DNA from: an uncultured Candidatus Saccharibacteria bacterium
GTDB lineage: Bacteria; Patescibacteriota; UBA1384; DTJR01
Assembly (NCBI GenBank): GCA_964487045.1
Contig: CAZAOT010000002.1
Coordinates: forward strand, 1-51,304
Length of the DNA stretch: 51,304 bases
Direction of reading: 5' to 3'
Shown here: positions 1-51,304 of the stretch, piece after piece
How positions within the stretch are numbered: the first letter of the stretch is position 1
Layout: each line of letters begins with the position of its first letter
Position numbers and translations under genes: made by a program
Notes under the pieces: generated by a model
Told to the model about the DNA's origin: nothing
Seen by the model: the letters and a program-made list of their open reading frames with translations, nothing else
Databases searched by the model: none

Positions 1-135
1 TTCTTTTTCTGGTTTCAGTACGCGAGACACAACAAACCTTCTGTCTTTCTCCCAGGGAAATGCTATGTGGAACCGCTGGCTGGATGACAGTATGTACAAA
101 ATGTAAGATTCTCGTAGATTATTTTGAAGATGTCG

Positions 136-759
136 TTAGTTAGGATCCCCTTGTAGAAATGTTCTCGGGTTTACGGGGATTCCGAAGATGTTGGTTTGGA
201 AATGCAGGTGCGGTCCGGTTGACCAGCCGGTGTTACCTCTGGTGCCTATGACTGTGCCTGCGGGGATTGTATCGCCGACATGGATGTTTGGATCAATAGT
301 ATCTAAGTGAGCATAGATTGATGTAATAAAATGTCCGTTGTCGATCTCGACATGACGACCAAAACCCCACGAGGTGTAATCGGTATAGATGACCTTTCCA
401 TCCATGAATGCGATGGCAGGATCGCCGATAGGTCCTGCAATATCAATGCCGGTATGATATGGCTGGTATGGTGATCTTTCTCCATATTCCAAGCTTACTC
501 TGCCTTGTATTGGCCACGCTACGGATTGGTTGATATGATCTACCACTTCTCCGGTTAGCGGGTCTCTGATGTCGACCACGAGGTTCTGGGGATTATATTG
601 AGCCAGAGCATTGGAAACGATGTTGATTCCGGCTTGAGTTAGGATAAGCACTGAAAAGACCGGGACCATAATAATCGCCAGGATAGTGAAAAAGAGATAC
701 TTGATCTCTTTCTTCATCGAAAAGGCAGCTGCAATTATTTTTATAGTTTGCGGGCTCAT
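136..759 (-). CDS. Membrane-anchored M23/LytM peptidoglycan hydrolase (T4SS cell-wall hydrolase, PrgK/VirB1 functional analogue)
   Basis: N-terminal TM helix; M23 zinc motifs HTGIDIA (HxxxD) and GPHLHF (HxH); 4-nt overlap with the VirB4-like ORF upstream. Confidence 0.85.
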   Translation of the reverse strand: MSPQTIKIIAAAFSMKKEIKYLFFTILAIIMVPVFSVLILTQAGINIVSNALAQYNPQNLVVDIRDPLTGEVVDHINQSVAWPIQGRVSLEYGERSPYQPYHTGIDIAGPIGDPAIAFMDGKVIYTDYTSWGFGRHVEIDNGHFITSIYAHLDTIDPNIHVGDTIPAGTVIGTRGNTGWSTGPHLHFQTNIFGIPVNPRTFLQGDPN

Positions 760-2531
760 TTTCTTTTAGTTCTCTCGGACGGATCGGTTGTAATTAGCGG
801 ATGCTCGGCTTCACTCGCGGTTATCTTAACGGCTACATGGTGCTGATCGGCAATTATTAACGCCTCGCCTCGCTCGCAAGTAAGAAGGAATCGTTGTTCG
901 TATTCGCTTAAACGGAATTCCTGTGCAACATTTCTGATAGTAGTCGTATCTTGTCTCATTAGAATTCGCAGAGCGCTTTGGGAAGCTATGGCTCTGCCGT
1001 GATTTGTTGAGAGAAAGTCATTGGCTTGCTGAGAAATAATGCTGACCCCGAGGTAATATTTTCTGGCTCTGCGGACCATGCCAGCAATAAATCTAGCTGA
1101 TTCTTCATGCTCAAGCATTAACCATGCCTCATCTATAACAAAGATTCTTTTGCAAATATCGCCTTGGACTTGGTTTTGGACGAACTGAGCGATGATTAGA
1201 TGCATTATCTGCCGGATAGATTCCGGCAAATCTTTGGTATCGAAAACTACCAGGCGGTTATCAAGTTCAATGTTGGTGTGCTCATCAAAAACCTCTGAAA
1301 GCGAGCCGGTGGTGTATTTCTGCAATCGTTTTACCAGTCTTGGTTGTTTGAGCGATCTCAAGGTTGCATAGAAGTCAAACATTCGAGGATAGTCTTTGTT
1401 TCTCTTTACTTTATTGGCGGCTTTCTTTCCGAAGCCGAACTTTTTGTAGGTTTTAAGAATGGCTTGATCGACAACCGATTTCTCTTCGGGTGAGAGTCCG
1501 TCAGCCATTAATGAAATGATCTCTGTCAGCGATTGCACATGATCAGCGAAGCTATCAGGATCGTTGACCGATAAATCAAACGGGTTGATTTTTTCCTTTG
1601 AATGAACGGACAGTTTTATTCTTGTTCCGCCAACCGAAGCGGCCAATTGCTGATATTCTCTCTCCGGATCAATAACTATAACTTTAGTTCCTTGCATCAG
1701 GTGACGAAGCACCTCGACTTTGGCGGTGTAGCTTTTACCCGCGCCTGATTGAGCAAAAAGTATCGAATTGGCATTTGGCAGGGAGAATCTATCTAGTATC
1801 ACGAGCGAGCTATTAGAGCGGTTGATGCCGTAAAGCACGCCAGACTCATGCACCAGTTCGGACGAGATAAACGGAAAGGTTAGGGCAGCGCTTGAGCTGT
1901 CGAGATTTCTTTTTTGCGCTAGCTGATTGTCGCATCTTGGCAAAGCCGACTGGAAGCCCTCGATCTGCTGATAGAGGGCGGATTTTGTGTAAAATAGTCT
2001 GGTAGCCAACACTGTTTCTAAAAGCTTTACTGTTCGGTTAAGTTCGGCCAATGTCTCGCAGGATAAAGTAATGTATAGAGAAACCTGGAAAAGGTTCTCC
2101 TGTCCGCGCTGAATTTTATCTCGAAGTTCAATGGCTGAATCAAGCGGGTCTGTTAGTTCTGCGCCGATTATCTTGCCGGCTCTCTCCATGGCACGTTTGG
2201 TTGATGTTAGCTCGGTAATTTTCCGGTTTAGTTTCGGCAAGGCCAGCATGGCGTCTATCGGTTCTATGTGATATGAGATGTCGGCGTTATGATTGAAATT
2301 GATCAGATGGTTAAGCCAGCCAGATGAAGCGGTATAGGGAAAACCGGAAACGAATAAGGTTTTCACATAGCGGCCGTCAACAATTAAATAGTCCGGATAT
2401 TCTTCAAGTCCCGAATAGGTAATAAAATCAAGCTGATCTTGAGAGCCGACATGAAAAGAAAGGGCCCGTTTTTGCTCCTCGACCTTAACTGCCTTTTGTC
2501 TTCGTCTTCTTTTAAATATAGTCCTGCTCAT
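756..2531 (-). CDS. VirB4/PrgJ-family T4SS ATPase, C-terminal (ATPase) part
   Basis: Walker A QSGAGKSYT and Walker B RIFVIDEAW; length and position after a PrgI-like gene fit VirB4; the N-terminal domain is in the preceding ORF. Confidence 0.85.
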   Translation of the reverse strand: MSRTIFKRRRRQKAVKVEEQKRALSFHVGSQDQLDFITYSGLEEYPDYLIVDGRYVKTLFVSGFPYTASSGWLNHLINFNHNADISYHIEPIDAMLALPKLNRKITELTSTKRAMERAGKIIGAELTDPLDSAIELRDKIQRGQENLFQVSLYITLSCETLAELNRTVKLLETVLATRLFYTKSALYQQIEGFQSALPRCDNQLAQKRNLDSSSAALTFPFISSELVHESGVLYGINRSNSSLVILDRFSLPNANSILFAQSGAGKSYTAKVEVLRHLMQGTKVIVIDPEREYQQLAASVGGTRIKLSVHSKEKINPFDLSVNDPDSFADHVQSLTEIISLMADGLSPEEKSVVDQAILKTYKKFGFGKKAANKVKRNKDYPRMFDFYATLRSLKQPRLVKRLQKYTTGSLSEVFDEHTNIELDNRLVVFDTKDLPESIRQIMHLIIAQFVQNQVQGDICKRIFVIDEAWLMLEHEESARFIAGMVRRARKYYLGVSIISQQANDFLSTNHGRAIASQSALRILMRQDTTTIRNVAQEFRLSEYEQRFLLTCERGEALIIADQHHVAVKITASEAEHPLITTDPSERTKRK

Positions 2532-3132
2532 TTGTCTGCCTTATTATTTGTTTCATTAACGGTTGCGTTTTTGCCTGATCTGGACGATAGAAGCTATAAA
2601 ATAGATCCAGCACTTCCAAAGTGTTCAGAGGCTTGGCGTTCATACCGAACTTTTCCAGACCTTTGATGATAATTTCCTGTTCCAAATTCAGCTGCTCTTT
2701 TACCACTTCAAATTCAACCGGAGCCTTTGAGTCGTAAGGAATTACCAAATAGAAACGGCGCGACAGTATCTTGTTGCCGGCGACTAATTTCTTGATAAAC
2801 TCGCAGTACGACTTGCTTTGGTTTACATAAATCTTTTCTTTTTCACCGGCGCATTTTTGCTCGAAGTCCTCCAGGTAACGGTCGATATCCAGCTCTCTGA
2901 CGCGGATTAATATTTGAATTGGAGAGTTCAGGGAGTTAAGAAAGGTTTGAAAAGTATCGACGATTACATCTTGTTCCTCTTCGCTTTGCAGTTCGAAATT
3001 AACCGATGAAGTTGAAAGTATGGCGCGATAACGATTAAACGGCAGAACCAGTATTCCGTCTCTGACTTCCTTGATTCCCACTTGGCTTCGAGCTGAGCCG
3101 AACTTTTCACGCTTCTTGGTATTCAACATCAA
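2512..3132 (-). CDS. VirB4 N-terminal domain encoded as a separate ORF (split VirB4)
   Basis: The N-terminal pattern IKEVRDGILVL...RAILSTSSVNFELQSEEEQDVIVDTFQTFLNSL..PIQIL is typical of Gram-positive VirB4/TcpF N-termini. 206 + 591 aa together give about 790 aa, a normal VirB4 length. It overlaps the next ORF by 20 nt. Confidence 0.5.
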   Translation of the reverse strand: MMLNTKKREKFGSARSQVGIKEVRDGILVLPFNRYRAILSTSSVNFELQSEEEQDVIVDTFQTFLNSLNSPIQILIRVRELDIDRYLEDFEQKCAGEKEKIYVNQSKSYCEFIKKLVAGNKILSRRFYLVIPYDSKAPVEFEVVKEQLNLEQEIIIKGLEKFGMNAKPLNTLEVLDLFYSFYRPDQAKTQPLMKQIIRQTNEQDYI

Positions 3133-3595
3133 ATCCTCCTTTCTTTGACGGTCGGATCGAAACTATCGAACCGGAGCTTTCAATTATTGGTCTATCAACT
3201 GATTTATTTCTCTTGTTCTTCTTTTTAGCGATTTGAGCAATCGGTGCCATTTCTTCCCGGGCAATCTTTGTCTCTACTAACTGATCTCTGCTCAAGATGT
3301 CATTTTTGGTGAAAATATAGATTCTGGGTCGAGCCTTGTATCGTAGATAAATTACCAGCCAGTCTGCCAGAATTCGTCCTTTGTAGCGAAGAGCAAGCAA
3401 GCCGAAGACTGCAAACTCGGCAATCATCAAGACGATTTTCAAAGAGCTCAGGTGAAGCTTCGGTGGAATCAGCCCGTAGAAGGCAGTGCCGATAATCAAA
3501 GAAAATACCAAAAGGATTATTTGTATGAAATTTAATGAGCCGGCAATTTTATCTTCGACTGTGGTTATTTGTGCCGGTACGACTACTGATTTCAT
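3107..3595 (-). CDS. PrgI/VirB3-like small T4SS membrane protein
   Basis: N-terminal VPAQITTVEDKIAGSLNFIQIILLV followed by two TM helices, lying between the VirB6-like and VirB4 genes as in pCF10 prgH-prgI-prgJ. Confidence 0.5.
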   Translation of the reverse strand: MKSVVVPAQITTVEDKIAGSLNFIQIILLVFSLIIGTAFYGLIPPKLHLSSLKIVLMIAEFAVFGLLALRYKGRILADWLVIYLRYKARPRIYIFTKNDILSRDQLVETKIAREEMAPIAQIAKKKNKRNKSVDRPIIESSGSIVSIRPSKKGGFDVEYQEA

Positions 3596-4857
3596 TTGGC
3601 CCTCGCTAGTTTAGTTGCTGCTCCGGCAGTTTTACCTGAATTCGAGCTAATGACATTAATTATCTGAGTTGAGAATTTCTTTAAGGTGTTGCCGGCTTGC
3701 GAAGACATGGCGAGCTGAACGGTCACTGAAGTGCTTTTGAGTAGAACGGAGAATAAGGCGACGCCGACCAGTATTCCGATGATCGGGTTCTCGCCGATTT
3801 GACCGGGTACGGTTAGGAAAGCAGAAGCCAGTTGAATAATTACCACATGCAGAAAAACGGTAAAGATTGTAACTACATATATCTTCACAGCATTACCGAC
3901 AAAGTCAGACATTTTAGTGGATAGCGATAGCAGACAGACGAGCGGAGAGATAACTGCGCCAAAAGCCAGTATCATTAAACGGCTGATGTAGAATATCAAC
4001 AAGACCACAGCCAGCAATATAAAAAGAATCGCAAATATCAAAGTTATTAAAGCGGTTGTACCGGAGAGCAGTGCTGCCGGATCAAAAGCATTTATTATCC
4101 AGGCGCTTGAGAGCCCGCCGGTTGCATGAAGAACTGTATTGACCATTACTTGGCATAGCTCTATTATCCAATCGATCCAGAAGATAGAAGTATTCGCCAG
4201 TAGAAAGGCCAAGCCAATTCTCGGCAAGAGCTCTTTTAGCGGGAGGTCATCAAATCCGAATGATGATGCGCTCATTACTCTAAATCCCAACAGTGCAATC
4301 GCAATAGCGAAAAGCGAATCAGTGATTCCAACGATAATCAGCCAGAAGTTAAAAATGACTGAGTTAGTTGAAAGCGAAGGAGTGGAAGTCAAAAACCAAA
4401 GAATGCCGTTTAGTATCGGCTTAGTCACCGAGCCGACAATGTTTTGCAAAAATCCTGAAACCGCATCCAATAGAATTTGAGTCAGAGTTCCAGCTTGCTG
4501 AGTAGGCTCAATCGGAGCCAGTTGCAATGCGGTAGCAGATCCGCCGCTTGAGCTTTGCATTAAAGATTCGCTTAAGAGATTCGACATAAAGGCGGCAGCG
4601 ATTACTATTACCAATCCGATCAGAGCATTTCTTATCGTTCTTTTGGCGTCTTCAAGCGCGGCAGGATTGCCGGTTGAGGTGATGTACAGATAACCGCCTC
4701 GAACCAGAAAGAAAACGACAGCAGTCCCAGCTAATGCCAGAATTGCCGTCATCGCGTCAGAGGCAAAATGATCGACCTCGGCGTTGGAGGCAGCAAAAGC
4801 AACTCCAGGAATTAGGAGCGGAGTTATGATCCCGATTCTAATTATTAGTTTTTTCAT
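3592..4857 (-). CDS. VirB6/TrbL-like polytopic T4SS membrane protein with an N-terminal pilin-like module
   Basis: Signal peptide plus GGYLYITSTGNPAALEDAKRTI, a paralog of the upstream pilin motif, followed by at least 6 predicted TM helices. Confidence 0.55.
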   Translation of the reverse strand: MKKLIIRIGIITPLLIPGVAFAASNAEVDHFASDAMTAILALAGTAVVFFLVRGGYLYITSTGNPAALEDAKRTIRNALIGLVIVIAAAFMSNLLSESLMQSSSGGSATALQLAPIEPTQQAGTLTQILLDAVSGFLQNIVGSVTKPILNGILWFLTSTPSLSTNSVIFNFWLIIVGITDSLFAIAIALLGFRVMSASSFGFDDLPLKELLPRIGLAFLLANTSIFWIDWIIELCQVMVNTVLHATGGLSSAWIINAFDPAALLSGTTALITLIFAILFILLAVVLLIFYISRLMILAFGAVISPLVCLLSLSTKMSDFVGNAVKIYVVTIFTVFLHVVIIQLASAFLTVPGQIGENPIIGILVGVALFSVLLKSTSVTVQLAMSSQAGNTLKKFSTQIINVISSNSGKTAGAATKLARAK

Positions 4858-4866
4858 AGATCAAAT

Positions 4867-5187
4867 CTATTTAAAAGACTGATTGGCTAAATCCGAGACT
4901 ATACCGCTTAACACCAATGCTCCGATACAAATGGCCAAGCCGATAGATGAATAAACGAGAATCTTTTTTGACCGATCAAGATTTTCCGGATTTCCGGAAG
5001 AAGTAATGTATCCGATACCGCCCATAACAAAAAAACCGGCTGCGAGCAGACCGGCGATGGTGACGAGAACCTGGATGACGTTAGTTGCGAAGTTTTGGAC
5101 TTTAGAGAGGTCGGGGGCGGCAAAGGCCGTTGAAGCCGACAACAAAACAATTAGTACGGAGACCCAAAGAGAACGGAGACGTTGCAT
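4867..5187 (-). CDS. T4SS pilin-like protein (VirB2/TrbC analogue, GNP-motif family)
   Basis: 106 aa with signal peptide, TM helix, GGIGYITSSGNPENLDRSKKIL and a second TM helix. First gene of the operon, with SD GGGAGGGGAG upstream. Confidence 0.55.
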   Translation of the reverse strand: MQRLRSLWVSVLIVLLSASTAFAAPDLSKVQNFATNVIQVLVTIAGLLAAGFFVMGGIGYITSSGNPENLDRSKKILVYSSIGLAICIGALVLSGIVSDLANQSFK

Positions 5188-5561
5188 AGTTACAACTTTC
5201 TCCCCTCCCTACTGAGGATGCTTTCGGCATCACTCAATTAATTTTTATATTAATTTGATCTCTGCCTTACGATTCAGTTTTATCACTCCTAGTTAGCGCT
5301 TGTCAAGCATTGCTGAGTTTCAAGCTCAATCAGGCTCACTTTCCACGACTCATTGTATGACAAGCTCATACTTCGCTAGACATTTATTCGTCTTGAAAGC
5401 TAGCCTGAAAACGGGGCCAATACCAATATTGTCGTGCAAATTTCATAAGCTTCGCACACTCTTTCAGAGAAAGCTTACTTATTCATTCGCCCATCATTGC
5501 TCGCTTAGCAACTTTTACTTCAATTTCATTTGCGCAAAAGATACTTGCTCGCCAAGAGAAA

Positions 5562-5957
5562 TCATCTGGAATGTTTGGCTGCGATTGATATAGCTTCTGT
5601 GATCATCTCTTGGGGGATGGCCTCATAGCTTTTGCCATCCCTGATAATAGTTCTGCAGTTACTTCCTGTCCCTGCGAGACAAGAACATGAGTGACAATAG
5701 TTTTCCGATGCTGTCGCCTCTAAAATATCCTCGATTTTTTGCCCGTTAATTAGCACTGTGTTTGAATCGGGCATTTTGTCGGCTTCGAGCTTCGTCTCTT
5801 TGTAGATAATCTCAATGTTCTTGAAATCTTTGTCTTTCAATATTGTTTCAATGGCTGCTTTGACATTATCGCCGGTATTGTTGCATCTGGTGCAGGTCTC
5901 ACCTTCTTTGTCGTAGTGCATCCACTCAATATGTAACTTTTTCAATTTCTCCTCCAA
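5562..5957 (-). CDS. DUF2703-like small Cys-rich protein
   Basis: CTRC near the N-terminus and CHSCSC...C later. Recalled to co-occur with ArsR/permease/thioredoxin-like genes; this comes from memory only. Confidence 0.45.
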   Translation of the reverse strand: MEEKLKKLHIEWMHYDKEGETCTRCNNTGDNVKAAIETILKDKDFKNIEIIYKETKLEADKMPDSNTVLINGQKIEDILEATASENYCHSCSCLAGTGSNCRTIIRDGKSYEAIPQEMITEAISIAAKHSR

Positions 5958-5958
5958 T

Positions 5959-6939
5959 TTATATAACCAGATTAAGTATATATCCCATTATCATAATTCC
6001 AATAATAGTAACTCCAAAAAACATTGCCAAGAGTTGCCATTTCATTGCCTTCTTTAGAATTAAGGCCTCTGGTATGGAAATCGTAACCACGGATGTCATA
6101 AAGGTTAATGCTGTTCCTACAGGAACACCTTTCCCGACCAAAGCTTGCATAATAGGGATAACACTTACTGAGTTTGCATACCACGGCACGCCAAGCAGAG
6201 TGGCAGCAGGGATGGCCCACCAAGTTCTCATGCCCAAGTAGCGCTGGATAAAACTCTGAGGAATGTAGCCGTGAATGAAAGCTCCGATGGCCACTCCGAG
6301 TAACACATAAGGGAATATTTTTTTGGTAATATCCATTCCGTCTTTCCACCAAATCTTTAAGCGTTGTGAAAGCGGTGGCTCTTGCCCTCCATTATCAAAG
6401 GCAACTTGAGCGCGGTCTTTAAACTTCATAAGGTCTGAATTAACATATTTGTCCATCTTGAGTCTCTGTATCAGCATTCCTCCTAAGATACTTATGACGA
6501 TCCCCAGAACATTATAGATTATGGTGATCTTAAGGCCGAAAAGCGATGGAAATAGGAATAGTGAGGCTTCATTTACGAGCGGAGAGCAAATTAGAAAAGC
6601 AAAGGTAATACCCAGTGGAATTCCTGCTCCAAGGAAACCGATAAATAACGGGATAGATGAACAGGAGCAGAATGGGGTAACAACCCCGAGAAGCGCCGCA
6701 AAAAGATAGTCCAAGCCGAACCAACGTCTTTTAGTTAGTAAATCGCGTACCTTTTCCATCGGGAAGTAGTAGCGAGTTATGGCCATAAGGTAGTTAATGA
6801 AGACAATCAAAAGTCCGATCTTGATTGTGTCGTATATCAAAAAGTCTACAGCATTTCCAAGGTAGGTGCCCTGAGCAATGTGCAGCCAATTGTATGTGGC
6901 AACGTCAGCCAAAAGCTGAATTGGTTTAAATATATCCAT
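5959..6939 (-). CDS. Permease of the UPF0718/ArsP-like family
   Basis: About 8-10 TM helices and the TPFCSCSSIP vicinal-Cys motif characteristic of this permease family. Confidence 0.7.
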   Translation of the reverse strand: MDIFKPIQLLADVATYNWLHIAQGTYLGNAVDFLIYDTIKIGLLIVFINYLMAITRYYFPMEKVRDLLTKRRWFGLDYLFAALLGVVTPFCSCSSIPLFIGFLGAGIPLGITFAFLICSPLVNEASLFLFPSLFGLKITIIYNVLGIVISILGGMLIQRLKMDKYVNSDLMKFKDRAQVAFDNGGQEPPLSQRLKIWWKDGMDITKKIFPYVLLGVAIGAFIHGYIPQSFIQRYLGMRTWWAIPAATLLGVPWYANSVSVIPIMQALVGKGVPVGTALTFMTSVVTISIPEALILKKAMKWQLLAMFFGVTIIGIMIMGYILNLVI

Positions 6940-6953
6940 TTGGGTTCCCCTCG

Positions 6954-7259
6954 CTACTTATTATCGCAGGCACAACTGATTGCTCCCTTAACAGCATCTC
7001 CAACCTTACTGGCGACAGACTTCTTCTTGCCGCTTAGAAATTCTTTTATATCGTTAGCGCTTAGAGCCTTACCGGAAGATACCACAACGCCGTCTATCAC
7101 TAGAGCAGGGACAGACATGATTCCCATTTCAATGATTTTTGTCATATCTGTGGTATATTCAACCTCTATTTGTAAATCAAGCTCTTTAATGGCTTGTAAG
7201 GTTTGCTCATGCAGTTGTTTGCATGATCCGCAACCGGGACCCAATACTTGGACTTTCAT
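6954..7259 (-). CDS. Thioredoxin-fold protein (redox-active disulfide protein 2 type)
   Basis: MKVQVLGPGCGSCKQL has CxxC at the N-terminus of a roughly 100-aa protein; 4-nt overlap with the ArsR gene. Confidence 0.75.
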   Translation of the reverse strand: MKVQVLGPGCGSCKQLHEQTLQAIKELDLQIEVEYTTDMTKIIEMGIMSVPALVIDGVVVSSGKALSANDIKEFLSGKKKSVASKVGDAVKGAISCACDNK

Positions 7260-7573
7260 ATATCTCCTTTCATCTTAATTATTTGCTCTAATAAACCACC
7301 ATACTTTGTCATCTCTCCCTGGTCGATTGAATAAAATACGTTTAATCCTTGTTTTCTGTGATTTAAGACACCAAAATCGCGAAGTATTTTTAAGTGGTGC
7401 GAGACCAAGTTCTGAGGCAAACCTAAAAATTCCTGTATCTCACAAACGCACTGCTCATTGCTTTTTTGAAGAAAGCAAATAATTCTCAGGCGGTTTTCTT
7501 CTGATATGACTCGGAGAAAGTCAGCAAGCAGAGGCAAGTTCACATCATTTTTGTTGCAACAATATTTTTCCAT
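7256..7573 (-). CDS. ArsR/SmtB-family metalloregulator
   Basis: Winged-HTH length with CVCEI metal-site motif and LSHHLKILRDFGVL recognition helix; first gene of the 4-gene operon. Confidence 0.8.
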   Translation of the reverse strand: MEKYCCNKNDVNLPLLADFLRVISEENRLRIICFLQKSNEQCVCEIQEFLGLPQNLVSHHLKILRDFGVLNHRKQGLNVFYSIDQGEMTKYGGLLEQIIKMKGDI

Positions 7574-7583
7574 AAACCAACTA

Positions 7584-7601
7584 TATCAATGCTTATTGAT
7601 A
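7584..7601. promoter_or_regulatory. Candidate ArsR operator (7-4-7 perfect palindrome)
   Basis: tatcaat-gctt-attgata lies about 10 nt upstream of the arsR-family start codon. Confidence 0.4.
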
Positions 7602-7802
7602 CATGTCAACTGACGAGTACCTTATATTGAAAAGTTCCTCCCGCCAATCTTCCCATCTTATAGAACAAACGGCCTGTCCGCCTCAAGGTCGTTCATATCG
7701 TAGTGTGCTCCACCTTGACCCGTCCATGCCATTTGTTCTTAGTCCTCCATTAGACAGGCGGGAGGTCGATCCGCTTGTTTAATTACTAATTAGGAGGTAT
7801 TT

Positions 7803-8126
7803 ATGAGTACTCGACAAATCGATAACAGGACCCAACAAGCAATATTAAACGATCAGTTTAGGAAGTTAGGCTTCGGGGCTACGATAACTAACGGTGCCGC
7901 AACGCTACCAGACATAATAGGTTTGATGAGCGCCATAAGAGCATACGATGAGTTTACTGAGGACAATGATCCGTACGGAGAGCATGACTTTGGTAGCTTA
8001 GTGTGGCACGGTGAAAAGGTTTTCTGGAAGATTGATTATTATGACCGGCAATTGAAATGTTATGAGCATCCGCTGACCGGCACCTGCAAACGGGTGATGA
8101 CAGTGATGCTTGCAGAGGAGTATTGA
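7803..8126 (+). CDS. DUF3768-like protein (plasmid/ICE-associated)
   Basis: DNDPYGEHDFG motif and about 107 aa length; SD aggagg lies 6 nt upstream. Confidence 0.5.
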   Translation: MSTRQIDNRTQQAILNDQFRKLGFGATITNGAATLPDIIGLMSAIRAYDEFTEDNDPYGEHDFGSLVWHGEKVFWKIDYYDRQLKCYEHPLTGTCKRVMTVMLAEEY

Positions 8127-8132
8127 ACAAAA

Positions 8133-8170
8133 GAGCCCCTGAGGTTTCGACCACTTCGGGGGCTTTTTTT
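8133..8170 (+). terminator. Intrinsic terminator after the DUF3768 gene
   Basis: agcccc...ggggct stem followed by ttttttt. Confidence 0.7.
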
Positions 8171-8175
8171 ATTGG

Positions 8176-8952
8176 CTATTCCCAAATCTCAGCACTGATT
8201 CCATGTTTTCGAATCTCATCATTGATCGCAAACCATGCTTCGAATTCTCCTGGGTTTTGATAATCATCAAGCAGTTTCTTCATCGTTCTTTTTGCAAAAA
8301 TCATTAGAGTCAAAGTCTGGCAAGCGAAAAGAATTGTTGGAAATGGTCGGCCTATATTTTCTTCCCATTCATTAGTAAAGAAAAATTCGATATAGTTCTT
8401 CATTCTCTTTTTAATCATGTATTTGGGCGAAACGGAATCCAATTGGACAAGAATATACTGCTTGGATTCCTTTTTGGATTCTTTAGTAAATATCAGCTGC
8501 GGGCTCAAATCTTCCATAAAAGAATATAGAGGATTTGAGGTGACACCCGCGGCTGTTTCATATGAGTATTTGATTTTCCCTTGATCGTTTATATCTAACA
8601 GATTAAGACAGATATTAGCCAGAAATATCTCCTCATCAATAAAGCTCTGCGATCTCTCATTGTCGCGGTAGAGCTTTTTGAGATAGTTGGTATTGTCATG
8701 GTTTAAAGACTTATAGTATCGAATAGCATTTATACCGGCATAGTAGATTGCCGGTTTAGTATTAGCTCCGATAGTATTTGAATATATTCTGTTTAGGTAT
8801 TGTTTCTCGTTTAGGTCTTTGAGCCAGGTGTTAATTGTTTTAGGATCTTTGTGTTTTAGGAGTTGTTGAATTTGGGCTCTGTTTAGGAATCGGAATTGAT
8901 AGACAAGAGTTAGTATCTCTGTTTGTTTGTTAGTTATTTTTGGTAATGTCAT
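8176..8952 (-). CDS. Replication-relaxation family protein (candidate relaxase/MobT-like)
   Basis: The N-terminal wHTH pattern ITNKQTEILTLVYQFRFLNRAQIQQLL is typical of Replic_Relax proteins; it lies next to the T4CP gene. Confidence 0.5.
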   Translation of the reverse strand: MTLPKITNKQTEILTLVYQFRFLNRAQIQQLLKHKDPKTINTWLKDLNEKQYLNRIYSNTIGANTKPAIYYAGINAIRYYKSLNHDNTNYLKKLYRDNERSQSFIDEEIFLANICLNLLDINDQGKIKYSYETAAGVTSNPLYSFMEDLSPQLIFTKESKKESKQYILVQLDSVSPKYMIKKRMKNYIEFFFTNEWEENIGRPFPTILFACQTLTLMIFAKRTMKKLLDDYQNPGEFEAWFAINDEIRKHGISAEIWE

Positions 8953-9087
8953 TTTAATTAAAGTTTGAGTTAGTTTACATAGTTAGCCAACCCCACCTAC
9001 TCCATACTTATGTATGGGTTAGCGCGACAAATATTTTGTACCTAGCCTCATTATTCGGCTATTCTTGCCCTAGCCCTCTAGGGCAAA

Positions 9088-11730
9088 TTAGATGCTCTTA
9101 CGGACATGCTTCAAGGTATTTATCGAAGGCTCGTCAATCAGCTTTTCCTGAATGTTTTTGGGCTTAGCCGTCGGCTCTTTCTTCTTTTTGACCATTCCCG
9201 TGAAGATCATCTCCAAATACTCATCTACCTCATCTCTTGGGGTAGCATATTTCTCCCTGGAGCGGGCTAGGACAGCTTTTTCTACTTCATCGCTTGGCGA
9301 TATATCAAGCGGAACAGTAACGCCGGAAAAGGCGTTCTCGCTGGCTTCGTTGCTGACTTTCATATAGAAGTGATATGGAGCTAGGTTTACAATATCTCCC
9401 TTTTCGACTTCCGGCTCCATAAATGGTAGTATAAACTTTTCTTCATCCGGACTAGCCTTTAGACATATAATTGTATTGGCGTTGCCGGCTACTACTTTCA
9501 AAATGCTCTGATCTTCGACTTGAGCAATGTTCTGATGGGAAGCAATCAACCCGATTCTGAACTTTCTACCTTCGCTTGTTATCTCGGAAAATCTTGGCGT
9601 GGCAAAATTTTGGAACTCATCAACATATAGAAAGAAATCCCGTCGTTTGTTTTCCGGAATCTTGGTCCGTTGATAAGCCGCCATCCAGATTATTGAAGTC
9701 AATATTGTGCCGAAGAAAAAGCTTTGGTCCTCGCCTAAGTCGCCTTTAGCTAAATTAACCAGCAAGATCTTGCCTTCATCCATGATCTGGCTGATACTAA
9801 TGGTGCTCTTTTCTTGAAGTAAAATATGGCGGGACATTTTGGCAGTAATAAAATGGCCGAGCCTTTGAGTCAGTGGAGCGGTTACGCTTGAGAGCTGCAT
9901 TTTGCCAAGCAAGGCAAACTCTTTATTCCAGAATTGTTTTAGAACCGGATCTCCGAGCGATGCAGCCGTTTTTTTCTGGAAGCTTTTATCGGTCAAAAGT
10001 CTTTGCAGGGTCCAAAGACTTGGGTTTTCGGTTTGCAGAGCCGTCAAGGTGGTATTGCGCAGGATATGTTCCATTCTTGGGCCCCAATATTCTTTAGCTG
10101 TCATCTTAGCGAAGACCGCTAGAACAGAGCTGGTAATCCACTCTTCCTCATCCTCCTTGTCTTGGAACTTAACGCCAGGTGAGAGAATATTCAATCCGAT
10201 TGGCCATTGCCTGTCGGAAGGATCAAAGACAATAACATCATCTTTCCTGTTCTCCGGAATAAGCTTTAAGAGCTCGTGAAACATATCTCCATGCGGATCA
10301 AAAACAGCTAAGCCTTTGCCGTTTACCATATCCTGATAGATTGAGCTTTTGAGCAGAGTGGTTTTTCCAGTTCCTGTTTTGCCGATGACATACATATGCT
10401 TCCGGCGTTGTTCCAGCGTTACACCGATCGGGGTTTGGTATCCAGCATAATCGTTAGACCCAAGTATAATATCTAACTCGGGATTTTCTTTCTTGAACGA
10501 TAGCGGAGCCGGCAACTCACGACTTCTGACACGAGACAAATCTTCAGCATGAACATCTGTAGTAAATGGGAAATGATAAAGCGCTCCGATTTCCGATGGG
10601 GTTAACACCAGCGATCCGCCAATGCGGTGCTTAAACTTCCATAATTGAATTGCTTGAGAAATGACACCAAAGTAATTTCTTTTAACTATTAATGTTTGTC
10701 CGCAAGTATGGCGGTAGCTCATGAATGAAGACCGCAAACCTTTTTCCCGCTCAATCATTTGACCGCTTTCGACTATTAGAAGAGTGCGGATGTTCGTCTC
10801 AAAAAGCGGAGAGCTGAGTTTTGCTTTGGACAGCTCGGAGAATTCAATGTCAGCCGGTGATGGCTCAAATTTTGTTGAAGTAATAGGAACTTTGGTTTCA
10901 TTGCCGGAAACAAATTCAGCTAGAAAAAGAATTGGAACCATTACTACATGAGTGACAAATTCCAATACCCAAACAAAGACTTTAGCTGATCTCTGAGCTT
11001 GGGTATTCTGCGACCAATCAATATGCGGATTACGCCGTAATACTTTTCTCAACCTAGCAGTTTCATGTCTCAAGCCATTTTTACTAGAGTGAATCAATGG
11101 TCTCAGAACAACCTGTAGCGATAAAAGCTCGCCGTCTTTAAGCCGCGACATGTTGGATGTCAAATACGCCAAAGGATCATGCTTGTTAAGATCGGCCTGC
11201 TCACTTAATGGCAGACAGAAATGTTTTTGCTGTGCGAACTCCAAAACCTTTACATTGTTGGAAATTGCTTGAGGTATATATTCTTTAATATGTTCGATCT
11301 TCAAATCCGGTGTATATGCTCGCAAAGTTTTTTCAATAGTTGATGCATAAGACTTTGGGGTGCGGATAACATATTGGATGCCAGTTTCTTTTTTGGAAAC
11401 AATTTCGAATGATGCGGAGATTTGCCGAAAGGTCAGTTTGTCTTTCCATGACTTTTGTTCCAACAGACCCATAATCAAATTGAATAATTGAGTGTTGGAA
11501 ACATTTTGGATCTTGGTATCAACAGGCGGAGTAATTTCCAAAAAAACATATTGCTCTTTCAAGTGGCGGAATAATCGAACTATGTATAAAACAATTACAA
11601 AAAATAGCCATAAGGCTATTAAGTAGAGAGCAATAATGACTAAGCGACTGTAGAGGCCAACCATCTGAGGAGACCAAAATATACGACTAATGCTTTGGAA
11701 GAGGGATAAATTGGAGATACTAAAATTCAT
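9088..11730 (-). CDS. Type IV coupling protein (VirD4/TraG-like ATPase)
   Basis: N-terminal TM helices, Walker A GKTGTGKTT and Walker B-like FFLYVDEFQNF; 880 aa. Confidence 0.8.
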   Translation of the reverse strand: MNFSISNLSLFQSISRIFWSPQMVGLYSRLVIIALYLIALWLFFVIVLYIVRLFRHLKEQYVFLEITPPVDTKIQNVSNTQLFNLIMGLLEQKSWKDKLTFRQISASFEIVSKKETGIQYVIRTPKSYASTIEKTLRAYTPDLKIEHIKEYIPQAISNNVKVLEFAQQKHFCLPLSEQADLNKHDPLAYLTSNMSRLKDGELLSLQVVLRPLIHSSKNGLRHETARLRKVLRRNPHIDWSQNTQAQRSAKVFVWVLEFVTHVVMVPILFLAEFVSGNETKVPITSTKFEPSPADIEFSELSKAKLSSPLFETNIRTLLIVESGQMIEREKGLRSSFMSYRHTCGQTLIVKRNYFGVISQAIQLWKFKHRIGGSLVLTPSEIGALYHFPFTTDVHAEDLSRVRSRELPAPLSFKKENPELDIILGSNDYAGYQTPIGVTLEQRRKHMYVIGKTGTGKTTLLKSSIYQDMVNGKGLAVFDPHGDMFHELLKLIPENRKDDVIVFDPSDRQWPIGLNILSPGVKFQDKEDEEEWITSSVLAVFAKMTAKEYWGPRMEHILRNTTLTALQTENPSLWTLQRLLTDKSFQKKTAASLGDPVLKQFWNKEFALLGKMQLSSVTAPLTQRLGHFITAKMSRHILLQEKSTISISQIMDEGKILLVNLAKGDLGEDQSFFFGTILTSIIWMAAYQRTKIPENKRRDFFLYVDEFQNFATPRFSEITSEGRKFRIGLIASHQNIAQVEDQSILKVVAGNANTIICLKASPDEEKFILPFMEPEVEKGDIVNLAPYHFYMKVSNEASENAFSGVTVPLDISPSDEVEKAVLARSREKYATPRDEVDEYLEMIFTGMVKKKKEPTAKPKNIQEKLIDEPSINTLKHVRKSI

Positions 11731-11827
11731 ATGCTCCTGGCCCGCCTCCTTATTCTGTTGTTAGGTTGCTATTTAAGGTTTAGCATAATGCGTGTATAAA
11801 TGTAAAGCCTGAGAGCAAAATAGCCTC

Positions 11828-11869
11828 TTGACAACTATCTGTATAAAGATATATTATCTATATATAGAT
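11828..11869 (+). promoter_or_regulatory. Sigma70-like promoter plus a 14-bp perfect palindrome upstream of the recombinase operon
   Basis: TTGACA (11828-11833), 17-nt spacer, ATATTA (11851-11856); atctatatatagat (11856-11869); then AGGAGGAGG and ATG at 11879. Confidence 0.5.
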
Positions 11870-11878
11870 AGGAGGAGG

Positions 11879-12073
11879 ATGGACGATCTAAGTGCAAATG
11901 CTCACATTAAGGCCAAAGAACCAAGCGAACTGCTCTCTATTGAAGAATGCAAGAAACAGCTTAAAAAGTATAACTTATCGGACGAGCAGATACTCCAGCT
12001 CAAGAACGGTTTAATTGGAATTGTAGACAGTATTATTAACTCGTATATAAATGAATTCGATCAAACCCGATAA
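11879..12073 (+). CDS. Small (64 aa) helical protein co-transcribed with the recombinase; function unknown
   Basis: Strong SD and ATG at 11879; overlaps the recombinase start. The track's 11828 start falls on the -35 box, so it was rejected. Confidence 0.35.
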   Translation: MDDLSANAHIKAKEPSELLSIEECKKQLKKYNLSDEQILQLKNGLIGIVDSIINSYINEFDQTR

Positions 12074-13706
12074 AGAATACACAAAGGCTGTTATTTACTG
12101 CCGCGTTTCCTCTGAGAAGCAGGTTAAGGAGGGAAACGGCTTAGATAGCCAAGAACATAGGTGCAGGGAATACGCTGCTTCTCTTGGCCTTGAGGTAGTA
12201 AATGTTTTCAGGGATGAAGGCATATCCGGCGGACTTTTTGATCGGCCGGCAATGAAATCGCTAATAAAGTTTTTGGATAATAATTGGCAAAACAAATACT
12301 GTGTCATTTTCGACGACCTCAAGAGATTTGCCAGAGATGTTCAGGTTCACATAAGACTAAAAACAGAACTAAAGGTTCGGGAAGCCAAGCCTTGCTGCTT
12401 AAATTATAATTTCGATGATAGCGCCGAGGGCGAATTTGTCGAGACAATTTTTGCAGCTCAGAATGAGCTTGAGCGCAAGCAAAATCGAAGACAAGTTTGC
12501 CAGAAAATGAAGGCTAGAATGGAGCGTGGATATTGGTGTCTTCAAGCGCCAGTTGGTTACGAGTACAAAAAAGATAAAGAGCATGGCAAGATTATTGTTC
12601 CTATTCCGGAAATTGCCAACATATTGGCGGAAGGACTGAATAAGTTTGCTGATGAACAGCTCGTCAGGCAAGTCGATTTACTTAACTTTTTCCTTTCCAA
12701 GAATTTGCAGGATTTGATGGGGATTAGGCGGCTTAGGTCTGATCATGTAAAGAACATTTTGACCAGGTCTTTGTATACCGGAATCGTTGAGTATCCTGAG
12801 TGGGGTGTAGAGCCGCGCGAAGGATATCACCAAGCCATAATCTCAAAAGATACCTACGAGCGAATACAAGTTCGCCTCAGAAGACCCGAGAGGAAACCAA
12901 GAGAAACAGATAGTTTGGAGTTTCCTTTGCGACGAGTGGTGAATTGTTCAGTCTGCGGTACTAAAATGACCGGTAGCGTCAGTAAAGGCAAAGTTAAATA
13001 TTATCCTCACTATACATGCAACAACAAAGAGTGCACCGCCAATCCGAAAAACATCACCGCTTCCAAAATGGAAGAAGATTATATTGATCTCTTGGATAAA
13101 ATCAAGGTCGAACAAGAGATATTGGAAATCGGCAAAATTGTCGCAACGAGAATATGGAAACAGAAAGTTAAAGATATTGACGCGAATCAAAAGATGAAAG
13201 AATCAGAGAAGAAAGAATTGGAACAAAAGATTTTTGAGTATATCGACTTAGTACCAAAAGCCAAATCAGACGCAGTAAGGACGCACTATGAGGCCAAAAT
13301 TGAGGATTTAGATAAGCGCATCAAAGAGCTGGATGAAAAAGTAGAAAATAAAAAAACGCCTGACTTTTTTGAGGCGCTTAAATTAACAATGAAATTCCTT
13401 GGAACACCGGCCGAAACGTGGGTAAACTCGAATAATCAGCTTAAAATTGTGCTTCACAATATGATATTTGCCGAGAACCCGAGTTATTGCTTAAATACCG
13501 GATTTGGAACACCTAAATTGTCGCTCCCATTCCATATAAAGGACCATATTGACGACGATAATGGTGATTTGGTGGACCCGACAGGATTTGAACCTGCGAC
13601 TTTCTGCATGCCATGCAGACGCTCTACCGCTGAGCTACGGGCCCAAAATGTATTTGATAACTTTGGTCTATATTACCATCTCCAAACCATATTTTCAACC
13701 CGTTAG
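12051..13706 (+). CDS. Large serine recombinase (Rec1)
   Basis: Resolvase-type catalytic N-terminus VIYCRVSSEKQ...DDLKRFARD, recombinase domain, Zn ribbon CSVCGTK...YTCNNKEC and a coiled coil. The last 45 codons run antisense across tRNA-Ala(GGC) and its promoter. Confidence 0.85.
   Translation: MNSIKPDKEYTKAVIYCRVSSEKQVKEGNGLDSQEHRCREYAASLGLEVVNVFRDEGISGGLFDRPAMKSLIKFLDNNWQNKYCVIFDDLKRFARDVQVHIRLKTELKVREAKPCCLNYNFDDSAEGEFVETIFAAQNELERKQNRRQVCQKMKARMERGYWCLQAPVGYEYKKDKEHGKIIVPIPEIANILAEGLNKFADEQLVRQVDLLNFFLSKNLQDLMGIRRLRSDHVKNILTRSLYTGIVEYPEWGVEPREGYHQAIISKDTYERIQVRLRRPERKPRETDSLEFPLRRVVNCSVCGTKMTGSVSKGKVKYYPHYTCNNKECTANPKNITASKMEEDYIDLLDKIKVEQEILEIGKIVATRIWKQKVKDIDANQKMKESEKKELEQKIFEYIDLVPKAKSDAVRTHYEAKIEDLDKRIKELDEKVENKKTPDFFEALKLTMKFLGTPAETWVNSNNQLKIVLHNMIFAENPSYCLNTGFGTPKLSLPFHIKDHIDDDNGDLVDPTGFEPATFCMPCRRSTAELRAQNVFDNFGLYYHLQTIFSTR
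13570..13644 (-). tRNA. tRNA-Ala (anticodon GGC), CCA encoded
   Basis: Hand-folded cloverleaf: GGGCCCG/CGGGTCC acceptor with G3:U70, D-stem GCTC/GAGC, anticodon loop ATGGCAT, T-arm GCAGG-TTCAAAT-CCTGT, ACCA. Confidence 0.9.
13670..13698 (-). promoter_or_regulatory. Promoter of tRNA-Ala(GGC)
   Basis: On the minus strand: TTGAAA, 17 nt, TAATAT, about 26 nt before the tRNA 5' end. Confidence 0.5.
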
Positions 13707-13792
13707 AGATCCGGAAAATCTAATTCGATTCTTTCGACCGCACAAACAACGAAAAGATAGAATTTTAGAATTAGATCAATCTCCTACGGGTT

Positions 13793-15325
13793 TCAAGGTT
13801 GGCGAGGTAAGATTAATGATTCGTCAAAGTAATCAACTTTTGGAAGACCGGAGAGCGAAATACATGTAGATGCAACATTGCTTAGACGAAGTCCTGGTTT
13901 TAATTTAAATTTGCCGTAATTGCTAACTACAATAAACGGAACTGGATTTTTCGTATGCTCTGTGTCTGGTCCGCCGTAGACTGGATTTACCATTTGTTCG
14001 ATATTACCATGGTCTGCAGTTAGGACTAAAATTATATCTTCGTCTAGGCAAACTTGGACTAACTCTTTTAGCACATCATCGATTGTCTGGACAGCCTGCA
14101 GGGCTGCCCTAAAATCACCAGTGTGGGCAACCATGTCTCCATTTGCAAAGTTGCATATATAAAATGGATAATCGGAGTTTTTTATATGTTTAATGAGTTC
14201 ATTTTTTACTCCAACTGCCGACATCTGTGGTTTTTGAGCATATGACTCAACAGCGGGAGAGGGTATTAGGATGCGATCTTCCATTGGATATGGTTCTTCT
14301 CGGTTGCCATTAATGAAAAATGTTACATGAGCAAATTTTTCTGTTTCAGCAATGTGAAATTGCTTTAAATTATTTTGAGAAATATATTCTCCGATAGTAT
14401 TTGATACTTTTGCTTTCTGAAATGCAATCTTAGCCTTTAGGTTTAATTCTTTTTCAATTCCATATGGGATAAATGAAATAAAGTCCAAATTAAGAAATTT
14501 ATCTCTTTTAAATTTATCAAAATCTTTTGCTAGAAATGCTTGAGACAACTGCCTGGTTCTATCAGATCTGAAATTGAAGAAAACGAGTATATCACCCTCG
14601 GAAATTCTTTTGCCACCCTCTATTATTCGAGGAGTAATATATTCGTCAGTTTCACCATCTCGATATGCCTGAGAGAGTGCGGCTAATGCAGATTTTGATT
14701 TAATTCCCTCGCCGTTTACTAGAGCATTATAAGCAGTCTGAGTTCTAACCCAATTTCCTTTTCTATCTAAGAGAACCCTGCCCATAATTGTAGCGATTTT
14801 TCCACATTTATACTGAGCTATAATTTGTTCTAAGCGATCAACAAATTCTAATCCCTTGTATACATCAGTATCTCTTCCGTCTGTAAATAGATGTAAATAT
14901 ATTTCGGGAGCATTCATGGAGCAGCATAATTCCAGAAGTGCGATTAAGTGGTCAATGTGAGAATGAATCCCTGCATCAGAAAGAATACCCATAAAATGAA
15001 TTGGAACTTTTCTTGCAATAGATGACTTAACCGCCTCGATTAATACCGGATTCTTGAAAAACTCCTTGTTCTTAATCGATCTATTTATTGCGGTAACATC
15101 CTGTTCGATTATGTTACCTCCACCTAAATTCATATGGCCTACCTCAGAGTTACCAACTTCGTGTCCAGGTAGTCCTACGTAACGTCCAGAGGCGTGCAGA
15201 AGGGTATTTGGATATGTTCTTAGTAATTTATAGAATGTTTTTGGATGAGCGGTTGAAATCGCATTACCACCCCAGCTAGAAGAAGACCCCCAACCATCAA
15301 GTATTACAAGAGCTAGCTTTCTCAT
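13793..15325 (-). CDS. gpmI: 2,3-bisphosphoglycerate-independent phosphoglycerate mutase, paralog 2
   Basis: LDGWG, NSEVGH (catalytic Ser), ANGDMVAHTG and TADHGN motifs; ATGA start/stop overlap with paralog 1. Confidence 0.8.
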   Translation of the reverse strand: MRKLALVILDGWGSSSSWGGNAISTAHPKTFYKLLRTYPNTLLHASGRYVGLPGHEVGNSEVGHMNLGGGNIIEQDVTAINRSIKNKEFFKNPVLIEAVKSSIARKVPIHFMGILSDAGIHSHIDHLIALLELCCSMNAPEIYLHLFTDGRDTDVYKGLEFVDRLEQIIAQYKCGKIATIMGRVLLDRKGNWVRTQTAYNALVNGEGIKSKSALAALSQAYRDGETDEYITPRIIEGGKRISEGDILVFFNFRSDRTRQLSQAFLAKDFDKFKRDKFLNLDFISFIPYGIEKELNLKAKIAFQKAKVSNTIGEYISQNNLKQFHIAETEKFAHVTFFINGNREEPYPMEDRILIPSPAVESYAQKPQMSAVGVKNELIKHIKNSDYPFYICNFANGDMVAHTGDFRAALQAVQTIDDVLKELVQVCLDEDIILVLTADHGNIEQMVNPVYGGPDTEHTKNPVPFIVVSNYGKFKLKPGLRLSNVASTCISLSGLPKVDYFDESLILPRQP

Positions 15326-16884
15326 CTTAAGGCTCCTAAAAGATTAATCCCGCTCATTTCAGCAGATTTTTCGATGCCCAATGACTGGGAAATCGTTGGG
15401 GCTATATCGGCAAGTATTCCGACTGGTTCGCTATTAAATAATTCATCCTTTGATATGTAGCGGCCTTTATATTTAAGGTCGCAATAGATAAACGGAACAG
15501 GATTGAGAGTGTGCTCTTTGTTTGGTTTGCCTGTAGCAAAATCAATCATTTCATCGCAATTACCATGGTCTGCGGTAATAATTACTCGATAATCTTTCCT
15601 AAGAAGCTCTCCGACTAATTTCCCCAATACCTGGTCAAGTATTGATACTGCGTTTTTGGTAGCTTCAAAATTTCCGGTATGACCAACCATATCTCCATTT
15701 GCAAAATTAGCTGCAATAAAATTAATCCCTGAATTTGCAGCTGCAACTATCTCGTTTGAAATTTCCACCGCTCTCATTTGTGGATACTGGTCAAAGCTTT
15801 TTACTTTCTTCGTCTGAATAATTTTATCGATTTCGCCATTAAATACTTTCTTATCGCCCCCTGCAAAGAAATATGTGATATGCGCAAACTTCTCTGTTTC
15901 TGCCACATGAAATTGCTTCAGATTATTCTGAGAAATTATTTGACTAAGTGGATTGCGCAGTGGATTTGTTTCGGGGTTGTTTAAATCGAGATTGGAAAAA
16001 AGCACATTAAGCCCCAGGTTGTCATCATAGGTAGTCATCGAATAGAAATTTCTAGTAATAGATCTTCGTTTGATGTCTGGTAAATTTGGATCCACAAAGG
16101 CGCGAGTCATTTGTACTGCTCTGTCAGATCTATAGTTTGTAAAAATAAAAACATCCTTAGTAAAATCAAAAACGTCTTCCGAGAAGCTTACCGGTTCAAT
16201 GAACTCATCGGTTTTTCCTGCGGCGTATGAATCTTCGATTACCTGATTCGGGTTGTTGGCTTTCTTACCAATTCCAGTTATTGCGTCATATGCAAGCTGT
16301 ATCCTGTCCCAATTTTTATCTCTGTCCATCGCGTAATATCTTCCCATCATTGATCCAAAACTAGTTAGTTTGCCAATTTGCTTAGAGATGTGGTCTAAAA
16401 ATAACTTAGATGATTTTTCCGCCGTATCTCTTCCATCAGTTATTGCGTGAAGGATAATTTTTGTTTTGGGCTTATCGCTTTTAATTAACTTAACTAAACT
16501 AATCAAATGATTAATATGTCCATGGACAGCTCCATCGGACATTACAAACAAGACATGAATGTTAGATCCTGACTCAGCGGAGTCAATGATTTTTTTATAC
16601 TCAGGTTTTTTTCTAAATTCACCATTTGTAAGTTTTAGAGTTATTTGTGGCAGATCTTGCAAAACAATTCTACCTAGGCCGATCGCAGTATGACCAACCT
16701 CACTAGAGCCAAATTCTCCCCAGGGAAGACCAACTTCTTCAGCCGAAGCTTTTAGGAGACACTTTGGGAATACTGGCAGGATAGCATCGAGATTCGGAGT
16801 AGGAGTATTTAAAATAGCATTTCCAGTGAGTTCTGGAGTTATTCCAAAACCATCCAATATCAGAAGCGCTACTTTTTTTGACAC
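15322..16884 (-). CDS. gpmI: 2,3-bisphosphoglycerate-independent phosphoglycerate mutase, paralog 1 (GTG start)
   Basis: LDGFG, SSEVGH, ANGDMVGHTG and TADHGN motifs; SD GGAGCGAGG upstream of the GTG. Confidence 0.85.
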   Translation of the reverse strand: MSKKVALLILDGFGITPELTGNAILNTPTPNLDAILPVFPKCLLKASAEEVGLPWGEFGSSEVGHTAIGLGRIVLQDLPQITLKLTNGEFRKKPEYKKIIDSAESGSNIHVLFVMSDGAVHGHINHLISLVKLIKSDKPKTKIILHAITDGRDTAEKSSKLFLDHISKQIGKLTSFGSMMGRYYAMDRDKNWDRIQLAYDAITGIGKKANNPNQVIEDSYAAGKTDEFIEPVSFSEDVFDFTKDVFIFTNYRSDRAVQMTRAFVDPNLPDIKRRSITRNFYSMTTYDDNLGLNVLFSNLDLNNPETNPLRNPLSQIISQNNLKQFHVAETEKFAHITYFFAGGDKKVFNGEIDKIIQTKKVKSFDQYPQMRAVEISNEIVAAANSGINFIAANFANGDMVGHTGNFEATKNAVSILDQVLGKLVGELLRKDYRVIITADHGNCDEMIDFATGKPNKEHTLNPVPFIYCDLKYKGRYISKDELFNSEPVGILADIAPTISQSLGIEKSAEMSGINLLGALR

Positions 16885-17032
16885 TTGTGCCCCTCGCTCC
16901 GTGAATTGCGCTCCAAGGCAGGAAGCAATTCCGGAAGTCCCGTCACTTTGATCCCTACTTGCCTGCCGGTAGGCAGGTTCGCAAATTTCTTAGATTAAGA
17001 ATATTGCGAGAGGGTGAAAAGTGACTGGGATA
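16885..17032 (-). repeat. Structured intergenic repeat, copy A (5' of gpmI)
   Basis: Shares ordered sequence blocks and stem positions with 18167-18290 (see findings). Confidence 0.6.
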
Positions 17033-18166
17033 TTAATTCTCCATTTTTTTTATTATATCCATTGTGATATTTTTGCTTCGCTCTACAGCAGGTTGGTCAA
17101 ATGGATTTACGTCTCTTAGGATTGATGAATAGAAAGCAACAAGATGCCAGAATGCCGTCAGCTCACCAACTGTCTTAGGAGATATTTCATTTATCGACAG
17201 TGTTACATTTGGCACATTTTTTTCGTCCGCATCTCCCTTGGTTCCTAGATATTCAGCATCGAGAGCGTCTTCATATTTAACTTGATCTACAAAAGCAAGT
17301 TTTTCGCCTTTGTAGTTAACTTCTGCTATCTCTTTCGGTACTTCGATTTTTTCGCTTGAGCCACTATTTGAGGTAATAAATGTTCCAATAACATTATCCT
17401 TGCCACCCAGGAAGCGCTGATTAGTATGGTGTTGAGCCTCTGGTCCCATCGCAAAGTAAAATGTTTGCCCCTTTCCATCCTTGCATGCAGACTCATGCAT
17501 AAGCTGGACTATAAGATTTTCAAAGCCAGCTAACGACTCTGAGTAACACGTTACATACACTTCGTTGTATCCATCACTCTCTTTATCAAAATAATACTTT
17601 GAGAGAGTATATGCTTCATTTTTTAGATTTTTGTAGCCAGAGTCCATGCCCTCTTGTATTCCTTTAATATCAATTCCGCAAAGTGCTGCTGATACAAATG
17701 TTGATGAAGTACCTCCTGAGAATCTGCCTCCTACAGTAGGATGCTCAATGACAGCCCAATTCATTTTCTTGGCTATTTCAAGCATTGTTCCACCTTCTAG
17801 ATTCGTAACTACAACTACAGGAAACTCCTTGAAGTATAATAGGGATTCTATTTGCCCCAGCGTATTTCCAGATTTCGATACTGAGACGACGATAGTATCC
17901 TCTGGCGAGTATTTAGACTTAATCTTTTTTAAGTACTGCGGATCCATTGTCCAGACAGAATCGGTAAGTTTTTCAGGTAGCAAAGCGTGACGATAAGCGT
18001 CAAAGCTAGTTATCGATCCGCCGTTACCAACAACGATAATGTTTTTTGTCGTCGGAGAGATCTTTTTAATCTCTTCTTCTAACTTTTGTAAATCTTCTCG
18101 GTAATCAAAAACTTCCGACCAATCCGAAGTTGCCTGCTCAATATTCTTGAGATCTATTTTTATCAT
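17033..18166 (-). CDS. pgi: Glucose-6-phosphate isomerase (short SIS-type)
   Basis: VSKSGNTLGQIE (SKSGxT motif), two SIS-like halves, 377 aa. Confidence 0.7.
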   Translation of the reverse strand: MIKIDLKNIEQATSDWSEVFDYREDLQKLEEEIKKISPTTKNIIVVGNGGSITSFDAYRHALLPEKLTDSVWTMDPQYLKKIKSKYSPEDTIVVSVSKSGNTLGQIESLLYFKEFPVVVVTNLEGGTMLEIAKKMNWAVIEHPTVGGRFSGGTSSTFVSAALCGIDIKGIQEGMDSGYKNLKNEAYTLSKYYFDKESDGYNEVYVTCYSESLAGFENLIVQLMHESACKDGKGQTFYFAMGPEAQHHTNQRFLGGKDNVIGTFITSNSGSSEKIEVPKEIAEVNYKGEKLAFVDQVKYEDALDAEYLGTKGDADEKNVPNVTLSINEISPKTVGELTAFWHLVAFYSSILRDVNPFDQPAVERSKNITMDIIKKMEN

Positions 18167-18290
18167 ATTTCGCTCCGTGTCCAGCTCGTTACGAAGGGCT
18201 GGACCGGAAGTCCCTCACTTTGAAAACCTATTCGTAAATTTCTCAAATTGAGAATATTGCGAGAGGTTGAAAAGTGACGGGATCAACCCT
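18167..18290 (-). repeat. Structured intergenic repeat, copy B (5' of pgi)
   Basis: Same block order as copy A; the hairpin adjacent to the SD has a different sequence but the same position and length. Confidence 0.6.
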
Positions 18291-18567
18291 TAGTTTTTAC
18301 TCTTATATCTTATCGAAAAGACATCTTTTTGCAAATAAAAAAACACCCTTCGGTGAATTGTCTAATCTGGTGGGCGCGCTTTTGGAGTGGAGCCAAAAGC
18401 TATTCCTATTGGGAATCGGTCACAAGTCGGTGCAATATTTTTTACATATGAGCGCACCGCTCGCGACCCCGCCTCCTTCATTCGCAAGCTCATTCAGTCC
18501 GGCCTTCGATTCAACATGCAACCAAATATTTTTCCCACTTGGGCTTTCGCCCAAATCGGGAAAAATC

Positions 18568-18585
18568 TGGTGGGCGAGGTGGGAA
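18568..18585 (-). repeat. Exact 18-nt copy of the tRNA-Leu(CAA) 3' end (candidate distal att site)
   Basis: tggtgggcgaggtgggaa is identical to 36185-36202 in the same orientation. On the minus strand it is followed by a strong GAAA-tetraloop hairpin (18538-18566) that looks like a native tRNA terminator. Confidence 0.6.
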
Positions 18586-18813
18586 CCTCGACGACAATTG
18601 ATATTTTGAAGGAACGTCGTCTTGCGAACCCGGGTTCGATTCATCATTTCGTCAATCAAAATATCGCCCTCACGGACGATCTTTCGATTGGTGGAGCAGT
18701 CCGGTCTGGACCTTTTGGGGGCTTTTTGAGCTGAAAATGTTACACAATGTTACAGTATAAAAAAGGAACTAAATAAGCTTGGCTAACCTGTTGTTTTATG
18801 ATAAATTGTTCTT

Positions 18814-19521
18814 ATGGCTGAAAAACCAGAATCACTTGAAGGTAGATGGGATATTTTATATAAGGATTATCCTGAAGTTTATGATGAATTTGCTCAAGTT
18901 CAGAAGACTCCACCGTTAAATCTTGCTAAAAAATATAACCTAGCAGGAAAAACAATCGCAGATATTGGATCTGGAACGGGCGACTCTTCGTTTGTTTATT
19001 CTAGAGTTGCTAAAGAAGTAATAGGTGTTGAGATTGAACCCGCTATGATTGAGGTCGCCGAAAAAAGAGCCAAGGACGAAAATATTAAAAATGTCCGATT
19101 TATTCAGGGTGAAATGGAACAAATTCCGCTAGAGGGTAATTCGGTTGATGCAGTGATTGGTGCTACTCTTGCACCTCAACACCCGGAACAATTTGAGGGT
19201 TTTTCTAAAGAAGCTGAACGGATAACAAAATCCGGCGGTGTCATTATTTTATTAAACATTGCGCCTGGCTGGACAGGCGGTGAATTACACGACGTCATTG
19301 AAGATTATGATGGTTGGGGCGAAAGAACTGATAAGGTGTTGGCTGATTGCGGATTTGAATATGAAGATTTGTATCAAGATCAAGAATATGGATCAATTGA
19401 TAAAATCGTAAGAACTTATGGCTTTATATTTGGTAAAAAAGTCATTGAGTATCTAAAAAAGCACAACAAAACAAATGTTCGGTGGAAGTTGAGAATTAGG
19501 TATAAAGTTGTTCAAAAATGA
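18814..19521 (+). CDS. Class I SAM-dependent methyltransferase
   Basis: Motif I IADIGSGTGDS and motif II-like region; no SD, with TATGAT about 12 nt upstream of the ATG (possibly leaderless). Confidence 0.75.
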   Translation: MAEKPESLEGRWDILYKDYPEVYDEFAQVQKTPPLNLAKKYNLAGKTIADIGSGTGDSSFVYSRVAKEVIGVEIEPAMIEVAEKRAKDENIKNVRFIQGEMEQIPLEGNSVDAVIGATLAPQHPEQFEGFSKEAERITKSGGVIILLNIAPGWTGGELHDVIEDYDGWGERTDKVLADCGFEYEDLYQDQEYGSIDKIVRTYGFIFGKKVIEYLKKHNKTNVRWKLRIRYKVVQK

Positions 19522-20396
19522 ATAAAGCAACTAAAACAATTCTGTTGCTCGTGCTTGCCGCAATTCTTGGCGGTGGCGTAGGAACTCTCGCAAAAATAGG
19601 CCTTAGGGAATTTCCGCCAATTCCTTTTACTTTCTTGAGATTTTTGATGACATTAATTGTTCTGCTACCGATCTTTCTGTATCAGCGAAATAAATTTAAG
19701 TTTCAGAGCTTCAAAAAATTATTTTGGATTCTGCTGTTTGGGGCGGGCAATATTTTTATGTTTATCTATGGCGTTCGCTTAACAACAGCTTCGTCATCGC
19801 AAGTTGTTTATGCTTTCTCTCCACTGATTGCAGGAATACTTTCTTATATTCTATTTAAAGAAAAATTGGGACCAAAGCGATTCTGGGGAATTATTGTCGG
19901 ATTTGTTGGAACATTGGTTGTGGTATTGTACCCCGTGGTATTCGGCAATTCAGTAATTAATGGGTCGATAGCAGGAAATTTATTAGTTCTCATTGCGGTC
20001 ACTTCTCATTCAGCCTACTCGGTTCTGTCAAAAGAAAAATTAAAAGAATTCTCTCCTCTTTATTTAACGACTTACTCAGCATTATTTACATTTATCCTCA
20101 GTCTAATACTTTTGCCATTTAACTTGACAGGGATATCTTGGACCATTCCGTCGACTGGGGCAATTTTATCTGTAGTATATGCAGGAGCACTCGGAACTGC
20201 CGCCTATTTCTTCATTTATCAGTATGCAATAAAGCAATCCTCGGGTGTAACCGCAACAATGGTTTTATATCTACAGCCGATCTTCGGTTTCTTTTGGGCT
20301 GCAACACTATTAGGAGAGCGACTGACAGCAGGACTGATAATAGGAACGATTTTAGCTTTTACGGGAGTATTCCTGGCAGTTGGACAGAAAAATTGA
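19518..20396 (+). CDS. EamA/DMT-family transporter
   Basis: 10 TM helices in two EamA-like halves; ATGA overlap with the preceding gene. Confidence 0.75.
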   Translation: MNKATKTILLLVLAAILGGGVGTLAKIGLREFPPIPFTFLRFLMTLIVLLPIFLYQRNKFKFQSFKKLFWILLFGAGNIFMFIYGVRLTTASSSQVVYAFSPLIAGILSYILFKEKLGPKRFWGIIVGFVGTLVVVLYPVVFGNSVINGSIAGNLLVLIAVTSHSAYSVLSKEKLKEFSPLYLTTYSALFTFILSLILLPFNLTGISWTIPSTGAILSVVYAGALGTAAYFFIYQYAIKQSSGVTATMVLYLQPIFGFFWAATLLGERLTAGLIIGTILAFTGVFLAVGQKN

Positions 20397-20449
20397 CTGT
20401 ATTTCGCAACTAACAACAAAATTATGGAAAGATTATAAACCGGAGTCAC

Positions 20450-21271
20450 ATGAGTAAAGTTAAAATCGCAGTTGCACAATTTGAGATAGCTCAATATAAG
20501 CCGATGGAGAATCTGCTGAAAGCCGAGCAGATGATAAAAAATGCATCAGGCAAAGCTGATCTAATTGTGTTCCCGGAAGATTTTGTAACGGGACCAATCG
20601 AAGCCAAACACGCTCTAGCATCAAAGGATGAAAAATACTTAAGATATTTTCAAAATTTAGCCGACAAATTCAAGATAGATATTGTTCCCGGCTCAATGAT
20701 TGTTGAAAAAGAGGGTAAGCTTTATAACACAAGCTACTACATTGATAATACTGGCAAAGTGTTAGGCGAATACCAAAAAATAAATTTATGGCATCCCGAG
20801 CGATCGCATTTTGAGCCAGGAAATAAAGTGCGAGTGTTTGACACCAGATTCGGCAAAGTTGGACTCGCCGTCTGTTGGGATTTGATTTTTCCCGAGCCGT
20901 TTAGAGGAATGGCCAAACTTGGTGCCGAAATTATTATTTGTCCAAGCTATTGGTGTTATGGCGACTCTGCTCCGGTAAATACAGTAAATCCCAATGCAGA
21001 AATTGACGGAGTTGATGCTCTTTGTGTTGCTAGAGCATATGAGGACAATGTGATTATGGTTTATTGTAATGCTGCTGGAAATATACAGATAGGAACTTAT
21101 AAAGATCGGCTAATTGGCCATTCACAAATTACTGCTCCAATTCTAGGAGTGATAAAAAAGTTAGATCATAATAACGAAGAACTATTCATTTCTGAAGTCG
21201 ATCTGAATATTCTAAAAGATTCCGAGTCGGTTTATAAAATCCGAGAAGATTTGAGAAAGAAAAATGATTAA
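20450..21271 (+). CDS. Carbon-nitrogen hydrolase (nitrilase superfamily)
   Basis: Catalytic E-K-C context: VFPED, YQKINLW, LAVCWDLIFPE. Confidence 0.8.
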   Translation: MSKVKIAVAQFEIAQYKPMENLLKAEQMIKNASGKADLIVFPEDFVTGPIEAKHALASKDEKYLRYFQNLADKFKIDIVPGSMIVEKEGKLYNTSYYIDNTGKVLGEYQKINLWHPERSHFEPGNKVRVFDTRFGKVGLAVCWDLIFPEPFRGMAKLGAEIIICPSYWCYGDSAPVNTVNPNAEIDGVDALCVARAYEDNVIMVYCNAAGNIQIGTYKDRLIGHSQITAPILGVIKKLDHNNEELFISEVDLNILKDSESVYKIREDLRKKND

Positions 21272-21890
21272 AGCAGTTATTTTCGATGTTGATGGTGTTT
21301 TGCTTGACTCGTTCGATGCTAATCTGAAGTTCTTTCAGGACTTAATGCTAAAAACAGGATATCCATCCCCGACACGCGAAGAATTTCCACCAATCTTTCA
21401 TCTAAATATGAAAGATGCAATCAGGAAGCTGACTAAATCTGAATCAGAAGAAGAAATACAAAGGATCTGGGAGATTGGTAAAAGCAGAGAAGTTCCGTAT
21501 GATATCAAATTATTGAAACATCCAAACAGCCTCGAAATTGTGATAAATAAATTACACGATAATTATAAATTAGGCATTGTAACGAGCAGAGTCAGAGAAA
21601 GTGTTTGGGAAGCTCCTGGCCTGAAAAAGTTGAAGAATTATTTTAAAATCGCAGTTGGCTACCAAGATACTGAGAAGCATAAACCCGAGCCAGAACCATT
21701 ACTTCTTGCCAGCGAAAGAATCGGAGTTCAGCCAGAGGATTGCGTTTATATCGGTGATGTGATAAATGATGTCACCGCAGCTCGTGCGGCAGGGATGAAT
21801 GTTATTATTTATTCAAAAAATGTTATCGATTCGGCTGACCGTCATACTACAGATTTTAAAGAGTTACCCAGATTAATTTCAGAGCTTTAG
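21264..21890 (+). CDS. HAD-superfamily hydrolase (phosphatase type)
   Basis: Motif I FDVDGVLLDS, motif III K (EKHKPEPEP), motif IV GDVINDV. Confidence 0.8.
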   Translation: MIKAVIFDVDGVLLDSFDANLKFFQDLMLKTGYPSPTREEFPPIFHLNMKDAIRKLTKSESEEEIQRIWEIGKSREVPYDIKLLKHPNSLEIVINKLHDNYKLGIVTSRVRESVWEAPGLKKLKNYFKIAVGYQDTEKHKPEPEPLLLASERIGVQPEDCVYIGDVINDVTAARAAGMNVIIYSKNVIDSADRHTTDFKELPRLISEL

Positions 21891-21894
21891 ACTA

Positions 21895-22080
21895 ATGGCA
21901 AAATCAAGCAAAAAGTTCAAAGTCGAATATGAGTGTATCTATGACTCGCTAAGTCCGGAAGAGAAAGCAAGGGCTGACTGGAACATCGAGCAAGCGTTCG
22001 ATATGATATTCGACAAGGCTTTTGATGAATTACTCCAGAAAAAATCATTTCCAGAGTTTCCGATAGTTGACAAAAAATAG
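21895..22080 (+). CDS. Hypothetical small acidic protein
   Basis: ORF only; no recognisable motif. Confidence 0.3.
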   Translation: MAKSSKKFKVEYECIYDSLSPEEKARADWNIEQAFDMIFDKAFDELLQKKSFPEFPIVDKK

Positions 22081-22265
22081 TTAATCGTATTAAAATATAA
22101 CCTAGCACGTTAAAAGAAAGTTGAACTTATCACAAGGCAATGATGTAAGCGATAGCTTATAGAGGTTGCTTTGCATCATAGCGAATTCGCTAGATAGCAA
22201 TTAAATTGGTCTTTAAGCGGGACCAGTACCTGAAGGGTACATATTAATTGCATCTAGCAAGATGA

Positions 22266-22288
22266 CCCTTCAGACGAAGGGCTTTTTT
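22266..22288 (+). terminator. Intrinsic terminator in the 22.08-22.32 kb intergenic region
   Basis: cccttc-agac-gaaggg stem followed by c-tttttt. Confidence 0.6.
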
Positions 22289-22316
22289 AGTTAACTAATG
22301 CCTAAAAGGAGGCAAA

Positions 22317-23645
22317 ATGAAAAACACACACAAAATAGAATATGTGCCAACTAAGGATTTGATCGCTAGCGATTACAATCCGCGCAAGTGGAACGATAAA
22401 CAACTTTCCGATCTTAAGGAGAGTATCAAAAAATTTGGATTTGTTGACCCAGCAATTATCAACTCGAATCCGAATCGCAAAAATATAATAATTGGCGCAC
22501 ATATGAGAATTATCGCGGCCAAAGAAATTGGAATTGAAAAAGTTCCTGTTGTCTATGTCGATATCGCAGACATCGAAAAAGAAAAAGAGCTCAACTTACG
22601 ATTAAATCGCAACACGGGAGAATTTGATTTTAAGCTTCTAGCAGAGTTTGACGAAAAATTCTTAGCCGATGTTGGATTTGATTCGGAAGAACTGGACGAT
22701 ATCTTTGATATCGAAACAGAGCCAGAACAATTCGATGTAAACCGTGAACTTGAAAAGCTCAAGATTTCAAAGATAGAAATCGAACCGGGAGATACTTACA
22801 TTCTAGGCAAAAACAGGTTGATGTGCGGAAACAGCATGGTAGAAGATGACATTATCAAGCTAATGAATGGCGAGAAAGCCGACATGTGTTTCACTGATGA
22901 GCCATATGTCCTCAATTACCTCCAGGGAAAGCGGCACGGTAAGCCGACAGACGGATTCGGAGCCAAGAAAAACAGGAAATATATCGGAACTGATGAATTG
23001 CCGCCTGATTTCATTGAGCTCTGGACAGCCAACGTCGCCAAGATCCAAAATGAAAACTTCAATATTATTGCCTTCGAGAACTGGAAAAATGTCCGCGAAC
23101 TATGGGGAGCAATGGAAAAATTCTGGACTATCCGCAATATGATAATTTGGAAAATTCCAAATAGAAATCAAGGATATTCCGCCAAGCACAAATTCTTCTC
23201 TAAATATGACATTGCTGTGGTTGGAACAACGCCCGGCAAACAGTTAAATCTTGAGCCCGAAGAAGAGCTACTGCAAAATGAGTATCAGACGGCACTGTTT
23301 GCCACATCGGGCGATGCTCAGTGGGAAGGATATGAAAAAGGCAAGAAGTATTGTCCTACCGATATGATTGAATCGAAAGCTGGCGATGAGAAAAGTACGG
23401 GGCAGGCAATTATTTTTGGGACAAAACCTGTTGAAATCCTCATTCCATACATCAAGGTTCTTACTAAAAGAGATGACCTTATTATCGAACCATTCGGCGG
23501 ATCTGGTAGTACCTTGATTGCTGCCGAGACATTAAAACGCCGATGTTATGTAATGGAAAAATGTCCGATCTATGCCGAGGTGATTAGAAACCGTTGGGAA
23601 AAATTCACCGGAGAAAAAGCAGAGTTGATCAAGAAGGCAAAATGA
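22317..23645 (+). CDS. ParB-like nuclease domain fused to an N4/N6 DNA methyltransferase (phage-type)
   Basis: N-terminal ParB/Srx-like block (DYNPRKW...GAHMRIIAAKEIG), DPPY-like TDEPY motif IV, then FGGSGST motif I (beta-class order). Confidence 0.8.
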   Translation: MKNTHKIEYVPTKDLIASDYNPRKWNDKQLSDLKESIKKFGFVDPAIINSNPNRKNIIIGAHMRIIAAKEIGIEKVPVVYVDIADIEKEKELNLRLNRNTGEFDFKLLAEFDEKFLADVGFDSEELDDIFDIETEPEQFDVNRELEKLKISKIEIEPGDTYILGKNRLMCGNSMVEDDIIKLMNGEKADMCFTDEPYVLNYLQGKRHGKPTDGFGAKKNRKYIGTDELPPDFIELWTANVAKIQNENFNIIAFENWKNVRELWGAMEKFWTIRNMIIWKIPNRNQGYSAKHKFFSKYDIAVVGTTPGKQLNLEPEEELLQNEYQTALFATSGDAQWEGYEKGKKYCPTDMIESKAGDEKSTGQAIIFGTKPVEILIPYIKVLTKRDDLIIEPFGGSGSTLIAAETLKRRCYVMEKCPIYAEVIRNRWEKFTGEKAELIKKAK

Positions 23646-24094
23646 GTGATGTAGATTCGAAGGTTCAGATCAGAACTGCGCAAAATCAAAAAATCCTAAT
23701 TGAGCAATTCATTAAAACGCCAATCATCGAAGTCGCTTGCCAAAAGGTTGGTATCAGTCGAAACACATATTACCGCTGGCGAAGAGCAAGCAAGAAATTT
23801 GCTGCTTCAAGCGACAAGGCTATCGAAGAGGGCTGCCAATTCATAAATGATTTGGCAGAAAGCAAGCTCATTACAGCGATGAAAGATAATAATCTGACCG
23901 CTGTGATGTATTGGCTTAATCACCGCCACAACGCCTACAAGAATAAGCTTGAGGTTTCCGGTGGTCTAGAAATCAAAAAAGATGAATTAACTAAGGAGCA
24001 GGAAGAGAGCATTATGAAGGCATTAGAACTGGCCTCGCTCATAACTTCCAAAGGAGGGAAGAATGAAAAGGAAAAAGAAAAACCAAATAAGTAA
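23642..24094 (+). CDS. Terminase small-subunit-like HTH protein
   Basis: HTH VACQKVGISRNTYYRWRR. Start chosen at the ATGA overlap with the methylase stop. Lies directly upstream of, and overlapping, TerL. Confidence 0.45.
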   Translation: MSDVDSKVQIRTAQNQKILIEQFIKTPIIEVACQKVGISRNTYYRWRRASKKFAASSDKAIEEGCQFINDLAESKLITAMKDNNLTAVMYWLNHRHNAYKNKLEVSGGLEIKKDELTKEQEESIMKALELASLITSKGGKNEKEKEKPNK

Positions 24095-25661
24095 AATCAT
24101 CAAAAACCAAGCAACAAGGGCAGATCTAACCAAAAAAAGCCATTTATGGTTCTTTCACACCTACTTAAGTTCATTCGTGCAGTACAAAATTGCAGAATTT
24201 CACAAAGAAATGTTTGCGATTACTGAGCGAGATGATATCAGTCTCGCAGCGATATGTAGTTTTCGCGGATCAGCCAAATCAACGCTGATGACTCTAAGCT
24301 ATCCAATCTGGGCCGTTGTTGGACGCCCACAAAAGAAGTTTGTGGTATTAATCTCACAAACTGCCGAACAAGCCAAACTTCACTTCAAGAACTTAAAACG
24401 CGAGCTTGAAACAAACGACCTGTTAAAGCGCGATCTCGGTCCGTTTCAAGAAACCGACGAGTGGAACAACTGCAGTTTAGTTATTCCCCGGTACAACGCC
24501 AAAATCATTGCCGTATCCAAGGATCAAAGCTTTCGCGGCATCAGACACGGTCGATATCGCCCGGACTTGATTGTAGCTGACGATGTTGAGAACACAGATT
24601 CGGTAAAAACGCAGGAAGCAAGAGAAAGTACCTTCAACTGGTTAACGAGCGAAGTGTTTCCTCTCGGTGATAAGGGAACCAAGATCATAATAGTCGGTAA
24701 CCTGCTTCACGAAGACAGCTTGTTAAAGCGTCTTGAAAATCTTATTGTTCACGAGAAGCTCTCGGGGATATTCAGAAAATATCCGCTACTTGATGAGTAT
24801 GACAATATTACCTGGCCTGGAAAGTATGAGGATTTGAAGGCAGTCGAAGATGAACGGCTCCGAGTTGGAGACGAAAAAACATGGAATAAAGAATATCTGC
24901 TTCACATTATTGATGACAGGGAGCGCGTCATTACCGAAGATAAGATTCAGTACTACGATAAACTGCCGGAAGACTTGCGGAATCAATCCTATAGTTTCGC
25001 CACCGGAATCGATTTGGCAATTAGTGAAAAAGCGACAGCTGATTTTACCTCGTTGGTTTCAGCAAAGGTTATTGGATCGGGAGATAACTTTGAAGTGTAT
25101 ATCTTGCCAAACCCTGTCAATGCACGCCTGAAATTTACAGAAATTCTAGAGCGTGCCGAGGATATCTGCAAAGTACACGATGGCAGATTCAGCAATAAGT
25201 TTTATGTCGAAGACACGATGCTTCAGGGCTATGTGACTCAACAGTTAAGGGAGCGCAACATCGATGCCGTTGGAGTTAAAATAAGGGGCAAGGATAAACG
25301 AGAACGGCTCGAGCTTGCTGCCAATAAGGTCTACCAGAGCAAGGTGTATTTTCCGCGAAATGGTTGCGAAGAACTAATCAAGCAACTCGTGGATTTTGGA
25401 AGAACAAGACATGACGACATGGCAGATGCATTTAGCATCTTAATTCTTGGGCTAATTGAGAAATTGCCAAGCAATTGTGGCGTGCTGTTTGTTGAGACCA
25501 ATGGTCTAATTAGTGGAACCTTAGGCAATAGACGAGGCGAAGACTGGGGAGATAAAGACGATCGAGAGATGCTCGGCAAGCTAAGACGCCATCCCTGGGG
25601 ACCGGGCAAAAGCTCCTCAATTGAATTCGGAGCAGATGGGCTGATACACAGGAAATATTAG
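24063..25661 (+). CDS. Phage terminase large subunit
   Basis: Walker A-like FRGSAKST, Walker B LIVADDVEN, C-terminal RNaseH-like acidic residues (TGIDLA, HDDMADA). Confidence 0.7.
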   Translation: MKRKKKNQISKIIKNQATRADLTKKSHLWFFHTYLSSFVQYKIAEFHKEMFAITERDDISLAAICSFRGSAKSTLMTLSYPIWAVVGRPQKKFVVLISQTAEQAKLHFKNLKRELETNDLLKRDLGPFQETDEWNNCSLVIPRYNAKIIAVSKDQSFRGIRHGRYRPDLIVADDVENTDSVKTQEARESTFNWLTSEVFPLGDKGTKIIIVGNLLHEDSLLKRLENLIVHEKLSGIFRKYPLLDEYDNITWPGKYEDLKAVEDERLRVGDEKTWNKEYLLHIIDDRERVITEDKIQYYDKLPEDLRNQSYSFATGIDLAISEKATADFTSLVSAKVIGSGDNFEVYILPNPVNARLKFTEILERAEDICKVHDGRFSNKFYVEDTMLQGYVTQQLRERNIDAVGVKIRGKDKRERLELAANKVYQSKVYFPRNGCEELIKQLVDFGRTRHDDMADAFSILILGLIEKLPSNCGVLFVETNGLISGTLGNRRGEDWGDKDDREMLGKLRRHPWGPGKSSSIEFGADGLIHRKY

Positions 25662-25806
25662 GATTGACAAAATGTAAAGTCTACATTACATTATTATCTG
25701 GGCAATCACCAAATCTGTTTGCAGGTGCGACTTCTAGGGCTTGGTCGCGAAAGCGACACGAAGAAGGTGGTTGAATCTTCGTAAATCGAAGATTGAAGGA
25801 GTCAAA

Positions 25807-26061
25807 ATGGCTTTTAGTCAAGAAACTCTCAATCAAGCATGGCGAAGAGCTGGCGGTACGTGCGAATGCACTCGTCAGTGCCCGACTCATTCAGGATATC
25901 GATGCTCCAAGGTCCTAGACCCGAGTAATAAGGTACCTGAGATGAAATGGCACGCGCACCATATAGTATCGCAAGATGCTGGTGGTCCAGATACCCTGGA
26001 TAACTGCGAAATCCTCTGTATCGCGTGTCACAAAAACACCGAAAGTTTTGGCGGCAGATAA
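25807..26061 (+). CDS. HNH endonuclease
   Basis: HAHHIV...DTLDNCEILCIACHKNT; start at ATG 25807 with SD GAAGGAG. Confidence 0.75.
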   Translation: MAFSQETLNQAWRRAGGTCECTRQCPTHSGYRCSKVLDPSNKVPEMKWHAHHIVSQDAGGPDTLDNCEILCIACHKNTESFGGR

Positions 26062-26092
26062 GTCACCTTTACTTTCGGTCTCGTAGGCGATT

Positions 26093-26118
26093 AGGGATCT
26101 TCGGATCCCTTTTCGTTT
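26093..26118 (+). terminator. Intrinsic terminator after the HNH gene
   Basis: agggatc-ttcg-gatccct followed by tttcgttt. Confidence 0.65.
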
Positions 26119-26138
26119 GATGTTATTATAATATCACA

Positions 26139-26804
26139 ATGAAAAATATTAAAGAAATCGATACTAGCGAAACAACCGAAGAACAAATACTGCAAACAAG
26201 GGAGCTTTTGAAAAGCAAATATAACCTCCGAATACCTAAACCCGACTTACTTAAACTAATTAAGCTGATGAAGGAGTTAAGTTGGTGGCTGGAGCGGGCA
26301 TCTAGTGATTCGCCCACTCATGTATCTGAAGAAAGAGCATTTGAGATCCAGAAGATGATCAAGAAGGAATATGGTAAGGATATAACACTAGCTGAGTCCT
26401 TCGATGCGGTACGGGGTTTGATGGTATTAGTTCCTTTCAAAGAAAAGCAAAGATTAGCCGATGAGATGAGAGCGATTATGGTTAAATATCAAAAAGTAAA
26501 ATATGATAAATCACTTTCGGAGAAAACGGCAAAGTTATTTCAGCTTCATTATGAAATAGAGCTTGCTGACAAGGAGTTAAAGGACTTAGTTTATTTTATA
26601 AGTAAAACGGTTTGGTACGAAGAGGGTCTCGACGAATCACCTGAACAATGTGTCGATGATCTTTTGGTTTATATAGATAAGCGCAAGCGCGGAAAACGAA
26701 CAAATTATCTCAAACTTCATGATAAAGTCCGCCAGAGTCTTGATTGGGCGGTGAAAGAAAAATTAAAAATGAAAAAATTTAAACCCCTTTACCAAAAACA
26801 GTAA
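26139..26804 (+). CDS. Hypothetical 221-aa helical protein
   Basis: ORF with coding-like composition; no motif recognised. Confidence 0.4.
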   Translation: MKNIKEIDTSETTEEQILQTRELLKSKYNLRIPKPDLLKLIKLMKELSWWLERASSDSPTHVSEERAFEIQKMIKKEYGKDITLAESFDAVRGLMVLVPFKEKQRLADEMRAIMVKYQKVKYDKSLSEKTAKLFQLHYEIELADKELKDLVYFISKTVWYEEGLDESPEQCVDDLLVYIDKRKRGKRTNYLKLHDKVRQSLDWAVKEKLKMKKFKPLYQKQ

Positions 26805-26821
26805 CCCGTTTCAGTTAGGAC

Positions 26822-26851
26822 TTGACAGCCGTACGCATCAGGACGTATGAT
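26822..26851 (+). promoter_or_regulatory. Near-consensus promoter directly in front of the STAND gene (near-leaderless)
   Basis: TTGACA (26822-26827), 18 nt, TATGAT (26846-26851), with ATG only 9 nt downstream (26861). Confidence 0.55.
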
Positions 26852-26860
26852 AATTTCATT

Positions 26861-29800
26861 ATGAAATATCGTTCTGGAATTGTAATCAAGCAAGCTAGAG
26901 AAAAAATGGGCTGGCAACAGTCAGAATTAGCTCAACGCCTTGGGGGCAAAATACGTCAACAGGCAATAAGCGGATGGGAAAGAGGCATATCGAGACCAAG
27001 GAGAAATATGTTGCCTCTTCTGTCAGAGGAGCTAGCGATTGATTTGGGTGCCCTGAGTGAGGCGTGTGATTACAACAAGGGAGAGGAGATTCCACTACCA
27101 GTAAGACCTTTGCTAACCATTCTACCTTTGCAAGATCTTAATTTTGATCAATTTGAGCAGTTCTGTAATGATTTGATTTCGGGACTATATCCTAACCAGC
27201 AAGTCCACAGGTGGGGTGGACAGGGGCACAAACAAGACGGAATTGATCTATTGCGTAGAGATCAATCAGAAAATGTCGCGGCCTATCAGTGCAAAAAATG
27301 CAAAGAATTTGGGTCTACAGATGTTAGCAACGCAGTCAATGAAGTCAAAATAAAAGCAAAAGAATATGTCATTCTCTTAAGTCGGTTCCCAGCGAGTCCC
27401 GGCTCAAGAAAAGAAATCAGTAAAAATCAAAATTGGGATATTTGGGACGCTGGAGATATTTCGAAAAAGGTAAAGGATCTCTATACCAGCAATCCAGATA
27501 ATGCAATCGCACTTGTTGATAATCACTTCCCCGGCTGGCGAGAAAATTTTCTGGGTGTTTCGACGCCAAGCCCCTGGATATCACATCAGAGATTCTTTGA
27601 GAAATTTGATTCAAATGAAATTTTCAGCCAAAGATGGCATCTTGTAGGCCGGGAGAATATTTTGAAAAGTGCAAAGAAATTTCTCTCTTCGGATGATCGT
27701 TTTATTGCTATTTTGTTGGGTCTAGGAGGAAGCGGCAAAACAAGGCTTTTAAAAGAAATTTCAGAAATCGCAGAGCGAGATCTAAAATATATTGTTCGGT
27801 TGATAGAAACCGACCAGTCTCCGACACTGCAAGACTTCGAGAAATTGCCAAAGGGCGATAAGCTACTTGTATTGATTGATGACGCGCAGCAGAGATCGAA
27901 TATCGCCGGACTAATCAATAATATTTCAAGTATTAGGAAACGAGTTAAATTTATTTTAGCCTTGCATCCTTATGGGAACTCTCAACTTTCAGAAGATCTG
28001 CGGAGAATAGGAATATTCTCCACCGAACTTGAGCAATGGGACATTGGCTCGACCGATTTGAAATTATCCGAAGCAAAAGATCTAGCCCGAGAAATATTGA
28101 GTAGCCAAGCAAATGAAGCTGAAATAGATAGAATAGCTCGTCTAACCCTTGATTGCCCATTGATTACCGTCATGGCATCTGTCCTGTTAAAAAGGGGAGA
28201 AATTAATTCATTTGTTTTTGAAGGTCAGGGTGCGATTCGATCAGTATTGATAGGTTATCAGAACACAATGATTAATTCGCTGAAAGGTAACTTAGATCCT
28301 TCGGTAATTAGGAAATTATTAAATGCCATTGCTGCGGTACAGCCCCTGAATATAGAGGATCAGAGTTTCAGAGATTCTCTTTCAGAAATAACCGGTTTAA
28401 AATTTTATGATATTGCTCCTTATATAAAGCAATTTAAAGAACACGGCATCTTAATAAGCCGACAGCAATCTCTTCGAATCGTTCCGGATCTGCTTGGGGA
28501 TGTCATTTTAGCTGATGCGTGTTTTATGAGTCCAACGAGTTATACAACTACCGGGTATGCCGAGGATTTATACAGCAAGCTCAAAGCGCTTCCACTTCAA
28601 AACTTAATAAAAAATCTAGTCCGCGTTGACTGGCAAATCAACCCAGATAATTCCGAAAGGGCTTTGTCTGAATTTGTTTGGAGTAAAATCGAAAAAGAAT
28701 TTAAACACTCGAGTATCAGTGAGCGTATTCAAATTATCCAATTTGTTAAGAAGATATCATACTTTCATCCCAAAAGAGCGTTAGGGTTAGCTCGTTGGGC
28801 TATCAATAATCCTACTCAAAAGACAAGAGAGGCCGCAGGAGTACTTTCTAAAATATATAATCCTACCTATCAAGACGTTCTGAATGAGATCCCTCCTATA
28901 TTAAAAGGTGTTGCGTATAATCTCGAATTTCTGACGGAGGCGATGAATTTGCTGTGGGAGCTTGCAAAAGTCGACAGCAGAGAGACTAACCCCTTTCCTT
29001 ATCACCCGATACGTATTTTGCAGGATCTCGCATCTTATCAAATCGGTAAACCAGTTACATTTAATAACTTAGTGATCGATGCTTGTGCAAAATGGTTGGA
29101 AGAACCAGAGTTATCAAACCACTCTCCATTCGATATACTTGATCAAATATTAGTCACCGAGAGCTCCGATGATTCTTCTGAGGGGTTCACTATTTCATTC
29201 CGTCCTTATCCCGTTAATATATCGGCCGTGAATGGACTTAGAGAACGCGTTAACGACTTAGCATTTAAGGAACTACTCTCTGATGATTTAGCAAGAGCCT
29301 CGCGAGCGGCGGAAACAATCGGTCACAGCTTAAGGTATCCGCAAGGCCTTTTTGGGCGAGTTGTAAAACGCGAGGAAAGGGAAAATTGGACTCCAGTATT
29401 TGTGACAACTATTAATCGGCTTGAAACGATCATGAAGAACGATCAACTTGATCCGCTGGTTAGAGTTTTGATCTTGGATAACTTAAGCTGGCACATTAAT
29501 TATTCAACGACTTCAACCAGAAAAGCTGCTCATAAAGTAAAAATTGCCTTACCAGATTCCTTGGAGCAGCATGTTGCGCTCGCTATGTATGATGGCTGGG
29601 GTCATTTTTTTAAGAGAATCAATGATTTTGAAAAAGCGGAACAAAGGAAACAGGATTGGCTGGAAAATATTGCCACAGAGCTGATAAAGCAAAAATCAGA
29701 TCAAGGAATAATTAAAATAATAGAGGAAAGACTGAGTAAACAATTTAAAATCAAAGGCCGTTCCGCAAATCCGCTCCCATTCATCTGGACATTAGTGAAA

Positions 29801-30979
29801 GCGAGACCTTCAATTGGAATGGCAATTTGTGAGAGAATTAAAACAGAACATAATTCTGCACTTGTAGAGGTTCTCAGTATTGTTCTCGCTGAACTCATAA
29901 AACACGATGCTAGCAGTACTATCATATTATCAAACACCTTCCTAAAGCTTAAAAATATCAAACTTGCTCGGATGGTTGCACAGGCATTCGGTTGGAATAG
30001 AGGTAATCGCACCAGCTTAGTAAAAAATGAGCTCAAGCTTTTATCAGACTTGTCGATAAGTAATGACCAGTCCGTCAGGATTAACATGATTCGTGCAGCA
30101 CAGATTATTGCTAAAGATGATCGGGTTACAGCTATCAACCTTTTATCGCTCTTGAAATTCCAAGATTCTGCCGCAATTGCAGAGGAGTACTTCTCTGTTT
30201 TTTATAGCCCTGGATTTCCTTCCTGGATATCGCTTCCAAGTAAACAATTAGACCTTATTTGGGATCAGCTAGTTTTGTGTCCATCGTTAGATGATTATCA
30301 CATTTCAAAGTTTTTGTCCGAGGCTTCTGAGGTATGCCCCGGGAAGGTCCTTAAATTGTTAAAAGTGAGAGTAGAAAAAGATGAAAAACAACACAATCGA
30401 GATGAATACAAAGCTCTGCCATACGACTGGCAACACCAACTAAAATTTAGAAACGATCCGAACTTTTTAAGTATATTAAGTGAAATCAGAAATTGGATCG
30501 CACAAAAAACCGACTCGTGGCAGAGAGCGATGATGGGGGCAAAGATTTTTACGGGCGTAGCTATAGAGTTCGACCATAATACGATTAAGATTTTAGAAGA
30601 AGGTATATTTTCGGGCACAAAGGAACAGCTCGATGCGGTAATTTCAATATTAAGAGAGGCTCCCAGAGAGTTTGTTTGGGATCATGTAGATTTTGTTAGA
30701 ACACTCTTGGATCAATCTGCTAAATATGGAGACAGCACGCTAAAAAGGGCTTCAGGGGCATTATATAATTCTGTTATTTCAGGGGTTAGAACCGGGATAC
30801 CTGGACAGCCTTTTGCCGAGGATATAGCACAACGGGATCGATCAATAAAAACACTCGAGTCGCTAAAACCTGGCTCAAGAGAAGCGATTTTTTTCAAATC
30901 ACTGGCAGAGTCAGCTATCCAGAACATCAAATCTCGAGCCGAAGAAGATGAAAAACTACGAGATTGGAGAGATTGGTAA
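26861..30979 (+). CDS. XRE-HTH + Mrr-like PD-(D/E)xK nuclease + STAND/P-loop NTPase + long helical-repeat C-terminus (Avs/NLR-like candidate defence protein)
   Basis: HTH QSELAQRLG...QAISGWERG; nuclease FEQFCNDL...DGIDLL...AAYQCKK; Walker A GLGGSGKTRLL; Walker B LLVLIDDAQ; about 1000 aa of helical repeats. Start moved to ATG 26861 because the track start is the -35 box. Confidence 0.6.
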   Translation: MKYRSGIVIKQAREKMGWQQSELAQRLGGKIRQQAISGWERGISRPRRNMLPLLSEELAIDLGALSEACDYNKGEEIPLPVRPLLTILPLQDLNFDQFEQFCNDLISGLYPNQQVHRWGGQGHKQDGIDLLRRDQSENVAAYQCKKCKEFGSTDVSNAVNEVKIKAKEYVILLSRFPASPGSRKEISKNQNWDIWDAGDISKKVKDLYTSNPDNAIALVDNHFPGWRENFLGVSTPSPWISHQRFFEKFDSNEIFSQRWHLVGRENILKSAKKFLSSDDRFIAILLGLGGSGKTRLLKEISEIAERDLKYIVRLIETDQSPTLQDFEKLPKGDKLLVLIDDAQQRSNIAGLINNISSIRKRVKFILALHPYGNSQLSEDLRRIGIFSTELEQWDIGSTDLKLSEAKDLAREILSSQANEAEIDRIARLTLDCPLITVMASVLLKRGEINSFVFEGQGAIRSVLIGYQNTMINSLKGNLDPSVIRKLLNAIAAVQPLNIEDQSFRDSLSEITGLKFYDIAPYIKQFKEHGILISRQQSLRIVPDLLGDVILADACFMSPTSYTTTGYAEDLYSKLKALPLQNLIKNLVRVDWQINPDNSERALSEFVWSKIEKEFKHSSISERIQIIQFVKKISYFHPKRALGLARWAINNPTQKTREAAGVLSKIYNPTYQDVLNEIPPILKGVAYNLEFLTEAMNLLWELAKVDSRETNPFPYHPIRILQDLASYQIGKPVTFNNLVIDACAKWLEEPELSNHSPFDILDQILVTESSDDSSEGFTISFRPYPVNISAVNGLRERVNDLAFKELLSDDLARASRAAETIGHSLRYPQGLFGRVVKREERENWTPVFVTTINRLETIMKNDQLDPLVRVLILDNLSWHINYSTTSTRKAAHKVKIALPDSLEQHVALAMYDGWGHFFKRINDFEKAEQRKQDWLENIATELIKQKSDQGIIKIIEERLSKQFKIKGRSANPLPFIWTLVKARPSIGMAICERIKTEHNSALVEVLSIVLAELIKHDASSTIILSNTFLKLKNIKLARMVAQAFGWNRGNRTSLVKNELKLLSDLSISNDQSVRINMIRAAQIIAKDDRVTAINLLSLLKFQDSAAIAEEYFSVFYSPGFPSWISLPSKQLDLIWDQLVLCPSLDDYHISKFLSEASEVCPGKVLKLLKVRVEKDEKQHNRDEYKALPYDWQHQLKFRNDPNFLSILSEIRNWIAQKTDSWQRAMMGAKIFTGVAIEFDHNTIKILEEGIFSGTKEQLDAVISILREAPREFVWDHVDFVRTLLDQSAKYGDSTLKRASGALYNSVISGVRTGIPGQPFAEDIAQRDRSIKTLESLKPGSREAIFFKSLAESAIQNIKSRAEEDEKLRDWRDW

Positions 30980-31028
30980 ATTTCTTCACATCTAAGACTG
31001 TGCTTGCAACCAAGAACTCGACTTTTGG

Positions 31029-31610
31029 CTACTTGAGTCCTACTCGATATCTTTCGTTCGAACCATCCTTATCGATCCAAAGTGAGTAATTGCTAGCATC
31101 GTTTGGAATCTCATAAACGAGAACGCCCGATTCGGCAATACTTGGAGAAAGTTCGCGTACTTCTAGGTAATTATCAATACTCATGATGGAATCGTCATAT
31201 GTTTGATATTTTCTGTTCTGATTATCTACCAGCTGCAATGTGTCATTCGGCCTAAATGTAAACTTGCCATCGGTAGTGTTTGTTACCGATAAATCAACGA
31301 TTACGAACTTGGCTCTATCCTTGGCTGATTTGGCTCCACCGAATTCGCTGCTAATAGTGCTCTTTTCCTCGGATTTGTTAACCTTAATCTTCATCTTGGT
31401 TATATCAACTTCTTCGCCAAGTTTATTGTCGACTATTTTCTTTTCTTTGTTCAACTCTGCCGACTCTCCTATGGATCCTAAATTGCTAAATGCGCTTTTA
31501 ATCTTGTTAACCCGATACGCATCACCTACAAAGAAACCGATCAAAAAAATCACGACTCCTGCTCCGATTGCAATCGCGAGCTGCTTTTTGGAAAGCGTTT
31601 GCTTTGCCAT
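31029..31610 (-). CDS. Membrane-anchored DUF4352-like (Ig-like beta-sandwich) protein
   Basis: N-terminal TM helix, then a pattern ending VLVYEIP...YSLWI that is typical of DUF4352 (from memory). Confidence 0.45.
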   Translation of the reverse strand: MAKQTLSKKQLAIAIGAGVVIFLIGFFVGDAYRVNKIKSAFSNLGSIGESAELNKEKKIVDNKLGEEVDITKMKIKVNKSEEKSTISSEFGGAKSAKDRAKFVIVDLSVTNTTDGKFTFRPNDTLQLVDNQNRKYQTYDDSIMSIDNYLEVRELSPSIAESGVLVYEIPNDASNYSLWIDKDGSNERYRVGLK

Positions 31611-31628
31611 ATTACCCCCATATATTAT

Positions 31629-32765
31629 TTATACTTTGCTATTTAATGACTTTACTGTTTTCTCGATCAATGCAATAAATCTGCTTATCGTATCGTCTGT
31701 GAGTAGTTCTAAATCCTTAATTGCTTTTCTTTTCTCATCGTAGCTGGGTAGTGTACGATAGCAATCAACATATTCGCTGATGAATGGCTTCAATTTCGGA
31801 ATATTTTCAAACGGCCACTCGCAATATCCAAACTGGAGCTCTTCTACATCCTGCTCGTTCGAGGGAGCTTTGAAAAATAAGAATGAGAATTTTGTTGTGT
31901 AGCCGGGTACGGCTAAGTCTTTAGGATATTTGGTCATTAGTGAAAAGCCGTTTTTACGCCAGACAACTTCTACACTTTCTTCTGACTCAAATTTTTTCAG
32001 AAGTGCTTCGGCAATTCTCTTGCCATTTTGTGATAATAATTTTATAAAGTCCTCTTTGGCAATCGGTGTTCGATCATAGCTGTCGTTAGACTTGGATTTC
32101 TCAGAGTAGGTAATATTTTTTCGTGGAGGGTTGGCTAGACTGGGTATCAGAAAATGCTCTTGAGCATCACCCACTAACTGCATTTCAACTACGTAAAAGT
32201 CGATTTCCTGACCCGTTCGATCATTCAGATAGTTCGCGATATCTTTAAGCTCTTGATTGGCCTGATCGACAACAATCAGAAGAGTAAAACTGCCGAGACG
32301 AAGCCGCTTTTCCAGGCCTTCTTTGAATTCAGATTCTGAGAAATTCTCTTCTCCTATCTTTTCTTTCATATATTCAGACAACGAACCTTGAAAATTGACC
32401 TTACGCTGGAGTAGGAATTTCCGAAAACAACTACTTTCAATCTCTTCATAAGATTTATTCCAAAGATAGGCGGCATAACCGAGAATTTGGCCGACAACAG
32501 TCCTCTTTACTTCAGGATTCTTCTCAAGCTTTGTTTCGATCAAAGCAATGTGGCCTTGAGGACTGACCGCCAAAACATCCAGCGCACCATTTTGAAGGCT
32601 TACTTCCTTTCCTATTGTGACGAATTTGGAATCATACCCTATTTCATCAAGCGGAAGAGTGTTAACATCGTTTGTTAATAGATCTTGAAGTTGAGCTTCA
32701 TCGTTATAGTATCGCTTTTCAACCGGAACCCATTTCTTATCCGGATTTAAATGTAATATTTTCAT
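31629..32765 (-). CDS. Hypothetical protein with an N-terminal NucS/DUF91-like PD-(D/E)xK nuclease signature
   Basis: GALDVLAV...GHIALIETKL...VGQILGYAAY; start placed at ATG 32765 (SD GAGG) rather than TTG 32798. Confidence 0.45.
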   Translation of the reverse strand: MKILHLNPDKKWVPVEKRYYNDEAQLQDLLTNDVNTLPLDEIGYDSKFVTIGKEVSLQNGALDVLAVSPQGHIALIETKLEKNPEVKRTVVGQILGYAAYLWNKSYEEIESSCFRKFLLQRKVNFQGSLSEYMKEKIGEENFSESEFKEGLEKRLRLGSFTLLIVVDQANQELKDIANYLNDRTGQEIDFYVVEMQLVGDAQEHFLIPSLANPPRKNITYSEKSKSNDSYDRTPIAKEDFIKLLSQNGKRIAEALLKKFESEESVEVVWRKNGFSLMTKYPKDLAVPGYTTKFSFLFFKAPSNEQDVEELQFGYCEWPFENIPKLKPFISEYVDCYRTLPSYDEKRKAIKDLELLTDDTISRFIALIEKTVKSLNSKV

Positions 32766-33058
32766 TTCTTTGCCTCGATTAACCGGAAGCGGATACAAAA
32801 AGCCCGCCGCCAGCGATAGCTTTTTACGGCTACCTGCAATCCTTTCGGACTACAACCGATCAAGGTGCTCTGACGACGAGCCCATTATCCTTGATCGGTT
32901 TTTATGCCATGCCTTAGAAAAATCTAAAGTTTAGGCAATGTATTCAAAATTTACAATTAACAACCTTAATGTTAGCAGATTTACTCCTGTTGTAAAGACA
33001 TTTCGGGTGATTTTTTGCTTGACTTAGCCCTGTTATTCGGGCTTCCTTTCCCTTACAA

Positions 33059-34432
33059 ATGAGCCAAGAGACCAAATTAACGAATACTGCACCGTTTCAG
33101 CTACCACAAGAAGTAAATGGGGTGTTTGCCGGGCCAATTCAGCCGCCAGATCCGGAAACGAGATACTGCCTTTACGCTCGCAAATCAAGTGAAGATGACG
33201 AGAGGCAAGCACTTTCGATCGGTTCACAAATTAACGAGATGACCAGGCAAGCAGAAACGCAAAGTTTACAGGTCGTTGAAGTTCGGCAAGAAAGTCATTC
33301 GGCAAAATATTCTGGACAAAGACCCATATTTCAACAGCTGATTGGCGATATCCAAAACGGATTATTTAACGGAATTTTAAGTTGGGCGCCCGACCGATTG
33401 TCGAGAAACGCTGGTGACTTGGGATCTATTGTTGATTTGATGGATCGAGGATTATTGAAAGAAATTCGGACTCATGGGCAAGTTTTTACAAATTCACCTA
33501 ATGATAAGTTCCTGCTGATGATTTTATGTTCACAAGCAAAGCTAGAGAATGATAATCGAGGAATCAATATCAAAAGAGGGATGAGGGCAAAATGCGAAAT
33601 GGGCTTCCGACCCAATATGGCTCCAATTGGATACCTGAATGATAAGTACGGCAATAAAGGTCAGCGAAAGGTTTATCCAGATCCTGATAGAGCACCGATC
33701 ATCAAAGAAGCTTTTGAGAAAGTCGGCTATCACGGTTGTTCTGGTCGTCAGGTCTATCTTTGGCTTAAAGACGAGGTTGCGTTTGTAACTCGAAGCGGAA
33801 AGCCGATGACTTTAAGCACAATTTATCGAACTTTGAGTAATCCCTATTATACCGGAGTATTCGAAGTGCCTGAGGGTAGCGGCAATTGGTATAAAGGGGC
33901 ATATGAACCGATCGTTTCGAAAGAGCTATTTAAAATTGTACAAGAAAAATTAACCGTAGTGCCAAAGAGCATGCCCGGAACCAAACAATTTGATTTTACC
34001 AAGTTATTAAAATGCGGAGAGTGCGGTTCTGGAATCACGGCACAGGAAAAAATTAAGCATTGGGGAAAAAGATATGTTTATTACCACTGTACGAAGTTGA
34101 GAAATTTTGAATGTCCTGAGCGATATACAAACGAAGAAAAATTAGTACAAGAATTTATAAGAATTCTATCGAAGCTGACAATCGATCAGATCAAATCCAA
34201 AAGAGAGATTTATGGCAAATTTGAGCAATTTTGTAAATTCAGATCGGACGTATTGGATTTCGAGCTAAAACCGAACCAAGCAAATTATATTGATCAGACA
34301 CGAATTAACATCGAAAAATTTGTTGAACATATTTTCGAAAAAGGTAATCGCGAAGAGAAGCGGTCGCTAATCGGTTGTCTAAGCGCAAAACTAATTCTGA
34401 AAAATCGAGAAGTTTGTTTGTTAGAACTCTAA
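33059..34432 (+). CDS. Large serine recombinase (Rec2), paralogous to Rec3
   Basis: YCLYARKSSEDDERQALSIGSQ, APDRLSRN, Zn ribbon CGECGSGITA...YYHCTK; blockwise similar to 36986-38590. Confidence 0.85.
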   Translation: MSQETKLTNTAPFQLPQEVNGVFAGPIQPPDPETRYCLYARKSSEDDERQALSIGSQINEMTRQAETQSLQVVEVRQESHSAKYSGQRPIFQQLIGDIQNGLFNGILSWAPDRLSRNAGDLGSIVDLMDRGLLKEIRTHGQVFTNSPNDKFLLMILCSQAKLENDNRGINIKRGMRAKCEMGFRPNMAPIGYLNDKYGNKGQRKVYPDPDRAPIIKEAFEKVGYHGCSGRQVYLWLKDEVAFVTRSGKPMTLSTIYRTLSNPYYTGVFEVPEGSGNWYKGAYEPIVSKELFKIVQEKLTVVPKSMPGTKQFDFTKLLKCGECGSGITAQEKIKHWGKRYVYYHCTKLRNFECPERYTNEEKLVQEFIRILSKLTIDQIKSKREIYGKFEQFCKFRSDVLDFELKPNQANYIDQTRINIEKFVEHIFEKGNREEKRSLIGCLSAKLILKNREVCLLEL

Positions 34433-34437
34433 GCAAA

Positions 34438-35175
34438 CTATTTTCTCTTTTTTTGCCACTTTACTGAAGTAAGAATTTTTCCGTAAAGGTCGTCATTAAT
34501 ATTTATTGGCATCTGTGATAATTCTTCCCCTGTAGGGTTATTCTTTTGAAAAACGACAAAGGGCAGATCGTTTATCACAGCTATCGGAGTCTGTTCTCGC
34601 CCCTCACCCATTATAAGTACCGCTGCAGCGGCTATTCCATCAGCAATATTTGCTCTTGTGCAAATCATATTTCTGCCGAATAAATCTTTTTGGCCGATAT
34701 AATTATTCAGTGCTTTAAATCCAGTGTGTGCAATTGAAATGCCAGTCGTTCCCCAGCGTAGCGGTGTCGTTTTGCTATCCGTTATGATAACTCCCAAGTG
34801 ACTGATACTATGCTGTTTTTTTAGATAACTACGAATTTTATTAGCAGATTTTTGTGGGTCACTTGGCCACAAAATATATTTTCCATTTCCATTCGACTCA
34901 TCAATTCCTGCAGTTGGGATAAGAGTATTATTTTTGATAGTAAGAAGCGCTCCGAATTTTCCTCTTCCTCTGAGAAACATATCAGCTTCTTTATATATAA
35001 GCTTTTCCTTGTCAGTATCTACTACATCAACTACGTTTCCTTCGCAAATCGAGACAATTTTAGAAGTAATGGCAACAATCGAATTCTCTGGTAATTTTCG
35101 GATGTATCTTGATAATAAATTTTCAATTGGTTGAGCTCCGGTTATTTTTAATGTTCTGATTGTTCTAATCTTCAT
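34438..35175 (-). CDS. CofE/F420-0:gamma-glutamyl ligase-family protein
   Basis: ITSKIVSICEGN, PTAGIDESNG and GVIITDSKTTPLRWGTTG motifs. An alternative start at 35214 exists; ATG 35175 has the SD-like GGAAAGGG. Confidence 0.6.
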   Translation of the reverse strand: MKIRTIRTLKITGAQPIENLLSRYIRKLPENSIVAITSKIVSICEGNVVDVVDTDKEKLIYKEADMFLRGRGKFGALLTIKNNTLIPTAGIDESNGNGKYILWPSDPQKSANKIRSYLKKQHSISHLGVIITDSKTTPLRWGTTGISIAHTGFKALNNYIGQKDLFGRNMICTRANIADGIAAAAVLIMGEGREQTPIAVINDLPFVVFQKNNPTGEELSQMPININDDLYGKILTSVKWQKKRK

Positions 35176-35824
35176 TTTTACCCTTTCCGAGCCACTTGAC
35201 GCCCAAGTAGACAAAAGGTGTCTCTATTATCGACATAGCACACTTCAACCCCCAATAGGGTAAAACTAACCCCATGATAAAGACGATGTTCTGATTAAAT
35301 GGCTTGTCCAGCGCATAGAACGCTAATATCATAAATATTGCAGTGTCAACAAACTGACTAATGAAGTTGGAAAGATTAGTCCTAAGCCATAGATTTTGCT
35401 TCCCCATTTTTTGTCTGAGCCGGTAAAAAATCGCAACATCCAGGATTTCTGCAATAGCAAAGGCAAATAAGCTGGCAAGAGAGAATCTGATCGAAATCTT
35501 GAATACTGACTCATAAGCTGCCTCTGTCGGTGAGAACCTTGATGTCGGAGGCAGAGCCACCGCTAACACGGAAAATAGGATTAACAGAATAATTACTATG
35601 ATGCCAGATCTAACTAAGCTTTGCGCCCTGTCTTTGCCTCTAGCTTCAACGATTATGTCATTAACTGCATAAGTTATCGGGAACAGAAAAATAGCCACAC
35701 TTCCGCTTAACAAGAAGTTGCCAATATGCAGGAGATTGAATGTTTTACCTCCCATCAATTCAGACGCCACAACGCAGAACATGTAGATAGCCGCTATCAA
35801 ATCAAACTTTCTTATTTTCAACAT
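35165..35824 (-). CDS. yhhQ: Queuosine-precursor transporter (YhhQ/COG1738, VUT family)
   Basis: 6 TM helices, FPITYAVNDIIVEARG and C-terminal ETPFVY patterns. Confidence 0.7.
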   Translation of the reverse strand: MLKIRKFDLIAAIYMFCVVASELMGGKTFNLLHIGNFLLSGSVAIFLFPITYAVNDIIVEARGKDRAQSLVRSGIIVIILLILFSVLAVALPPTSRFSPTEAAYESVFKISIRFSLASLFAFAIAEILDVAIFYRLRQKMGKQNLWLRTNLSNFISQFVDTAIFMILAFYALDKPFNQNIVFIMGLVLPYWGLKCAMSIIETPFVYLGVKWLGKGKNED

Positions 35825-35844
35825 TTGAGTCCTTTTTTTTAATT

Positions 35845-35868
35845 ACTAAAAAACTGCCGATACGGCAG
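35845..35868 (-). terminator. Leader terminator/attenuator upstream of yhhQ
   Basis: On the minus strand: ctgccg-tat-cggcag followed by tttttt, 23 nt before the start codon. Confidence 0.55.
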
Positions 35869-35896
35869 TCAATTCGCTTGCCAAATAATAGGCAAG

Positions 35897-35928
35897 CAGT
35901 AATTACATCTTGTGAAAACTAGACCAAG
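35897..35928 (-). ncRNA. Candidate preQ1-I-like aptamer (weak match)
   Basis: Minus strand CUUGGUCUAGUUUUCACAAGAUGUAAUUACUG: a 4-bp P1 (CUUG/CAAG), a loop containing UCUAG, and a tail with ACU that could pair with the loop UAG. The tail is less A-rich than the canonical form. Confidence 0.3.
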
Positions 35929-35962
35929 TTTGAATTTTGCGAGTTATTAACATGATGACTAA

Positions 35963-35990
35963 ATATTATCAGCTAAATTAGCGATGTAAA
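35963..35990 (-). promoter_or_regulatory. Promoter of the yhhQ leader
   Basis: Minus strand TTTACA, 16 nt, TAATAT. Confidence 0.45.
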
Positions 35991-36101
35991 GTTTTAGCTG
36001 TGATTTTTGCAAAAAGTTCCACAATTTCGCGGATGGTTCAGAGTGACAATCAGAGTACCATACCCGTTTGGGTACCTGTAAATTAGGGCGAATTTGGCAC
36101 C

Positions 36102-36121
36102 AAAAAAGACCCTTTGGGGTC
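36102..36121 (-). terminator. Terminator downstream of tRNA-Leu
   Basis: Minus strand gacccc-aaa-gggtc followed by tttttt. Confidence 0.55.
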
Positions 36122-36184
36122 ATTTTGGCTTTTGCCTTCTCCTTATACTCAATTTCGAGCAAGGCAAAAGTTCCAATTTCTAAA

Positions 36185-36271
36185 TGGTGGGCGAGGTGGG
36201 AATCGAACCCACAATCCCTTGCGAGAATAAGTTTTTGAGACTTACGCGTATACCAGTTCCGCCACTCGCCC
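36185..36271 (-). tRNA. tRNA-Leu (anticodon CAA), class II, CCA encoded
   Basis: Hand fold: GGGCGAG/CUCGCCC acceptor, anticodon arm UAAGU-CUCAAAA-ACUUA, 14-nt variable arm with GCAA loop, T-arm GUGGG-UUCGAUU-CCCAC, ACCA. Confidence 0.9.
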
Positions 36272-36293
36272 TAACCATATAATTCTAACAGAT

Positions 36294-36857
36294 TTAGTCC
36301 TCAAATGGAAGCTCGCCTTCCCTTAGAACCTTCGCTTCATCATTTGTGATATCAACGACTGTTGATGGTTGGTGGGGCTCAAATTCAGGGTCTTCTATAA
36401 TCAGATCTGCCTTGAGATAGATTTTGGCGTCTAGTGCTTTAATACTTGTAGCCGGATTATTTCCAGTTAGATTGGCTGAGGTTGCAGTTGTTGGCTTCCC
36501 GAATGCCTTTGTAATCTGAACGATAATTGAGTCTTTCGGAATTCGGACAGAAACGTCGCTCTGCAACACAAACGTAAATGGACCGGGCAAATATTTTTTT
36601 AAAATTCTAGTTTGATTTTCGTTTGGCTTTAAATATTTTTCAATCATATCGATATCTGAAAAATTAAATGAGAATTTCTGATCAGATCTTCTTCCCTTGA
36701 GATCTTCTAGCTTTTTAATTGCTTCGCCGTTTGTACCATCAACAGCAATGCCGTAAACAGTATCGGAAGGATATACAACCATTCCGCCCTTCTCCAGAAC
36801 AGATATCGCTTTATCTAGAATCTTTTTATAATTGTCTGCTGTTAATATGATTTGCAT
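36294..36857 (-). CDS. tsaC: L-threonylcarbamoyladenylate synthase (TsaC/YrdC/Sua5 family)
   Basis: VVYPSDTVYGIAVD, PGPFTFVL and KPTTATSANL motifs. Confidence 0.8.
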   Translation of the reverse strand: MQIILTADNYKKILDKAISVLEKGGMVVYPSDTVYGIAVDGTNGEAIKKLEDLKGRRSDQKFSFNFSDIDMIEKYLKPNENQTRILKKYLPGPFTFVLQSDVSVRIPKDSIIVQITKAFGKPTTATSANLTGNNPATSIKALDAKIYLKADLIIEDPEFEPHQPSTVVDITNDEAKVLREGELPFED

Positions 36858-36907
36858 ATCTTGATTATTGTCCTAATAAAATATAAAATGGCTGTTGAGC
36901 CGTATTA

Positions 36908-36936
36908 ATTCTATGCAAAAACTTGTATTCTTGCAA
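36908..36936 (-). promoter_or_regulatory. Promoter of tsaC
   Basis: Minus strand TTGCAA, 17 nt, TAGAAT. Confidence 0.4.
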
Positions 36937-36985
36937 CATGAGCTTGTACTTGCCTGCCGGCAGGCAGGGCTCAGCTGGTAGAGCA

Positions 36986-38590
36986 CTACACGCGATCCGT
37001 TAAATATTGGGCTGGTAGTTCAGCTGGTAGAACACTGCATTCGCATTGCAGAGGTAGAGGGTTCGAGTCCCTCCCAGTCCACCATTTTACATTTCGTGCC
37101 AATTCTTCCGCTTCGCTCGAGCCAACGGCTCTTGCTTGCGGTGGCAAATTCGAGAGTAATTCATATTGTTTTTGAAAATTCATAATGAGTTTTCCGCCCA
37201 GCAAAATGCGGTTCGAGCCGGCGGTTTTAAGAAAATTTCTCATAGCGGAGAAATTTTTTGTTTTAACAAAATTTCCAGCTTGGTTGGCGTCAATTATCCA
37301 GTTTTTCAAGAGTTCGAGCCAATGATTTCCTTTTCGTTCAAAATCTCTTAACTTTTCTTCAAACTCGGCTTTTTGCTCAATCAGTTTATTCTTCTTTTCT
37401 TTGTACTCTGAAAGCTCTATCGCTTGGTCTAAGTAAGCGTCAGACAAACGATCAAGCCGAGTTTTGATGGTTGCAATTTTGTTGTTTAGATTTTGAGCGA
37501 AAACAACCGACGAGTGGTATTTATCTTTTTCCCAACCTTGAACTTTTAGCATATACTTTTCTTTCCACTCGTCGGGCAAAGAAACTTTTTGACAGAGATC
37601 TTCAATTTGTTTTGCCAAAACTTCTTCGCAAACAAATTTTCTCTCGGCACAAACTTTGGTTTTGCTTTTATGAGTACAACGGTAGTAAACATATTCTCGG
37701 CCACTTGGCTTGAACTTTCTCTCGGCAGTTATGGCATAACCGCAACTTCCGCATTTGGCAAAACCAAGAAATTGAAGTTCTCTTTCCTTTCGTTTGTGCC
37801 GAGGTTTCGAGTGATCTTTTAGGGCAACTTGTATTTTGTCAAAAGTTTCTTTGGAAATCATTGGCTTATGAGAACCTTGATAAAGTTCTCCGTCATAACT
37901 TATGACGCCGTAATAAAATGGCTTCGATAGTAGTTTTTGAATTGATGACAAAGCCATTTTATGTCCGTCTTTTCCAACCAAGCCAAGAGAAAACATTTTT
38001 GCTTGAATTCCAGTCAGCGAAAACTCGCCGGTAGCAAAAAGCTCCAGCGCTTTCTTAACTAGCGAAAAAGTTTTGGGATTTGGGTCGATAGTTCGAAGTC
38101 TTGGCTCGTTGAAGTAACCGAGTGGAGCTTTTGAAGGCAATTCTCCTCGGCGAAGTTTTTGCCGTATTCCTCGCAAAATGTTTTCTCTTAAATTGTCGGT
38201 GTAATATTTGGCCTGACCAAAGGCAACGCTTAACATGAACTTTCCTTGTGGTGTTGCTTCAAACCAGAAAGTTGGGAATTTTAGCGAGGTGATTTTGCCT
38301 GTATCAACCAAGTAAATTACTCTTCCACCATCAACAGAGTTTCTGGCAAGTCGATCGGGATTCCAAGCTAAAATTCCCGAAGCGTTGCCTTTTTCAAGCT
38401 CTAAAAGCATTTGGTTAAAGATTGGTCGCCCAGGCTCCTTGGCGGTTTTGCTTTCGGTAAACTCACGAACAACAAACAAGTTATTAGTCCTGGCAAAATC
38501 TCTTAGTTCTTGGAGTTGGGCTTCAATAGACAAAATTTGTCGCTCTTCCTCTTCGGAAGATTTACGACAGTAAATGAAATACTTTTCCAT
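36986..38590 (-). CDS. Large serine recombinase (Rec3)
   Basis: YFIYCRKSSEEEERQILSIEAQ, NPDRLARN, Zn ribbon CGSCGYAITA...YYRCTH, coiled coil. The last 32 codons (after WW) are the antisense of the entire tRNA-Ala(CGC) plus 23 nt beyond it. Confidence 0.85.
   Translation of the reverse strand: MEKYFIYCRKSSEEEERQILSIEAQLQELRDFARTNNLFVVREFTESKTAKEPGRPIFNQMLLELEKGNASGILAWNPDRLARNSVDGGRVIYLVDTGKITSLKFPTFWFEATPQGKFMLSVAFGQAKYYTDNLRENILRGIRQKLRRGELPSKAPLGYFNEPRLRTIDPNPKTFSLVKKALELFATGEFSLTGIQAKMFSLGLVGKDGHKMALSSIQKLLSKPFYYGVISYDGELYQGSHKPMISKETFDKIQVALKDHSKPRHKRKERELQFLGFAKCGSCGYAITAERKFKPSGREYVYYRCTHKSKTKVCAERKFVCEEVLAKQIEDLCQKVSLPDEWKEKYMLKVQGWEKDKYHSSVVFAQNLNNKIATIKTRLDRLSDAYLDQAIELSEYKEKKNKLIEQKAEFEEKLRDFERKGNHWLELLKNWIIDANQAGNFVKTKNFSAMRNFLKTAGSNRILLGGKLIMNFQKQYELLSNLPPQARAVGSSEAEELARNVKWWTGRDSNPLPLQCECSVLPAELPAQYLTDRV
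37009..37084 (+). tRNA. tRNA-Ala (anticodon CGC), CCA encoded
   Basis: Hand fold: GGGCTGG/CCAGTCC acceptor with G3:U70, D-stem GTTC/GAAC, anticodon arm CTGCA-TTCGCAT-TGCAG, T-arm GAGGG-TTCGAGT-CCCTC, ACCA. Confidence 0.9.
37079..37214 (+). repeat. Inverted repeat arm A (covers the Rec3 3' coding end)
   Basis: Reverse complement of 38707-38842. The inner ~104-105 nt have 3 mismatches; the outer about 30 nt next to CCACCA are diverged. Confidence 0.85.
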
Positions 38591-38706
38591 TTTTCCCTCC
38601 TTAAATTTTGTCTATAACCAAATGCTTTTATACACCGACAATTTTCTGGAAATTTTGTTACCGCCGGGGCTCTAAAGAATTTCATTCTTTTCTGTGCTTC
38701 GCACAG

Positions 38707-38842
38707 GAACCGCATTTTGCTGGGCGGAAAACTCATTATGAATTTTCAAAAACAATATGAATTACTCTCGAATTTGCCCCCGCAAGCGAGAGCCATTGGC
38801 TCGAGCGAAGCGGAACAAATTAAATTAAATACAATGTGGTGG
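38707..38842 (-). repeat. Inverted repeat arm B (pseudo-copy of the Rec3 3' end upstream of the Rec3 promoter)
   Basis: The + strand reads RILLGGKLIMNFQKQYELLSNLPPQARAIGSSEAE..WW, matching Rec3 residues near the C-terminus. It ends on tggtgg, which is also the first 6 nt of IR-L. Confidence 0.85.
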
Positions 38843-39020
38843 TATGTTTTGAACGAAGCTCGAACTTTTTTCGAAAATGCTGAAATTTAATACTGATGCT
38901 CGCGACCCGCAAAGCGGGTCGCTCGCTTTATTTCCTTTTTTTCAAAATACATTTTTGCGCGGCCGTGGAGGGGTGTGGGGAGGAAACGGCCGCGCTAGCT
39001 TTTTTGGGGCGGGGCGGAAA
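38837..39020 (+). repeat. 184-bp inverted repeat, left arm (IR-L)
   Basis: Reverse complement of 42387-42570 with one mismatch (38844 a vs 42563 c). Contains hairpins at 38902-38922 and 38957-38995, each followed by a T-run. Confidence 0.95.
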
Positions 39021-39100
39021 AAATTAGACACAGATCAAATGCTTATGCTAATTATAGTATGTAGCATTAAAATTAGCAATTAGCTTATACTTGTATTAAA

Positions 39101-39313
39101 ATGAAGAAAGGTATCTTAATAAAATTTGGTGACCGAGTCCGCGAAGAACGCTTGAAACTTGGATTGTCGCAAGAAGAACTTGCTGTTAAAACTGGAGTTC
39201 ACCGAACCTATATTGGCATGATCGAACGAGCCGAGAAAAATATTACCTTGTTAAATATTGAAAAGATAGCAGGGGCTTTAAAAATCACTGTGAACCAACT
39301 ATTTAGAAAATAA
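39101..39313 (+). CDS. XRE-family HTH transcriptional regulator (70 aa)
   Basis: LGLSQEELAVKTGVHRTYIGMIERAEKNITLLNIEKIA. Confidence 0.8.
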   Translation: MKKGILIKFGDRVREERLKLGLSQEELAVKTGVHRTYIGMIERAEKNITLLNIEKIAGALKITVNQLFRK

Positions 39314-39317
39314 TTAT

Positions 39318-42300
39318 ATGGATGAATTTGGAAAATATACTCCAGAGGAAGCTTTCGACGAATCACAGCGTCTTGGAAATTCCACTGGATCTAATAAAAA
39401 TGAATTAGATGAAGCAGAATTTCAATTACTAAATGAATCTCAGCGAGAACTCGCTGATAGAATTATTGAAGACCCAGCTATTTCAATCCCAGAAGTTTAT
39501 TTTGAAAGACAACAAAATCCCGAAGCAGTCAGAAGTGTGCTATCTTTGAATATTGTACAGTCAGCATTACGAAGAGCATTGATTGATTCAATTTTTGACG
39601 GGGATGTCGGGTTAACTGAAAGTCTAATAAAAGAATACGAGTTACCAGAAAGTGTAATTTCTTCTTCTGAGTTGCAAACAAAGATAAAAGACGAAGCAAT
39701 ATTTCTTTTAGGTCATTATGATTTTGGAAAATTCCAGAAATTATTTGATCTATTTGGTTTGCCAGACGCAATTGGTGAATATAATTTAGATTTCAATATA
39801 TTTTTTAGAATAGATCGTCGATTTACTTTCTCTAGTATTTTAGAATTTGGTAGGTTTATCCAACAGCATGAAACATATTTTGGTTGGCTGGAGAATGAGA
39901 AACTTAATGGACGAGAGTCTGAATGGTTATTTGATGAACATGAGTTAGATAGCATCAAACAAAAATACCTTAGACCAGAAGAGGCCCATGTTTTGGTGTT
40001 GCATGGATTTACAGTTTCATCCAATTGGACAGAAACAGGTGGAAAAGATAGCTATGAAGAAGCGTTAAAAGTACTGTCAGCGACGGAATCACTTAAACGC
40101 TGGCAAGAATCGGATGAATTAGTGCAGTTTCTAGAAGTTTTTGATGAGGATGATCAAATAGAACCGACCCATGGGGAAAATGGTGTCCAAGAAAGGCAAA
40201 CCGAAGAAGCGACAACAATATTTGAAAGAGCGTCAAAAAGATTTGGTTACCGGTCAATGTTTCAATTCTGTTTTAGGGATGATGTAGGGATGCATGACAT
40301 GCTTCATGCGTACGATGATATCGAAGACAGTCTGTTCAAGTCCTCTGGACTCAAACCAAGTGAGTTTTTTGGCCAGATACTTTTTCAAGTTAAAATGGAT
40401 TCAGTCAACTACCAAGATGGTGCGAGTTACCACCGGCTTAATACGATCGCACAATCATTCAATCCACAAGAAGCCCAGAAAGTAATAAAAGAATTATCAC
40501 AAATTCCCGAATTTGCCGAAATGTCCGCTTCATACAAGACGGTGGAAGACATTTTTTCATCATGGGCCAGTTTAAAAAAATTCCATAAGCTCCAGACAAT
40601 CCTTGGACAGCAAGATCTACTCAACCAGTTAAAAACTCAGGGACATACGAAACTAATTGATTATATACGCCGGTTGGCTTTTGGCGGATCAAGTGTAAGC
40701 ATCGAGAAAGTACTACAATTTTGGAAAGATCCTAGTGGCTTTTTAAATATCAGCGAACGACATGCAAGAAGAGTTCATGAGTTGAAAAAGCCATCACATT
40801 ATACAGAAATACCTCACCTTGACCTAACTCCCGAAGAACTTCGCGACTCACTGGTTGAAGGAGACCTAGATTCCCTTCAAGTTTTCCACCCATTAGAAAT
40901 AGAATATACCATATCATCTAGTGCTGGAAATTTAAGAGAAAATTTGACAGAAGCATTGGGCAGTCGGGAAGCGGGAATAAAGCCAAGAGCTAAAAATCCA
41001 AAAAAATTGTATTCTGCAGTTAAAAATATTTTAGACCCAGCTGGTATCAGTCTTAAGGATTATCTTCAAGGTCAAGCTGACTTACCATCTGGTATGGAAG
41101 ATCAATTGGGTATTATCTTGAAAGACGATTCTGCAGGGCTTGTGGACCACGTTGAGGTGTATCGAGCAAAGATATATTCCAAAAGCGATCCCGAAAGTGT
41201 TGTTGCTGGAAATGATACTTCATGTTGTATGCCTTTTGGATCAGGAAAAAATAATATTTACACATTCAACCCTATCTGCTCAACGTTTGTGGTCCAGAGA
41301 CAAAACAACAATGGAAGTTGGCGGACGATAGCGCAAAGTATTTTGACAGAAGATGTTGATATTCATGAGAATATACATGAGTTAATGCAACGAATTGACT
41401 TTGCTGATAAAAGTCAATTAAGAGAATTTATTCCTCAGAGCGTATTGGAGCAATCGCCATCTGTGGTTACCGCCGACAATATTGAAGTATCACCTAATTT
41501 TGCTGCTTCCGAACAATCCAGTTTAATATTGGAACAAATATATCGTGATTTCTTTCAAGAATATAGCCGCCGATATTTACAAGGCGAGTCAAATGATGGC
41601 TCTAGAATAATCGTTGGAAAAGGGTATTCAGAAATCATGGGTCATCTACCAGAAGTAAACAATACATTTTTACCACGGACACCAGTTGCATACTCCGACA
41701 ATATAATGCAAACCGCCTATCAGTTAGACTTGTGGGGGGAGCCGAATCCTGTTATGGACTGGAAGGGGCGCATCACAGAGACATACACACCGATAGATCA
41801 GTCATCAGACTCTAGAGTTCTTTCAGATGTTGGTATCCGCGGCTTGTCATTTCTTGGTTTTAGAGACGCTCTGCCTGTTTCGTTCATCGAGGGCAAAGCA
41901 TATGAGGACAACCCAGAGCTTCTTGTATATTTACATAATATGGAAAATGCCTTAATAGCAAAAGACATCAACAACTCCAGAAAGAAACGTTCGAATATGA
42001 GCTTGAAATGGCAAGATTCTACCGGGAAAATTCATGGTTACATTCTTGCGTACGAAGGAGTTAGCGTAAGGGCTGCCGATACAGTTTCTCATCAAGCCCA
42101 AGAACGAATATTATATATTTCCGACCTAGCTTCTGATTCCGAATCGAAATTAGCCGGCGGGTACCTCATCAAAGGTTTTTTCGAACTATATAGAAGGAAT
42201 TATCTCGAGAAGGGTGATTTTATTCCAATTGTTTTTGAGGGTAGAGAGCAAACATCATATTCAATAGTAGCAAAACAAATTAGTAGGATCGCATCAAATC

Positions 42301-42386
42301 TAGGATATGAATGTTCTCTCGAGGAAGGTGAGGCCTATAAACATGGAAATGACATAATGCACCCCGTGGTCCTTCGATTTAAATAA
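39318..42386 (+). CDS. 1022-aa orphan protein, possible GNAT-like C-terminal domain
   Basis: Long uninterrupted ORF 4 nt after the XRE stop. The C-terminal about 170 aa (GYILAYEG...ILYISDLASD...LAGGYLIKGFFELY...IVFEGRE) resembles an acetyltransferase fold. No other motif was recognised. Confidence 0.7.
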   Translation: MDEFGKYTPEEAFDESQRLGNSTGSNKNELDEAEFQLLNESQRELADRIIEDPAISIPEVYFERQQNPEAVRSVLSLNIVQSALRRALIDSIFDGDVGLTESLIKEYELPESVISSSELQTKIKDEAIFLLGHYDFGKFQKLFDLFGLPDAIGEYNLDFNIFFRIDRRFTFSSILEFGRFIQQHETYFGWLENEKLNGRESEWLFDEHELDSIKQKYLRPEEAHVLVLHGFTVSSNWTETGGKDSYEEALKVLSATESLKRWQESDELVQFLEVFDEDDQIEPTHGENGVQERQTEEATTIFERASKRFGYRSMFQFCFRDDVGMHDMLHAYDDIEDSLFKSSGLKPSEFFGQILFQVKMDSVNYQDGASYHRLNTIAQSFNPQEAQKVIKELSQIPEFAEMSASYKTVEDIFSSWASLKKFHKLQTILGQQDLLNQLKTQGHTKLIDYIRRLAFGGSSVSIEKVLQFWKDPSGFLNISERHARRVHELKKPSHYTEIPHLDLTPEELRDSLVEGDLDSLQVFHPLEIEYTISSSAGNLRENLTEALGSREAGIKPRAKNPKKLYSAVKNILDPAGISLKDYLQGQADLPSGMEDQLGIILKDDSAGLVDHVEVYRAKIYSKSDPESVVAGNDTSCCMPFGSGKNNIYTFNPICSTFVVQRQNNNGSWRTIAQSILTEDVDIHENIHELMQRIDFADKSQLREFIPQSVLEQSPSVVTADNIEVSPNFAASEQSSLILEQIYRDFFQEYSRRYLQGESNDGSRIIVGKGYSEIMGHLPEVNNTFLPRTPVAYSDNIMQTAYQLDLWGEPNPVMDWKGRITETYTPIDQSSDSRVLSDVGIRGLSFLGFRDALPVSFIEGKAYEDNPELLVYLHNMENALIAKDINNSRKKRSNMSLKWQDSTGKIHGYILAYEGVSVRAADTVSHQAQERILYISDLASDSESKLAGGYLIKGFFELYRRNYLEKGDFIPIVFEGREQTSYSIVAKQISRIASNLGYECSLEEGEAYKHGNDIMHPVVLRFK

Positions 42387-42570
42387 TTTCCGCCCCGCCC
42401 CAAAAAAGCTAGCGCGGCCGTTTCCTCCCCACACCCCTCCACGGCCGCGCAAAAATGTATTTTGAAAAAAAGGAAATAAAGCGAGCGACCCGCTTTGCGG
42501 GTCGCGAGCATCAGTATTAAATTTCAGCATTTTCGAAAAAAGTTCGAGCTTCGTTCAAAACACACCACCA
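42387..42570 (-). repeat. 184-bp inverted repeat, right arm (IR-R)
   Basis: Starts on the nucleotide after the TAA stop of the 1022-aa ORF and ends in ccacca. Confidence 0.95.
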
Positions 42571-42589
42571 AGTTATTGCCCAATTTAAC

Positions 42590-42637
42590 GGGCTGAACAT
42601 TGCGGAGATGGCAGTTCGATTCTGCCTAGGTCCACCA
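42590..42637 (+). pseudogene. tRNA-Ala 3'-half remnant (anticodon-loop end, T-arm, acceptor with U70, CCA)
   Basis: GGGCTGAA-CATTGCGG-AGAT-GGCAG-TTCGATT-CTGCC-TAGGTCC-ACCA. It lacks the D-arm and the 5' anticodon stem, and parallels positions 37044-37084 of the intact tRNA. Confidence 0.65.
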
Positions 42638-42786
42638 ATTTGTATTTTGTTTAATTTGTTCCGCTTCGCACGGGATCAAACCCAACGATTCGGCTGGTAA
42701 TTCTGTATAAAGGCGAATAAATTGTATATGATTTCTTGAAAAAGAATCTATAAAATCATAATTAGCGATTCGCTAGAAAGGATATA

Positions 42787-43050
42787 ATGAATTTAGTGAT
42801 TGGGATTGTAGCGATTGTTATCGGTTTCCTGCTTAATCAGTGGATATCACATTCATTAAGCAAAGATGCATTATCAAGGCCTATGTTTTTAAACTACCCT
42901 ACAGGCGTACTTATTTCTACGGTCGTCTATATTTCAGTCTATGTCGTTGGATTGTATTTTTTATACAGAATTTCAATTTGGATACCAGTCATACTAGTTT
43001 CTTTGTTTTTATTGATAATAATTTCCAACTTATTGAAAAAATCTAAATAG
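42787..43050 (+). CDS. Small membrane protein (3 TM helices)
   Basis: Hydrophobic 87-aa ORF; no motif. Confidence 0.4.
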   Translation: MNLVIGIVAIVIGFLLNQWISHSLSKDALSRPMFLNYPTGVLISTVVYISVYVVGLYFLYRISIWIPVILVSLFLLIIISNLLKKSK

Positions 43051-43298
43051 AAAACAAATATTAGTTAGTTGTAGAAATAAGATTTTTTGGAGTTTACATG
43101 GGAGAATTATCAAGAAATGAGTGGAAGACTTTTTCCAGTTTTTTCTTGCCAGAATATAATAAGTTGAATAAAACTGGTTATATATTTTTAGATCAAGAAC
43201 CTAAAGTTTATAATTAGGATTGGGATTTTATAGATAATGACAATAATATACTCCCTATTCAACATACTAGAGCTGCAGGTACAGATAATGATGTAAGA

Positions 43299-43898
43299 AT
43301 GGAAATTACTCGTCCAAAGATTTCTGAGCAATTTATTAACGGACTTAAGAAAGAATTAGAATTAAGAGGAGTTAAAAATTGTCATATTTCATTAAATATT
43401 TCTAATCCTCCAAGTGCAAAGGAAGAGGTACGTGAAGCCTCGTATTGGATTTCAGAATGGATCAGAATAAAGTATTTCGACTCAAGCAGAAAAAAAATTT
43501 ACTCATTTGATCAGGAAGAATATGATATTTACATTAAACATTGTTTGAAATGGGTTTCAAGAATTGATTTATTTGAAGATGACGGACTCCATTTTGGATT
43601 TGGTTGGAGCAAATATCCACTAGAGTTAAATTGTGTTTTAGACAGTCCACAAAGATTTGTAAATGCAGTTATGAAAAAAGAAGCTAAAAACTATACAAAC
43701 GCAGATAAACTTGTCCTTGTTCTGGATTTCAGTCCCTTTTCTTTTGACGAAAACGATATCATTAGATTTAGAAAAATAATTAGTGAGTCTAAGACTAAAT
43801 TTAATGCTATTTGGGTTTATCAATTATGGTCTGGCGCTAGAGGTGCATTTGAAATTTATCAAACCCAATCACCTAAAGAACTTACGCTTCGTTCCTAA
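43299..43898 (+). CDS. Hypothetical protein, possibly the 3' part of a TAG-interrupted gene starting at 43098
   Basis: ORF in frame with a 39-codon ORF (ATG 43098), separated by a single TAG at 43215-43217. Confidence 0.45.
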   Translation: MEITRPKISEQFINGLKKELELRGVKNCHISLNISNPPSAKEEVREASYWISEWIRIKYFDSSRKKIYSFDQEEYDIYIKHCLKWVSRIDLFEDDGLHFGFGWSKYPLELNCVLDSPQRFVNAVMKKEAKNYTNADKLVLVLDFSPFSFDENDIIRFRKIISESKTKFNAIWVYQLWSGARGAFEIYQTQSPKELTLRS

Positions 43899-44000
43899 AT
43901 AGTTAAAGGTCACTCACCATTACTTTTTTGCCAGCATAGTAATTTAAAATCCTAAGCTATGGTCTAAAAAATCACAGACTAAAAACTTCGGAAAGATAAG

Positions 44001-45155
44001 TTATGACTCTTCGGGAGTCTTTTTTGATTGGAAAAATTGATAAAGGAAATAAACAAAACTTGCTACGAGCATTAAAGAGAGCGTCACAAGAGTGCTATGA
44101 TCAAAATTTGCAAACATTTCGTGCCAAATTAGATATAAGTTTAAGAAATAAATTCCGCTGATAACAAAATAGATTGCGAAGTTTAGTTTAGACTTTATTG
44201 CTATTGGAATAAGCAATACTAGAGTTGGTAGTAGATGGCGTTCGTGGACTCTAGTTAAAAACATGCAGACTGCAAAATTTATAAGTCCAGCTGCTGCTAG
44301 TGTGTTATCAAAATTGATTCGTTTTCTGAGGATATAAATTATAAGCAGTATAAAGAAAGCACTGATAATCAAACCCATGTTTTGATAGGAGGTAATTCCA
44401 CCTAAGCTATCAGGTACCTTGTTTAGCCCAAGCATATACCAAAAATTCAGGGCGTTTACTGAAGCAAAATGAGATTGTCCTTGCGACGAGTCTAGCAGAA
44501 ATGAAATTGATTGCTTGAAAAATCCCGAGCCATAGTAGGGTATAAAAAATAATGAATACAACAAAAGTCCACCTACTAAGATGCCTATAGTCTTGTTTAG
44601 TTTCAATTTTGAATAAACAAGCAATATATATAGGGGTAAAAATATTATTGCCGACTGCTTAACCAAGAGTGCTCCCAAGAAAGCTAAGGCGGAATAGATA
44701 GGGTATTTTGTACGCATTAGAATAAAAATACTTAAGAAGATCAAGGCAGCTACGAGTCCTTCTGTTTGGCCCCAAAGCACACTATTATAAAAGATTCCTG
44801 GATTAAGTAGATAAACTATAAAGAAAACCGGGGAGATAATTATCGAAAGTGACATCATAAGTGACTCGACCACTATAGTAGGAAGTTTATTGAAAGTAGT
44901 CCTAGCTTCATAATTTCCAGGAAATAATCTTTGCGATGACTTATCTAGATAGTAATATAGTCCAGTGATTAGAGGTGGGTAATTAGCAGCTGAAAAAGGA
45001 TAGAAATCTCTCTCGTAAAAACCTGAAAATCCAAAGTTTTTTATCGAGTCTGTCCAGTTAAGATTATTGTTAAGATCACGGTTGTAGCTCAAGGTTGATA
45101 TTGAAACTCTAGCAATCAATATTACAAAAAAAATTAACAGCCAATACTTTTTCAT
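44001..45155 (-). CDS. GT-C-type membrane glycosyltransferase-like protein (GT39/DUF2029-like)
   Basis: About 11 TM helices with a short acidic first loop; assigned by overall architecture only. Confidence 0.4.
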   Translation of the reverse strand: MKKYWLLIFFVILIARVSISTLSYNRDLNNNLNWTDSIKNFGFSGFYERDFYPFSAANYPPLITGLYYYLDKSSQRLFPGNYEARTTFNKLPTIVVESLMMSLSIIISPVFFIVYLLNPGIFYNSVLWGQTEGLVAALIFLSIFILMRTKYPIYSALAFLGALLVKQSAIIFLPLYILLVYSKLKLNKTIGILVGGLLLYSLFFIPYYGSGFFKQSISFLLDSSQGQSHFASVNALNFWYMLGLNKVPDSLGGITSYQNMGLIISAFFILLIIYILRKRINFDNTLAAAGLINFAVCMFLTRVHERHLLPTLVLLIPIAIKSKLNFAIYFVISGIYFLNLYLIWHEMFANFDHSTLVTLSLMLVASFVYFLYQFFQSKKTPEES

Positions 45156-45235
45156 AGCTAAATTTTAGCATTAATTAGAAAAACCTGTTAAATAACAGAT
45201 TAATTTGATAAAATACTCTTAATTAAGAGGAGTAT

Positions 45236-46705
45236 ATGGAAAATAATAACATTAAAGAATCCGAAAGCAGAGAAGATAAGCTTAAAAGGATTAGAGATCT
45301 GGGTATAAACCCTTATCCTGCAAAAACTGATCGAAATTTAGATATTAAATCAGCCAAAAAGACTAAGGATAAAACTGTTATTATTGCTGGCAAAATCGCT
45401 TCAGTTAGGTCGCATGGCAAATCCACATTTATGGATATTCAGGATGAAAGTGATCTAATGCAAGCTTATTTCAAGTTTGATAATTTGGGCGAAGACAAAT
45501 ACGAATTTTTAAAAAATATTGAAATAGGCGACTACATAGAGGTAAAAGGAGAGAATTTTGTTACCAAAACTGGTGAAATAACGATTGCCGCCAAAGAATA
45601 TAAGCTTCTAAATAAGACACTCCTACCCGTACCTGACAAGTGGTATGGACTTAAAGACACTGAGCTTCGATACCGCAAGAGATTCCTAGATATGATAATG
45701 AATCCTGATGTCAAAAGGAATATCGAAATTAGGTCCAAGATAGTCGAGGAACTTCGTAGCTTTATGAAGAAAAACGGCTTTATTGAAGTTGAAACTCCGA
45801 TACTTCAGGCAATTCCAGGAGGAGCTTCGGCAAAGCCTTTTGTAACACAATATAATATTCTTAAGCAGGACATGTATCTTAGAATAGCTCCGGAGCTTTT
45901 TCTTAAGAGACTTGTTGTTGGAGGATTTGAAAAGGTATATGAGATAGGTAGACAATTCCGAAACGAGGGACTATCGCATATGCACAATCCAGAATTTACC
46001 TCAATTGAGTTCTATTGGGCTTATCAAGACTATGAGGGTCTGATGAGGTTCACAGAGGAGATGATGAGTACAGTTATTAAAGAAGTTTGCGGCAAAACTA
46101 CAATTACATATCAAGGAAATGAGCTTAATTTTGCTCCACCATATCCACGCATCACCTTTGATGCTTTGATCGAAAAGGATTGTGGCATAAATATATTCCA
46201 ATACCCTGAATTCGAAGATCTAAAAAAAGAAGTAATCAAAAAGGGTATAGACTTAAACTTCAAAGAGATAAAAGTATGGCCAAAGCTTGTAGATGAGCTT
46301 TATAAAAAAGTTTCAAGGCCAAAGATAGTTGAACCAATATTTGTAATCGATCATCCTCTAGTTCTTGTTCCTTTGGCTAAAGCCAAAGAAGATGAGCCAC
46401 TCAAATCCCAAACGTTTCAGTTGGTCTGCGCGGGTGGTATCGAACTGATGAAGGCTTATTCAGAACAAAATGACCCAATCGAACAAGAAGAAAGATTCCG
46501 CGAGCAAGTTAAGCTTTCTAAGGCAGGCTGGGATGAATCTAATATGATGGACGAAAACTTCGTCGAAGCTTTGAAATATGGCTTACCGCCAACGGCTGGA
46601 TGGGGGATGGGAATTGAAAGATTTGCGATGCTTCTTACTGATCAATACTCGATCAAAGAAGTTATCGCCTTTCCTACACTAAAGAATATTTCTGGCAAAA
46701 AATGA
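45236..46705 (+). CDS. lysS: Lysine--tRNA ligase, class II
   Basis: OB-fold N-terminus, class II motifs (FRNEG, GGIELMKAYSEQNDP, GWGMGIERF). Confidence 0.9.
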   Translation: MENNNIKESESREDKLKRIRDLGINPYPAKTDRNLDIKSAKKTKDKTVIIAGKIASVRSHGKSTFMDIQDESDLMQAYFKFDNLGEDKYEFLKNIEIGDYIEVKGENFVTKTGEITIAAKEYKLLNKTLLPVPDKWYGLKDTELRYRKRFLDMIMNPDVKRNIEIRSKIVEELRSFMKKNGFIEVETPILQAIPGGASAKPFVTQYNILKQDMYLRIAPELFLKRLVVGGFEKVYEIGRQFRNEGLSHMHNPEFTSIEFYWAYQDYEGLMRFTEEMMSTVIKEVCGKTTITYQGNELNFAPPYPRITFDALIEKDCGINIFQYPEFEDLKKEVIKKGIDLNFKEIKVWPKLVDELYKKVSRPKIVEPIFVIDHPLVLVPLAKAKEDEPLKSQTFQLVCAGGIELMKAYSEQNDPIEQEERFREQVKLSKAGWDESNMMDENFVEALKYGLPPTAGWGMGIERFAMLLTDQYSIKEVIAFPTLKNISGKK

Positions 46706-47181
46706 TCTATTATCTAGTCGGAGCGTCAATTCTAATGCTCGTTGGGCTGGTAGGGATTATTATTCCAGCTGTTCCAGGAATACCTTTTATGGCGATTATT
46801 GCCCTCCTATACCAAATTTTTACAAAAGGCCTGTCGACCACAACACTCATTGTTCTTGCTGTAATAACACTGCTATCAATTATTATTGATTATTTCTCAG
46901 GAATATTAGGAGCGAGGATCTCTGGAGCTAGCGCAAAATCGATGCTTCTTGGAATACTTGGAATGCTAATCGGTATTGGTTTTATTCCACCAATTGGTGC
47001 GATTATTGGATTATTTATTGGAATCTTGGCAGGGGAGTTAATATTCAAAAAAGATGCAAAAAAAGCAATTAAAGCTGCATCTGGAAGTGCGATTTCAGTA
47101 ATTATTGGGATGATTTTAAACATAACTCTTGCTTTAGCATTTTTGATTATTTTTGTAATTAGCGGAATTTCAGGATTATGA
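46702..47181 (+). CDS. DUF456-family membrane protein
   Basis: GLVGIIIPAVPGIPFM start and 4 TM helices; ATGA overlaps on both sides. Confidence 0.55.
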   Translation: MIYYLVGASILMLVGLVGIIIPAVPGIPFMAIIALLYQIFTKGLSTTTLIVLAVITLLSIIIDYFSGILGARISGASAKSMLLGILGMLIGIGFIPPIGAIIGLFIGILAGELIFKKDAKKAIKAASGSAISVIIGMILNITLALAFLIIFVISGISGL

Positions 47182-47813
47182 TTTTTGAGAAAGGTATTTA
47201 TAATATCTACAAACCTAAGGGGCCAAGCTCTTACGACATTATTCGTCAGATAAAACGAGATGCTGTGGATAAAAAAATTGGCCATGGTGGAACTCTCGAT
47301 CCACTTGCTAGTGGAGTATTGGTAGTTGCGATTGGGCGAGAATCCACTAAGCAACTTGATAGCGTAGTTAAAGACGAAAAAGAATACAAAGCCACTATCA
47401 AACTTGGCCAAACTAGCACTACCCAGGATGAAGAAGGAAATAAAACAGAAATCAGGGTAGACCATCATCCTACTTTGGAGGAGATTAAAAATGTTTTAAT
47501 TAGTTTTATAGGTAAGATTAAGCAAACTCCGCCAATATATTCAGCTATGAAAGTTAATGGAAAAAGAGCCTATCAACTAGCCAGGAAAGGCGAAACGCCA
47601 GAGATCAAGGAGCGTGAGATCACAATTTACAAAATCGATTTAATTAATTATTCCTGGCCAATTTTGGAAATAAGAGTTTCTTGTTCGAGCGGTACATATA
47701 TTAGAACTTTAGCAAATGATATCGGAAGCAAACTTAAAACTGGCGGATATCTAGCGGACCTAATTAGAACTAAAGTAGGCAATTTTAATATCAAGGACAG
47801 TGTTAAGCTTTAA
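47178..47813 (+). CDS. truB: tRNA pseudouridine(55) synthase (short form)
   Basis: GHGGTLDPLASGVLVV catalytic Asp motif, YSAMKVNGKRAY. Confidence 0.85.
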   Translation: MIFEKGIYNIYKPKGPSSYDIIRQIKRDAVDKKIGHGGTLDPLASGVLVVAIGRESTKQLDSVVKDEKEYKATIKLGQTSTTQDEEGNKTEIRVDHHPTLEEIKNVLISFIGKIKQTPPIYSAMKVNGKRAYQLARKGETPEIKEREITIYKIDLINYSWPILEIRVSCSSGTYIRTLANDIGSKLKTGGYLADLIRTKVGNFNIKDSVKL

Positions 47814-47862
47814 TTATTCTATAGCACTAACCGTTGAACCTGTTTTTTGATAAAATAAAGCT

Positions 47863-49188
47863 ATGCATCAAGAAGCGACCGAGATTGTCAGAAAGCTTCA
47901 GGAAAACAAATTTGAAGCTTATTTTGCTGGTGGATCGGTTAGGGACATATTACTCGGGCAAGACCCTAAAGATATCGATATCGCCACGAGTGCTACTCCA
48001 GACCAAATTCAAAGACTATTTCCAGATAATATACCTATCGGTAAACAATTTGGAGTAATTTTAGTAAAAGGTAAAAATAATCAATTTGAAGTAGCCACGT
48101 TTAGAGAAGAGGGACCATATCTTGATAAGCGCCGCCCGAGCTATGTTAAATTCACAAGTGCCGAAAACGACGCTAAACGTCGCGACTTCACTATCAATGG
48201 CATGTTCTATGATCCGATAACTAACAAGATTATAGACTACGTCGGCGGCCAGGAAGACATAAAAAAGAAAACGATTCGGTTTATCGGTGATGCAGTTGAT
48301 CGAATAAAAGAGGACAATCTACGTTTAATTCGAGCCATTAGATTCAAGGTTACGCTTAATTTTCAATACTCTGATGAAACTTTTTCTCTGATAACTAATA
48401 ATTCAAGTTTGATAAAAAATGTCTCACCAGAAAGGCTAAGGGACGAATTAAATAAGATTTTACAAAGTGGAAGACGGCATATCGGACTGACTGAGCTTTC
48501 TCAGAGTAAAATTATTGATTACATAATTCCTGAAATTAATGACCTGAAAGGAGTTCCGCAACCGATTGAATATCATCATGAGGGCGATGTTTTCACTCAT
48601 ACTTATCTCGCAATTAAATCCCTTCCAAGCGATGCTCCACTTCACCTTGTCTGGGCAGTACTCCTTCATGATATTGGCAAACCGCCGACACTTATCAAAG
48701 AAGATAAGAGGATAATTTTCCACAACCACGCAGAAGTTTCTGCCGAAATGGCCTCGAAGATTCTACAAAGACTTAAATTTTCTAGTTTTGAAATTAAAAC
48801 TATATATTTCCTAATTGATAGCCATATGAAAATAGCATTAATACCTAAGATGCGACCGACTAAACAGATGGCTTTTTTGCTTGATCCGCGATTTCCAGAT
48901 TTAATCAAGCTTTGCGAAGCAGATTCCAGAGGAACCTACCCAGTAAATCTAGCTTTAGTTGAAAAATTAAAAACTGAGCTTGAGCAGGCGAAAATTGAGA
49001 AAGCTAAAATCGAGCTTGCAAAAAAATCCACCAAACTATTTACAGGTGACAATCTTATAGAATTAGGGTATAATCCATCAAAGGACTTTAAGGAAATTCT
49101 AGATGAAGTGAATGATCAAATAATTGCTGGAAATATCAAATCACTTGAGCAGGCGAAGTCATTCGTCTTAAAAAATTTCAAATCATGA
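47863..49188 (+). CDS. cca: CCA-adding enzyme / poly(A) polymerase-family nucleotidyltransferase with HD domain
   Basis: GGSVRD...DIDIAT, RRDFTING, HHEGDVFTH...LLHDIGK. Confidence 0.8.
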   Translation: MHQEATEIVRKLQENKFEAYFAGGSVRDILLGQDPKDIDIATSATPDQIQRLFPDNIPIGKQFGVILVKGKNNQFEVATFREEGPYLDKRRPSYVKFTSAENDAKRRDFTINGMFYDPITNKIIDYVGGQEDIKKKTIRFIGDAVDRIKEDNLRLIRAIRFKVTLNFQYSDETFSLITNNSSLIKNVSPERLRDELNKILQSGRRHIGLTELSQSKIIDYIIPEINDLKGVPQPIEYHHEGDVFTHTYLAIKSLPSDAPLHLVWAVLLHDIGKPPTLIKEDKRIIFHNHAEVSAEMASKILQRLKFSSFEIKTIYFLIDSHMKIALIPKMRPTKQMAFLLDPRFPDLIKLCEADSRGTYPVNLALVEKLKTELEQAKIEKAKIELAKKSTKLFTGDNLIELGYNPSKDFKEILDEVNDQIIAGNIKSLEQAKSFVLKNFKS

Positions 49189-50060
49189 AAATTACAGAAG
49201 AAGATCTTAAAGAAGTATTTTCAAGCGATACTGAGGAGCCAATTGCTAATTTGCAAGATGGCCAAGTTTCGATTAAAAAAGTAAAAAAAATCGACGAGAT
49301 CAATAAAATAAGGCGCTCAATTAAACGAATTAACCAAGAGAAGCCAAAAAGCATTGGTGGCGGATTTGAGCTTATTAACTCCCTGCTTAGGTTCACGGCA
49401 ATAGCGGGATTTAGTGGCTTTATTATTTTCGTTGGGATGAGCTGGGGCGGTTTATCCGAGCAGCTCAAGTGGGCATATTATGTTGACTTCAAAGGTGAAA
49501 GACCACCTGGCGCAGTCGCTTCAGTGACAAGTAAACCTTCCCTAACGCCTTATCCATCTCCAAAGGCATACATCTCTAGCCAACCTGTTGCTCCTGTTGA
49601 CAATCTTCCGTCACTTCATGCCGATTTTACTCAAAACAATTTGAAAATAGACAAAATTAGTATAAATGCACCAATAATGTGGGAAGTTGAGGAAGATAAA
49701 ATTCTCGACCAGCTTACAGGTGGCGTTGCTCACTATAAGGGCACCTCGCTCCCAGGCCAGGGCGGGAACATTTTTATCGTAGGGCATTCATCAAATTATT
49801 TCTGGATAAAAAGTGATTATAACAATATATTCGCTTTGCTTGATAAGCTTAGCCCTGGTGATCGAATTGAAGTTTCCAGAAACAATTCTAACTTTATTTA
49901 CGAAGTTAAGGAGACAAAGGTCATTAAGCCTGATGAAGTCCAGGTATTAGAAAATACTCCAAAAGAAACCTTATCATTAATGACTTGCTGGCCCCTCGGA
50001 ACCTCGCTCAAGAGAATGGTAGTTCAATCAGAACTTATCTATTCGTACTCAGCAGACTAA
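49185..50060 (+). CDS. Sortase-family transpeptidase
   Basis: TM anchor, IVGHSS (catalytic His), LSLMTCWP (TLxTC-type Cys), downstream Arg (LKRMVV). Confidence 0.65.
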   Translation: MKITEEDLKEVFSSDTEEPIANLQDGQVSIKKVKKIDEINKIRRSIKRINQEKPKSIGGGFELINSLLRFTAIAGFSGFIIFVGMSWGGLSEQLKWAYYVDFKGERPPGAVASVTSKPSLTPYPSPKAYISSQPVAPVDNLPSLHADFTQNNLKIDKISINAPIMWEVEEDKILDQLTGGVAHYKGTSLPGQGGNIFIVGHSSNYFWIKSDYNNIFALLDKLSPGDRIEVSRNNSNFIYEVKETKVIKPDEVQVLENTPKETLSLMTCWPLGTSLKRMVVQSELIYSYSAD

Positions 50061-50112
50061 GCAGACGCTCTCCAGCCTTGAATCAACAGGACAAATAGGT
50101 TAAAATATCGAA

Positions 50113-51021
50113 ATGGAATCCAAACAAAAGTTATTAATTGATGTTGATACAGGCATAGACGATGCGCTTGCACTAATTTTGTTATCGACAAAAATTAATA
50201 ATACCGAAGTATCAATTACCACCTCTGGAGGTAATTGCACCGTTGACGATACAACTCGTAACACTCTAGCGGTTGCTTCAATGCTTAGTCTTAACGCAAA
50301 GATCTACAAAGGCTCCAACAAGCCAATAATGCTAAAAAATTATAAGAATGCATATGATTTTCACGGAGATAATGGCCTGGCAAATATCAGACTTCCAGTA
50401 TCAAAAAAAGTTGAGTCACAAGATGCTTGCGACTTTATAGTAGATTTCCTAAAGCAAGACGAGTCATTAAAAACAATCATCTGGTTATCGGCAACTACGA
50501 ATCTCGCACTTGCATTGAAGAAGGACGCCTCAATTGCAAAATATATTGATAGACTCATTTTGATGGGCGGAACGATTGACAAGTCTGGCAATGAAACTGA
50601 ATTCGCTGAATTCAATTTTTATCAGGATCCTCACGCAACAAAAATTGTCTTTGATAATCTTGCAGAAAAAATTGTTTTAATTCCCCTAGACGTTACAGAC
50701 CAGTGCCCACTATTGGCGAAAGATCTAGATGATATTGCAGATTCTGAAATAGGAAACTTCGTTAAGAAATTGGTTGCTAATTGGTATGACTATTTTGGCT
50801 CTTCTAGAAAAAGAGATTTTTATCTTTATGACCCTCTCGCAGCTTCTGTAATTCTTAGGCCATTTTTAAAATTTAAAACAGAAAAGTTTGATTTTTTTGT
50901 TGAGGGAAAAGAGCAAGGCGCATTAATGCGTGGGTCTCAATATCAGATTAATTACGCGTATAGCGTTGACAGTAAATCTTTTATAAAGTTTTTCATTTCT
51001 ACTATAAACGACATTAAATAG
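50113..51021 (+). CDS. Inosine-uridine-preferring nucleoside hydrolase family
   Basis: N-terminal DVDTGIDDALAL aspartate cluster; 302 aa. Confidence 0.85.
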   Translation: MESKQKLLIDVDTGIDDALALILLSTKINNTEVSITTSGGNCTVDDTTRNTLAVASMLSLNAKIYKGSNKPIMLKNYKNAYDFHGDNGLANIRLPVSKKVESQDACDFIVDFLKQDESLKTIIWLSATTNLALALKKDASIAKYIDRLILMGGTIDKSGNETEFAEFNFYQDPHATKIVFDNLAEKIVLIPLDVTDQCPLLAKDLDDIADSEIGNFVKKLVANWYDYFGSSRKRDFYLYDPLAASVILRPFLKFKTEKFDFFVEGKEQGALMRGSQYQINYAYSVDSKSFIKFFISTINDIK

Positions 51022-51092
51022 CACTAACGATTGACATTTTTAAAAAAATCTATAGAATTTCGTCTTAGTACGTTAACATCAACCTCGAGGAG

Positions 51093-51304
51093 GTGAGTCA
51101 GATAGACAAGTTAGTCTTGTTGGATCTTGACCGAACGATCATCGACAGTTCATACCAGCTCGGGATGCATGACAGCGAGTTTGCCGAAAGGGTGAAATCA
51201 GCCGAAAGCCAAGGGATTATCGTCGGGCTGAACTCTGATTCACCTGCGGAAACGCTTATGATGTACGCCAAGAAGTGGAGAATGAACGGTCCGATCATCT
51301 GCGA
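51093..51304 (+). CDS. HAD-superfamily hydrolase, 5' partial (runs off the window)
   Basis: The + frame reads VSQIDKLVLLDLDRTIIDS... (DxDxT motif) after AGGAGG. The start codon is uncertain. The minus-strand ORF 51098-51298 in the track is judged to be its shadow. Confidence 0.4.
   Translation, partial: MSQIDKLVLLDLDRTIIDSSYQLGMHDSEFAERVKSAESQGIIVGLNSDSPAETLMMYAKKWRMNGPIIC

Follow-up and report, generated by a model that had tools for sequence, protein, structure and literature searches.

Introduction

Genome engineering makes wide use of serine integrases as a major class of tools, and what sets the direction of their recombination is under active structural study. In the large serine recombinases (LSRs) phiC31, Bxb1, SPbeta and LI/A118, attP lies outside the integrase gene, the targets are protein-coding genes or intergenic DNA, and the directionality factors are separate. 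Archaeal integrases of the SSV1 type hold the attachment site in the integrase ORF, and the gene is partitioned on integration. Myxococcus phage Mx8 (IntP/IntX) likewise carries attP inside int, where integration at a tRNA locus creates a new 3′ end and leaves the protein with an altered C-terminus and altered properties (PMC6070905). A 2014 reference work states that serine integrases are not known to target tRNA genes (PMC4383910). In engineered phiC31 Int-gp3 and SPbeta Int-RDF fusions, a C-terminal module sets directionality (PMC5737554). In other LSRs the directionality factors (RDFs) attach close to the coiled-coil base, and a helix-bearing module binds the zinc-ribbon domain together with that base (PMC11722253). 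A preprint on tycheposons reports LSRs in 27 of 937 elements, and the passages of it that were found mention no overlap. The literature that we searched, mostly outside subscription journals so that an earlier description is possible, describes no serine integrase whose ORF contains attP and no tRNA-targeting family of the Rec1 type.

Here we analyze a locus from an uncultured Candidatus Saccharibacteria bacterium, a member of the CPR/Patescibacteria with a tiny genome; the locus is on contig C2 (CAZAOT010000002.1) in a window of 51,304 nt (positions 1-51,304) that constitutes the whole stretch under study. We consider it probable that the integrase Rec1 carries attP within its own ORF and that integration exchanges its C-terminal tail, with a change in function as the predicted outcome.

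Results

The Rec1 ORF continues into a host tRNA gene

Pfam identifies Resolvase, Recombinase and Zn_ribbon_recom domains in Rec1 (Table 1). The catalytic domain matches PF00239 over residues 13-161 (E 2.4e-24), and the YCRVSS motif, with the nucleophilic serine, is conserved in the family; PF07508 and PF13408 both match as well, and cysteine is invariant at four positions in the family. The protein body consists of the resolvase catalytic domain, the recombinase domain and the zinc ribbon with its inserted coiled coil, followed by a C-terminal helical part that is conserved. Alignment of 120 homologues shows conservation up to an LV[DE] motif. In Rec1 this limit corresponds to L507-V508-D509, whose codons (13569-13577) are the reverse complement of the ...TCCACCA-3′ end of tRNA-Ala(GGC). 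The element contributes at most the last 10 nt of this tRNA.

The original prediction held that the ORF reads antisense across the tRNA and its promoter, and both the ARAGORN call and the ORF translation agree with that course. The TTGAAA-17-TAATAT site named as the promoter is present, with a TG extension; its status as a promoter goes no further than a partial consensus match, and the scan returned 11 sites of this kind in 2.3 kb against 5.3 expected. No terminator was seen after the tRNA. A second promoter-like site precedes both Rec1 and a conserved 64-aa ORF, homologues of which lie directly upstream of the recombinase at loci L008 and L006 and in a sister element, ICE-A. The product of this small ORF is a candidate Rec1 partner or directionality factor.

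Table 1 Positions of the features discussed, numbered from the first letter of the window
Feature	Position	Strand	Description and basis
Right-hand 13.6 kb of conjugative element ICE-B	1-13579		Pfam; tblastx collinearity; contig-end overlaps
Promoter-like site, near consensus	11828-11857	+	TTGACA, 16-18 nt spacer, TATATT/TATTAT; 11/12 matches; consensus scan only
Conserved 64-aa ORF	11880-12073	+	23-nt overlap with Rec1 start
Rec1 ORF	12051-13706	+	551-aa large serine recombinase; translation ends in ...NGDLVDPTGFEPATFCMPCRRSTAELRAQNVFDNFGLYYHLQTIFSTR and stop
Rec1 conserved body	12051-13577	+	Residues 1-509, last residues L-V-D; Pfam; homologue alignment
attR core TTTGGTGGACCC	13568-13579		12 bp, identical to attL core at C4:4144-4155
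tRNA-Ala(GGC), attB target	13570-13644	-	ARAGORN; empty-site homologue in G001 (L102:999-1073)
Host-encoded read-through of Rec1	13578-13706	+	42 codons and stop; antisense to tRNA and its upstream region
Promoter-like site TTGAAA-17-TAATAT	13670-13698	-	Upstream of tRNA, convergent with Rec1; 9/12 consensus match
Host flank, two tandem iPGM genes	13793-16884	-	Cofactor-independent phosphoglycerate mutase; Pfam; same genes after tRNA-Ala(GGC) at G001 empty site
Rec3	36986-38590	-	Overlaps tRNA-Ala(CGC) 37009-37084

Both junctions of ICE-B coincide with the tRNA 3′ end

The tRNA had been proposed as the right boundary of an ICE-like element, and a partial copy of it was expected at the other end. 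Both proposals stand. The attR core, 10 of whose 12 bp are the tRNA 3′ end (GGGTCCACCA), is followed by the host iPGM genes, and the same 12 bp recur on contig C4 as an attL core that adjoins LeuRS. The flanks on either side consist of housekeeping genes, namely GIY-YIG, LeuRS, NusB and RNase III on C4 and the two iPGM genes on C2. In the same-genus genome G001, LeuRS, tRNA-Ala(GGC) and iPGM follow one another with nothing in between, and the flank genes are also adjacent at empty sites of G003 and G004. The crossover lies inside the 12-bp core, at the extreme 3′ end of the tRNA (CCA and the first acceptor bases) and not deeper.

ICE-B spans ~25 kb, composed of window positions 1-13579, C4 from 4155 down to 1 and a ~7 kb unassembled stretch between C4:1 and C2:1. 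We link C4 to C2 through their shared gene order with ICE-A and through overlaps of the contig ends, which place C4 next to the start of C2. Collapse of identical ICE-A and ICE-B segments was considered as the source of the contig breaks and rejected, identity near the contig ends being only 69-78%. Pfam analysis reveals an M23 peptidase, a VirB4-like ATPase (P-loop_TraG/AAA_10), PrgI, T4SS pilins, DUF3768, a Replic_Relax protein and a TrwB-type coupling protein in addition to Rec1, along with ArsP/thioredoxin/DUF2703 cargo. Type IV secretion and coupling genes, a relaxase-type gene and the integrase gene all lie between the two att sites of ICE-B, as in an ICE, with part of the interior unassembled.

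The Logan contigs of runs X5, X6, X7 and X10 over 11500-15500 are short and of low depth. Their loose ends at 13567-13570 belong to tRNA-Ala genes of other organisms, with no match to the C4 flank or to the tail arm. No read or contig in them supports or contradicts an excised circle or an empty site in the source population, and we infer the mobility of ICE-B from comparative data: the empty site in G001, the patchy spread of close Rec1 homologues (5 of 30 relatives) and the contiguous attP forms found elsewhere.

The far end of the element encodes a conserved tail

Inspection of the sequence following the attL core on C4 reveals 33 in-frame codons for a conserved tail (W-N-T-F ... E-W-x-P-x-L), PTFKTWNTFFDYVFEWAPVLRQVYDEDNKASRL, in a frame that is stopped 22 codons upstream. 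The far end of the element thereby continues the Rec1 ORF, as the original prediction of an att-in-ORF organization had it. W13 and W23 are invariant in the tail alignment, and N14, F16 and L27 occur in at least 90% of sequences. The real C-terminus of Rec1 lies ~25 kb away from its body, and the codons that the ORF gains from the tRNA and its promoter are a by-product on which no selection acts. Read-through tails vary freely between homologues in length and sequence, whereas the tail of the attP form is conserved.

The W-N-T-F tail forms the C-terminus of 9 of 120 metagenomic homologues, and the far-end genes of the element come after the tail-bearing gene in the homologues checked, which represent the uninterrupted attP form. 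At L008, no tRNA is present at the tail-bearing gene, and the HTH, PLDc_2 and small-ORF genes that follow it are 49%, 65% and 30% identical, respectively, to ICE-B far-end genes. To place the crossover, four attP and two attB sites were searched for dyad symmetry; nothing stronger than a weak peak emerged, at GG/GA in TGGTGGAC, a sequence kept in 4/4 attP sequences; TGGAACACC is invariant in the P′ arm of attP.

ICE-A, which is collinear with ICE-B by tblastx and assembled on contigs C3 and C5, repeats this layout at tRNA-Ala(TGC): the third LSR of the genome, on C3, reads into the tRNA, and C5 encodes the tail LVDLDLEFWNTFFDYALDWEPKLKDIYEQLESNQV. A 20-nt tRNA-Ala(TGC) fragment at C5:16218-16237 was evaluated as the left end of ICE-A and rejected; the ORF resumes at a junction ~120 nt farther inward (C5 ~16091-16101).

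The proteins ending in W-N-T-F might instead belong to a distinct subfamily of paralogues with target sites other than tRNAs, and the C4 and C5 fragments would then be unrelated remnants. We regard this as highly improbable, although the circularity of the contigs carrying the attP form could not be demonstrated. In each of the two elements, whose own integrases lack the tail, the far end carries the fragment in frame and immediately behind the tRNA-end core; the matching downstream genes of L008 and the sequence shared by all attP sites also speak against it, and tail-bearing proteins are interspersed with tRNA-form homologues at every identity level.

Production of the tail from attL as a separate micro-protein, acting in trans on the tail-less integrase while the element is integrated, is likewise very unlikely. 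At C4 the tail begins with TTG-GTG, both possible start codons, and a purine-rich GAAGCGAAG lies just upstream. ICE-A, however, has CTG at that codon and a different upstream sequence; the tail shows no evident promoter, and transcription of the neighboring host genes leads away from it.

Entry into tRNA genes is a family-wide pattern

Rec3 and Rec1 share only 24% identity over 360 aa, in keeping with the view that they are not closely similar, and both end in a tRNA-Ala gene. The targeting logic suggested for the two extends to all three tRNA-Ala genes of the genome, each of which carries an LSR reading in from its 3′ end. Tails antisense to a tRNA occur in ~94 of 120 homologues. Of 80 related genome loci in CPR bacteria and Proteobacteria, 55 have a recombinase ORF that extends antisense into a tRNA gene (Ala, Thr, Arg, Tyr, Leu, Met or Val), and one codon phase is common to 54 of these 55. 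Neither a far end devoid of a tRNA fragment nor relatives with an ordinary stop before an unrelated neighbor, the outcomes that were held to speak against the prediction, was seen.

The antisense strands of tRNA genes are often open, and a recombinase that merely has no stop before a neighboring tRNA could give the appearance of an overlap by chance or through annotation, with no link to an att site. We give this reading practically no credence. It leaves unexplained the recurrence in all three LSRs of this kind in the genome, the common phase at related loci, the matching cores at the far ends of the elements and the empty site in a genome of the same genus.

In Roseovarius marisflavi, a proteobacterial member of the family, the native ORF is predicted to stop just 10 codons beyond the core, without the helix; the W-N-T-F helix is therefore not needed for the basic chemistry of the family.

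Predicted docking of the tail on the coiled-coil base

Structural models were generated for the homologue P0049. The model contains long paired helices at residues 352-429 and resembles SPbeta integrase (9dxh, Z 16.9, 464 residues aligned), Bxb1 (9iu2, Z 15.2) and LI (4kis, Z 14.0). These known folds cover residues 1 to ~490-498 only, and the tail forms an extra helix (pLDDT ~90).

Body and tail were also modeled as separate chains, from a shallow 11-row tail alignment that we built ourselves. The complex scored 0.74, versus 0.00 for the best of three controls; 58 of 80 solved complexes attain a mark as high as this, as do 2 of 110 mismatched pairs. The model runs agree in at least 94% of contacts, with partner pLDDT of at least 69. 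Contacts to the tail involve body residues 358-369, 434-446, 453-468 and 488-496, which belong to the most conserved surface of the C-terminal domain. The tail helix is thus predicted to dock on the zinc-ribbon domain at the coiled-coil base, the site used by directionality factors in other serine integrases.

An overlap of attP with the 3′ end of the integrase gene could also be neutral, a by-product of a compact element in which the swap has no regulatory effect, both forms of the protein work alike and other factors control excision. This alternative deserves to be taken seriously, though we judge it improbable. The native tail of Roseovarius marisflavi past the core is an unremarkable 10 residues, tRNA-coded tails are free to vary in length, and the conserved small ORF upstream could encode a conventional directionality factor. 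On the other hand, the tail sequence is conserved across elements whose integrases are 45-71% identical, it is intact at both attL sites of this genome though nothing can translate it there, and it is modeled with high confidence on the best-conserved part of the C-terminal domain.

Discussion

The explanation that we favor can be set out as follows. Rec1 serves ICE-B as its large serine integrase; the element sits at the extreme 3′ end of tRNA-Ala(GGC), and attP lies around codons 507-510 of the Rec1 ORF. In the excised circle, the ORF would cross attP into the other end of the element and finish with the 33-residue helix, giving an enzyme of 542 aa. Recombination with attB within TTTGGTGGACCC would rebuild the tRNA, strand the tail codons ~25 kb away beside LeuRS with no ORF upstream of them, and leave the integrase body fused to 42 codons that are under no selection and run antisense to the tRNA and promoter. 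Because recombination takes place at an attP inside the ORF, the integrated and excised elements would encode different isoforms of the integrase. Because the tail is predicted to dock where directionality factors bind, its loss on integration would be expected to change the activity or directionality of the enzyme. Convergent transcription of the tRNA may additionally damp integrase expression in the integrated state, there being no terminator in sight.

A more specific and speculative version, which we think doubtful, would make the tail a built-in directionality switch that is fitted and removed by the recombination reaction itself. In the circle, the tail would fill the groove at the coiled-coil base, and the enzyme would integrate while blind to directionality factors; once integrated, the groove would stand empty, and only then could the enzyme excise, alone or with the 64-aa upstream protein in the groove. 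If so, the state of the DNA would directly encode which reaction its integrase can perform.

The Rec1 family constitutes a large natural group of serine integrases aimed at conserved tRNA 3′ ends. With attP written into its last codons, such an integrase would exist as one isoform when free and another when integrated. Should the helix control direction or the access of factors, this would be a compact, protein-encoded route to self-limiting integration and would also explain how conjugative elements of CPR bacteria avoid mistimed re-excision or re-integration. In practical terms, gene callers will systematically mis-annotate the C-termini of Rec1-type integrases, and island finders that rely on tyrosine integrases will miss the elements that carry them.

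Comparison with described systems places Rec1 beside several of them. It has the domain order and fold of the phiC31, Bxb1, SPbeta and LI/A118 integrases, with short att sites around a small identical core, and differs from these in the extra C-terminal helix beyond the part seen in solved structures and in the location of attP in its own last codons. The engineered Int-RDF fusions offer a parallel, since the region bound by their C-terminal module is where the Rec1 tail is predicted to lie in cis; the fusions are artificial and fixed, whereas the Rec1 helix would be gained and lost through recombination itself. Integrases of the SSV1 type share with Rec1 an attP inside the int ORF. In contrast to Rec1, they are tyrosine recombinases of archaeal viruses whose gene is split into two large parts, while Rec1 exchanges only a 33-codon tail and keeps its catalytic body intact. 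Phage Mx8 is the closest precedent: in both systems the attachment site lies within the integrase coding sequence and integration alters the 3′ end of the gene. Rec1 resembles Mx8 in this placement of attP and is not a member of that family, since Mx8 Int is a tyrosine recombinase and Rec1 a large serine recombinase of another fold and chemistry. The Rec1 element is moreover conjugative and resides in a CPR bacterium, and its displaced tail is a conserved helix whose predicted docking site is the coiled-coil base.

Rec1 reads antisense through a tRNA-Ala gene

Pfam finds Resolvase, Recombinase and Zn_ribbon_recom domains in the product of the Rec1 open reading frame (ORF), making it a large serine recombinase (LSR). 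At codons L507-V508-D509 the ORF is the reverse complement of the ...TCCACCA-3' end of tRNA-Ala(GGC), and the 42 codons past D509 run antisense across the entire tRNA gene and a TTGAAA-17-TAATAT site; the ORF and tRNA coordinates thus confirm this overlap exactly as originally noted. With its partial match to consensus, and with 11 such matches observed in the surrounding region versus 5.3 expected, the TTGAAA-17-TAATAT site is therefore only a plausible promoter. Rec1 and the second LSR, Rec3, had also been described as dissimilar yet both ending over a tRNA-Ala gene, and indeed they are 24% identical, with Rec3 overlapping tRNA-Ala(CGC) in the same manner. The genome (970 kb, five contigs, C1-C5) has exactly three tRNA-Ala genes (GGC, CGC, TGC), all occupied by LSR elements. 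The third LSR, 71% identical to Rec1, belongs to ICE-A, a sister element at tRNA-Ala(TGC) of ICE-B, the conjugative element that carries Rec1.

Coordinates of the features discussed (window positions unless a contig or locus is named)
Feature	Location	Strand	Remark
Near-consensus promoter	11828-11857		ahead of 64-aa ORF
Conserved 64-aa ORF	11880-12073	+	overlaps Rec1 start by 23 nt; good ribosome-binding site
Rec1 ORF	12051-13706	+	551 residues
L507-V508-D509 codons	13569-13577
tRNA-Ala(GGC)	13570-13644	-	tRNA call
TTGAAA-17-TAATAT	13698-13670	-	promoter-like site; 9/12 consensus match
Rec3 ORF	36986-38590	-
tRNA-Ala sites with LSR	C2:13570-13644, C2:37009-37084, C3:226265-226339		LSR ORF antisense, entering at tRNA 3' end
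Core copies	13568-13579 and C4:4144-4155		identical
Far arm of ICE-B	C4:4155-4044	-
GIY-YIG mini-gene	L002 (C4) 4269-4505		78 aa
20-nt copy of tRNA-Ala(TGC) 3' end	C5:16218-16237 (L003)
Hairpin, C3 copy	L001 ~13150-13260		upstream of tRNA-Ala(TGC)
attP sequences compared	window/C4 junction; C3/C5 junction; L005 ~4880-4970; L008 ~11510-11600		four
Locus of relative G001	L102 = G001:C82, 4240-7003
Roseovarius marisflavi DSM 29327 element	L025 / L108, G031:C50:28912 and 47921		at tRNA-Ala(GGC)

The far end of ICE-B completes the recombinase ORF

Conjugation and cargo genes lie to the left of Rec1 (Pfam: coupling protein, Replic_Relax, DUF3768, ArsP, thioredoxin, DUF2703), together with pilins, PrgI, a VirB4-like ATPase and an M23 peptidase. 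The window makes up the initial 51 kb of contig C2. This contig starts inside ICE-B, and a six-frame motif search of the genome placed the missing end on contig C4. There the sequence ...gaagcgaagT-TTG-GTG-GAC-CCA-ACC-TTT-AAA-ACC-TGG... translates as LVDPTFKTWNTFFDYVFEWAPVLRQVYDEDNKASRL followed by a stop, and the 12-base core TTTGGTGGACCC recurs, which is the matching tRNA-end copy anticipated at the element's other end. Outside this core lie a GIY-YIG mini-gene, LeuRS, NusB and RNase III of the host chromosome; on its element side are an HTH gene, a PLD-family gene and an SNF2/PLD helicase.

When the recombinase arm (P) is joined to the far arm (P') at the core, the result is an in-frame ORF of 542 residues that ends in the LVDPTFKTWNTFFDYVFEWAPVLRQVYDEDNKASRL tail, in support of the proposed att-in-ORF organisation. 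ICE-A behaves alike: its integrase ORF reads into tRNA-Ala(TGC), and its far end on C5 holds CTGGTGGACCT and then, in frame, LDLEFWNTFFDYALDWEPKLKDIYEQLESNQV and a stop. Outside ICE-A, ~120 nt from its true left junction, lies a further 20-nt copy of the tRNA-Ala(TGC) 3' end, with a hairpin, GTTTCGAG-GTGGTA-CTCGAAAC, in between; the hairpin occurs again on C3, next to a duplicated tRNA 5' end. Copy and hairpin may have been left by a previous insertion, or may be a small hairpin element.

The order of ICE-B (C4:4155 to 1, gap, C2:1 to 13579) is collinear with that of ICE-A (C5:~16100 to 1, gap, C3:232796 to 226265), and synteny between them gives ICE-B a size of ~25 kb including a gap of ~7 kb. 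Contig ends overlap as reverse complements (C1 with C4, C2 with C5). These overlaps suggest the order C1, rc(C4), ICE-B gap, C2, rc(C5), ICE-A gap, rc(C3); collinearity, synteny sizes and overlaps argue for a single chromosome with gaps solely within the two elements. Near these breaks the elements are just 69-78% identical, though the breaks fall inside both.

Relatives carry the empty site

Comparison with related genomes reveals the empty site. In G001, of the same genus, the order is LeuRS, hairpin, tRNA-Ala(GGC), iPGM, iPGM, with 158 nt from LeuRS to the tRNA, and LeuRS adjoins tRNA-Ala(GGC) in G003 and G004 (same family) too. Flanks at least 25 kb apart in the source genome are thus neighbours in these relatives. 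Of 30 relatives, 5 carry a close Rec1 homologue; the 82% complete G001 genome yielded none. The GIY-YIG mini-gene that separates LeuRS from the left junction looks to be a small insertion in its own right, since G001 has just 158 nt there. The distance from the second iPGM to tRNA-Leu(CAA) is ~1.9 kb in G001 versus ~19 kb in the window (16884-37084), and no antisense recombinase ORF overlaps tRNA-Ala(CGC) in G001; the tRNA-Leu island and the Rec3 element therefore seem absent from it too. Both junctions, the empty site and the in-frame tail at the far end support the original prediction as a whole, and we consider the anatomy (junctions, att-in-ORF, displaced tail) very probably correct.

The design recurs across the family

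The survey took in 80 related loci of species genomes with 35-69% identity to Rec1; they come from CPR groups and from Alpha- and Gammaproteobacteria, cultured Rhodobacteraceae among them. In 55 of the 80, the ORF enters an antisense tRNA called by ARAGORN (Ala 23, Thr 10, Arg 10, Tyr 8, Leu 2, Met 1, Val 1), and 54 of these keep one codon phase with respect to the acceptor end; most of the other 25 have tRNA-fragment-like tails or run off a contig end. The Roseovarius marisflavi DSM 29327 element spans 19 kb between copies of an 18-bp direct repeat, TGGTGGAGCCTAGGGGGA, and its restored ORF would stop just 10 codons past the core (MVEPRGSTARSLRFCY, then a stop). The att-in-last-codons design is therefore general. 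As a cultured alphaproteobacterium, this strain offers a tractable host for it.

The helix tail is absent from this element, the one proteobacterial element checked, and was found solely in Rec1-like metagenomic homologues and the two far ends of this genome. Homologues and relatives bear the names Patescibacteria, Berkelbacteria or Saccharibacteria. Nearly all of 120 database homologues of Rec1 share sequence up to LV[DE], past which ~94 have tRNA-antisense tails of free length and nine a tail of the same kind as both far arms. In the tail alignment (11 rows), W13 and W23 never vary, and conservation of N14, F16 and L27 is at least 90%. Downstream of the tail-bearing homologue P0049 (L008, L009) come HTH, PLDc_2 and small-ORF genes, 49%, 65% and 30% identical to the far-end genes of ICE-B, without any tRNA; this is the uninterrupted attP arrangement. 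Element genes, one for a coupling protein among them, also follow a second such homologue, P0074 (L005-L007). The tail codons are intact at both attL sites of the genome, despite upstream stops and no ORF leading in. The W-N-T codons TGG-AAC-ACC, ~18-27 bp right of the core, are identical in DNA, wobble bases included, in all four attP sequences; besides coding, they may form a DNA recognition motif of the P' half-site.

The tail is predicted to dock on the recombinase body

The AlphaFold2 model of P0049, an attP form (mean pLDDT 87.7, 66-row alignment), has the domains typical of LSRs, after which a helix (pLDDT ~90) spans 505-537. The alignment with solved LSRs (SPbeta 9dxh, Bxb1 9iu2, LI 4kis, phiC31) stops at residues 490-498, which makes the tail an addition to the LSR fold. 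With body (1-499) and tail folded as separate chains, the complex scored 0.74 and the highest-scoring of three controls 0.00. Among solved complexes 58 of 80 reach 0.74, as do 2 of 110 mismatched pairs, counts that apply here only roughly given the use of our own alignments. Contact agreement between runs was at least 94% and partner pLDDT at least 69. In the model, the conserved face of the tail contacts body residues 358-369, where the first coiled-coil helix begins, and residues 434-446, 453-468 and 488-496 in the C-terminal half of the zinc-ribbon domain; these body segments are among the family's most conserved. Directionality factors of other LSRs bind near the coiled-coil base, and the essential helix of the SPbeta factor packs between that domain and the hinge (PMC11722253).

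We lean slightly towards the tail swap on integration being consequential. Helix loss would weaken the enzyme, or change its direction or response to a factor, an alteration that we liken to the prophage form of Mx8. A self-switching model of directionality for the tail is doubtful. The 64-aa ORF product is a candidate directionality factor or regulator; in L008, L006 and ICE-A a homologous small ORF immediately precedes the recombinase. A site scan saw no terminator-like site after tRNA-Ala(GGC) in the integrated state, so tRNA read-through would be antisense to the rec 3' end, possibly a second state-dependent effect.

Comparison with known systems

SSV1-type archaeal integrases are related to Rec1 in having attP within int. 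The nearest precedent is phage Mx8, alike in carrying attP in its own integrase gene, where integration creates a new int 3' end with altered properties (PMC6070905). Both are tyrosine recombinases; Rec1 works alike here but is no member. It is a bona fide LSR, set apart from the studied phage LSRs by target, attP position and extra helix. According to the Islander paper, tRNA genes were not among the known targets of serine integrases (PMC4383910). We found no description of attP within a serine integrase's own ORF in the literature searched, whose coverage is incomplete. New here are the conjugative-element version of the att-in-last-codons LSR design, the recovery of both junctions and the empty site, the conserved displaced tail with its predicted docking site, and the extension of this family to Proteobacteria.

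Follow-up and report, generated by a model that had tools for sequence, protein, structure and literature searches.

A repeat of two hairpin domains adjoining ribosome-binding sites in Berkelbacteria-like CPR bacteria: a candidate non-autonomous mobile element

The ERIC/IRU elements of enterobacteria, the Correia elements (CREE/NEMIS) of Neisseria and the BOX and RUP elements of Streptococcus pneumoniae are 100–150 nt long, form long imperfect hairpins and are dispersed intergenically, where they are co-transcribed with their neighbours and are present or absent between relatives. Effects on mRNA stability or processing are known or have been proposed for such elements, and Correia, RUP and ERIC elements end in terminal inverted repeats. 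REPs are GC-rich palindromes of 20–40 nt, often paired in inverted orientation at gene 3' ends, and the MIRUs of mycobacteria are tandem direct repeats carrying small overlapping ORFs, not hairpin structures. In CPR bacteria genomes are tiny, recognisable regulators are few, and hardly any non-coding elements have been described. The element family reported here is undescribed, as matches were found neither in Rfam nor in the literature. In Rfam 15 no family was retrieved at the gathering cut-offs, nor at E-values up to 10 for the two initially detected copies or up to 1 for nine other loci, and literature searches for structured RNAs or repeats of CPR bacteria and Berkelbacteria, and for the sequence blocks of the element, returned nothing relevant.

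Two copies, A and B, are situated in a glycolytic operon within the window, i.e. the whole 51,304-nt stretch of DNA that was analysed. The genes, copies and expression signals concerned are:

17033–18166, minus strand: glucose-6-phosphate isomerase-like gene (pgi), 377 aa, short and divergent, with Pfam PGI and NCBIfam matches
15322–16884, minus strand: gpmI-1, cofactor-independent phosphoglycerate mutase (TIGR01307)
13793–15325, minus strand: gpmI-2, cofactor-independent phosphoglycerate mutase (TIGR01307)
16895–17031, minus strand: element copy A, 137 nt, in the spacer that separates the pgi stop from the gpmI-1 start
18171–18283, minus strand: element copy B, 113 nt, within the pgi 5' UTR
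16890–16895, minus strand: SD GAGGGG of gpmI-1, host sequence adjoining the 3' end of copy A; the GTG start is at 16882–16884
18307–18334, minus strand: promoter-like sequence TTGCAA-16 nt-TAAGAT, 23 nt upstream of copy B, found by manual reading

Every Pfam PGI or NCBIfam match of the pgi-like product lies under the equivalog cut-offs, and its homologues belong to CPR, Berkelbacteria and WS2. The tandem gpmI genes, a pair that is kept in relatives, reach TIGR01307 scores of 499 and 549 bits. Upstream of the promoter-like sequence lies a terminator-like hairpin that includes a T run (about 18337–18355). The promoter-like sequence agrees with the consensus at 8 of 12 positions, which is under the threshold of the promoter scan, so that it is unlisted there. 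The GGAG that had been annotated as the SD is part of the foot of the second hairpin and serves in this role for pgi only, whose sole SD (18173–18176; ATG at 18164–18166) is the one in the foot of copy B. In contrast, gpmI uses the downstream GAGGGG, and the motif AGGGGCA is also found 5' of gpmI in L031 and L032, two relatives that lack the element here.

A repeat search of the window aligned 16978–17028 with 18231–18281 as a direct repeat of 51 nt (88% identity) and revealed further blocks common to both copies, namely CCGGAAGTCCC, CC(G/C)TCACTTTGA and TCGCTCCGTG, together with closing inverted repeats. The 28-mer GTCACTTTTCAMCCTCTCGCAATATTCT occurs exactly twice, compared with 0.00 occurrences expected from shuffles. 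The ordered blocks noted in the initial annotation are thus real and far beyond chance, and were correctly placed except for one coordinate that was off by a single base. With covariance model R1, cmsearch assigned 101.3 bits (E = 7e-21) to copy A; copy B scored 102.8 bits (E = 3e-21), and copies beyond these two were not found in the window, even with the filters of the covariance-model search switched off. LOOT RNA, which is found elsewhere in the window, is unrelated to the element. Both copies adopt one shared structure of two domains, composed of the following parts:

16938–17030, minus strand: 5' rod domain of copy A (MFE fold; covariation in helices 1–4 of alignment A4)
16956–16977, minus strand: nested GC-rich palindrome of 22 nt, CCTGCCTACCGGCAGGCAAGTA, an insertion on the 3' side of the copy A rod
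16897–16936, minus strand: hairpin P3 of copy A, foot UUCCGG / C(A)CGGAG
18211–18282, minus strand: 5' rod domain of copy B, P1 UCCC-G-UCACUUU / AAAGUGA-GGGA
18173–18209, minus strand: hairpin P3 of copy B, foot as in copy A, alternative upper helix UCCAGC...GCUGGA

In copy A, helix P1 pairs UCCC-A-GUCACUUU (17018–17030) with AAAGUGAC-GGGA (16938–16949); P1b is CCCU/AGGG, and P2 is an imperfect palindrome (16979–17009) with a 2×2 UA/AU internal loop. P1b of copy B is AACCU/AGGUU, and its P2 (18232–18262) contains one C·A mismatch. The pairing of cccgtcacttt described earlier was confirmed as P1, which closes the 5' domain. Likewise, a T:A pair in the central palindrome of one copy corresponds to C:G in its counterpart, and a 6-bp helix of different sequence occupies the same place in both (aattgc/gcaatt at 16904–16909/16925–16930 versus tccagc/gctgga at 18180–18185/18198–18203). 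The latter difference is real; however, it is not drift between two copies, since the upper hairpins of P3 form two recurrent classes, both of which are present at other loci: the main class of copy A (AAUUGC/GCAAUU, then UUCC/GGAG) and the alternative class of copy B, also found in L040. Copy B lacks the nested 22-nt palindrome. This palindrome, which is REP-like in appearance, has a second window copy at 36947–36968, with a chance expectation of 0.00 matches. The mRNA-strand folds of the two window copies are far more stable than those of shuffled sequences (z-scores of −6.3 and −4.8), and the opposite strand folds equally well or better.

By metagenome scan, read mapping and covariance model, 19 copies were located in Berkelbacteria-like CPR contigs, with cmsearch scores of 35–121 bits. 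The metagenome pattern GGGACTTCCGG-N14-40-CACGGAGCG led to 16 distinct AT-rich loci at which the whole architecture is present; as 16 of the 19 copies were recovered by a pattern fixing the two conserved blocks, the invariance of these blocks is partly due to ascertainment. In wastewater runs the element reaches 5–25 times the depth of its flanks, and loose ends immediately 3' of it continue into an SD plus ATG at several other loci. Elements of the family are about 100–155 nt long, with measured units of 101–154 nt, and most of them are situated upstream of genes. On the mRNA strand, a full unit comprises R-UCCC, a rod-like hairpin domain, GGGA, one C, a second hairpin with the conserved foot UUCCGG / C(A)CGGAG and a variable top, and a CG end. 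At least three unrelated sequence types of the inner rod domain occur, which have only the helix feet in common, and the rod shape (about 28 bp with internal loops) stays constant across the three types. Family members are modular: copies reduced to the 5' domain occur in L088 and L101 (5' of gatB), copies reduced to the 3' hairpin in X1 and X2, and small nested palindromes also occur. Among genome contigs, the palindrome pattern TCGCAATATTCT N5-9 AGAAATTT gave 22 single matches in unrelated phyla, which were taken as chance because nhmmer confirmed none. A metagenome search with the junction 22-mer returned 0 matches, and pattern scans of viral contigs gave none or chance matches only.

Between close relatives, the unit is present or absent at corresponding sites as a discrete insertion/deletion with exact ends. 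The filled rpsB leader of L088 reads ...ACACAATTTA[GTCCC...CACGGAGCG]AAAGGAA, with the element in brackets, whereas the leader of L101 is empty (...ACACAATTTAGAAAGGAA) and has the same promoter and the same rpsB (87% identical); the element is absent from the rpsB leaders of L100 and L102 as well. The −10 box TAAGAT of the promoter-like sequence upstream of copy B recurs, together with a −35 box TTGYCA, in front of rpsB leaders both with and without the element. The pgi-gpmI spacer is empty in the close relatives L031 and L032 and in one X5 contig, where it measures only 21–35 nt. In the pgi leader, an X8 contig skips 18171–18302 and has CAGAGGAGA instead, and the 5' side of pgi is free of the element in the relatives L027, L029, L030, L001 and L003. 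Contigs bearing other copies part from the window sequence at 16895 and at 17031–17038. In the one filled/empty pair, L088 and L101, target duplication amounts to at most 1 nt (one ambiguous G). A terminal inverted repeat is absent, because the first 20 nt match the reverse complement of the last 20 nt at only 3–9 positions (18 copies). Directly adjoining the 3' end is an all-purine tetranucleotide in 17 of 18 full copies (GAGG in 9 of 18), and the 5' flank is AT-rich and without a fixed word.

These data bear on the leading initial proposal, in which the element coordinates glycolytic genes as their specific riboswitch or DNA operator. The genes that follow the two window copies belong to one glycolytic operon, and GAPDH follows another copy; however, non-glycolytic genes lie downstream of most copies. 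Apart from pgi, gpmI and GAPDH, the genes are rpsB, rpsO, nusA, ndk, galU, gatB and those for rubrerythrin, a Phd antitoxin, DUF3048 and DUF5654, in addition to unknown genes. Moreover, the orthologous pgi and gpmI leaders of the nearest relatives are devoid of the element at both sites, and the three unrelated types of the inner domain make a ligand pocket unlikely. In contrast to riboswitches, the element has no ligand-pocket nucleotides common to all copies, is not tied to a single pathway and matches no described class. A glycolytic switch is thus extremely improbable, and the element probably does not sense a glycolytic metabolite. A self-cleaving ribozyme is likewise unlikely, since the three rod types have no common conserved core and none matches an Rfam ribozyme.

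Pairing is maintained in the larger alignment, as the initial annotation had anticipated for a structured repeat under selection. Of the cells, 93.1% are paired, and 32 of 44 pairs have changed on both sides. Covariation scores 0.395, compared with 0.117 in shuffles, none of 500 of which reaches 0.395, and with at most 0.10 in slid controls. In all 13 main-class copies the upper 6-bp helix of P3 is Watson-Crick throughout, in 7 different sequences. The alignment holds 44 G·U versus 18 A·C cells, with 16 of the G·U cells imposed by the search pattern, and the A·C mismatches in P1 of type-2 copies correspond to G·U on the other strand. Assignment of the mRNA strand by wobble pairs was rejected, given that it fails without the pattern-imposed pair and that both strands fold equally well.

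A hub composed of UCCC/GGGA, C, UUCCGG/C(A)CGGAG and CG is common to copies that differ elsewhere. Such a hub might be the binding site of a global factor acting in trans, whether a protein, a small RNA or 30S via the CUUCC-masked GGAG, and this factor would couple at least 12 genes to one signal. Three successive SD-like purine tracts (GGAG, GGAG and GAGG), the first two each paired with UUCC, and the enclosure of the sole SD of pgi in a hairpin foot are in line with a regulon of this kind. However, the search pattern accounts for most of the hub's invariance, the reduced copies possess only one of the two domains, the set of downstream genes is functionally incoherent, the distribution among close relatives is patchy and a candidate factor was not found. 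We consider a regulon element quite unlikely.

All 19 copies are oriented sense to the flanking transcription unit, in pattern and model searches that took in both strands, and 16 of them end 8–17 nt from the start codon. Sigma-70-like promoters are positioned 17–30 nt upstream of several copies, and therefore the element would fall in the 5' UTR. Metatranscriptome contigs of a study in which the organism is present showed no coverage. The sense arrangement near start codons would also be expected of an RNA leader or processing element that acts in cis under host selection, conserved for its RNA function and spread by duplication only secondarily. The rod could then be the target of an RNase III-type, double-strand-specific RNase or a protein landing pad, and the second hairpin would remain immediately 5' of the SD, shielding the processed mRNA and presenting the SD. 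Many of the downstream genes are typically highly expressed (rpsB, rpsO, nusA, ndk, GAPDH, rubrerythrin), and one rod shape in three sequence types fits recognition by shape. Furthermore, compensatory changes distinguish copies at matching sites of two organisms, with G-C replaced by A-U in P2a (L088 copy 2 versus L101) and U-A by C-G in P1 (L072 versus L089). Matching-site copies are 88–90% identical, compared with 57–62% for the flanks and 82% for the gatB coding sequence downstream of one pair. The compensatory changes suggest selection on structure in place, which a purely selfish element would not need. However, two copies lie in a 3' UTR between convergent genes, the mRNA strand is not singled out by wobble statistics, and the element is dispensable because close relatives run the same genes from the same promoter without it. 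A host-selected leader is accordingly possible, but on the whole rather doubtful. The hairpin with wobble pair and bulge right at the SD, which lies inside the hairpin in copy B, is reminiscent of ROSE and fourU thermometers and of 5' stabiliser hairpins; unlike in thermometers, the working SD is outside the hairpin in most copies, heat-shock genes are not found downstream, and the element is insertion-polymorphic.

We regard it as probable, if only slightly so, that the unit is an undescribed non-autonomous mobile element of Berkelbacteria-like CPR bacteria, which is co-transcribed into 5' UTRs and intercistronic spacers and whose hairpins probably affect the RNA of the downstream gene. In length, long imperfect hairpins, intergenic dispersal, co-transcription and presence or absence between relatives it resembles ERIC, Correia, BOX and RUP elements, and it is modular like BOX with its boxA-B-C modules. 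It differs from this group in that all copies are sense, the 3' end adjoins an SD and two separate hairpins replace the single palindrome; its sequence is unrelated and its host phylum (CPR) is a different one. The lack of a terminal inverted repeat and the duplication of at most 1 nt in one filled/empty pair set it apart from Correia, RUP and ERIC in particular. The REP/MITE-like repeat offered as an alternative in the initial annotation comes nearer the truth, insofar as the unit is insertion-polymorphic at collinear sites and scattered at unrelated genes. However, copies in the opposite orientation never occur, and terminal repeats, target duplication and SD-independent placement, as in MITEs, do not apply; compared with REPs or BIMEs the unit is much longer, consists of a pair of hairpin domains and is found mainly upstream of genes. 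With MIRUs it shares the location in intercistronic spacers of operons, near start or stop codons and in a single orientation to transcription, but differs from them by its hairpin structures. Integron attC sites consist of R''/L''-L'/R' boxes with a GTTRRRY core and mark the 3' end of cassettes in an array; an attC site was rejected, as this core is absent from the element ends and the copies lie outside cassette arrays.

Parallels also exist to PATEs derived from IS200/IS605 and to RAYT-mobilised REPs, which likewise lack terminal inverted repeats and target duplication, form hairpins at or close to either end, the feet of which are conserved and the tops variable, and are placed strand-specifically beside a short preferred sequence. 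The favoured flank of the element is a loose purine tract, whereas PATEs use a fixed tetra- or pentanucleotide, and its hairpin feet are 1–2 nt from the ends, in contrast to IS608, whose canonical cleavage sites are 10–19 nt from the hairpins. No transposase or mobilising enzyme, Y1 (HUH) included, was found among the scanned ORFs of the window; an autonomous version sharing the element's ends was not seen. The non-autonomous element may be transferred as a folded single strand by a putative hairpin-recognising enzyme, and either this enzyme would prefer a purine tract or only insertions at such tracts would survive. The purine flank and the sense-only orientation could also reflect selection for RNA function instead of target choice. 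Either route of placement would result in co-transcription into 5' UTRs and intercistronic spacers; manual reading of the three domain types revealed no convincing −35/−10 pair for an internal promoter. Two stable hairpins adjoining the SD would probably change processing, stability or translation initiation, whatever the gene, and at pgi the sole SD would itself be involved. A bolder variant, in which the mobile unit inserts exactly 5' of ribosome-binding sites in sense orientation, guided by anti-SD-like CUUCC tracts or by a purine-reading enzyme, seems unlikely. If true, the unit would be a mobile cassette for translation control, peculiar to CPR bacteria, which supplies each captured gene with a portable structured leader and so resets its translation or stability.

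As the two window copies illustrate, a repeat in front of two related genes need not be a pathway-specific switch. The element rewrites the 5' UTRs of housekeeping genes such as rpsB, nusA and pgi in certain lineages, whereas close relatives of these lack it there. These natural pairs with and without the element offer a test of how leader structure affects expression in organisms that cannot as yet be grown alone. The placement next to the SD would represent an unusual insertion specificity if it results from target choice; if it results from selection, the element would be a new generic mRNA leader.

Two intergenic spacers, one preceding pgi and one between pgi and gpmI, have ordered blocks in common, which comprise a 51-nt stretch of 88% identity and the shorter blocks CCGGAAGTCCC, CC(G/C)TCACTTTGA and TCGCTCCGTG, and each of the two units is closed by inverted repeats. 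The 51-kb window contains a 28-mer of the common core exactly two times (0.00 expected). The mRNA strands of the two copies fold far better than shuffled sequences, with z-scores of -6.3 and -4.8. The three structural points of the initial annotation (a hairpin of different sequence at the same position, a compensated pair in the central palindrome and the pairing that closes the unit) are correct, save for a coordinate offset of one base. The copies were delimited by a covariance model and by the divergence points of other copies.

Copy B and downstream genes, in order of transcription
18283 to 18171, minus strand: element copy B
17033-18166, minus strand: short PGI-like gene (pgi), 377 aa
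17031 to 16895, minus strand: element copy A
15322-16884, minus strand: gpmI, first of the tandem cofactor-independent phosphoglycerate mutase genes
13793-15325, minus strand: gpmI, second of the tandem genes

The PGI-like protein scores well below every NCBIfam PGI equivalog cut-off, and its homologues in the hit list come from CPR bacteria and DPANN-type archaea only. The stretch 13793-18166 was compared with L001, L003, L029, L030 and L031. Relatives show the operon order pgi-eno-gpmI-gpmI, but the operon of this genome and those of the two relatives nearest to it lack eno, and the window ORFs that were scanned include no enolase; the tandem gpmI paralogues are kept throughout.

Contigs from the wastewater runs that contain this genome were aligned to the element region. 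Depth on the element is 5-25x that of the flanks, and several contigs follow the element up to ...CACGGAGCG and from precisely that point run on into a Shine-Dalgarno (SD) sequence and ATG, for example GAGGAAATATG and GGGGTAATTATG. A metagenome scan with the two blocks bordering the variable hairpin (GGGACTTCCGG N14-40 CACGGAGCG) yielded 65 loci, 18 of which (16 distinct) are AT-rich and display the complete architecture; the remainder come from GC-rich coding DNA and match by chance. A covariance model built on ten copies scored 19 copies at 35-121 bits and detected no further copy in the window, filters off included. The element has no match in Rfam 15 or in the literature searched. Judging by the depth ratios and by a single unascertained copy in some 80 kb of flanking sequence, we would guess at roughly 10-25 copies per genome. 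The hosts are Berkelbacteria-like CPR bacteria: PGI homologues carry the names WS2, Berkelbacteria and Colwellbacteria, and the RpsB adjoining one copy has its closest relative in Candidatus Berkelbacteria.

On the mRNA strand the full unit reads R-UCCC, P1 5' arm, inner rod, P1 3' arm, GGGA, C, UUCCGG, variable helix and loop, C(A)CGGAG, CG. The inner rod occurs in at least three unrelated sequence types: type 1 in the window copies (CCUCUUGCAG-UA-UUCU...AGAA-AU-CUGCAA), type 2 in loci L036, L038, L048, L077 and L093, and type 3 in L080 and L088. The top of the second hairpin, P3, belongs in its main class to the form h6-UUCC-loop-GGAG-C-h6', in which the six base pairs of helix h6 are all intact in 13 copies, across seven different sequences, and several alternative tops occur besides. 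Copy A carries the main class and copy B an alternative also present in L040; since such classes recur, the two copies represent recurrent variants and not drifted duplicates. The domains can also stand alone, as a 5'-domain-only copy 5' of gatB in L088 and L101 and as hairpin-only copies in runs X1 and X2. Some copies contain nested small GC-rich palindromes. One of these, the 22-nt CCTGCCTRCCGGCAGGCAAGTA, is present twice in the window (16956-16977, nested in copy A, and 36947-36968, beside a tRNA-like fragment, both minus strand); L066 and L089 each have a comparable GC-rich hairpin within the P2 loop, and the palindrome may be a second, REP-like mini repeat.

The base-pair covariation sought by the initial annotation in a larger alignment was recovered among the 19 copies, with a score of 0.395 compared to 0.117 in column shuffles, none of 500 of which reached the observed value; the alignment is model-fitted and leans towards the structure. 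Shifting the partners by 1-3 columns lowers the score to 0.10 or less. Paired cells make up 93.1%, and 32 of 44 pairs (129 cells) show changes on both sides. Although 16 of the 19 copies were found with a pattern that fixes the two conserved blocks, helices P1, P1b, P2 and upper P3 vary freely yet remain paired. The helices are maintained by compensatory changes. As to the strand, G.U cells outnumber A.C cells by 44 to 18, 16 of the former stemming from a pattern-imposed pair; in type-2 copies the A.C mismatches of P1 would read G.U on the opposite strand, and both strands fold with similar z-scores.

Presence of the element differs between close relatives. The rpsB leaders of four relatives, with RpsB 85-87% identical, share the promoter TTG(T/C)C(A/T)-N17-TAAGAT. 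The filled leader of L088, ...ACACAATTTA[GTCCC...CACGGAGCG]AAAGGAA, differs from the empty leader of L101, ...ACACAATTTAGAAAGGAA, by a clean indel of 101-102 nt, whose ends coincide with the limits of the folded unit, one G at most being ambiguous; the element is missing from L100 and L102 too. The pgi-gpmI spacer measures only 24-35 nt in the nearest relatives (PGI identity 83% and 82%), a contig of run X5 has 21 nt in place of copy A, a contig of run X8 has CAGAGGAGA in place of copy B, and the pgi leaders of more distant relatives are plain AT-rich. Identity between copies at matching sites of different organisms is 88-90%, as against 57-62% for their flanks and 82% for the gatB coding sequence that follows one such pair; the copies differ partly by compensatory changes. 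Of the REP/MITE-like repeat considered initially, interspersion and insertion polymorphism were borne out, whereas the defining MITE features tested are absent: no terminal inverted repeats were found at the element ends, the L088/L101 pair leaves no target duplication beyond the one ambiguous G, and a second orientation is missing.

All 19 copies lie in sense orientation to a flanking transcription unit. An all-purine tetranucleotide directly follows 17 of the 18 full copies (GAGG in nine), and in 16 of them the start codon comes after another 8-17 nt. Good sigma-70-like promoters precede several copies at a distance of 17-30 nt; others come after a stop codon or an intrinsic terminator. Those of L072 and L089 are located directly 3' of apparently the same gene, a dnaJ-like reading frame judged only by a similar C-terminal peptide, and because each faces a convergent gene they fall in a 3' UTR. 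Some loci have a terminator-like hairpin and T run situated between promoter and element or a mere 7 nt before the element begins, leaving no room for a separate promoter there; this was seen in L077, at about 12790-12862 in element orientation (reverse complement of the stored locus, where the element occupies 369-490), and in the flanks of an X2 contig.

The downstream genes encode ribosomal proteins S2 and S15, NusA, nucleoside diphosphate kinase, GAPDH, a GalU-like nucleotidyltransferase, rubrerythrin, a Phd/YefM antitoxin, GatB, DUF3048, DUF5654 and unknown proteins, besides pgi and gpmI. The proposed coordination of glycolytic genes did not hold: the copies do not form a glycolytic regulon, and a glycolysis-specific switch is essentially excluded since most of these genes lie outside glycolysis. 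An element of a global regulon, bound by a common factor, is a less likely reading and would come as a surprise.

Other features of the window were recorded alongside. A LOOT RNA, unrelated to the element in sequence, immediately precedes an unknown 389-aa ORF (31629-32798) and adjoins a large serine recombinase (33059-34432).

32815-32937, minus strand: full-length LOOT RNA (Rfam RF03000, 93.7 bits)

The stretch 136-13706 looks like an integrated conjugative element, with an M23 peptidase, a VirB4/TraG-like ATPase, PrgI, two T4SS pilins, a coupling protein, a relaxase-like protein and an ArsR/thioredoxin/permease cassette, and terminates in a large serine recombinase abutting tRNA-Ala(ggc) at 13570-13644. 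About 18 kb (about 18340-36271), containing a ParB-DNA methylase, a 1385-aa HTH-STAND NTPase, DUF4352 and the recombinase at 33059-34432, separate pgi from tRNA-Leu(caa) at 36185-36271; a second serine recombinase follows just beyond (37100-38590). Relatives do not have this stretch, and Sua5, a tRNA and pgi adjoin one another there; in the window the 3' end of tRNA-Leu recurs in degenerate form at about 18340-18420. The stretch is probably an island integrated in the tRNA gene.

In conclusion, the element is an interspersed, modular, two-hairpin unit, insertion-polymorphic, sense-only and abutting the SD. Of the known kinds, it comes nearest to transcribed interspersed palindromic repeats and to hairpin-ended non-autonomous elements. 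The main rival reading is that an RNA function is primary, the element serving as a generic leader or processing site, for example as a substrate of the RNase III type with a protective hairpin behind it at the SD; we regard this as possible but doubtful. The mobile-element and RNA-function readings are compatible, and Correia and ERIC elements offer precedents for the two combined. On balance we lean, by a modest degree, towards a non-autonomous mobile element, which would be mobilised as a folded single strand, its two ends brought together by the conserved helix feet as in hairpin-dependent elements. Its placement would make it part of mRNAs, where it would probably influence processing, stability or initiation, whatever the gene.

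What the first reader, a model, noticed from the sequence alone, without database searches (positions are those of the whole stretch)
26822..30979. HTH + Mrr-like nuclease + STAND NTPase + about 1000-aa helical sensor: Avs/NLR-like defence candidate with an unusual DNA-binding head
The domain order read from the translation is: XRE-type HTH; a PD-(D/E)xK module of the Mrr type (DGIDLL...YQCKK); a P-loop (GLGGSGKTRLL with LLVLIDDAQ); then about 1000 aa of helical repeats. Nuclease effector + STAND ATPase + repeat sensor is the established Avs/bacterial NLR architecture. The added N-terminal HTH, and placement immediately downstream of a TerS/TerL/HNH module, are unusual, given that terminase is a known Avs trigger. 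The gene has its own near-consensus promoter with the ATG 9 nt after the -10 box.
Basis: partly seen in the sequence, partly recalled or inferred. Interest (0 to 1): 0.7.

Follow-up and report, generated by a model that had tools for sequence, protein, structure and literature searches.

The report
Self-regulating NLR-like nuclease defence gene
This is an intact 1372-residue bacterial relative of NLR immune receptors: a DNA-cutting domain, an ATP-driven switch and a large helical sensor, plus a small DNA-binding head that most likely shuts off the gene's own promoter, carried as cargo in a small mobile element that also holds phage DNA-packaging (terminase) genes.

Summary
One gene encodes XRE-type HTH, Mrr-type PD-(D/E)xK nuclease, STAND NTPase and a long helical C-terminus. 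Two corrections: the true start is ATG 26861, because the TTG at 26822 is the -35 box; and the solenoid is about 815 aa and HEAT/ARM-like, not about 1000 aa. The NTPase passes Pfam's cut-off for nSTAND_NTPase5. PADLOC gives no Avs or bNACHT match, so this works like Avs4 or bNACHT25 but belongs to neither.

The new result concerns the HTH. In 21 of 34 HTH-bearing relatives across phyla, an exact palindrome ACG(C/T)A-N5-T(G/A)CGT overlaps a -10 box at a fixed -26/-27 from the start codon. The count is 28 of 34 with one mismatch. It occurs only 5 times elsewhere in 906 kb and is absent from HTH-less relatives. This points to autorepression of a leaderless gene, as with restriction-modification controller proteins. 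The window's own site is degenerate.

The terminase adjacency is incidental. The gene sits in the variable cargo slot of a ParB-methylase/TerS/TerL/serine-recombinase element whose relatives carry restriction-modification systems, reverse transcriptases and similar genes there. No defence phenotype has been tested. Verdict: new variant of a known kind.

The parts
26822..26827 (+). -35 hexamer TTGACA. The mechanical ORF wrongly begins here.
   Evidence: A -35-like TTGA is conserved at the same place in relatives.
26832..26847 (+). Operator-like imperfect palindrome TACGCA-TCAG-GACGTA. It is a degenerate copy of the family operator (T/C)ACG(C/T)A-N5-T(G/A)CGTA, one nucleotide shorter and with one mismatch.
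   Evidence: The canonical site is exact in 21 of 34 relatives at -26/-27. The window's site is found only when the spacer may be 4-6 nt and one mismatch is allowed.
26846..26851 (+). -10 hexamer TATGAT, overlapping the right half-site. The ATG lies 9 nt downstream with no Shine-Dalgarno sequence, so the mRNA is probably leaderless or nearly so.
   Evidence: The leaderless start is inferred; the transcription start site was not mapped.
26861..30979 (+). Coding sequence, 1372 aa plus stop.
26861..27070 (+). XRE-type HTH (aa 1-70), five helices, with recognition helix RQQAISGWERG. A flexible linker follows at aa 71-88.
   Evidence: Pfam HTH_3 at 4e-12. PDB profile hits to P22 C2, 434 repressor, HipB, C.AhdI and C.BclI. 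AF2 pLDDT above 90, with the linker below 50.
27125..27565 (+). Mrr-type PD-(D/E)xK nuclease (aa 89-235). Catalytic residues: E99 (27155), D129 (27245), Q143 (27287), K145 (27293).
   Evidence: The AF2 model shows the alpha-beta-beta-beta-alpha-beta core.
27623..28060 (+). STAND nucleotide-binding domain (aa 255-400). Walker A is G287-T294 with K293 at 27737. Walker B is D340-D341 at 27878. The sensor-1-like position 369 is His here and Arg in all 38 aligned relatives.
   Evidence: Pfam nSTAND_NTPase5 at 35.5 bits against a cut-off of 34..
28061..28528 (+). Helical domain (aa 401-475, with the GxP-like motif D431-C-P433-L) and winged-helix domain (aa 480-556, with the near-invariant motif R539-IVP-DLLGD).
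   Evidence: AF2 secondary structure. Foldseek hits to STAND proteins. Conservation.
28529..30976 (+). HEAT/ARM-like alpha-solenoid, the presumed sensor (aa 557-1372), with one beta-hairpin insertion at about aa 767-784.
   Evidence: AF2 pLDDT 91. Foldseek hits to CAND1, SF3B1 and karyopherins. AlphaRep and AP-2 beta profile hits. This region alone finds 1283 representative clusters in which it is nearly always C-terminal in proteins of about 1270-1400 aa.
22317..34432 (.). Context: the mobile element carrying the gene. In order: ParB_N-DNA methylase 22317-23645; TerS 23594-24094; TerL 24063-25661; HNH 25741-26061; hypothetical 221 aa 26139-26804; the target; DUF4352 31029-31610 (-); hypothetical 389 aa 31629-32798 (-); LOOT RNA 32815-32937 (-); large serine recombinase 33059-34432. 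Host genes flank it: HAD hydrolase 21264-21890 and CofE 34438-35214.

Best explanation
The gene encodes a single-polypeptide, NLR-like (STAND) anti-invader nuclease of the nSTAND5 clade with a built-in transcriptional controller.

Proposed steps:
1. (Inferred from comparative genomics.) The N-terminal XRE HTH binds a palindromic operator that overlaps the -10 box and spacer of the gene's own promoter. This represses a leaderless transcript and holds a potentially self-toxic protein at a low, buffered level. It also makes the gene a portable, self-contained cassette.
2. (Inferred by analogy with Avs and bNACHT proteins.) In the resting state the STAND module is closed and the Mrr nuclease is inactive.
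3. (Inferred; trigger unknown.) An invader-derived ligand, most likely a protein, is bound by the HEAT-like solenoid.
4. (Inferred.) Nucleotide exchange and oligomerisation bring the Mrr domains together and switch on DNA cleavage. This destroys invader DNA, host DNA or both (abortive infection).

Shown here: the domain anatomy, the intact catalytic and NTP-binding residues, the conserved operator, and the defence-cargo location. Not shown: DNA binding, repression, nuclease activity, the trigger, or protection against phage.
For: Architecture and residues:
- HTH_3 and nSTAND_NTPase5 pass Pfam cut-offs.
- Mrr_cat is found in 25 of 26 family members, with E99, D129 and Q143-x-K145 conserved.
- Walker A and B are intact.
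- The AF2 models are confident, with pLDDT 89 and 91.
- The N-terminal half best matches EfAvs5, MalT, NOD2, SAMD9, Avs3 and Apaf-1. The C-terminal half matches HEAT solenoids.

The N-terminal module behaves as an effector. Relatives with the same NTPase and sensor carry PNP_UDP_1, EAD10 or other N-termini in its place.

Autoregulation:
- Exact ACG[CT]A-N(4-6)-T[GA]CGT occurs 27 times in the -70..-15 windows of 21 of 34 HTH-bearing loci. It occurs 5 times elsewhere in 906 kb.
- The proximal site sits at -26/-27 from the start codon and overlaps TA(T/C)GAT. A second site lies about 31 nt upstream in seven loci.
- ACG...CGTA columns are invariant in otherwise unconserved upstream DNA from 24 loci, including Actinomycetota, a Bdellovibrionales genome and the window.
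- The exact palindrome is absent upstream of HTH-less relatives.
- The recognition helix is conserved where the operator is canonical and differs where it is not.

Defence context:
- The closest homolog sits with a type IIG restriction-modification enzyme and an HKD-SNF2 helicase.
- Sister elements carry type I and type IIG restriction-modification systems, reverse transcriptases and a Ppl/AriA-like ATPase in the same slot.
- The Rhizobium etli plasmid copy lies among AAA-ATPase, helicase and HEPN genes.
- Near other homologs are TIR and bpMoxR genes. Neighbours of the genome loci include pAgo, PD-Lambda-1, Cas1, PDC-S02, PDC-S39 and integrases.
- No conserved partner gene was found, so this is a single-gene system.
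Against: - There is no experimental evidence for any member of this family.
- PADLOC has no model for it.
- Defence association among the 30 genome loci is modest and heterogeneous. Many neighbours are housekeeping genes, and my gene calling there was crude.
- The window's own operator is degenerate, with a spacer 1 nt shorter and one mismatch. A position weight matrix built from the canonical sites does not recover it, and the repeat finder sees no inverted repeat there. Autoregulation may therefore be weak in this copy.
- The window protein has His at the sensor-1-like position where all 38 aligned relatives have Arg. It also has Gln for the conserved His after Walker B.
- The palindrome could in principle act as an RNA hairpin if transcription starts further upstream.
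Confidence: 0.6

Rival explanations
1. It is an NTP-dependent, type IV-like restriction enzyme that senses DNA directly, for example modified or foreign DNA. The HTH and the Mrr domain would act as the DNA readers, and the STAND/HEAT part would act as a regulator rather than a protein sensor.
For: Mrr_cat is the catalytic domain of the modification-dependent enzyme Mrr (own knowledge). The Xanthobacter homolog is annotated 'restriction endonuclease'. Two DNA-binding or DNA-cutting modules sit at the N-terminus. The 2026 STAND survey leaves open that some STANDs sense non-protein ligands.
Against: The NTPase is a STAND switch, not a translocase or helicase. The only conserved DNA element found is at the gene's own promoter. 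HTH-less and Mrr-less relatives keep the same NTPase and sensor, so the conserved recognition unit is the solenoid.
Confidence: 0.12
2. It is an Avs1-3-like terminase sensor. The solenoid would recognise large terminase subunits, which would make its position next to TerL functionally meaningful, for example by guarding against competing phages or satellites.
For: Avs1-3 are known to bind large terminase (citing Gao et al. 2022). The gene lies next to TerS and TerL in the window and in L002.
Against: The relatives' loci held then (33 of the 35 genome loci, plus metagenome and plasmid loci) have no terminase nearby. TerS and TerL are the backbone of an element family whose cargo slot holds unrelated defence genes. 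The sensor fold does not match Avs3, and the top 50 hits are all HEAT/ARM proteins. PADLOC gives no Avs hit. Stable co-residence with the element's own TerL argues that this TerL is not a trigger.
Confidence: 0.06
3. It is a STAND-class transcription regulator in the manner of MalT or AfsR. Its main output would be gene regulation through the HTH, with the Mrr-like domain serving as a DNA-binding or vestigial module.
For: HTH plus STAND plus a repeat sensor is the layout of known STAND regulators. MalT is the second-best structural match. The operator evidence shows that the HTH probably does regulate transcription.
Against: The nuclease catalytic residues are invariant or nearly so across the family. 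The operator is found essentially only at the gene's own promoter within about 906 kb of flanks. The N-terminal module is replaced in relatives by PNP_UDP_1 or EAD10, which are conflict-system effectors. The gene lies in mobile, defence-rich contexts.
Confidence: 0.08
4. It is an addiction or stabilisation module for the mobile element. The nuclease would act as a toxin, with the fused antitoxin-like HTH repressing its synthesis, and the element's loss would be punished.
For: The HTH resembles the antitoxins HipB and MqsA. The gene has an autorepressed promoter, sits in mobile elements and plasmids, and encodes a toxic nuclease.
Against: It is a single polypeptide with no separable labile antitoxin. 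About 1100 aa of conserved NTPase and sensor would be superfluous. Many copies lie in chromosomal, non-mobile surroundings.
Confidence: 0.06

Closest known systems
Avs4 and Avs3 (antiviral STAND; Gao et al. 2020 and 2022) and the Avs families surveyed in bioRxiv 10.64898/2026.01.04.697583
   Same: A single large protein with an N-terminal PD-(D/E)xK nuclease effector (Mrr-like in Avs4, own knowledge), a central STAND NTPase and a long C-terminal helical sensor. It is found in defence islands and mobile elements. Avs3 (8dgc) and Avs5 (9jap, 9nc9) are among the structural matches to the N-terminal half.
   Different: PADLOC Avs models do not match. The NTPase falls in Pfam nSTAND_NTPase5. The sensor is HEAT/ARM-like with no match to Avs sensors. 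It has an extra N-terminal XRE HTH with a cognate operator. The trigger is unknown. I could not establish whether it belongs to one of the 589 clades of the 2026 survey, because the accessions were not found in the truncated supplement.
bNACHT25 and other bacterial NACHT proteins (Kibby et al., bioRxiv 10.1101/2022.07.19.500537)
   Same: Mrr-like REase effector fused to a STAND NTPase. HEAT repeats and HTH are listed among the domains fused to bacterial NACHT modules, and anti-phage activity has been shown for several members.
   Different: The window protein has no NACHT hit below E = 1, so it belongs to a different STAND clade. No tested member has this architecture, to my knowledge.
Pfam PF25199, nSTAND_NTPase5 (novel STAND clades from the Aravind laboratory's conflict-system surveys; nSTAND1 and nSTAND2 are defined in PMC8195603)
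   Same: The NTPase passes the curated cut-off here and in nearly all relatives. Those surveys predict REase, PNPase and EAD effectors and helical-repeat sensors for such systems.
   Different: This is a domain-level, purely computational family. I found no description of this full architecture, its operator or its element context in the searchable library.
Controller (C) proteins of type II restriction-modification systems (C.PvuII, C.AhdI, C.Esp1396I; PMC2632904, PMC2175313, PMC2275141)
   Same: An XRE-type HTH that regulates expression of a toxic nuclease in a mobile gene unit. Palindromic operators lie at a fixed short distance from the start codon, often as two sites, and the transcripts are leaderless. 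C.AhdI and C.BclI are among the PDB profile hits of the HTH.
   Different: C proteins are separate proteins of about 80 aa, co-transcribed with the REase, that act as activator then repressor from promoters lacking a clear -10 box. Here the HTH is fused to the nuclease. The operator overlaps a recognisable -10 box, which suggests simple repression. No methylase partner is needed.
STAND transcription regulators (MalT, AfsR/SARP-type)
   Same: STAND NTPase plus a helical repeat sensor plus a DNA-binding HTH in one protein. MalT (8bob) is a top structural match.
   Different: In those proteins the HTH is the sole output, and it is of LuxR or SARP type. They have no nuclease, they regulate regulons rather than only their own promoter, and they are not mobile defence cargo.

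Membership tests
STAND NTPase superfamily | P-loop NTPase with Walker A GxxxxGK[ST] and Walker B hhhhDD | tested here: met
   G287-LGGSGK293-T and LLVLID340-D341. G290, G292, K293 and D341 are invariant in 39 sequences.
STAND NTPase superfamily | Nucleotide-binding domain followed by a helical domain (GxP-type motif) and a winged-helix domain, then a large repeat or sensor region | tested here: met
   AF2 model, pLDDT 89: helical bundle at aa 402-475 with D431-C-P433-L, and a winged helix at aa 480-556 with a beta-hairpin. Best Foldseek matches are EfAvs5, MalT, NOD2, SAMD9, Apaf-1, Avs3 and a TPR-STAND (6mfv), though generic AAA+ proteins (RuvB, Cdc6/Orc1) score similarly.
STAND NTPase superfamily | Sensor-1 arginine after strand beta4 | tested here: inconclusive
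   Arg in all 38 aligned relatives, but His369 in the window protein. The functional effect is unknown.
Pfam nSTAND_NTPase5 (PF25199) | Score at or above the curated gathering cut-off (34 bits) | tested here: met
   35.5 bits, aa 266-368. Relatives score up to 43.7 bits.
Avs1-5 (PADLOC / Gao et al.) | Match to a family HMM | tested here: not met
   PADLOC-DB v2 gives only HTH_VI, RmrA and PDC-M16A fragments, 13.6-19.9 bits, over the HTH or the P-loop. DefenseFinder was not available.
Avs1-4 | C-terminal TPR-like sensor that binds phage large terminase or portal | tested here: inconclusive
   The fold is a helical solenoid, but the matches are HEAT/ARM proteins, and no Avs chain appears among the top 50. 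Ligand binding cannot be tested with these tools.
Avs / bacterial NLR (functional class) | Confers anti-phage defence; a phage trigger activates the effector | not testable with these tools
   Only contextual support is available.
bNACHT | NACHT-clade NTPase (Pfam PF05729) | tested here: not met
   No NACHT hit at E <= 1 for the window protein. Only weak sub-threshold NACHT hits appear in a few relatives.
Mrr_cat (PF04471) PD-(D/E)xK nucleases | Profile match | tested here: inconclusive
   The window domain alone scores 17.2 bits, E 0.0058, against a cut-off of 21, covering profile positions 3-111 of 115. 25 of 26 relatives match, best 2.7e-13. A family profile finds no PDB chain.
Mrr_cat (PF04471) PD-(D/E)xK nucleases | Catalytic E...D...(E/Q)xK on an alpha-beta-beta-beta-alpha-beta core | tested here: met
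   E99 lies in helix 95-109, D129 just before strand 130-134, and Q143-C-K145 in strand 137-145. These residues are invariant or nearly so.
Restriction-modification controller (C) proteins | XRE HTH with palindromic operator(s) at a fixed short distance upstream of its own leaderless start codon | tested here: met
   Met for the family: 21 of 34 loci exact and 28 of 34 with one mismatch or fewer, at -26/-27. The window's site is a degenerate variant. The leaderless start is inferred, not mapped.
Restriction-modification controller (C) proteins | Small stand-alone protein co-transcribed with a separate REase and paired with a methylase | tested here: not met
   The HTH is fused to the nuclease-STAND protein. 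No cognate methylase is conserved next to the homologs.

The most novel reading that the evidence does not exclude
The receptor is also its own transcription factor, and the two roles are coupled. At rest it sits on its operator as a repressor. When the HEAT sensor is triggered and the protein oligomerises, it leaves the operator. Infection would then derepress synthesis of more receptor-nuclease, giving feed-forward amplification. The operator-promoter-leaderless-gene unit would travel between phyla as a self-installing cassette, in the way that C proteins install restriction enzymes. This would be an NLR-like immune receptor with built-in transcriptional feedback. I found no description of one in the literature searched.
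Probability: 0.25. Interest if true: 0.75.

Novelty: new variant of a known kind. Interest (0 to 1): 0.58.

Why it matters
Nuclease-armed STAND/NLR proteins are an established class of bacterial immunity. How cells keep such dangerous single-gene systems silent, and how they survive transfer into new hosts, is little studied.

This family offers a directly testable answer. It is large: 1283 representative clusters, mostly in Actinomycetota and here in a Patescibacteria-like genome. A controller-type HTH is fused to the receptor, and its operator is recognisable by sequence across phyla. The operator, the HTH and the leaderless promoter are short, defined parts, suitable for gel-shift (EMSA), reporter and 5'-RACE experiments.

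The sensor is a confidently modelled HEAT solenoid with an unknown ligand, so it is a new candidate for trigger screens.

The work also shows that the terminase neighbours belong to a previously unremarked family of minimal elements (ParB-methylase/TerS/TerL/serine recombinase) whose cargo slot collects defence genes. That family may be worth a study of its own.

Tried and rejected
- PADLOC, NCBIfam and PHROGs on the whole protein gave only HTH and P-loop fragments.
- Whole-protein Pfam did not show Mrr_cat. This was resolved by scanning the isolated domain across the family.
- A profile of the Mrr region found nothing in the PDB.
- The first three family scans used a wrong frame.
- The first genome scan with the 39-sequence alignment failed for lack of conserved stretches. 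It worked with the 13 closest sequences.
- The gene has no relatives in IMG/VR viral contigs or in 50,697 phage records. The island's TerL has no close relative in IMG/VR either.
- I tried to place the family in the 2026 STAND survey through accession look-ups in its supplement. Nothing was found, and the file is truncated.
- I searched for papers on nSTAND5, on Avs proteins with HTH, and on autoregulated antiviral STANDs. Nothing relevant turned up.
- The inverted-repeat finder sees no repeat at the window's promoter. A fixed-spacing position weight matrix built from relatives does not recover the window's site. I therefore do not claim a canonical operator in the window itself.
- I considered the palindrome as an RNA hairpin and ranked that reading lower. 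Its sequence is invariant, not just its pairing. Two sites have C-A mismatches. It also lies between -35-like and -10-like boxes.
- I considered decay of the window copy and rejected it. The protein deviates at 6 of 108 highly conserved columns, within the family range of 0-22.

Full report
**The object.** A single ORF runs from 26822 to 30979 on the + strand. The mechanical start, TTG 26822, is the first base of a TTGACA hexamer. It is followed by an 18-nt spacer, TATGAT (26846-26851), 9 nt without a Shine-Dalgarno sequence, and ATG 26861. This is the best sigma-70-like match in the 5.7 kb scanned, at 11 of 12 positions. The overall number of promoter-like hits equals the shuffled expectation, so the scan alone proves little.

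Homologs begin at the equivalent Met. Several have in-frame stops 3-8 codons upstream. The coding sequence is therefore 26861-30979, 1372 aa.

**Family.** A word-indexed search returned 39 relatives. Of these, 37 are full length (E = 0 to about 1e-112, 49-26% identity, 94-100% coverage for nearly all). Their precomputed Pfam domains are HTH_3, Mrr_cat and nSTAND_NTPase5. The sensor region alone, searched exhaustively, finds 1283 representative clusters at E <= 1e-3 and 484 at E <= 1e-30. In nearly all of them it occupies the C-terminus of a protein of about 1270-1400 aa.

A genome scan found 35 loci. Most are in Actinomycetota (Kutzneria, Amycolatopsis, Arthrobacter, Nocardia, Streptomyces, Geodermatophilus and others). 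There is also a Bdellovibrionales genome, Xanthomonas albilineans and an Acidisarcina. Plasmid copies exist in Rhizobium etli, Ralstonia solanacearum and Xanthobacter. No relative was found in phage collections.

**Domains.**
- Pfam gives HTH_3 at aa 9-63 (4e-12) and nSTAND_NTPase5 at aa 266-368 (35.5 bits against a cut-off of 34).
- The Mrr assignment was missed on the whole protein. The isolated region aa 84-238 matches Mrr_cat weakly in the window (17.2 bits). It matches in 25 of 26 relatives, best 2.7e-13.
- E99, D129 and Q143-x-K145 are invariant or nearly so. They sit on the expected alpha-beta-beta-beta-alpha-beta elements of a confident AF2 model, pLDDT 89.
- Walker A (K293) and Walker B (D340-D341) are intact.
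- A helical domain with a GxP-like DCPL motif and a winged helix follow, as in STAND proteins.
- The best structural matches of the N-terminal half are EfAvs5, MalT, archaeal PF01637 ATPases, NOD2, SAMD9, a TPR-STAND, Avs3 and Apaf-1. Generic AAA+ proteins score comparably.
- The C-terminal 772 residues are modelled at pLDDT 91 as an alpha-solenoid. It matches CAND1, SF3B1 and karyopherins, so it is HEAT/ARM-like. It does not match Avs sensors.
- PADLOC has no model for the protein.

The protein has the same layout as the nuclease-armed Avs and bNACHT proteins, but it fails the membership tests for both families.

**Is the N-terminus an effector?** Relatives that share the NTPase and the sensor have other N-termini: PNP_UDP_1 phosphorylase (P0038), EAD10 (P0040), and unknown or short heads. 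Module swapping of this kind is what the conflict-system surveys describe for effectors.

**The HTH and a conserved operator.** I aligned the starts of all HTH-bearing loci and saw the same palindrome immediately upstream.

- The exact pattern ACG[CT]A-N(4-6)-T[GA]CGT occurs 27 times in the -70..-15 windows of 21 of 34 loci. It occurs 5 times in the remaining 906 kb or so.
- With one mismatch allowed, 28 of 34 loci have it.
- The proximal site starts at -26/-27 from the start codon. Its right half merges into a -10-like TA(T/C)GAT, and only 6-10 nt separate that box from the start codon. Seven loci have a second site about 31 nt upstream.
- A MAFFT alignment of 24 upstream regions from different phyla shows invariant ACG...CGTA...T columns in otherwise unconserved DNA.
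- HTH-less relatives lack the exact palindrome upstream of the gene.
- The recognition helix (V/I)(G/R)QQA(V/I)SxWExG is conserved where the operator is canonical. It differs (K or S before QQ) in the proteobacterial and other loci that lack it. The Rhizobium locus has two variant palindromes, ACWCA-N5-TGWGT.

The simplest reading is that the HTH represses its own, probably leaderless, promoter. The same layout is known for the controller proteins of restriction-modification systems: an XRE HTH, palindromic operators at a fixed distance, often two sites, and leaderless mRNA. C.AhdI and C.BclI are among the HTH's PDB profile hits.

One caveat applies. The window's own site, TACGCA-TCAG-GACGTA at 26832-26847, has a spacer one nucleotide shorter and one mismatch. 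A position weight matrix built from the canonical sites does not recover it, and the repeat finder sees no inverted repeat there. Regulation in this particular copy may be weaker or altered.

**Surroundings.** The gene lies in a segment of about 12 kb between a HAD hydrolase and CofE. The segment encodes a ParB_N-DNA methylase, TerS, TerL, an HNH protein, a 221-aa protein, the target, DUF4352, a 389-aa protein preceded by a LOOT RNA, and a large serine recombinase.

The closest homolog (L002, 49% identity) sits in the same backbone, which is 65-83% identical. Its slot also holds a type IIG restriction-modification enzyme (1.4e-241) and an HKD-SNF2 helicase.

A metagenome scan with TerL found about 45 loci sharing the ParB-methylase/TerS/TerL module. 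In several a serine-recombinase gene follows TerL directly, with no cargo. In others up to about 9 kb lies between TerL and the recombinase. Annotated cargo includes:
- a complete type I restriction-modification system plus a Ppl/AriA-like ATPase (L054);
- a type IIG restriction-modification enzyme plus a reverse transcriptase (L068);
- an SNc+LTD protein (L080);
- a reverse transcriptase (L084).

The terminase genes are therefore the element's backbone, and the target occupies its defence-cargo slot. The other relatives' loci held then (33 of the 35 genome loci, plus metagenome and plasmid loci) have no terminase nearby. Stable co-residence with the element's TerL argues against that protein being the trigger.

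Elsewhere the gene is solitary, with no conserved partner. It lies next to integrases, transposases and scattered defence genes: TIR and bpMoxR; AAA-ATPase, helicase and HEPN genes; and pAgo, PD-Lambda-1, Cas1, PDC-S02 and PDC-S39. That last survey used crude ORF calling and shows only modest enrichment.

**Host.** The window's LysRS is closest to unnamed metagenome proteins. Among named ones it is closest to Candidatus Berkelbacteria (60%), candidate division WS2 and Saccharimonadales. The genome is probably a member of Patescibacteria (CPR). The gene's G+C content, about 40%, matches its surroundings.

**Integrity of this copy.** The protein deviates at 6 of 108 highly conserved columns, within the family range of 0-22. 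Two deviations are in the NTPase: H343Q after Walker B, and R369H at the sensor-1-like position, where every one of the 38 aligned relatives has Arg. The consequence is unknown.

**Mechanism and rivals.** The best-supported model is an autorepressed, single-gene, NLR-like nuclease. A ligand bound by the HEAT solenoid drives STAND oligomerisation and Mrr activation. Every step after the anatomy rests on analogy with Avs and bNACHT systems.

Four rivals were weighed and are listed in the rival-explanations section:
1. A type IV-like enzyme that senses DNA.
2. A terminase sensor.
3. A MalT-like regulator.
4. An addiction module.

**Novelty.** The class (REase-STAND-repeat) is known, and the NTPase clade is catalogued in Pfam. 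What appears new is the fused controller-type HTH with a phylum-spanning operator, the HEAT sensor family with an unknown ligand, and the element context. I found no paper in the searchable library describing them. I rate it a new variant of a known kind, with interest 0.58.

Noticed in passing
window 22317-34432; related loci L002, L045-L093: A family of small integrative elements with the backbone ParB_N-DNA methylase / TerS / TerL / large serine recombinase and no capsid or portal genes. In several relatives (L059, L060, L063, L075, L076, L078) a serine-recombinase gene follows TerL directly, with no cargo between them. Others carry 1-9 kb of cargo between TerL and the recombinase, largely defence genes: type I and type IIG restriction-modification systems, reverse transcriptases, a Ppl/AriA-like ATPase, an HKD-SNF2 helicase and the STAND gene. 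This looks like a phage-satellite-like element with a defence hotspot, in low-GC, probably Patescibacteria genomes. No close relative was found in IMG/VR.
   Followed up: partly
window 32815-32937 (-); L002 17042-17164 (-); L068 17925-18059 (-); L080 12616-12743 (-); L084 5086-5200 (-): LOOT RNA (Rfam RF03000; 94, 90, 56.5, 63 and 69 bits against a gathering score of 46.4). In all five elements it lies on the strand opposite TerL, directly upstream of a cargo gene. The downstream gene differs: a PDC-S11-like 389-aa protein and its 66%-identical 397-aa homolog, a type IIG restriction-modification enzyme, an SNc+LTD protein, and a 217-aa ORF. It looks like a shared 5' leader for cargo operons rather than a partner of one protein family.
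   Followed up: partly
window 31629-32798 (-): The 389-aa protein downstream of LOOT has no Pfam or PHROG hit but matches the PADLOC candidate PDC-S11 (5e-18). It is conserved at 66% in L002. DUF4352 (31029-31610, phrog_806) follows it.
   Followed up: partly
window 36986-38590 (-) and 37009-37084 (+): A second large serine recombinase (534 aa). Its 3' end overlaps tRNA-Ala(CGC) on the opposite strand, which suggests another element integrated at a tRNA gene. Nearby is a 1022-aa ORF (39318-42386) with no Pfam hit, and G+C dips to 0.30 at 43-44 kb.
   Followed up: no
window 45236-46705 and the whole window: The LysRS is closest, among named proteins, to Candidatus Berkelbacteria (60%), candidate division WS2 and Saccharimonadales. 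The window probably comes from an uncultivated Patescibacteria (CPR) genome.
   Followed up: partly
window 27887-27889 (Q343) and 27965-27967 (H369): The window protein alone has His at the sensor-1-like position where all 38 aligned relatives have Arg. It also has Gln for the conserved His after Walker B. This may alter NTP hydrolysis.
   Followed up: partly
L084 5311-6294 (-) and L068 13392-14447 (+): Reverse transcriptases (RVT_1; PADLOC RT/DRT-like) occur in the cargo slots of two sister elements. In L084 the reverse transcriptase gene is immediately upstream of the LOOT RNA on the same strand.
   Followed up: no
L002 4119-4160; L005 and L006 upstream of the called gene: Public gene calls for P0002 and P0013 start too far downstream and cut off part or all of the HTH. 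The extended ORFs begin right after the operator and -10 box. HTH-less annotations in this family should be checked against the DNA.
   Followed up: yes
window 26139-26804 (+): The 221-aa protein just upstream of the target has no Pfam, PHROG or PADLOC hit. It recurs at 63% identity directly after TerL in L045, so it is a semi-conserved element gene of unknown role.
   Followed up: partly

Follow-up and report, generated by a model that had tools for sequence, protein, structure and literature searches.

Large serine integrases such as phiC31, Bxb1, A118/LI, SPbeta SprA, CcrAB and XisF combine Resolvase, Recombinase and zinc ribbon domains with a long coiled coil and act on att sites with a short core; they join attP to attB in one direction, which a directionality factor reverses. 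In the characterised enzymes of this type, the outer motif of attB is 5 bp nearer the middle of the site than that of attP, and attL and attP are not a permitted pairing (PMC11722253). Rec3, a recombinase coded in the 51,304-nt stretch of DNA from an uncultured Candidatus Saccharibacteria bacterium analysed here (the window), has the same domain order and the same type of att sites, but its family differs from these integrases in targeting the 3' end of tRNA or tmRNA genes, in carrying attP within the last codons of the integrase itself and in having a second, inverted attP.

The Myxococcus xanthus phage Mx8 uses a tRNA gene as its integration target. The coding sequence of int contains attP, and on integration the gene acquires a new 3' end and yields an altered integrase (IntP/IntX; PMC6070905). 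The Rec3 element likewise has attP within the integrase ORF and has its C-terminus replaced on integration; however, Mx8 is a phage of ~50 kb with a single attP and no stored inverted gene end, and it uses a tyrosine recombinase, whereas Rec3 is a serine recombinase. The first-pass annotation gave no precedent for either the self-inverting switch or the IS-like unit that it proposed. This holds for the architecture, of which literature searches directed at it found no description, but not for the exchange of the integrase 3' end upon integration, which is known in Mx8.

In the yeast 2-micron plasmid (Flp/FRT), two identical inverted repeats that bear the recombination targets split the circle into two segments, one of which contains the recombinase gene. 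The same two-repeat, two-segment layout is found in a free form of a relative of the Rec3 element (L170, see below), but Flp is a tyrosine recombinase and the 2-micron is a replicating plasmid, with inversion serving copy amplification and no integration. The Hin, Gin, Cin and Pin/PinQ switches are similar in that a serine recombinase is associated with a segment bounded by inverted sites. Enzymes of the Hin/Gin type have ~190 amino acids and a C-terminal HTH, need an enhancer and Fis and are encoded outside the flipped segment, whereas Rec3 has 503 native residues and is encoded inside the segment, the sites of which are of the attL and attP types. In engineered cassette exchange (MiMIC, phiC31 landing pads), a cassette between inverted serine-integrase sites cannot be deleted, only inverted or exchanged; these systems are man-made, whereas the Rec3 layout is natural and its flanking sites are attP and attR (or attL). 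Tycheposons are reportedly small islands in tRNA genes with tyrosine or large serine recombinases and variable cargo. The Rec3 family is also made of small islands at tRNA genes, with a cargo that consists mostly of restriction-modification systems. To our knowledge, neither an inverted double-repeat layout nor an attP inside the recombinase ORF has been reported for tycheposons or other tRNA-targeting defence islands.

Recombinase gene and the inverted copy of its 3' end

The Rec3 gene (36986 to 38590, minus strand) codes for 534 amino acids with the Pfam domains Resolvase, Recombinase and Zn_ribbon_recom. The resolvase catalytic domain (PF00239) covers residues 5 to 150 (E = 1.8e-19) and includes the R-x-S nucleophile motif, as YCRKSS at residues 7 to 12, in which R9, K10 and S11 are invariant among 43 homologues; the Recombinase domain (PF07508) and the zinc ribbon (PF13408) are also present, and long helices at residues 340 to 387 and 393 to 420, in the structure model of a 90%-identical homologue, correspond to the coiled coil. 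An exact look-up of Rec3 in an assembly index gave no record.

As proposed in the first-pass annotation, the gene is flanked by inverted copies of its own 3' end. Positions 37079 to 37214 and 38707 to 38842 form a 136-nt inverted repeat that is 90% complementary, and a base-by-base comparison gave 14 mismatches, of which the outer 31 nt, adjoining CCACCA/TGGTGG, contain 11 and the inner 105 nt just 3. With BLASTN, the 136-nt arm matched the locus over the inner 112 nt with an E value of 2.7e-50, which excludes a likeness by chance. The homology restarts past the inner end of the arm (GAGCCGGCGGT...), after a 34-nt insertion containing a hairpin in the upstream copy. The copy within the gene (P' arm copy 1, 37079 to 37214, minus strand) comprises the last 45 sense codons of native Rec3, residues 459 to 503, which encode a beta-hairpin and the first half of the C-terminal helix in the model of the 90%-identical homologue. 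The upstream copy (P' arm copy 2, 38707 to 38842, plus strand) is an inverted fragment of the recombinase 3' end.

What follows each copy is different, and the two translations quoted earlier proved correct, with the gene reading ...NVKWW-TGRDSNPLP... and a 57-amino-acid ORF at 38717 to 38890 reading ...NTMWW-YVLNEARTFFENAEI*. From the tail classes of 120 homologues, residues 1 to 503 of Rec3 are native and residues 504 to 534 are a read-through of the tRNA antisense in place of the native tail, as the ORF crosses a tRNA-Ala(CGC) gene in antisense. The native tail (YVLNEARTFFENAEI*) is stored at 38843 to 38890 (plus strand), in frame with the upstream fragment; comparison with homologues and related loci identifies it as the conserved C-terminus of the family, followed by the terminators of the gene itself. 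The information content of the stored tail by codon position is 1.32/1.63/0.88 bits, a periodicity that indicates selection at the protein level. Translation of the fragment ORF as a peptide of its own found no support, as there is no conserved start or ribosome-binding site across subfamilies.

The region upstream of the recombinase (38591 to 38706, minus strand), aligned by eye in 45 loci, is unique and lies inside the invertible unit. It contains a motif conserved in the family, AAATTGTCGGTGTA, at 38631 to 38644, which we infer to be a -35 box, with a putative -10 box 17 nt on, although a promoter consensus scanner did not list the site. A hairpin at 38692 to 38706 abuts the inner end of the upstream arm. 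Rec1 and Rec2, coded in the same window, are not accompanied by inverted copies of their own 3' ends, so this feature is specific to the Rec3 family.

Attachment sites

Rec3 is the large serine recombinase of a 5.5-kb element (37085 to 42570) integrated at the 3' end of the tRNA-Ala gene. This gene (tRNA-Ala(CGC), 37009 to 37084, plus strand, detected with ARAGORN) forms the B (attB-type) half-site, and the attL core CCACCA (37079 to 37084, plus strand) corresponds to nt 71 to 76 of the tRNA and, read in antisense, to the two W codons of Rec3. The internal attP (attP2) has its core at 38837 to 38842, TGGTGG on the plus strand and inverted relative to attL and attR, with the upstream gene-end fragment as the right half of this intact site. 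The attR core CCACCA (42565 to 42570, plus strand) marks the end of the element and is followed by B', the host-side sequence. There is also a second inverted-repeat pair, 38837 to 39025 and 42382 to 42570 (189 nt, 98% identity), which brackets the XRE cassette and has the TGGTGG core in common with the first pair. The three att sites in the window therefore generate two adjacent inverted-repeat pairs, one of 136 nt around the recombinase and one of 189 nt around the cargo. P arm copy 1 (38837 to 39025, plus strand) contains the core, the tail, which is the core-proximal part of the P half-site, a rho-independent terminator (38902 to 38922) and a second hairpin, which is GC-rich and has a run of T after it. 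P arm copy 2 (42382 to 42570, minus strand), the left half of attR, shows three differences from copy 1 in 189 positions and has the mirrored terminator at 42505 to 42485.

Alignments of 17 loci revealed that attL, attP2 and attR share only CCA(C). Sequence comparison places the crossover in the first CCA(C), which is nt 71 to 73(74) of the target tRNA and lies antisense to the second W codon. The break of homology at WW, already noted in the first pass, is functional, as it is the crossover core common to attL, the internal attP and attR. In the consensus of 56 B half-sites, the T-arm motif GTTCGAG begins 18 nt ahead of the core CCA, and GTTC starts 18 nt before the core in B (n = 56) versus 23 nt in P (n = 51), so that the B and P half-sites of the element show the 5-bp offset between attB and attP of the large serine integrases. 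The P' half-site has no clear mirror of the P motif and no consistent register for the central dinucleotide. From the junctions, AC alone is excluded as the crossover dinucleotide, by the attR of L025 (CCAAAT), and the host-side B' of attB is not conserved.

Together, these comparisons show that the attP of the family lies inside the 3' end of its own recombinase and that the copy in the window integrated into tRNA-Ala via the attP of the full-length gene, so that past WW this gene now continues into tRNA antisense (attL). They also show a second attP, intact and inverted, upstream of the gene, made of the 136-nt gene-end fragment, the native tail and the terminators.

After attR, positions 42600 to 42672 (plus strand) are an older attL remnant, in which the 3' half of a tRNA (42600 to 42637) precedes 35 nt from the 3' end of a related recombinase gene; within it, 42614 to 42672 is a direct copy of the arrangement tRNA 3' end, CCACCA and recombinase 3' end. 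This is the scar of an earlier insertion at the same site. P'-like remnants after attR were also seen in L006, L007, L015, L028 and L072. Two other candidates in the surroundings were rejected: the partial tRNA-like sequence at 36950 to 36998 and the tRNA half at 42600 to 42637 are not one split tRNA, since their acceptor strands are not complementary, and a 16-nt inverted match (36996 to 37012 and 42578 to 42596) as a further element was not significant in BLAST.

Integrated and free forms

One related locus, L170, has a period of 8,026 nt and contains two inverted 448-nt repeats (100% identity), with one attP in each and no tRNA, which separate two unique segments, R with the recombinase (1.5 kb) and C with the cargo (5.6 kb). 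It was recognised only via an internal direct repeat of 3,955 nt and could be either a circular form or a tandem array. The same element is found integrated at a tRNA in L010, where the repeat and R are 100% identical to those of L170 and 4.3 kb of cargo are 99.7% identical, with the identity ending exactly after WW. The same element is seen, then, both integrated (L010) and with its ends joined (L170), which shows that in the free form two inverted attP-containing repeats (P arm, core and P' arm) part R, of 1.5 kb, from C, which in the family has 1.5 to 6 kb. A search for circular contigs by terminal repeats found none but L037, a palindromic contig that is probably an artefact.

Cargo genes

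In the window, the cargo comprises two genes. The first (39101 to 39313, plus strand) codes for an HTH_3 protein (Pfam, 6.9e-16; PADLOC Control_protein, 1.1e-20) of the restriction-modification control (C) protein type. The second (39318 to 42386, plus strand) codes for a protein of 1022 amino acids with no match in Pfam, PADLOC or NCBIfam, and its stop codon is inside the right P arm. Across related loci, the cargo is variable, ranging from 1.5 to 6.2 kb, and consists mostly of restriction-modification systems. A Pfam scan of 20 cargo proteins from 13 loci recovered methylases, nucleases, HTH proteins and other types, with some proteins left unassigned, and gave no match to a replication initiator; amplification of the 2-micron kind was rejected for lack of a replication gene in the cargo scanned. 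The loci with cargo that we examined have no conserved gene for a directionality factor, and R contains no conserved extra gene.

Distribution among Patescibacteria

The repeat characterises a large family of small mobile islands in Patescibacteria that is apparently undescribed. More than 5,900 related proteins were found at E <= 1e-20, and each of two collection scans confirmed at least 550 to 570 loci of the family, which spans many Patescibacteria lineages and includes a closed genome. A scan of viral contigs gave only four weak or partial matches and no free form, so Rec3 is not a typical phage integrase. All 97 targets that could be classified are tRNA or tmRNA genes. Every one of the 76 unique related loci that extend 330 nt or more upstream has the upstream inverted arm, with a median length of 124 nt (range 62 to 166 nt, commonly 124 or 133 nt). 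Of 74 arms that reach 60 nt, 35 match their partner copy at 100% and 65 at 95% or more, while the arms of different loci have a median identity of 61.6%. The second repeat pair, flanking the cargo, was found in 35 loci (median 203 nt, 100% identity).

Orientation of the recombinase body

The first-pass annotation predicted that recombination between the arms would flip the recombinase body, give it a different tail and point it towards the cargo. The sequences support this outcome of a flip, the alternative tail being the native conserved C-terminus followed by the gene's own terminators. Some relatives have the body reversed or a tRNA beside the upstream arm: in L002, L004, L146 and L042, the fragment arm directly adjoins a tRNA or tmRNA gene. 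At the tmRNA, both orientations were found in elements that are ~90% identical (L001 and L003 versus L002 and L004). Among consensus contigs across populations, however, 81 unique loci have the orientation of the window versus one to four in the other. Where the arms are longer than k, a de Bruijn assembly can produce flipped contigs, or contigs with a recombinase plus native tail, as artefacts. The contig of L169 ends exactly 127 nt past the core, and L002 has a k-mer coverage of ~1. Gene calls of the recombinase plus tail were not accepted as proof of a flipped body, since several lie at the end of a contig that stops exactly one k-mer past the core.

A freely running switch, in which the recombinase often flips its own body and two isoforms alternate by phase variation, would fit the inverted attL and internal attP cores, since their recombination would turn the body round and restore a site of each type, and it would also fit the two orientations at the tmRNA and the arms being kept identical. 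The self-inverting switch suggested in the first pass is upheld as far as reversed bodies exist in relatives, but free-running flipping fits poorly with the census, as unbiased inversion should leave about half of the consensus sequences flipped instead of the one to four seen against 81. It would also need the attL and attP pairing that characterised large serine integrases do not permit (PMC11722253), and the promoter moves with the gene, so inversion alters only the last ~16 residues and the terminators. We consider this explanation unlikely.

The duplicated attP might instead be a neutral relic of an ancient inverted duplication, with arms kept identical by gene conversion alone, no regulatory role and integration via the attP of the gene being simply the usual outcome. 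Gene conversion would suffice to explain the identity of the arms, and the weak homology past the arm after the hairpin insertion is what a decaying longer duplication would look like. Yet 76 of 76 loci in very divergent lineages keep the arm, with recurring lengths, when neutral repeats would often be deleted; the stored tail is under protein-level constraint; and two equivalent attP sites should yield products at about 50:50, not 81:1-4. A neutral relic is, in our opinion, rather improbable.

Very little speaks for the IS-like transposon also raised in the first pass, a mobile unit at 37079 to 38842 with 136-bp terminal inverted repeats and a large serine recombinase. The recombinase is indeed bracketed by inverted repeats, and in L042 the unit lies between two complete tRNA-Ala genes. 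However, the unit is bordered by a tRNA at one end and by the tail of its own recombinase gene at the other: beyond one arm there are always the in-frame conserved tail and terminators, then cargo and a matching attR. Insertion takes place only at the CCA ends of tRNA or tmRNA genes, with no target duplication, and the free form L170 holds the cargo and both repeats rather than the unit alone. The element does not end at the 136-nt arms but extends through the second repeat pair and 1.5 to 6.2 kb of cargo to attR, and we regard this reading as highly improbable. Finally, an upstream copy that is the decayed remnant of a second recombinase gene (by nested or tandem insertion), or a repeat created by the assembly, can practically be dismissed, for although tandem accretion occurs (42600 to 42672 and the P'-like remnants in five loci) and L037 is palindromic, a scar would vary in extent and diverge, whereas related loci contradict this with recurring arm lengths and 95 to 100% identity in 65 of 74 independent loci, obtained with many assemblers and including a closed genome.

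A proposed integration lock and inversion reset

The explanation that we find probable for the whole set of observations is the att architecture of a small integrative element together with a lock at integration and a reset by inversion. In the structure model of the homologue, WW sits in the middle of a helix at residues 493 to 520, with a pLDDT of 83 to 92 over residues 481 to 510 that becomes lower towards the C-terminus, so in this model integration halves a confidently predicted C-terminal helix of Rec3. The integrase would then be weak or inactive and the element locked in place, which would explain the 81 loci in the state of the window versus one to four in the other. If both attP sites are equivalent, this bias calls for a further assumption, be it such a lock, selection or a cis preference. 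Were R to be inverted between the long homogenised arms, the gene would be rejoined with the stored tail and terminators, and the integrase would be re-armed. Either the homologous recombination machinery of the host or an active recombinase of the family, working on the cores, might carry out this inversion; as canonical integrases do not join attL with attP, an inversion made by the enzyme would need relaxed rules. Gene conversion between the arms may be what keeps them identical. The arrangement suggests, without proving it, that the loss of the tail locks the integrase and that inversion resets it. In nearly all integrated copies, the recombinase ORF is intact, which also fits an enzyme that could still be active.

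More tentatively, direction might be set without any accessory factor, with the element rewriting its own integrase, switched off at integration and re-armed by inversion of the body; this extension is possible, if rather doubtful. If it is true, one gene and three att sites would make a self-resetting ratchet, and re-arming would serve excision or further moves.

Significance for Patescibacteria

At a practical level, the repeats explain the frequent contig breaks beside this gene in assemblies of these genomes, and integrases with a defined attP and an attB at the universally conserved 3' end of tRNA-Ala or tmRNA genes may interest genome engineers. Rec3 also provides a natural case of a large serine integrase that edits its own C-terminus at the crossover with no evident directionality factor, which makes the control of direction without such a factor directly testable. 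Mobile elements of Patescibacteria are poorly known, and a very large family would here be united into a single type of mobile element whose architecture is unusual and fixed. Given their mainly restriction-modification cargo, these elements are probably a main vehicle of defence-gene exchange in these bacteria with tiny genomes.

Repeats and genes around the recombinase

The large serine recombinase gene Rec3 lies within an inverted repeat of 136 nt (37079-37214 and 38707-38842) that is 90% complementary, as the first-pass annotation had described, and the distribution of the 14 mismatches also agrees with that description, 11 falling in the outer 31 nt and the remaining 3 in the inner 105 nt. 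The Rec3 open reading frame (36986-38590, minus strand, 534 aa) reads antisense through a tRNA-Ala(CGC) gene (37009-37084, plus strand), so its final 31 residues (TGRDSNPLPLQ...) are tRNA antisense. The upstream copy of the gene end is included in a 57-aa open reading frame (38717-38890) terminating in WW-YVLNEARTFFENAEI and a stop, where WW denotes the codons antisense to the tRNA CCACCA.

Two features were missed at first: a second inverted pair of 189 nt with 3 mismatches (38837-39025 and 42382-42570), which has the same TGGTGG start and encloses an XRE gene and a gene for a 1022-aa protein, and a direct copy of the tRNA 3' end, CCACCA, and 35 nt of a recombinase 3' end (42614-42672). The 1022-aa cargo protein (39318-42386, plus strand), adjoining a restriction-modification control protein, matched nothing in Pfam, PADLOC, or NCBIfam and may represent a nuclease or defence protein of a type not yet recognised.

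The native C-terminus

Rec3 contains Resolvase, Recombinase, and Zn_ribbon_recom domains, and because its best curated matches, XisF and CcrB, each score far under their own cut-offs, we regard it as a large serine recombinase without a named subfamily. Among 5.8 billion proteins searched, 5,943 relatives scored at E <= 1e-20. The best 120 of these all have lengths of 501-571 aa and share conservation as far as ...N..WW, after which three classes are seen: a stop codon directly after WW, tRNA antisense (e.g., TRQDSNLRPP and SRGELNPRPK), and a conserved tail, WW-C(L/V)L(D/E)(E/K)(V/I/A)RT(F/H)FEQNP(D/E). The earlier claim that homology breaks at WW is supported. As the upstream copy in the window has the third type of tail, what had been taken for an alternative tail is the native C-terminus of the family. 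Information at codon positions 1, 2, and 3 of 85 unique tails was 1.32, 1.63, and 0.88 bits, a count in which some columns were preset by the search pattern; this periodicity indicates that the tail is selected as a peptide and not just as a DNA site.

In the AlphaFold model of a tail-bearing homologue 90% identical to Rec3 (mean pLDDT, 70), WW sits in the middle of a single helix (residues 493-520; pLDDT 83-92 over 481-510, dropping C-terminally), which integration is predicted to halve, and the start of P', one half-site of attP, corresponds to a beta-hairpin (458-472). A rho-independent terminator is located in the other half-site, P, directly past the tail stop codon (38902-38922; mirror copy, 42505-42485). 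The motif AAATTGTCGGTGTA, between the arm (the inverted copy of the gene end) and the start codon, is conserved in all subfamilies and can be read as a putative -35 box, with a -10 box 17 nt further; such a promoter would move together with the gene body.

Conservation of the architecture

We fetched 80 metagenome and 80 genome loci, plus several through exact protein look-up. Upstream sequence of 330 nt or more before the recombinase start was available for 76 unique loci. All of them have an inverted copy of the 3' end of the gene itself, which spans at least 60 nt in 74 and 25-59 nt in 2. Arms have a median length of 124 nt and are 100% identical within the locus in 35/74 cases and at least 95% identical in 65/74, while the median identity of the same arm between loci is only 61.6%. 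Near identity within loci and divergence between them point to concerted evolution and not to a scar, against the possibility raised in the first-pass annotation that the upstream copy is a decayed remnant of a second recombinase gene. Nor is the element an insertion sequence, as it runs on past the 136-nt arms to attR, or a Hin-type switch, whose small recombinase gene lies beyond the inverted DNA.

In 81 unique loci, WW of the gene leads into a tRNA or tmRNA and WW of the upstream fragment into the conserved tail. Integration targets were tRNA-Ala (83), tmRNA (6), tRNA-Val (4), and the tRNAs for Ile, Glu, Gly, and Ser (1 each), with tRNA-Leu in one additional locus. The second inverted pair, composed of the tail and downstream DNA (median, 203 nt; 100% identity), surrounds a cargo of 1.5-6.2 kb in 35 loci with enough flank. 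The cargo differs among loci and often combines an HTH controller, a methylase, and a nuclease, that is, restriction-modification systems. One cargo holds a tyrosine integrase (L005, 3353-4165), and in L169 a Replic_Relax (PF13814) gene (4844-5737) lies just within the cargo, adjoining an attR-type site at 4343. Hosts belong to many Patescibacteria lineages, including one closed Woesebacteria genome; the closest relatives among the matches listed (88-93%) include two Berkelbacteria MAGs, one labelled uncultured Saccharibacteria, one candidate division WS2, and one unclassified bacterium.

The other window recombinases, Rec1 and Rec2, are without an inverted copy of their own 3' end. Rec1 (12051-13706, plus strand, 551 aa), a second large serine recombinase unrelated to Rec3, also runs antisense into a tRNA-Ala(GGC) (13570-13644, minus strand) at its CCA end. 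The 3' end of tRNA-Leu(CAA) recurs as an exact 18-nt direct copy 17.6 kb from the gene (18568-18585; 36185-36271), and the interval, which looks like another integrated island, contains Rec2 (33059-34432), a 1385-aa HTH protein, and a PDC-S11-like protein (31629-32798). Adjacent paralogous genes for 510 and 520 aa (13793-15325 and 15322-16884, minus strand) give rise to several direct repeats with a spacing of 1553-1556 nt and 77-83% identity.

Attachment sites

Aligned in tRNA sense in 17 loci, the three junctions read tRNA...GT-CCA-CCA + P' (attL), P...ACA-CCA-CCA + P' (internal site), and P...ACA-CCA-C(TG/AA/TC...) + host (attR). Only CCA(C), tRNA nt 71-73(74), is common to all three, and the CCA end of the tRNA is restored by the P' arm of the element. 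GTTCGA begins 18 nt before the core in the tRNA half-site and GTTCtGA 23 nt before it in the P half-site, the same outward shift as in the rule deduced for large serine integrases, whose attP motif lies 5 bp further out than that of attB (PMC11722253). The alignment thus gives the window the order attL (37079-84), recombinase, inverted intact attP (38837-42), cargo, and attR (42565-70). An older attL remnant (42600-42672) and P'-like remnants beyond attR in five other loci suggest that incoming copies enter on the side of a resident copy that faces the tRNA.

Just upstream of the tRNA-Ala, 36945-36998 contains a perfect 16-nt palindrome, TGCCTGCCGGCAGGCA, which occurs again near 16956-16977, together with a partial tRNA-like sequence that includes a D-arm (GCTCAGCTGGTAGAGC). 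At the attL of L076, the motif CCGGCAGGCAGGG is likewise found before the T-arm.

Free form and other arrangements

One contig (L170; 12,034 nt, coverage 28) contains no tRNA along its length and corresponds to what excision is predicted to yield, a circle or perhaps a tandem array. Its ends form a 3,955-nt direct repeat, so that the period is 8,026 nt. Two inverted 448-nt repeats with 100% identity, one with the fragment and tail and the other with the full-length gene and tail, provide two inverted attP that divide the recombinase segment (R, 1.5 kb) from the cargo (5.6 kb). L170 matches the integrated L010 at 100% in the repeat and R and at 99.7% in 4.3 kb of cargo, the match ending exactly past the WW codons. 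L039 (1-3520), 88-96% identical to L170, has the opposite cargo end adjoining the fragment-side repeat and is a cargo-flipped isomer, with a wrong path possible as the ~448-nt repeat exceeds the assembler's k.

The fragment arm abuts tmRNA in L002 and L004, where the gene is directed away from it, and tRNA-Ala in L146. The L002 gene terminates in the tail (coverage is very low), L053 and L074 have tails on both flanks, and L169 ends exactly 127 nt past the core. These flipped states are themselves only suggestive, because arms longer than the assembler's k permit wrong turns. In L042 (149-2023), two complete tRNA-Ala genes (CGC and TGC) converge on the recombinase unit from either side, and the arms of the unit are different enough for misassembly to be excluded. 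Recombination of the internal attP with another tRNA gene would be expected to give this arrangement, and would imply that the chromosome underwent an inversion or deletion. Taken together, these loci indicate that tRNA sites are natural recombination partners of the second attP.

L037 (1-7017) is a perfect palindrome with inverted ends of at least 200 nt and two mirrored element copies, probably an assembly or amplification artefact. Contigs very often start or end within a few hundred bases of the recombinase gene, and several (L011, L013, L044, L046, L057, and L063) start inside the arm. The repeats are a systematic source of assembly breaks in Patescibacteria genomes.

Proposed mechanism

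We are highly confident that this is a serine-integrase element whose attP lies in the end of its own gene and is also present as an inverted duplicate; in the window, integration went through the attP of the full-length gene. An integrase 3' end swapped on integration is known from phage Mx8 (PMC6070905), which has a tyrosine recombinase and a single attP, so the earlier remark that no precedent was known stands for the architecture, within the literature searched, and not for the swap. We found no description of the architecture in the full-text literature, whose coverage was incomplete, making this absence of evidence only. With its two repeats, the circle is similar to the 2-micron plasmid in topology alone.

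As both attP are identical over hundreds of bases, both integration orientations would be expected equally, and the bias of 81 loci in the window orientation versus 1-4 flipped implies that elements stay only briefly in the tail-bearing state and persist in the tail-less one. In the simplest reading, the enzyme without its tail would have little or no activity. With the stored gene end, it could then be reset through inversion of R, either by host homologous recombination, which the long identical arms would suit and which would homogenise them too, or by the enzyme at the cores if attL can serve as attB, as hinted by the tandem insertions. We put forward this lock-and-reset part only tentatively.

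Follow-up and report, generated by a model that had tools for sequence, protein, structure and literature searches.

Transfer RNA genes are common integration hot spots, and the insertion of large DNA segments relies mainly on serine integrases; to our knowledge, textbooks hold that serine integrases avoid tRNA genes. The integration target of Mx8 is said to be a tRNA-Asp gene. The Mx8 attP lies within the int coding sequence, and integration provides int with a new 3′ end and its product with a different C-terminus (PMC6070905; Tojo 1996 via PMC4383910). For large serine recombinases (LSRs), the zinc-ribbon motif is found at bp 11–19 of attB and bp 16–24 of attP, a 5-bp shift (PMC3783163). 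The earlier note on this DNA knew of no LSR case at tRNA genes, and the literature outside subscription journals yielded no account of LSRs that use tRNA 3′ ends or have an attP inside their gene. In the 51,304-nucleotide stretch of Candidatus Saccharibacteria DNA analysed here (the window), the recombinase Rec3 is quite probably the integrase of a 5.5-kb integrative element (37085–42564) that has integrated at the extreme 3′ end of tRNA-Ala(CGC), and its attachment site overlaps the end of its own gene.

Table 1. Features of the Rec3 and Rec1 loci in the window.
Feature	Coordinates	Strand	Basis
Rec1, 551-aa LSR	12051..13706	+	same three Pfam domains as Rec3
tRNA-Ala(GGC), antisense to the Rec1 ORF, read through	13570..13644	-	ARAGORN
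Rec3, 534-aa LSR	36986..38590	-	Pfam, PDB homology, AF2
tRNA-Ala(CGC), B-type (attB-derived) half-site of attL	37009..37084	+	ARAGORN; Rfam 67.9 bits; T-arm motif position
S1 (attL) core CCACCA, tRNA positions 71-76, codons W503-W504; crossover probably in the first three bases	37079..37084	.	S1/S2/S3 comparison
P1 arm, last ~43 Rec3 codons (GSNR...NVKW), element half of attL, left copy of the rec-flanking inverted repeat	37085..37214	-	I2, alignment
Short conserved hairpin ctgtgcttcgcacag, inner end of the upstream repeat copy	38692..38706	.	
P2 arm, inverted copy of the rec 3′ end, upstream of the rec start codon	38707..38836	+	I2, alignment
S2 core TGGTGG, internal attP-like site (P2 arm/B arm), inverted relative to S1 and S3	38837..38842	.	
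B arm (P′ half-site), left copy of the cargo-flanking inverted repeat	38843..39025	+	I1
70-aa HTH_3 protein, resembles restriction-modification control (C) protein	39101..39313	+	Pfam; PADLOC Control_protein 1e-20
1022-aa cargo protein, family unassigned	39318..42386	+	
B′ arm, inverted copy of the B arm	42382..42564	-	I1
S3 (attR) core CCACCA, direct relative to S1, followed by flank AGTTATTGCCC...	42565..42570	.	
Decayed older attL: 3′ fragment of another tRNA-Ala (to 42637, ending CCACCA) and rec 3′-end remnant	42597..42700	+	D1, alignment

The tRNA-Ala(CGC) gene, which the earlier note had proposed to confirm with tRNAscan-SE or ARAGORN, was called by ARAGORN and also by the Rfam tRNA model, the latter over 37009–37081. 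The sole long ORF at the locus is that of Rec3, and its translation ends in NVKWWTGRDSNPLPLQCECSVLPAELPAQYLTDRV, directly before the stop. Codons 503–534 (96 nt, 36989–37084) correspond to the reverse complement of tRNA-Ala(CGC) together with 20 nt directly 5′ of it; with the stop codon included, the ORF takes in 23 nt of flank. The translation and the tRNA call agree with the earlier reading of the last 32 codons as antisense to the tRNA and 23 nt of flank. Stops are present in both remaining antisense frames of the tRNA. Residues 1–504 are element-encoded, and residues 505–534 derive from the host, as antisense of the tRNA and the adjoining 5′ flank. The same layout had been claimed for Rec1 at tRNA-Ala(GGC), and was recovered there from the ORF, the ARAGORN call and the Pfam domains.

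Rec3 contains the Pfam domains Resolvase (PF00239, the N-terminal resolvase-type catalytic domain, at 1.8e-19 in Rec3 and 2.4e-24 in Rec1), Recombinase (PF07508) and Zn_ribbon_recom (PF13408, a zinc ribbon). R9 and S11 are among the residues invariant in an alignment of Rec3 relatives (A2), and residues 7–418 and 193–415 align in the PDB with the SprA (9dxh) and A118 (4kis) integrases, respectively. The AF2 model displays a confident recombinase domain, zinc ribbon and coiled coil and an additional C-terminal domain; with helices at residues 340–420, it has the zinc ribbon with inserted coiled coil expected of an LSR, and pLDDT is 29–36 for residues 506–534. Small serine DNA invertases (Hin/Gin/Pin) are ~190 aa long, end in a C-terminal HTH and use an enhancer to act on inverted sites; the Rec3 locus does have inverted sites, but Rec3 is a 534-aa LSR. 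Some source annotations read ‘Pin-like invertase’, on the basis of the catalytic domain alone. The Rec3 protein had no exact match on record. A phage origin of the family was rejected, as IMG/VR viral contigs gave one match, at 43% identity.

Three junctions define the element, between tRNA and P arm (S1), P arm and B arm (S2), and B arm and flank (S3). All that they have in common in the window is CCACCA, and among 12 other loci, the shared core is just CCAC or CCA in nine, the short core without a long segment of identity that is expected of an LSR. Because the junctions share so little, comparison of the three window sites with the 12 other loci places the crossover, as we infer it from sequence, within tRNA positions 71–73, inside codon W504 of Rec3. 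All residues after the C-terminal Trp-Trp (WW) would then be host-derived in the integrated form, and with the crossover at the extreme tRNA 3′ end, read-through of the whole tRNA would be incidental: the ORF runs backwards through the tRNA because the attachment site of this recombinase family sits in its own last codons. An anticodon-loop crossover, hinted at by the tRNA 3′ fragment at 42597–42637, was rejected, since B-arm identity stops at CCAC or CCA in all loci and the fragment belongs to an older decayed attL. Scars of this kind are common in metagenomes.

Both arms are duplicated in inverted orientation, the rec-flanking repeat (I2) measuring 136 nt at 90% and the cargo-flanking repeat (I1) 189 nt at 98%. 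A P2-type upstream copy is found in nearly all homologous loci; in the window, the core-proximal 30 nt of the P2 arm come from another lineage than P1. Several other roles for these repeats were considered and set aside. A small ORF in the upstream copy (MNFQ...ENAEI, then stop) has a start codon that is unconserved in relatives. An RNA role, with the 5′ UTR pairing with the 3′ end, conflicts with a likely promoter in the cassette, which leaves one arm per mRNA. Folding of single-stranded DNA into a duplex attP, as in CTX phage, would entail double-strand cleavage that breaks the chromosome. Finally, the cores at the ends of the 1.76-kb rec cassette are inverted (CCACCA versus TGGTGG) and lack a palindromic dinucleotide, so that an LSR would invert the cassette and not excise it in an IS-like manner via its terminal inverted repeats.

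The B arm contains two terminator-like hairpins, encodes an alternative Rec3 tail, YVLNEARTFFENAEI, ending in a stop, and holds a mimic of the T-loop, GCTCGAAC. In tRNA-Ala(CGC), the T-loop GTTCGAG lies 19 nt from the core; the mimic is placed 5 bp further out. Across loci, the T-loop motif GAAC occupies nt 15–18 from the anchor in 52 of 54 tRNA arms and nt 20–23 in 28 of 32 B arms (25 exactly, 3 one nt further out). This 5-bp shift matches the published attB/attP offset (PMC3783163), and the motif is 5 bp nearer the centre in attB in the Rec3 and Rec1 families alike. Dyad symmetry between the P arm and the B arm is weak, with GAAT tentatively placed at ~bp 22–25. The flank-side half-sites of the inferred attB had no common motif across 13 S3 sites, and a quasi-symmetric attB was not found among them; this absence is unusual for an LSR and counts against the integrase explanation. 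The empty attB of the window had 0 matches in metagenome contigs, so attR is set by the repeat boundaries alone. The only other contig of the window’s organism (L003) ends within the P arm.

The earlier note had suggested a survey of homologues for 3′ ends lying over tRNA genes. Among 61 complete homologous ORFs from other genomes, the antisense tRNA or tmRNA 3′ end falls exactly on the C-terminal WW codons (TGGTGG, the reverse complement of CCACCA) in 56, counted at offset 0 from WW, or 2 if the gene has no encoded CCA; the targets are tRNA-Ala (46), tmRNA (5), tRNA-Val (2) and tRNA-Ser, tRNA-Gln and tRNA-Asn (1 each). At least 577 of 600 candidate stretches from a one-genome-per-species collection encode Rec3 relatives, nearly all in Patescibacteria. 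Overlap with the tRNA is a family property, far beyond chance. Chance decides the extent of the overlap, which has a median of 39 nt: 17 of 57 loci have the stop no more than 12 nt from the tRNA 3′ end, and in 11 of 57 the ORF crosses the whole tRNA. Conservation extends through N-x-x-W-W, W504 is invariant in alignment A2, and the ORF never stops before the core in the surveyed loci. One P-arm lineage adjoins many different tRNA bodies, and single metagenome-assembled genomes hold two copies at different tRNA-Ala genes. In one lineage, ~50 of 77 readable junctions are deletion scars, which indicates that loss is often imprecise and not by excision.

These data support the earlier placement of the attachment site inside the recombinase ORF, with the core at codons 503–504 of 534, and modify the picture of whole-tRNA read-through: the overlap stands, but full crossing is incidental, the swapped tail being as short as one residue. 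The proposal had been made contingent on conserved proteins not ending well upstream of an unconserved tail; the tail after WW is indeed unconserved, but the conserved protein continues through WW. A change of C-terminus upon integration and excision, also claimed, is reflected in two tail forms among 120 Rec3 homologues. The tail is set by a tRNA or tmRNA hit in 58, 23 stop within 2 aa of WW, and 22 plus 5 have a conserved non-tRNA tail. In the integrated form, the tail after WW ranges from 1 to >45 aa, is unconserved and is predicted to be disordered, a range of lengths that argues against a function of its own. At attP-type junctions, it is short and conserved. In a MEGAHIT k=141 contig (L219), the rec 3′ end continues across the 119-nt P arm and on into the B arm, and a circularly permuted contig of 8,026 nt (L097) carries a rec with a B-arm tail. 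Inverted repeats of 120–450 nt make short-read assemblies ambiguous; some B-arm-tail ORFs, such as that of L002, are probably fold-back artefacts, and paths like that of L097 could in principle stem from chimeric walks in the assembly graph.

Rec1 belongs to another LSR family, with 24% identity to Rec3, and is the integrase of a conjugative-type element with type IV secretion genes to its left. The family has the same core in a different reading frame, and in Rec1 itself, TGGTGGAC (13570–13577, + strand) encodes L-V-D. Family tails are tRNA antisense in frame +1 in 81 of 120, and a native tail, D.DQKFWNTF..LEW.P.L, is present in at least six; these native-tail genes are unintegrated forms, found in three samples on contigs that have element genes to either side of rec and lack a tRNA. 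The +5 shift recurs (TGGAAC at nt 24–29 versus TTGAAC at nt 19–24), and the family has no Rec3-type inverted repeats.

Rec3-type elements span 3.5–8 kb and carry restriction-modification or defence genes. They hold a second, inverted attP, and inverted repeats flank both rec (124–136 nt) and cargo (170–450 nt), with cores alternating in orientation, a layout kept down to relatives of 49% identity. The HTH_3 gene is the first cargo gene, divergent from rec, and is retained in 14 of 19 cargos. The 1022-aa protein had no Pfam or PADLOC match, and the cargo had no recognisable candidate for a recombination directionality factor, which an LSR with its unidirectional attP x attB reaction requires for excision.

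As a working model, catalysis would be performed by Rec3, with the last ~25 bp of the rec coding sequence as the P half-site, the crossover dinucleotide within the second Trp codon (TGG, the reverse complement of tRNA C71-C72-A73) and the B arm, directly downstream of rec, as the P′ half-site. The chromosomal target would be a tRNA or tmRNA that ends in GGTCCA(CCA), at its T-arm and acceptor 3′ strand. The zinc ribbon probably reads T-loop DNA (GGTTCGAAT) in attB and its mimic 5 bp further out in attP. The tRNA would stay intact after integration, with A73 and CCA supplied by the element. Integration would fuse the rec ORF to the antisense tRNA, exchanging a short conserved native tail for an arbitrary disordered one, and would set rec transcription head-on against the tRNA gene; any functional effect of this swap is likewise conjectural. 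Rec1 would act in the same way for its conjugative-type element at tRNA-Ala(GGC), in the different reading frame.

Could the overlap be meaningless, the protein ending upstream and the ORF simply drifting into a tRNA next to an att site outside the functional gene? A variable, disordered and unconserved tail after WW would fit, and antisense frames that cross a 76-nt tRNA without a stop are not uncommon. The family survey already contradicts this reading, which we regard as very nearly untenable: conservation runs through the invariant W504, the tRNA 3′ end meets the WW codons to the base at those 56 of 61 loci, no ORF stops before the core, and the coupling recurs in a second LSR family, in another reading frame. 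It is also improbable, if somewhat less so, that all B-arm tails are assembly fold-backs, with no free attP form and the elements immobile relics. Most B-arm-tail proteins do come from contigs of 1.6–2.1 kb or from contig ends, the L002 contig continues past the stop codon as a 72-nt repeat of its upstream sequence and ends there, and the assembly graph of an integrated element has all the edges needed for pseudo-circular walks. Against this, two independent contigs, L220 and the k=141 unitig L219, lead from unique rec sequence across the P arm into the B arm and on to the far cargo end, the cargo of L097 is repeated in direct and not inverted orientation, near-identical P arms occur at many different tRNAs, and the Rec1 family has native-tail forms in three samples although it lacks such repeats.

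A recombinase acting mainly as an invertase or shuffler, which flips the rec and cargo modules like a shufflon or the Flp/FRT flip-flop of the yeast 2-micron circle and changes the C-terminus by inversion while the tRNA is an old anchor, is unlikely. In its favour, the rec and cargo inverted repeats end at alternating cores, a layout that persists in relatives with as little as 49% identity, and assemblies contain orientation isomers: the tRNA adjoins the rec upstream region in six state-B contigs, L056 has its cargo inverted, and rec is followed by the far cargo end in L219 and L220 and by the HTH end in L223. L098 is an array of two cargo modules. The integrase-type architecture with a coiled coil speaks for integration instead, as do the attP/attB 5-bp offset between B arm and tRNA arm, the direct S1 and S3 cores that an integration event leaves, the presence of one lineage at many different tRNAs, and the orientation bias (rec 56:0 in genomes, cargo 14:1); attP x attP pairing is not known for LSRs (PMC3783163). 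Invertase activity is compatible with the integrase explanation as an added activity. We also entertain, as a speculative extension, that Rec3-type elements are a modular cassette platform at tRNA-Ala, in which the LSR pairs attP-like with attP-like or attL-like inverted sites, flips rec and cargo and stacks modules, while the C-terminus (native or tRNA-antisense tail) and head-on tRNA transcription serve as a locking switch.

These data point to two large and independent LSR families in Patescibacteria, spanning hundreds of species, that target the near-universal tRNA-Ala/tmRNA 3′ end, and both appear to read T-loop DNA. Their many natural replicates can serve to test the 5-bp attP/attB offset model, and the tRNA 3′ end may provide genome engineering with a broad-host landing site. 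The families also offer a means of charting small defence-gene islands and conjugative-type elements across an uncultured phylum. No current LSR rule explains the conserved double inverted attP, which may hint at a novel pairing of sites.

Compared with phage-type large serine integrases (A118/LI, Bxb1, phiC31, SPbeta SprA), Rec3 and Rec1 share the resolvase catalytic, recombinase and zinc-ribbon plus coiled-coil domains and a very short core, and attP and attB differ by a 5-bp displacement of one half-site motif, as in the Rutherford–Van Duyne model (PMC3783163). Unlike the phage-type enzymes, both families target tRNA or tmRNA 3′ ends, the flank-side attB half-site is unconserved, Rec3 has an extra ~85-aa C-terminal domain, and the Rec3 family has a second, inverted attP. 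The inferred circle, with two inverted repeats, its own recombinase sites, a recombinase segment and a second segment, recalls the yeast 2-micron circle (Flp/FRT); Flp, however, is a tyrosine recombinase that acts on identical sites and amplifies a replicating plasmid, whereas the Rec3 element has no evident replication module. The earlier analogies to SSV-type integrases and to mycobacteriophage integration-dependent immunity hold for the attP within a gene, but Mx8 IntP/IntX is closer. SSV-type archaeal integrases also target tRNA genes, yet they are tyrosine recombinases whose int is split into two non-functional parts, whereas residues 1–504 of Rec3, with all folded domains, stay contiguous. 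In integration-dependent immunity, the C-terminus is likewise changed, but the attP lies in a repressor gene, the integrase is a tyrosine recombinase and a degradation tag is involved, none of which is seen in the Rec3 system. Mx8 Int belongs to the tyrosine recombinases and has a long common core, unlike Rec3, which has the serine recombinase domain set, and the functional change from IntP to IntX has been demonstrated, whereas the Rec3 tail swap is known from sequence alone. As in IntP/IntX, the attP core lies inside the ORF, at codons 503–504, and integration creates a new 3′ end, making Rec3 a serine-recombinase counterpart to the self-modification of Mx8.

The earlier note's reading of the Rec3 3' end was correct as written: the translation ends ...ARNVKWWTGRDSNPLPLQCECSVLPAELPAQYLTDRV*, and the last 32 codons (503–534) are the reverse complement of tRNA-Ala(cgc) and its 5' flank, with stops present in both remaining antisense frames of the tRNA. 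The claim that Rec1 is arranged in the same way was also borne out, as its ORF crosses tRNA-Ala(ggc) antisense. ARAGORN found three tRNA genes in the window, both of these tRNA-Ala genes among them (see the table). A housekeeping block (13.8–36.9 kb; phosphoglycerate mutases, Sua5 and others) lies between the Rec1 and Rec3 tRNAs, whose 3' ends face outward from it, toward the recombinase genes. The mutases are two tandem cofactor-independent paralogues of 510 and 520 aa (13793–16884, minus strand). Rec2, a third large serine recombinase (LSR; 457 aa, 33059–34432, plus strand), is 37% identical to Rec3 over residues 3–345, lacks both the C-terminal extension and a tRNA at its 3' end; it converges on an F420-ligase-like gene, an arrangement repeated in the only other contig from this organism (L003). 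A tRNA fragment resembling a D-arm (GGGCTCAGCTGGTAGAGCAC, 36967–36986) sits immediately 5' of tRNA-Ala(cgc); it holds the Rec3 stop codon and is preceded by a palindrome (tgcctgccggcaggca, region 36950–36988). The right end of the window (43000–51304) has a G+C of 0.30–0.39 versus 0.38–0.46 elsewhere and may be another island; two ORFs tested there gave no Pfam match.

Features of the window at the Rec1 and Rec3 loci
Feature	Position	Strand or orientation	Description
Rec1, 551 aa	12051..13706	+	Resolvase, Recombinase, Zn_ribbon_recom domains
tRNA-Ala(ggc)	13570-13644	-	ARAGORN
tRNA-Leu(caa)	36185-36271	-	ARAGORN
Rec3, 534 aa	36986..38590	-	Resolvase, Recombinase, Zn_ribbon_recom domains
tRNA-Ala(cgc)	37009-37084	+	ARAGORN; Rfam 67.9 bits
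S1	37079-37084		joins tRNA-Ala(cgc) to rec 3' end (P1 arm)
P1 arm	37085-37214		rec 3' end
P2 arm	38707-38836	inverted	copy of rec 3' end, 90% identity to P1
S2	38837-38842	inverted	joins P2 arm to B arm
B arm	38843-39025		adjoins S2
70-aa HTH_3 protein	between S2 and S3		matches restriction-modification control proteins, PADLOC 1e-20
1022-aa protein	39318-42386	+	between S2 and S3, directly behind HTH_3 gene
B-arm copy	42382-42564	inverted	98% identity to B arm
S3	42565-42570	direct relative to S1	joins inverted B-arm copy to flank AGTTATTGCC...
Decayed older junction	42597 to about 42700		right of S3; 3' part of another tRNA-Ala with CCACCA at its end, then rec 3'-end remnant

A protein search returned 5,943 relatives of Rec3 at E < 1e-10, and a scan of one genome per species gave at least 577 places that encode them. 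The best 120 of the 5,943 (63–92% identity; from candidate phyla such as Parcubacteria, Berkelbacteria and Shapirobacteria) have a C-terminal N-x-x-W-W motif in common, so conservation runs up to the core rather than ending well upstream. After the motif these 120 diverge into classes: a recognisable antisense tRNA/tmRNA tail, WWT-RGDSNPRPP-CK-GALP-EL-AQ (58); a stop at most two residues past WW (23), as where a tRNA ending CTAGGTCCACCA gives WWT*; a conserved non-tRNA tail, WWC-LLDEIRTFFEQNPEDFAD and variants (22); and a second conserved tail, WWCYFSICANLF (5). Association with tRNA genes was counted in 80 fetched loci, two others and the window, which together hold 61 complete ORFs. In 56 of these, the antisense 3' end of a tRNA or tmRNA coincides with TGGTGG, the reverse complement of CCACCA, at an offset of 0, or of 2 where the gene has no encoded CCA. 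The targets are Ala(tgc) (21), Ala(ggc) (16), Ala(cgc) (9), tmRNA (5), Val (2), and Ser, Gln and Asn (1 each). The ORFs overlap the tRNA by a median of 39 nt; 17 of 57 end within 12 nt and only 11 of 57 traverse the whole gene. Because the length of overlap is arbitrary, the whole-tRNA read-through highlighted in the earlier note is incidental, unlike the coupling of the Trp-Trp codons to the tRNA 3' end. The closest relative of Rec3 on a long contig (L001, 2007–2349; 91% identity) lies at the 3' end of a tmRNA gene, not tRNA-Ala, and has the same upstream inverted repeat.

Repeat analysis and alignment located three junctions in the window with the common core CCACCA. If the locus is taken as the product of a standard integration, S1 is attL and S3 attR, and they bound an element of 5.5 kb (37085–42564). 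The layout recurs in 12 other loci with sufficient sequence. Across these 12, the S3 B arm is identical to the S2 B arm up to CCAC in 8, CCACCA in 3 and CCA in 1, and the S1 and S2 P arms are identical outward from CCACCA. These limits place the exchange within tRNA residues C71-C72-A73, corresponding to the second Trp codon, W504. Residues through W503 are always element-encoded, and the sequence past W504 is set by whatever is joined there. The attachment site thus lies inside the recombinase coding region, as proposed, and the C-terminus differs with the junction, both tRNA-antisense and conserved non-tRNA tails being seen in the best 120 of 5,943. A73 and CCA are contributed by the element; an encoded CCA is evidently absent from several native target tRNA genes. 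Within the window, the core-proximal 30 nt of P2 (38807–38836) are closer to the decayed remnant right of S3 (42638–42672) than to P1, which makes S2 a mosaic of two element lineages; both P arms are identical in the close relatives L001 and L004. The leader and start of tRNA-Ala(cgc) (36998–37013) match the flank right of S3 (42578–42592) in inverted orientation at 14 of 16 nt, which may be the trace of an old inversion, or chance.

Residues 7–418 of Rec3 align with SPbeta SprA and the A118 integrase. AlphaFold modelled the recombinase domain, the zinc ribbon, a long coiled coil (340–420) and an extra C-terminal domain (423–480) with confidence, and the catalytic domain, for which the alignment was shallow (30 sequences), poorly. 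Residues 506–534 have a pLDDT of 29–36; this predicted disorder and the variability of the integrated-form tail suggest that this tail has no function of its own. With arms aligned on the core, the T-loop motif TCGAAC occupies nt 13–18 in 52 of 54 tRNA arms. A mimic, GT[CT][AC]GAAC, is found in 28 of 32 B arms with GAAC at nt 20–23, 5 bp further out (25 exactly, 3 one nt further), and translation of this mimic gives the conserved RT in the alternative tail. If the core CC is the central dinucleotide, the motifs fall at bp 10–19 of the tRNA arm and 15–24 of the B arm; the zinc-ribbon motif of A118 integrase lies at attB bp 11–19 and attP bp 16–24 (Rutherford et al., PMC3783163). The 5-bp offset matches this geometry and identifies the B arm as a P-type and the tRNA arm as a B-type half-site. 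On the flank side the inferred attB sites (13 S3 sites) have no motif in common, a poor fit to serine integrases.

Rec1 provides an independent case, being 24% identical to Rec3 and only in the canonical domains. It lies at the end of a conjugative-type element (VirB4/TraG-like ATPase, two T4SS pilins, PrgI, TrwB-type coupling protein, relaxase-like Replic_Relax protein, M23 peptidase) that occupies 1–13569 and extends past the left window end, with its far junction outside; repeat analysis found no long inverted repeats flanking Rec1. Its 120 best relatives end ...GFGTPKLSLPF-IK-(variable)-(L/M)V(D/E), where (L/M)V(D/E) is xTG-GTG-GAx, the same TGGTGGA core in a reading frame other than Rec3's. 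After the core, 81 of the 120 carry an antisense-tRNA tail, PTGFEPATSS..., and at least 6 a conserved tail of ~30 aa, D-DQKFWNTF-E-LEW-P-L. Genes with this native tail occur on contigs from three samples, with coupling protein, TIR-domain protein, methylase and helicase genes on both sides and no tRNA on those contigs; they are unintegrated or attP-state copies. The +5 bp offset is seen again, the P' arm having TGGAAC, which encodes a conserved W-N, at nt 24–29 and the tRNA TTGAAC at nt 19–24.

Between S2 and S3, the 1022-aa protein matched no family in Pfam or PADLOC and could be a new enzyme of restriction or defence. A control-protein-like HTH of 64–74 aa, divergent from rec, is encoded beside S2 in 14 of 19 cargos, and behind it come variable genes for N6/N4 and C5 DNA methylases, DpnII, NgoPII, OLD/AAA_15 nucleases, KAP NTPase, SWI2/SNF2 helicase and phosphotransferase. 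By content, Rec3-type elements are miniature restriction-modification or defence islands of 3.5–8 kb. The family is essentially absent from IMG/VR viral contigs (one match, 43% identity).

A 20-nt probe for the tRNA/P-arm junction of one lineage matched more than 120 metagenome contigs, and 77 could be read at least 200 nt past the core, with one P arm standing beside many different tRNA bodies. In about 22 of the 77, rec reads into the tRNA (state A); in 6 the tRNA abuts the upstream side of rec (state B); and about 50 (among L099–L218) are scars, in which the tRNA is followed by 11–110 nt of P arm without rec, so imprecise deletion seems a common fate. In three contigs (L150, L162, L214) the rec cassette has shrunk to 9 nt between two inverted cores. 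One contig of 12,034 nt (L097) has 3,955 nt directly repeated with a period of 8,026 nt, 448-nt inverted repeats and a rec with a B-arm tail, a repeat pattern that a circular element would be expected to give. In a k=141 unitig (L219) and an independent contig (L220), unique rec sequence continues through the 119-nt P arm into a B arm and on to the far cargo end. Inverted repeats as long as these leave some assembly paths ambiguous; the B-arm tail of L002 is probably a fold-back artefact. No empty attachment site was recovered from the metagenome contigs.

S2, a complete attP-like site, is kept inverted just upstream of rec in nearly every Rec3-type locus, and canonical LSR rules offer it no partner. 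It leaves rec between repeats of 124–136 nt and the cargo between repeats of 170–450 nt, down to relatives of 49% identity. The repeat's inner end coincides with the conserved GSNR codons, where one or two short hairpins break into the copy upstream of rec before the homology picks up again. The circular form inferred for these elements is similar to the yeast 2-micron circle. Assemblies contain orientation isomers and a two-cargo array (L056, L098, L219, L223 and the state-B contigs), but the orientation bias is strong: 56:0 for rec (genomes) and 14:1 for cargo. Inversion or cassette shuffling, operating in addition to integration, is a live though rather unlikely possibility. In L098 (11370–13514), a second P' arm type (tail WWCYSSICANLF) adjoins the rec 3' end, followed by a second cargo with inverted repeats and then TGGTGG and tRNA-Ala(cgc), a module array at one tRNA. 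The loss of the conserved native tail (clearest in the Rec1 family), combined with head-on transcription of the tRNA, could down-regulate the integrase once the element is inserted.

A full-text literature search, with subscription journals outside its reach, found no account of LSRs that target tRNA 3' ends or whose gene contains attP. The integration site of Mx8 is a tRNA gene. The Mx8 attP lies within int and integration gives a new 3' end (PMC6070905), and Mx8 and SSV integrases 'extend across attP' (PMC4383910). Mx8 is the closest mechanistic analogue, closer than the SSV integrases named in the earlier note; the Mx8 and SSV integrases are tyrosine recombinases, whereas Rec3 is a serine recombinase.
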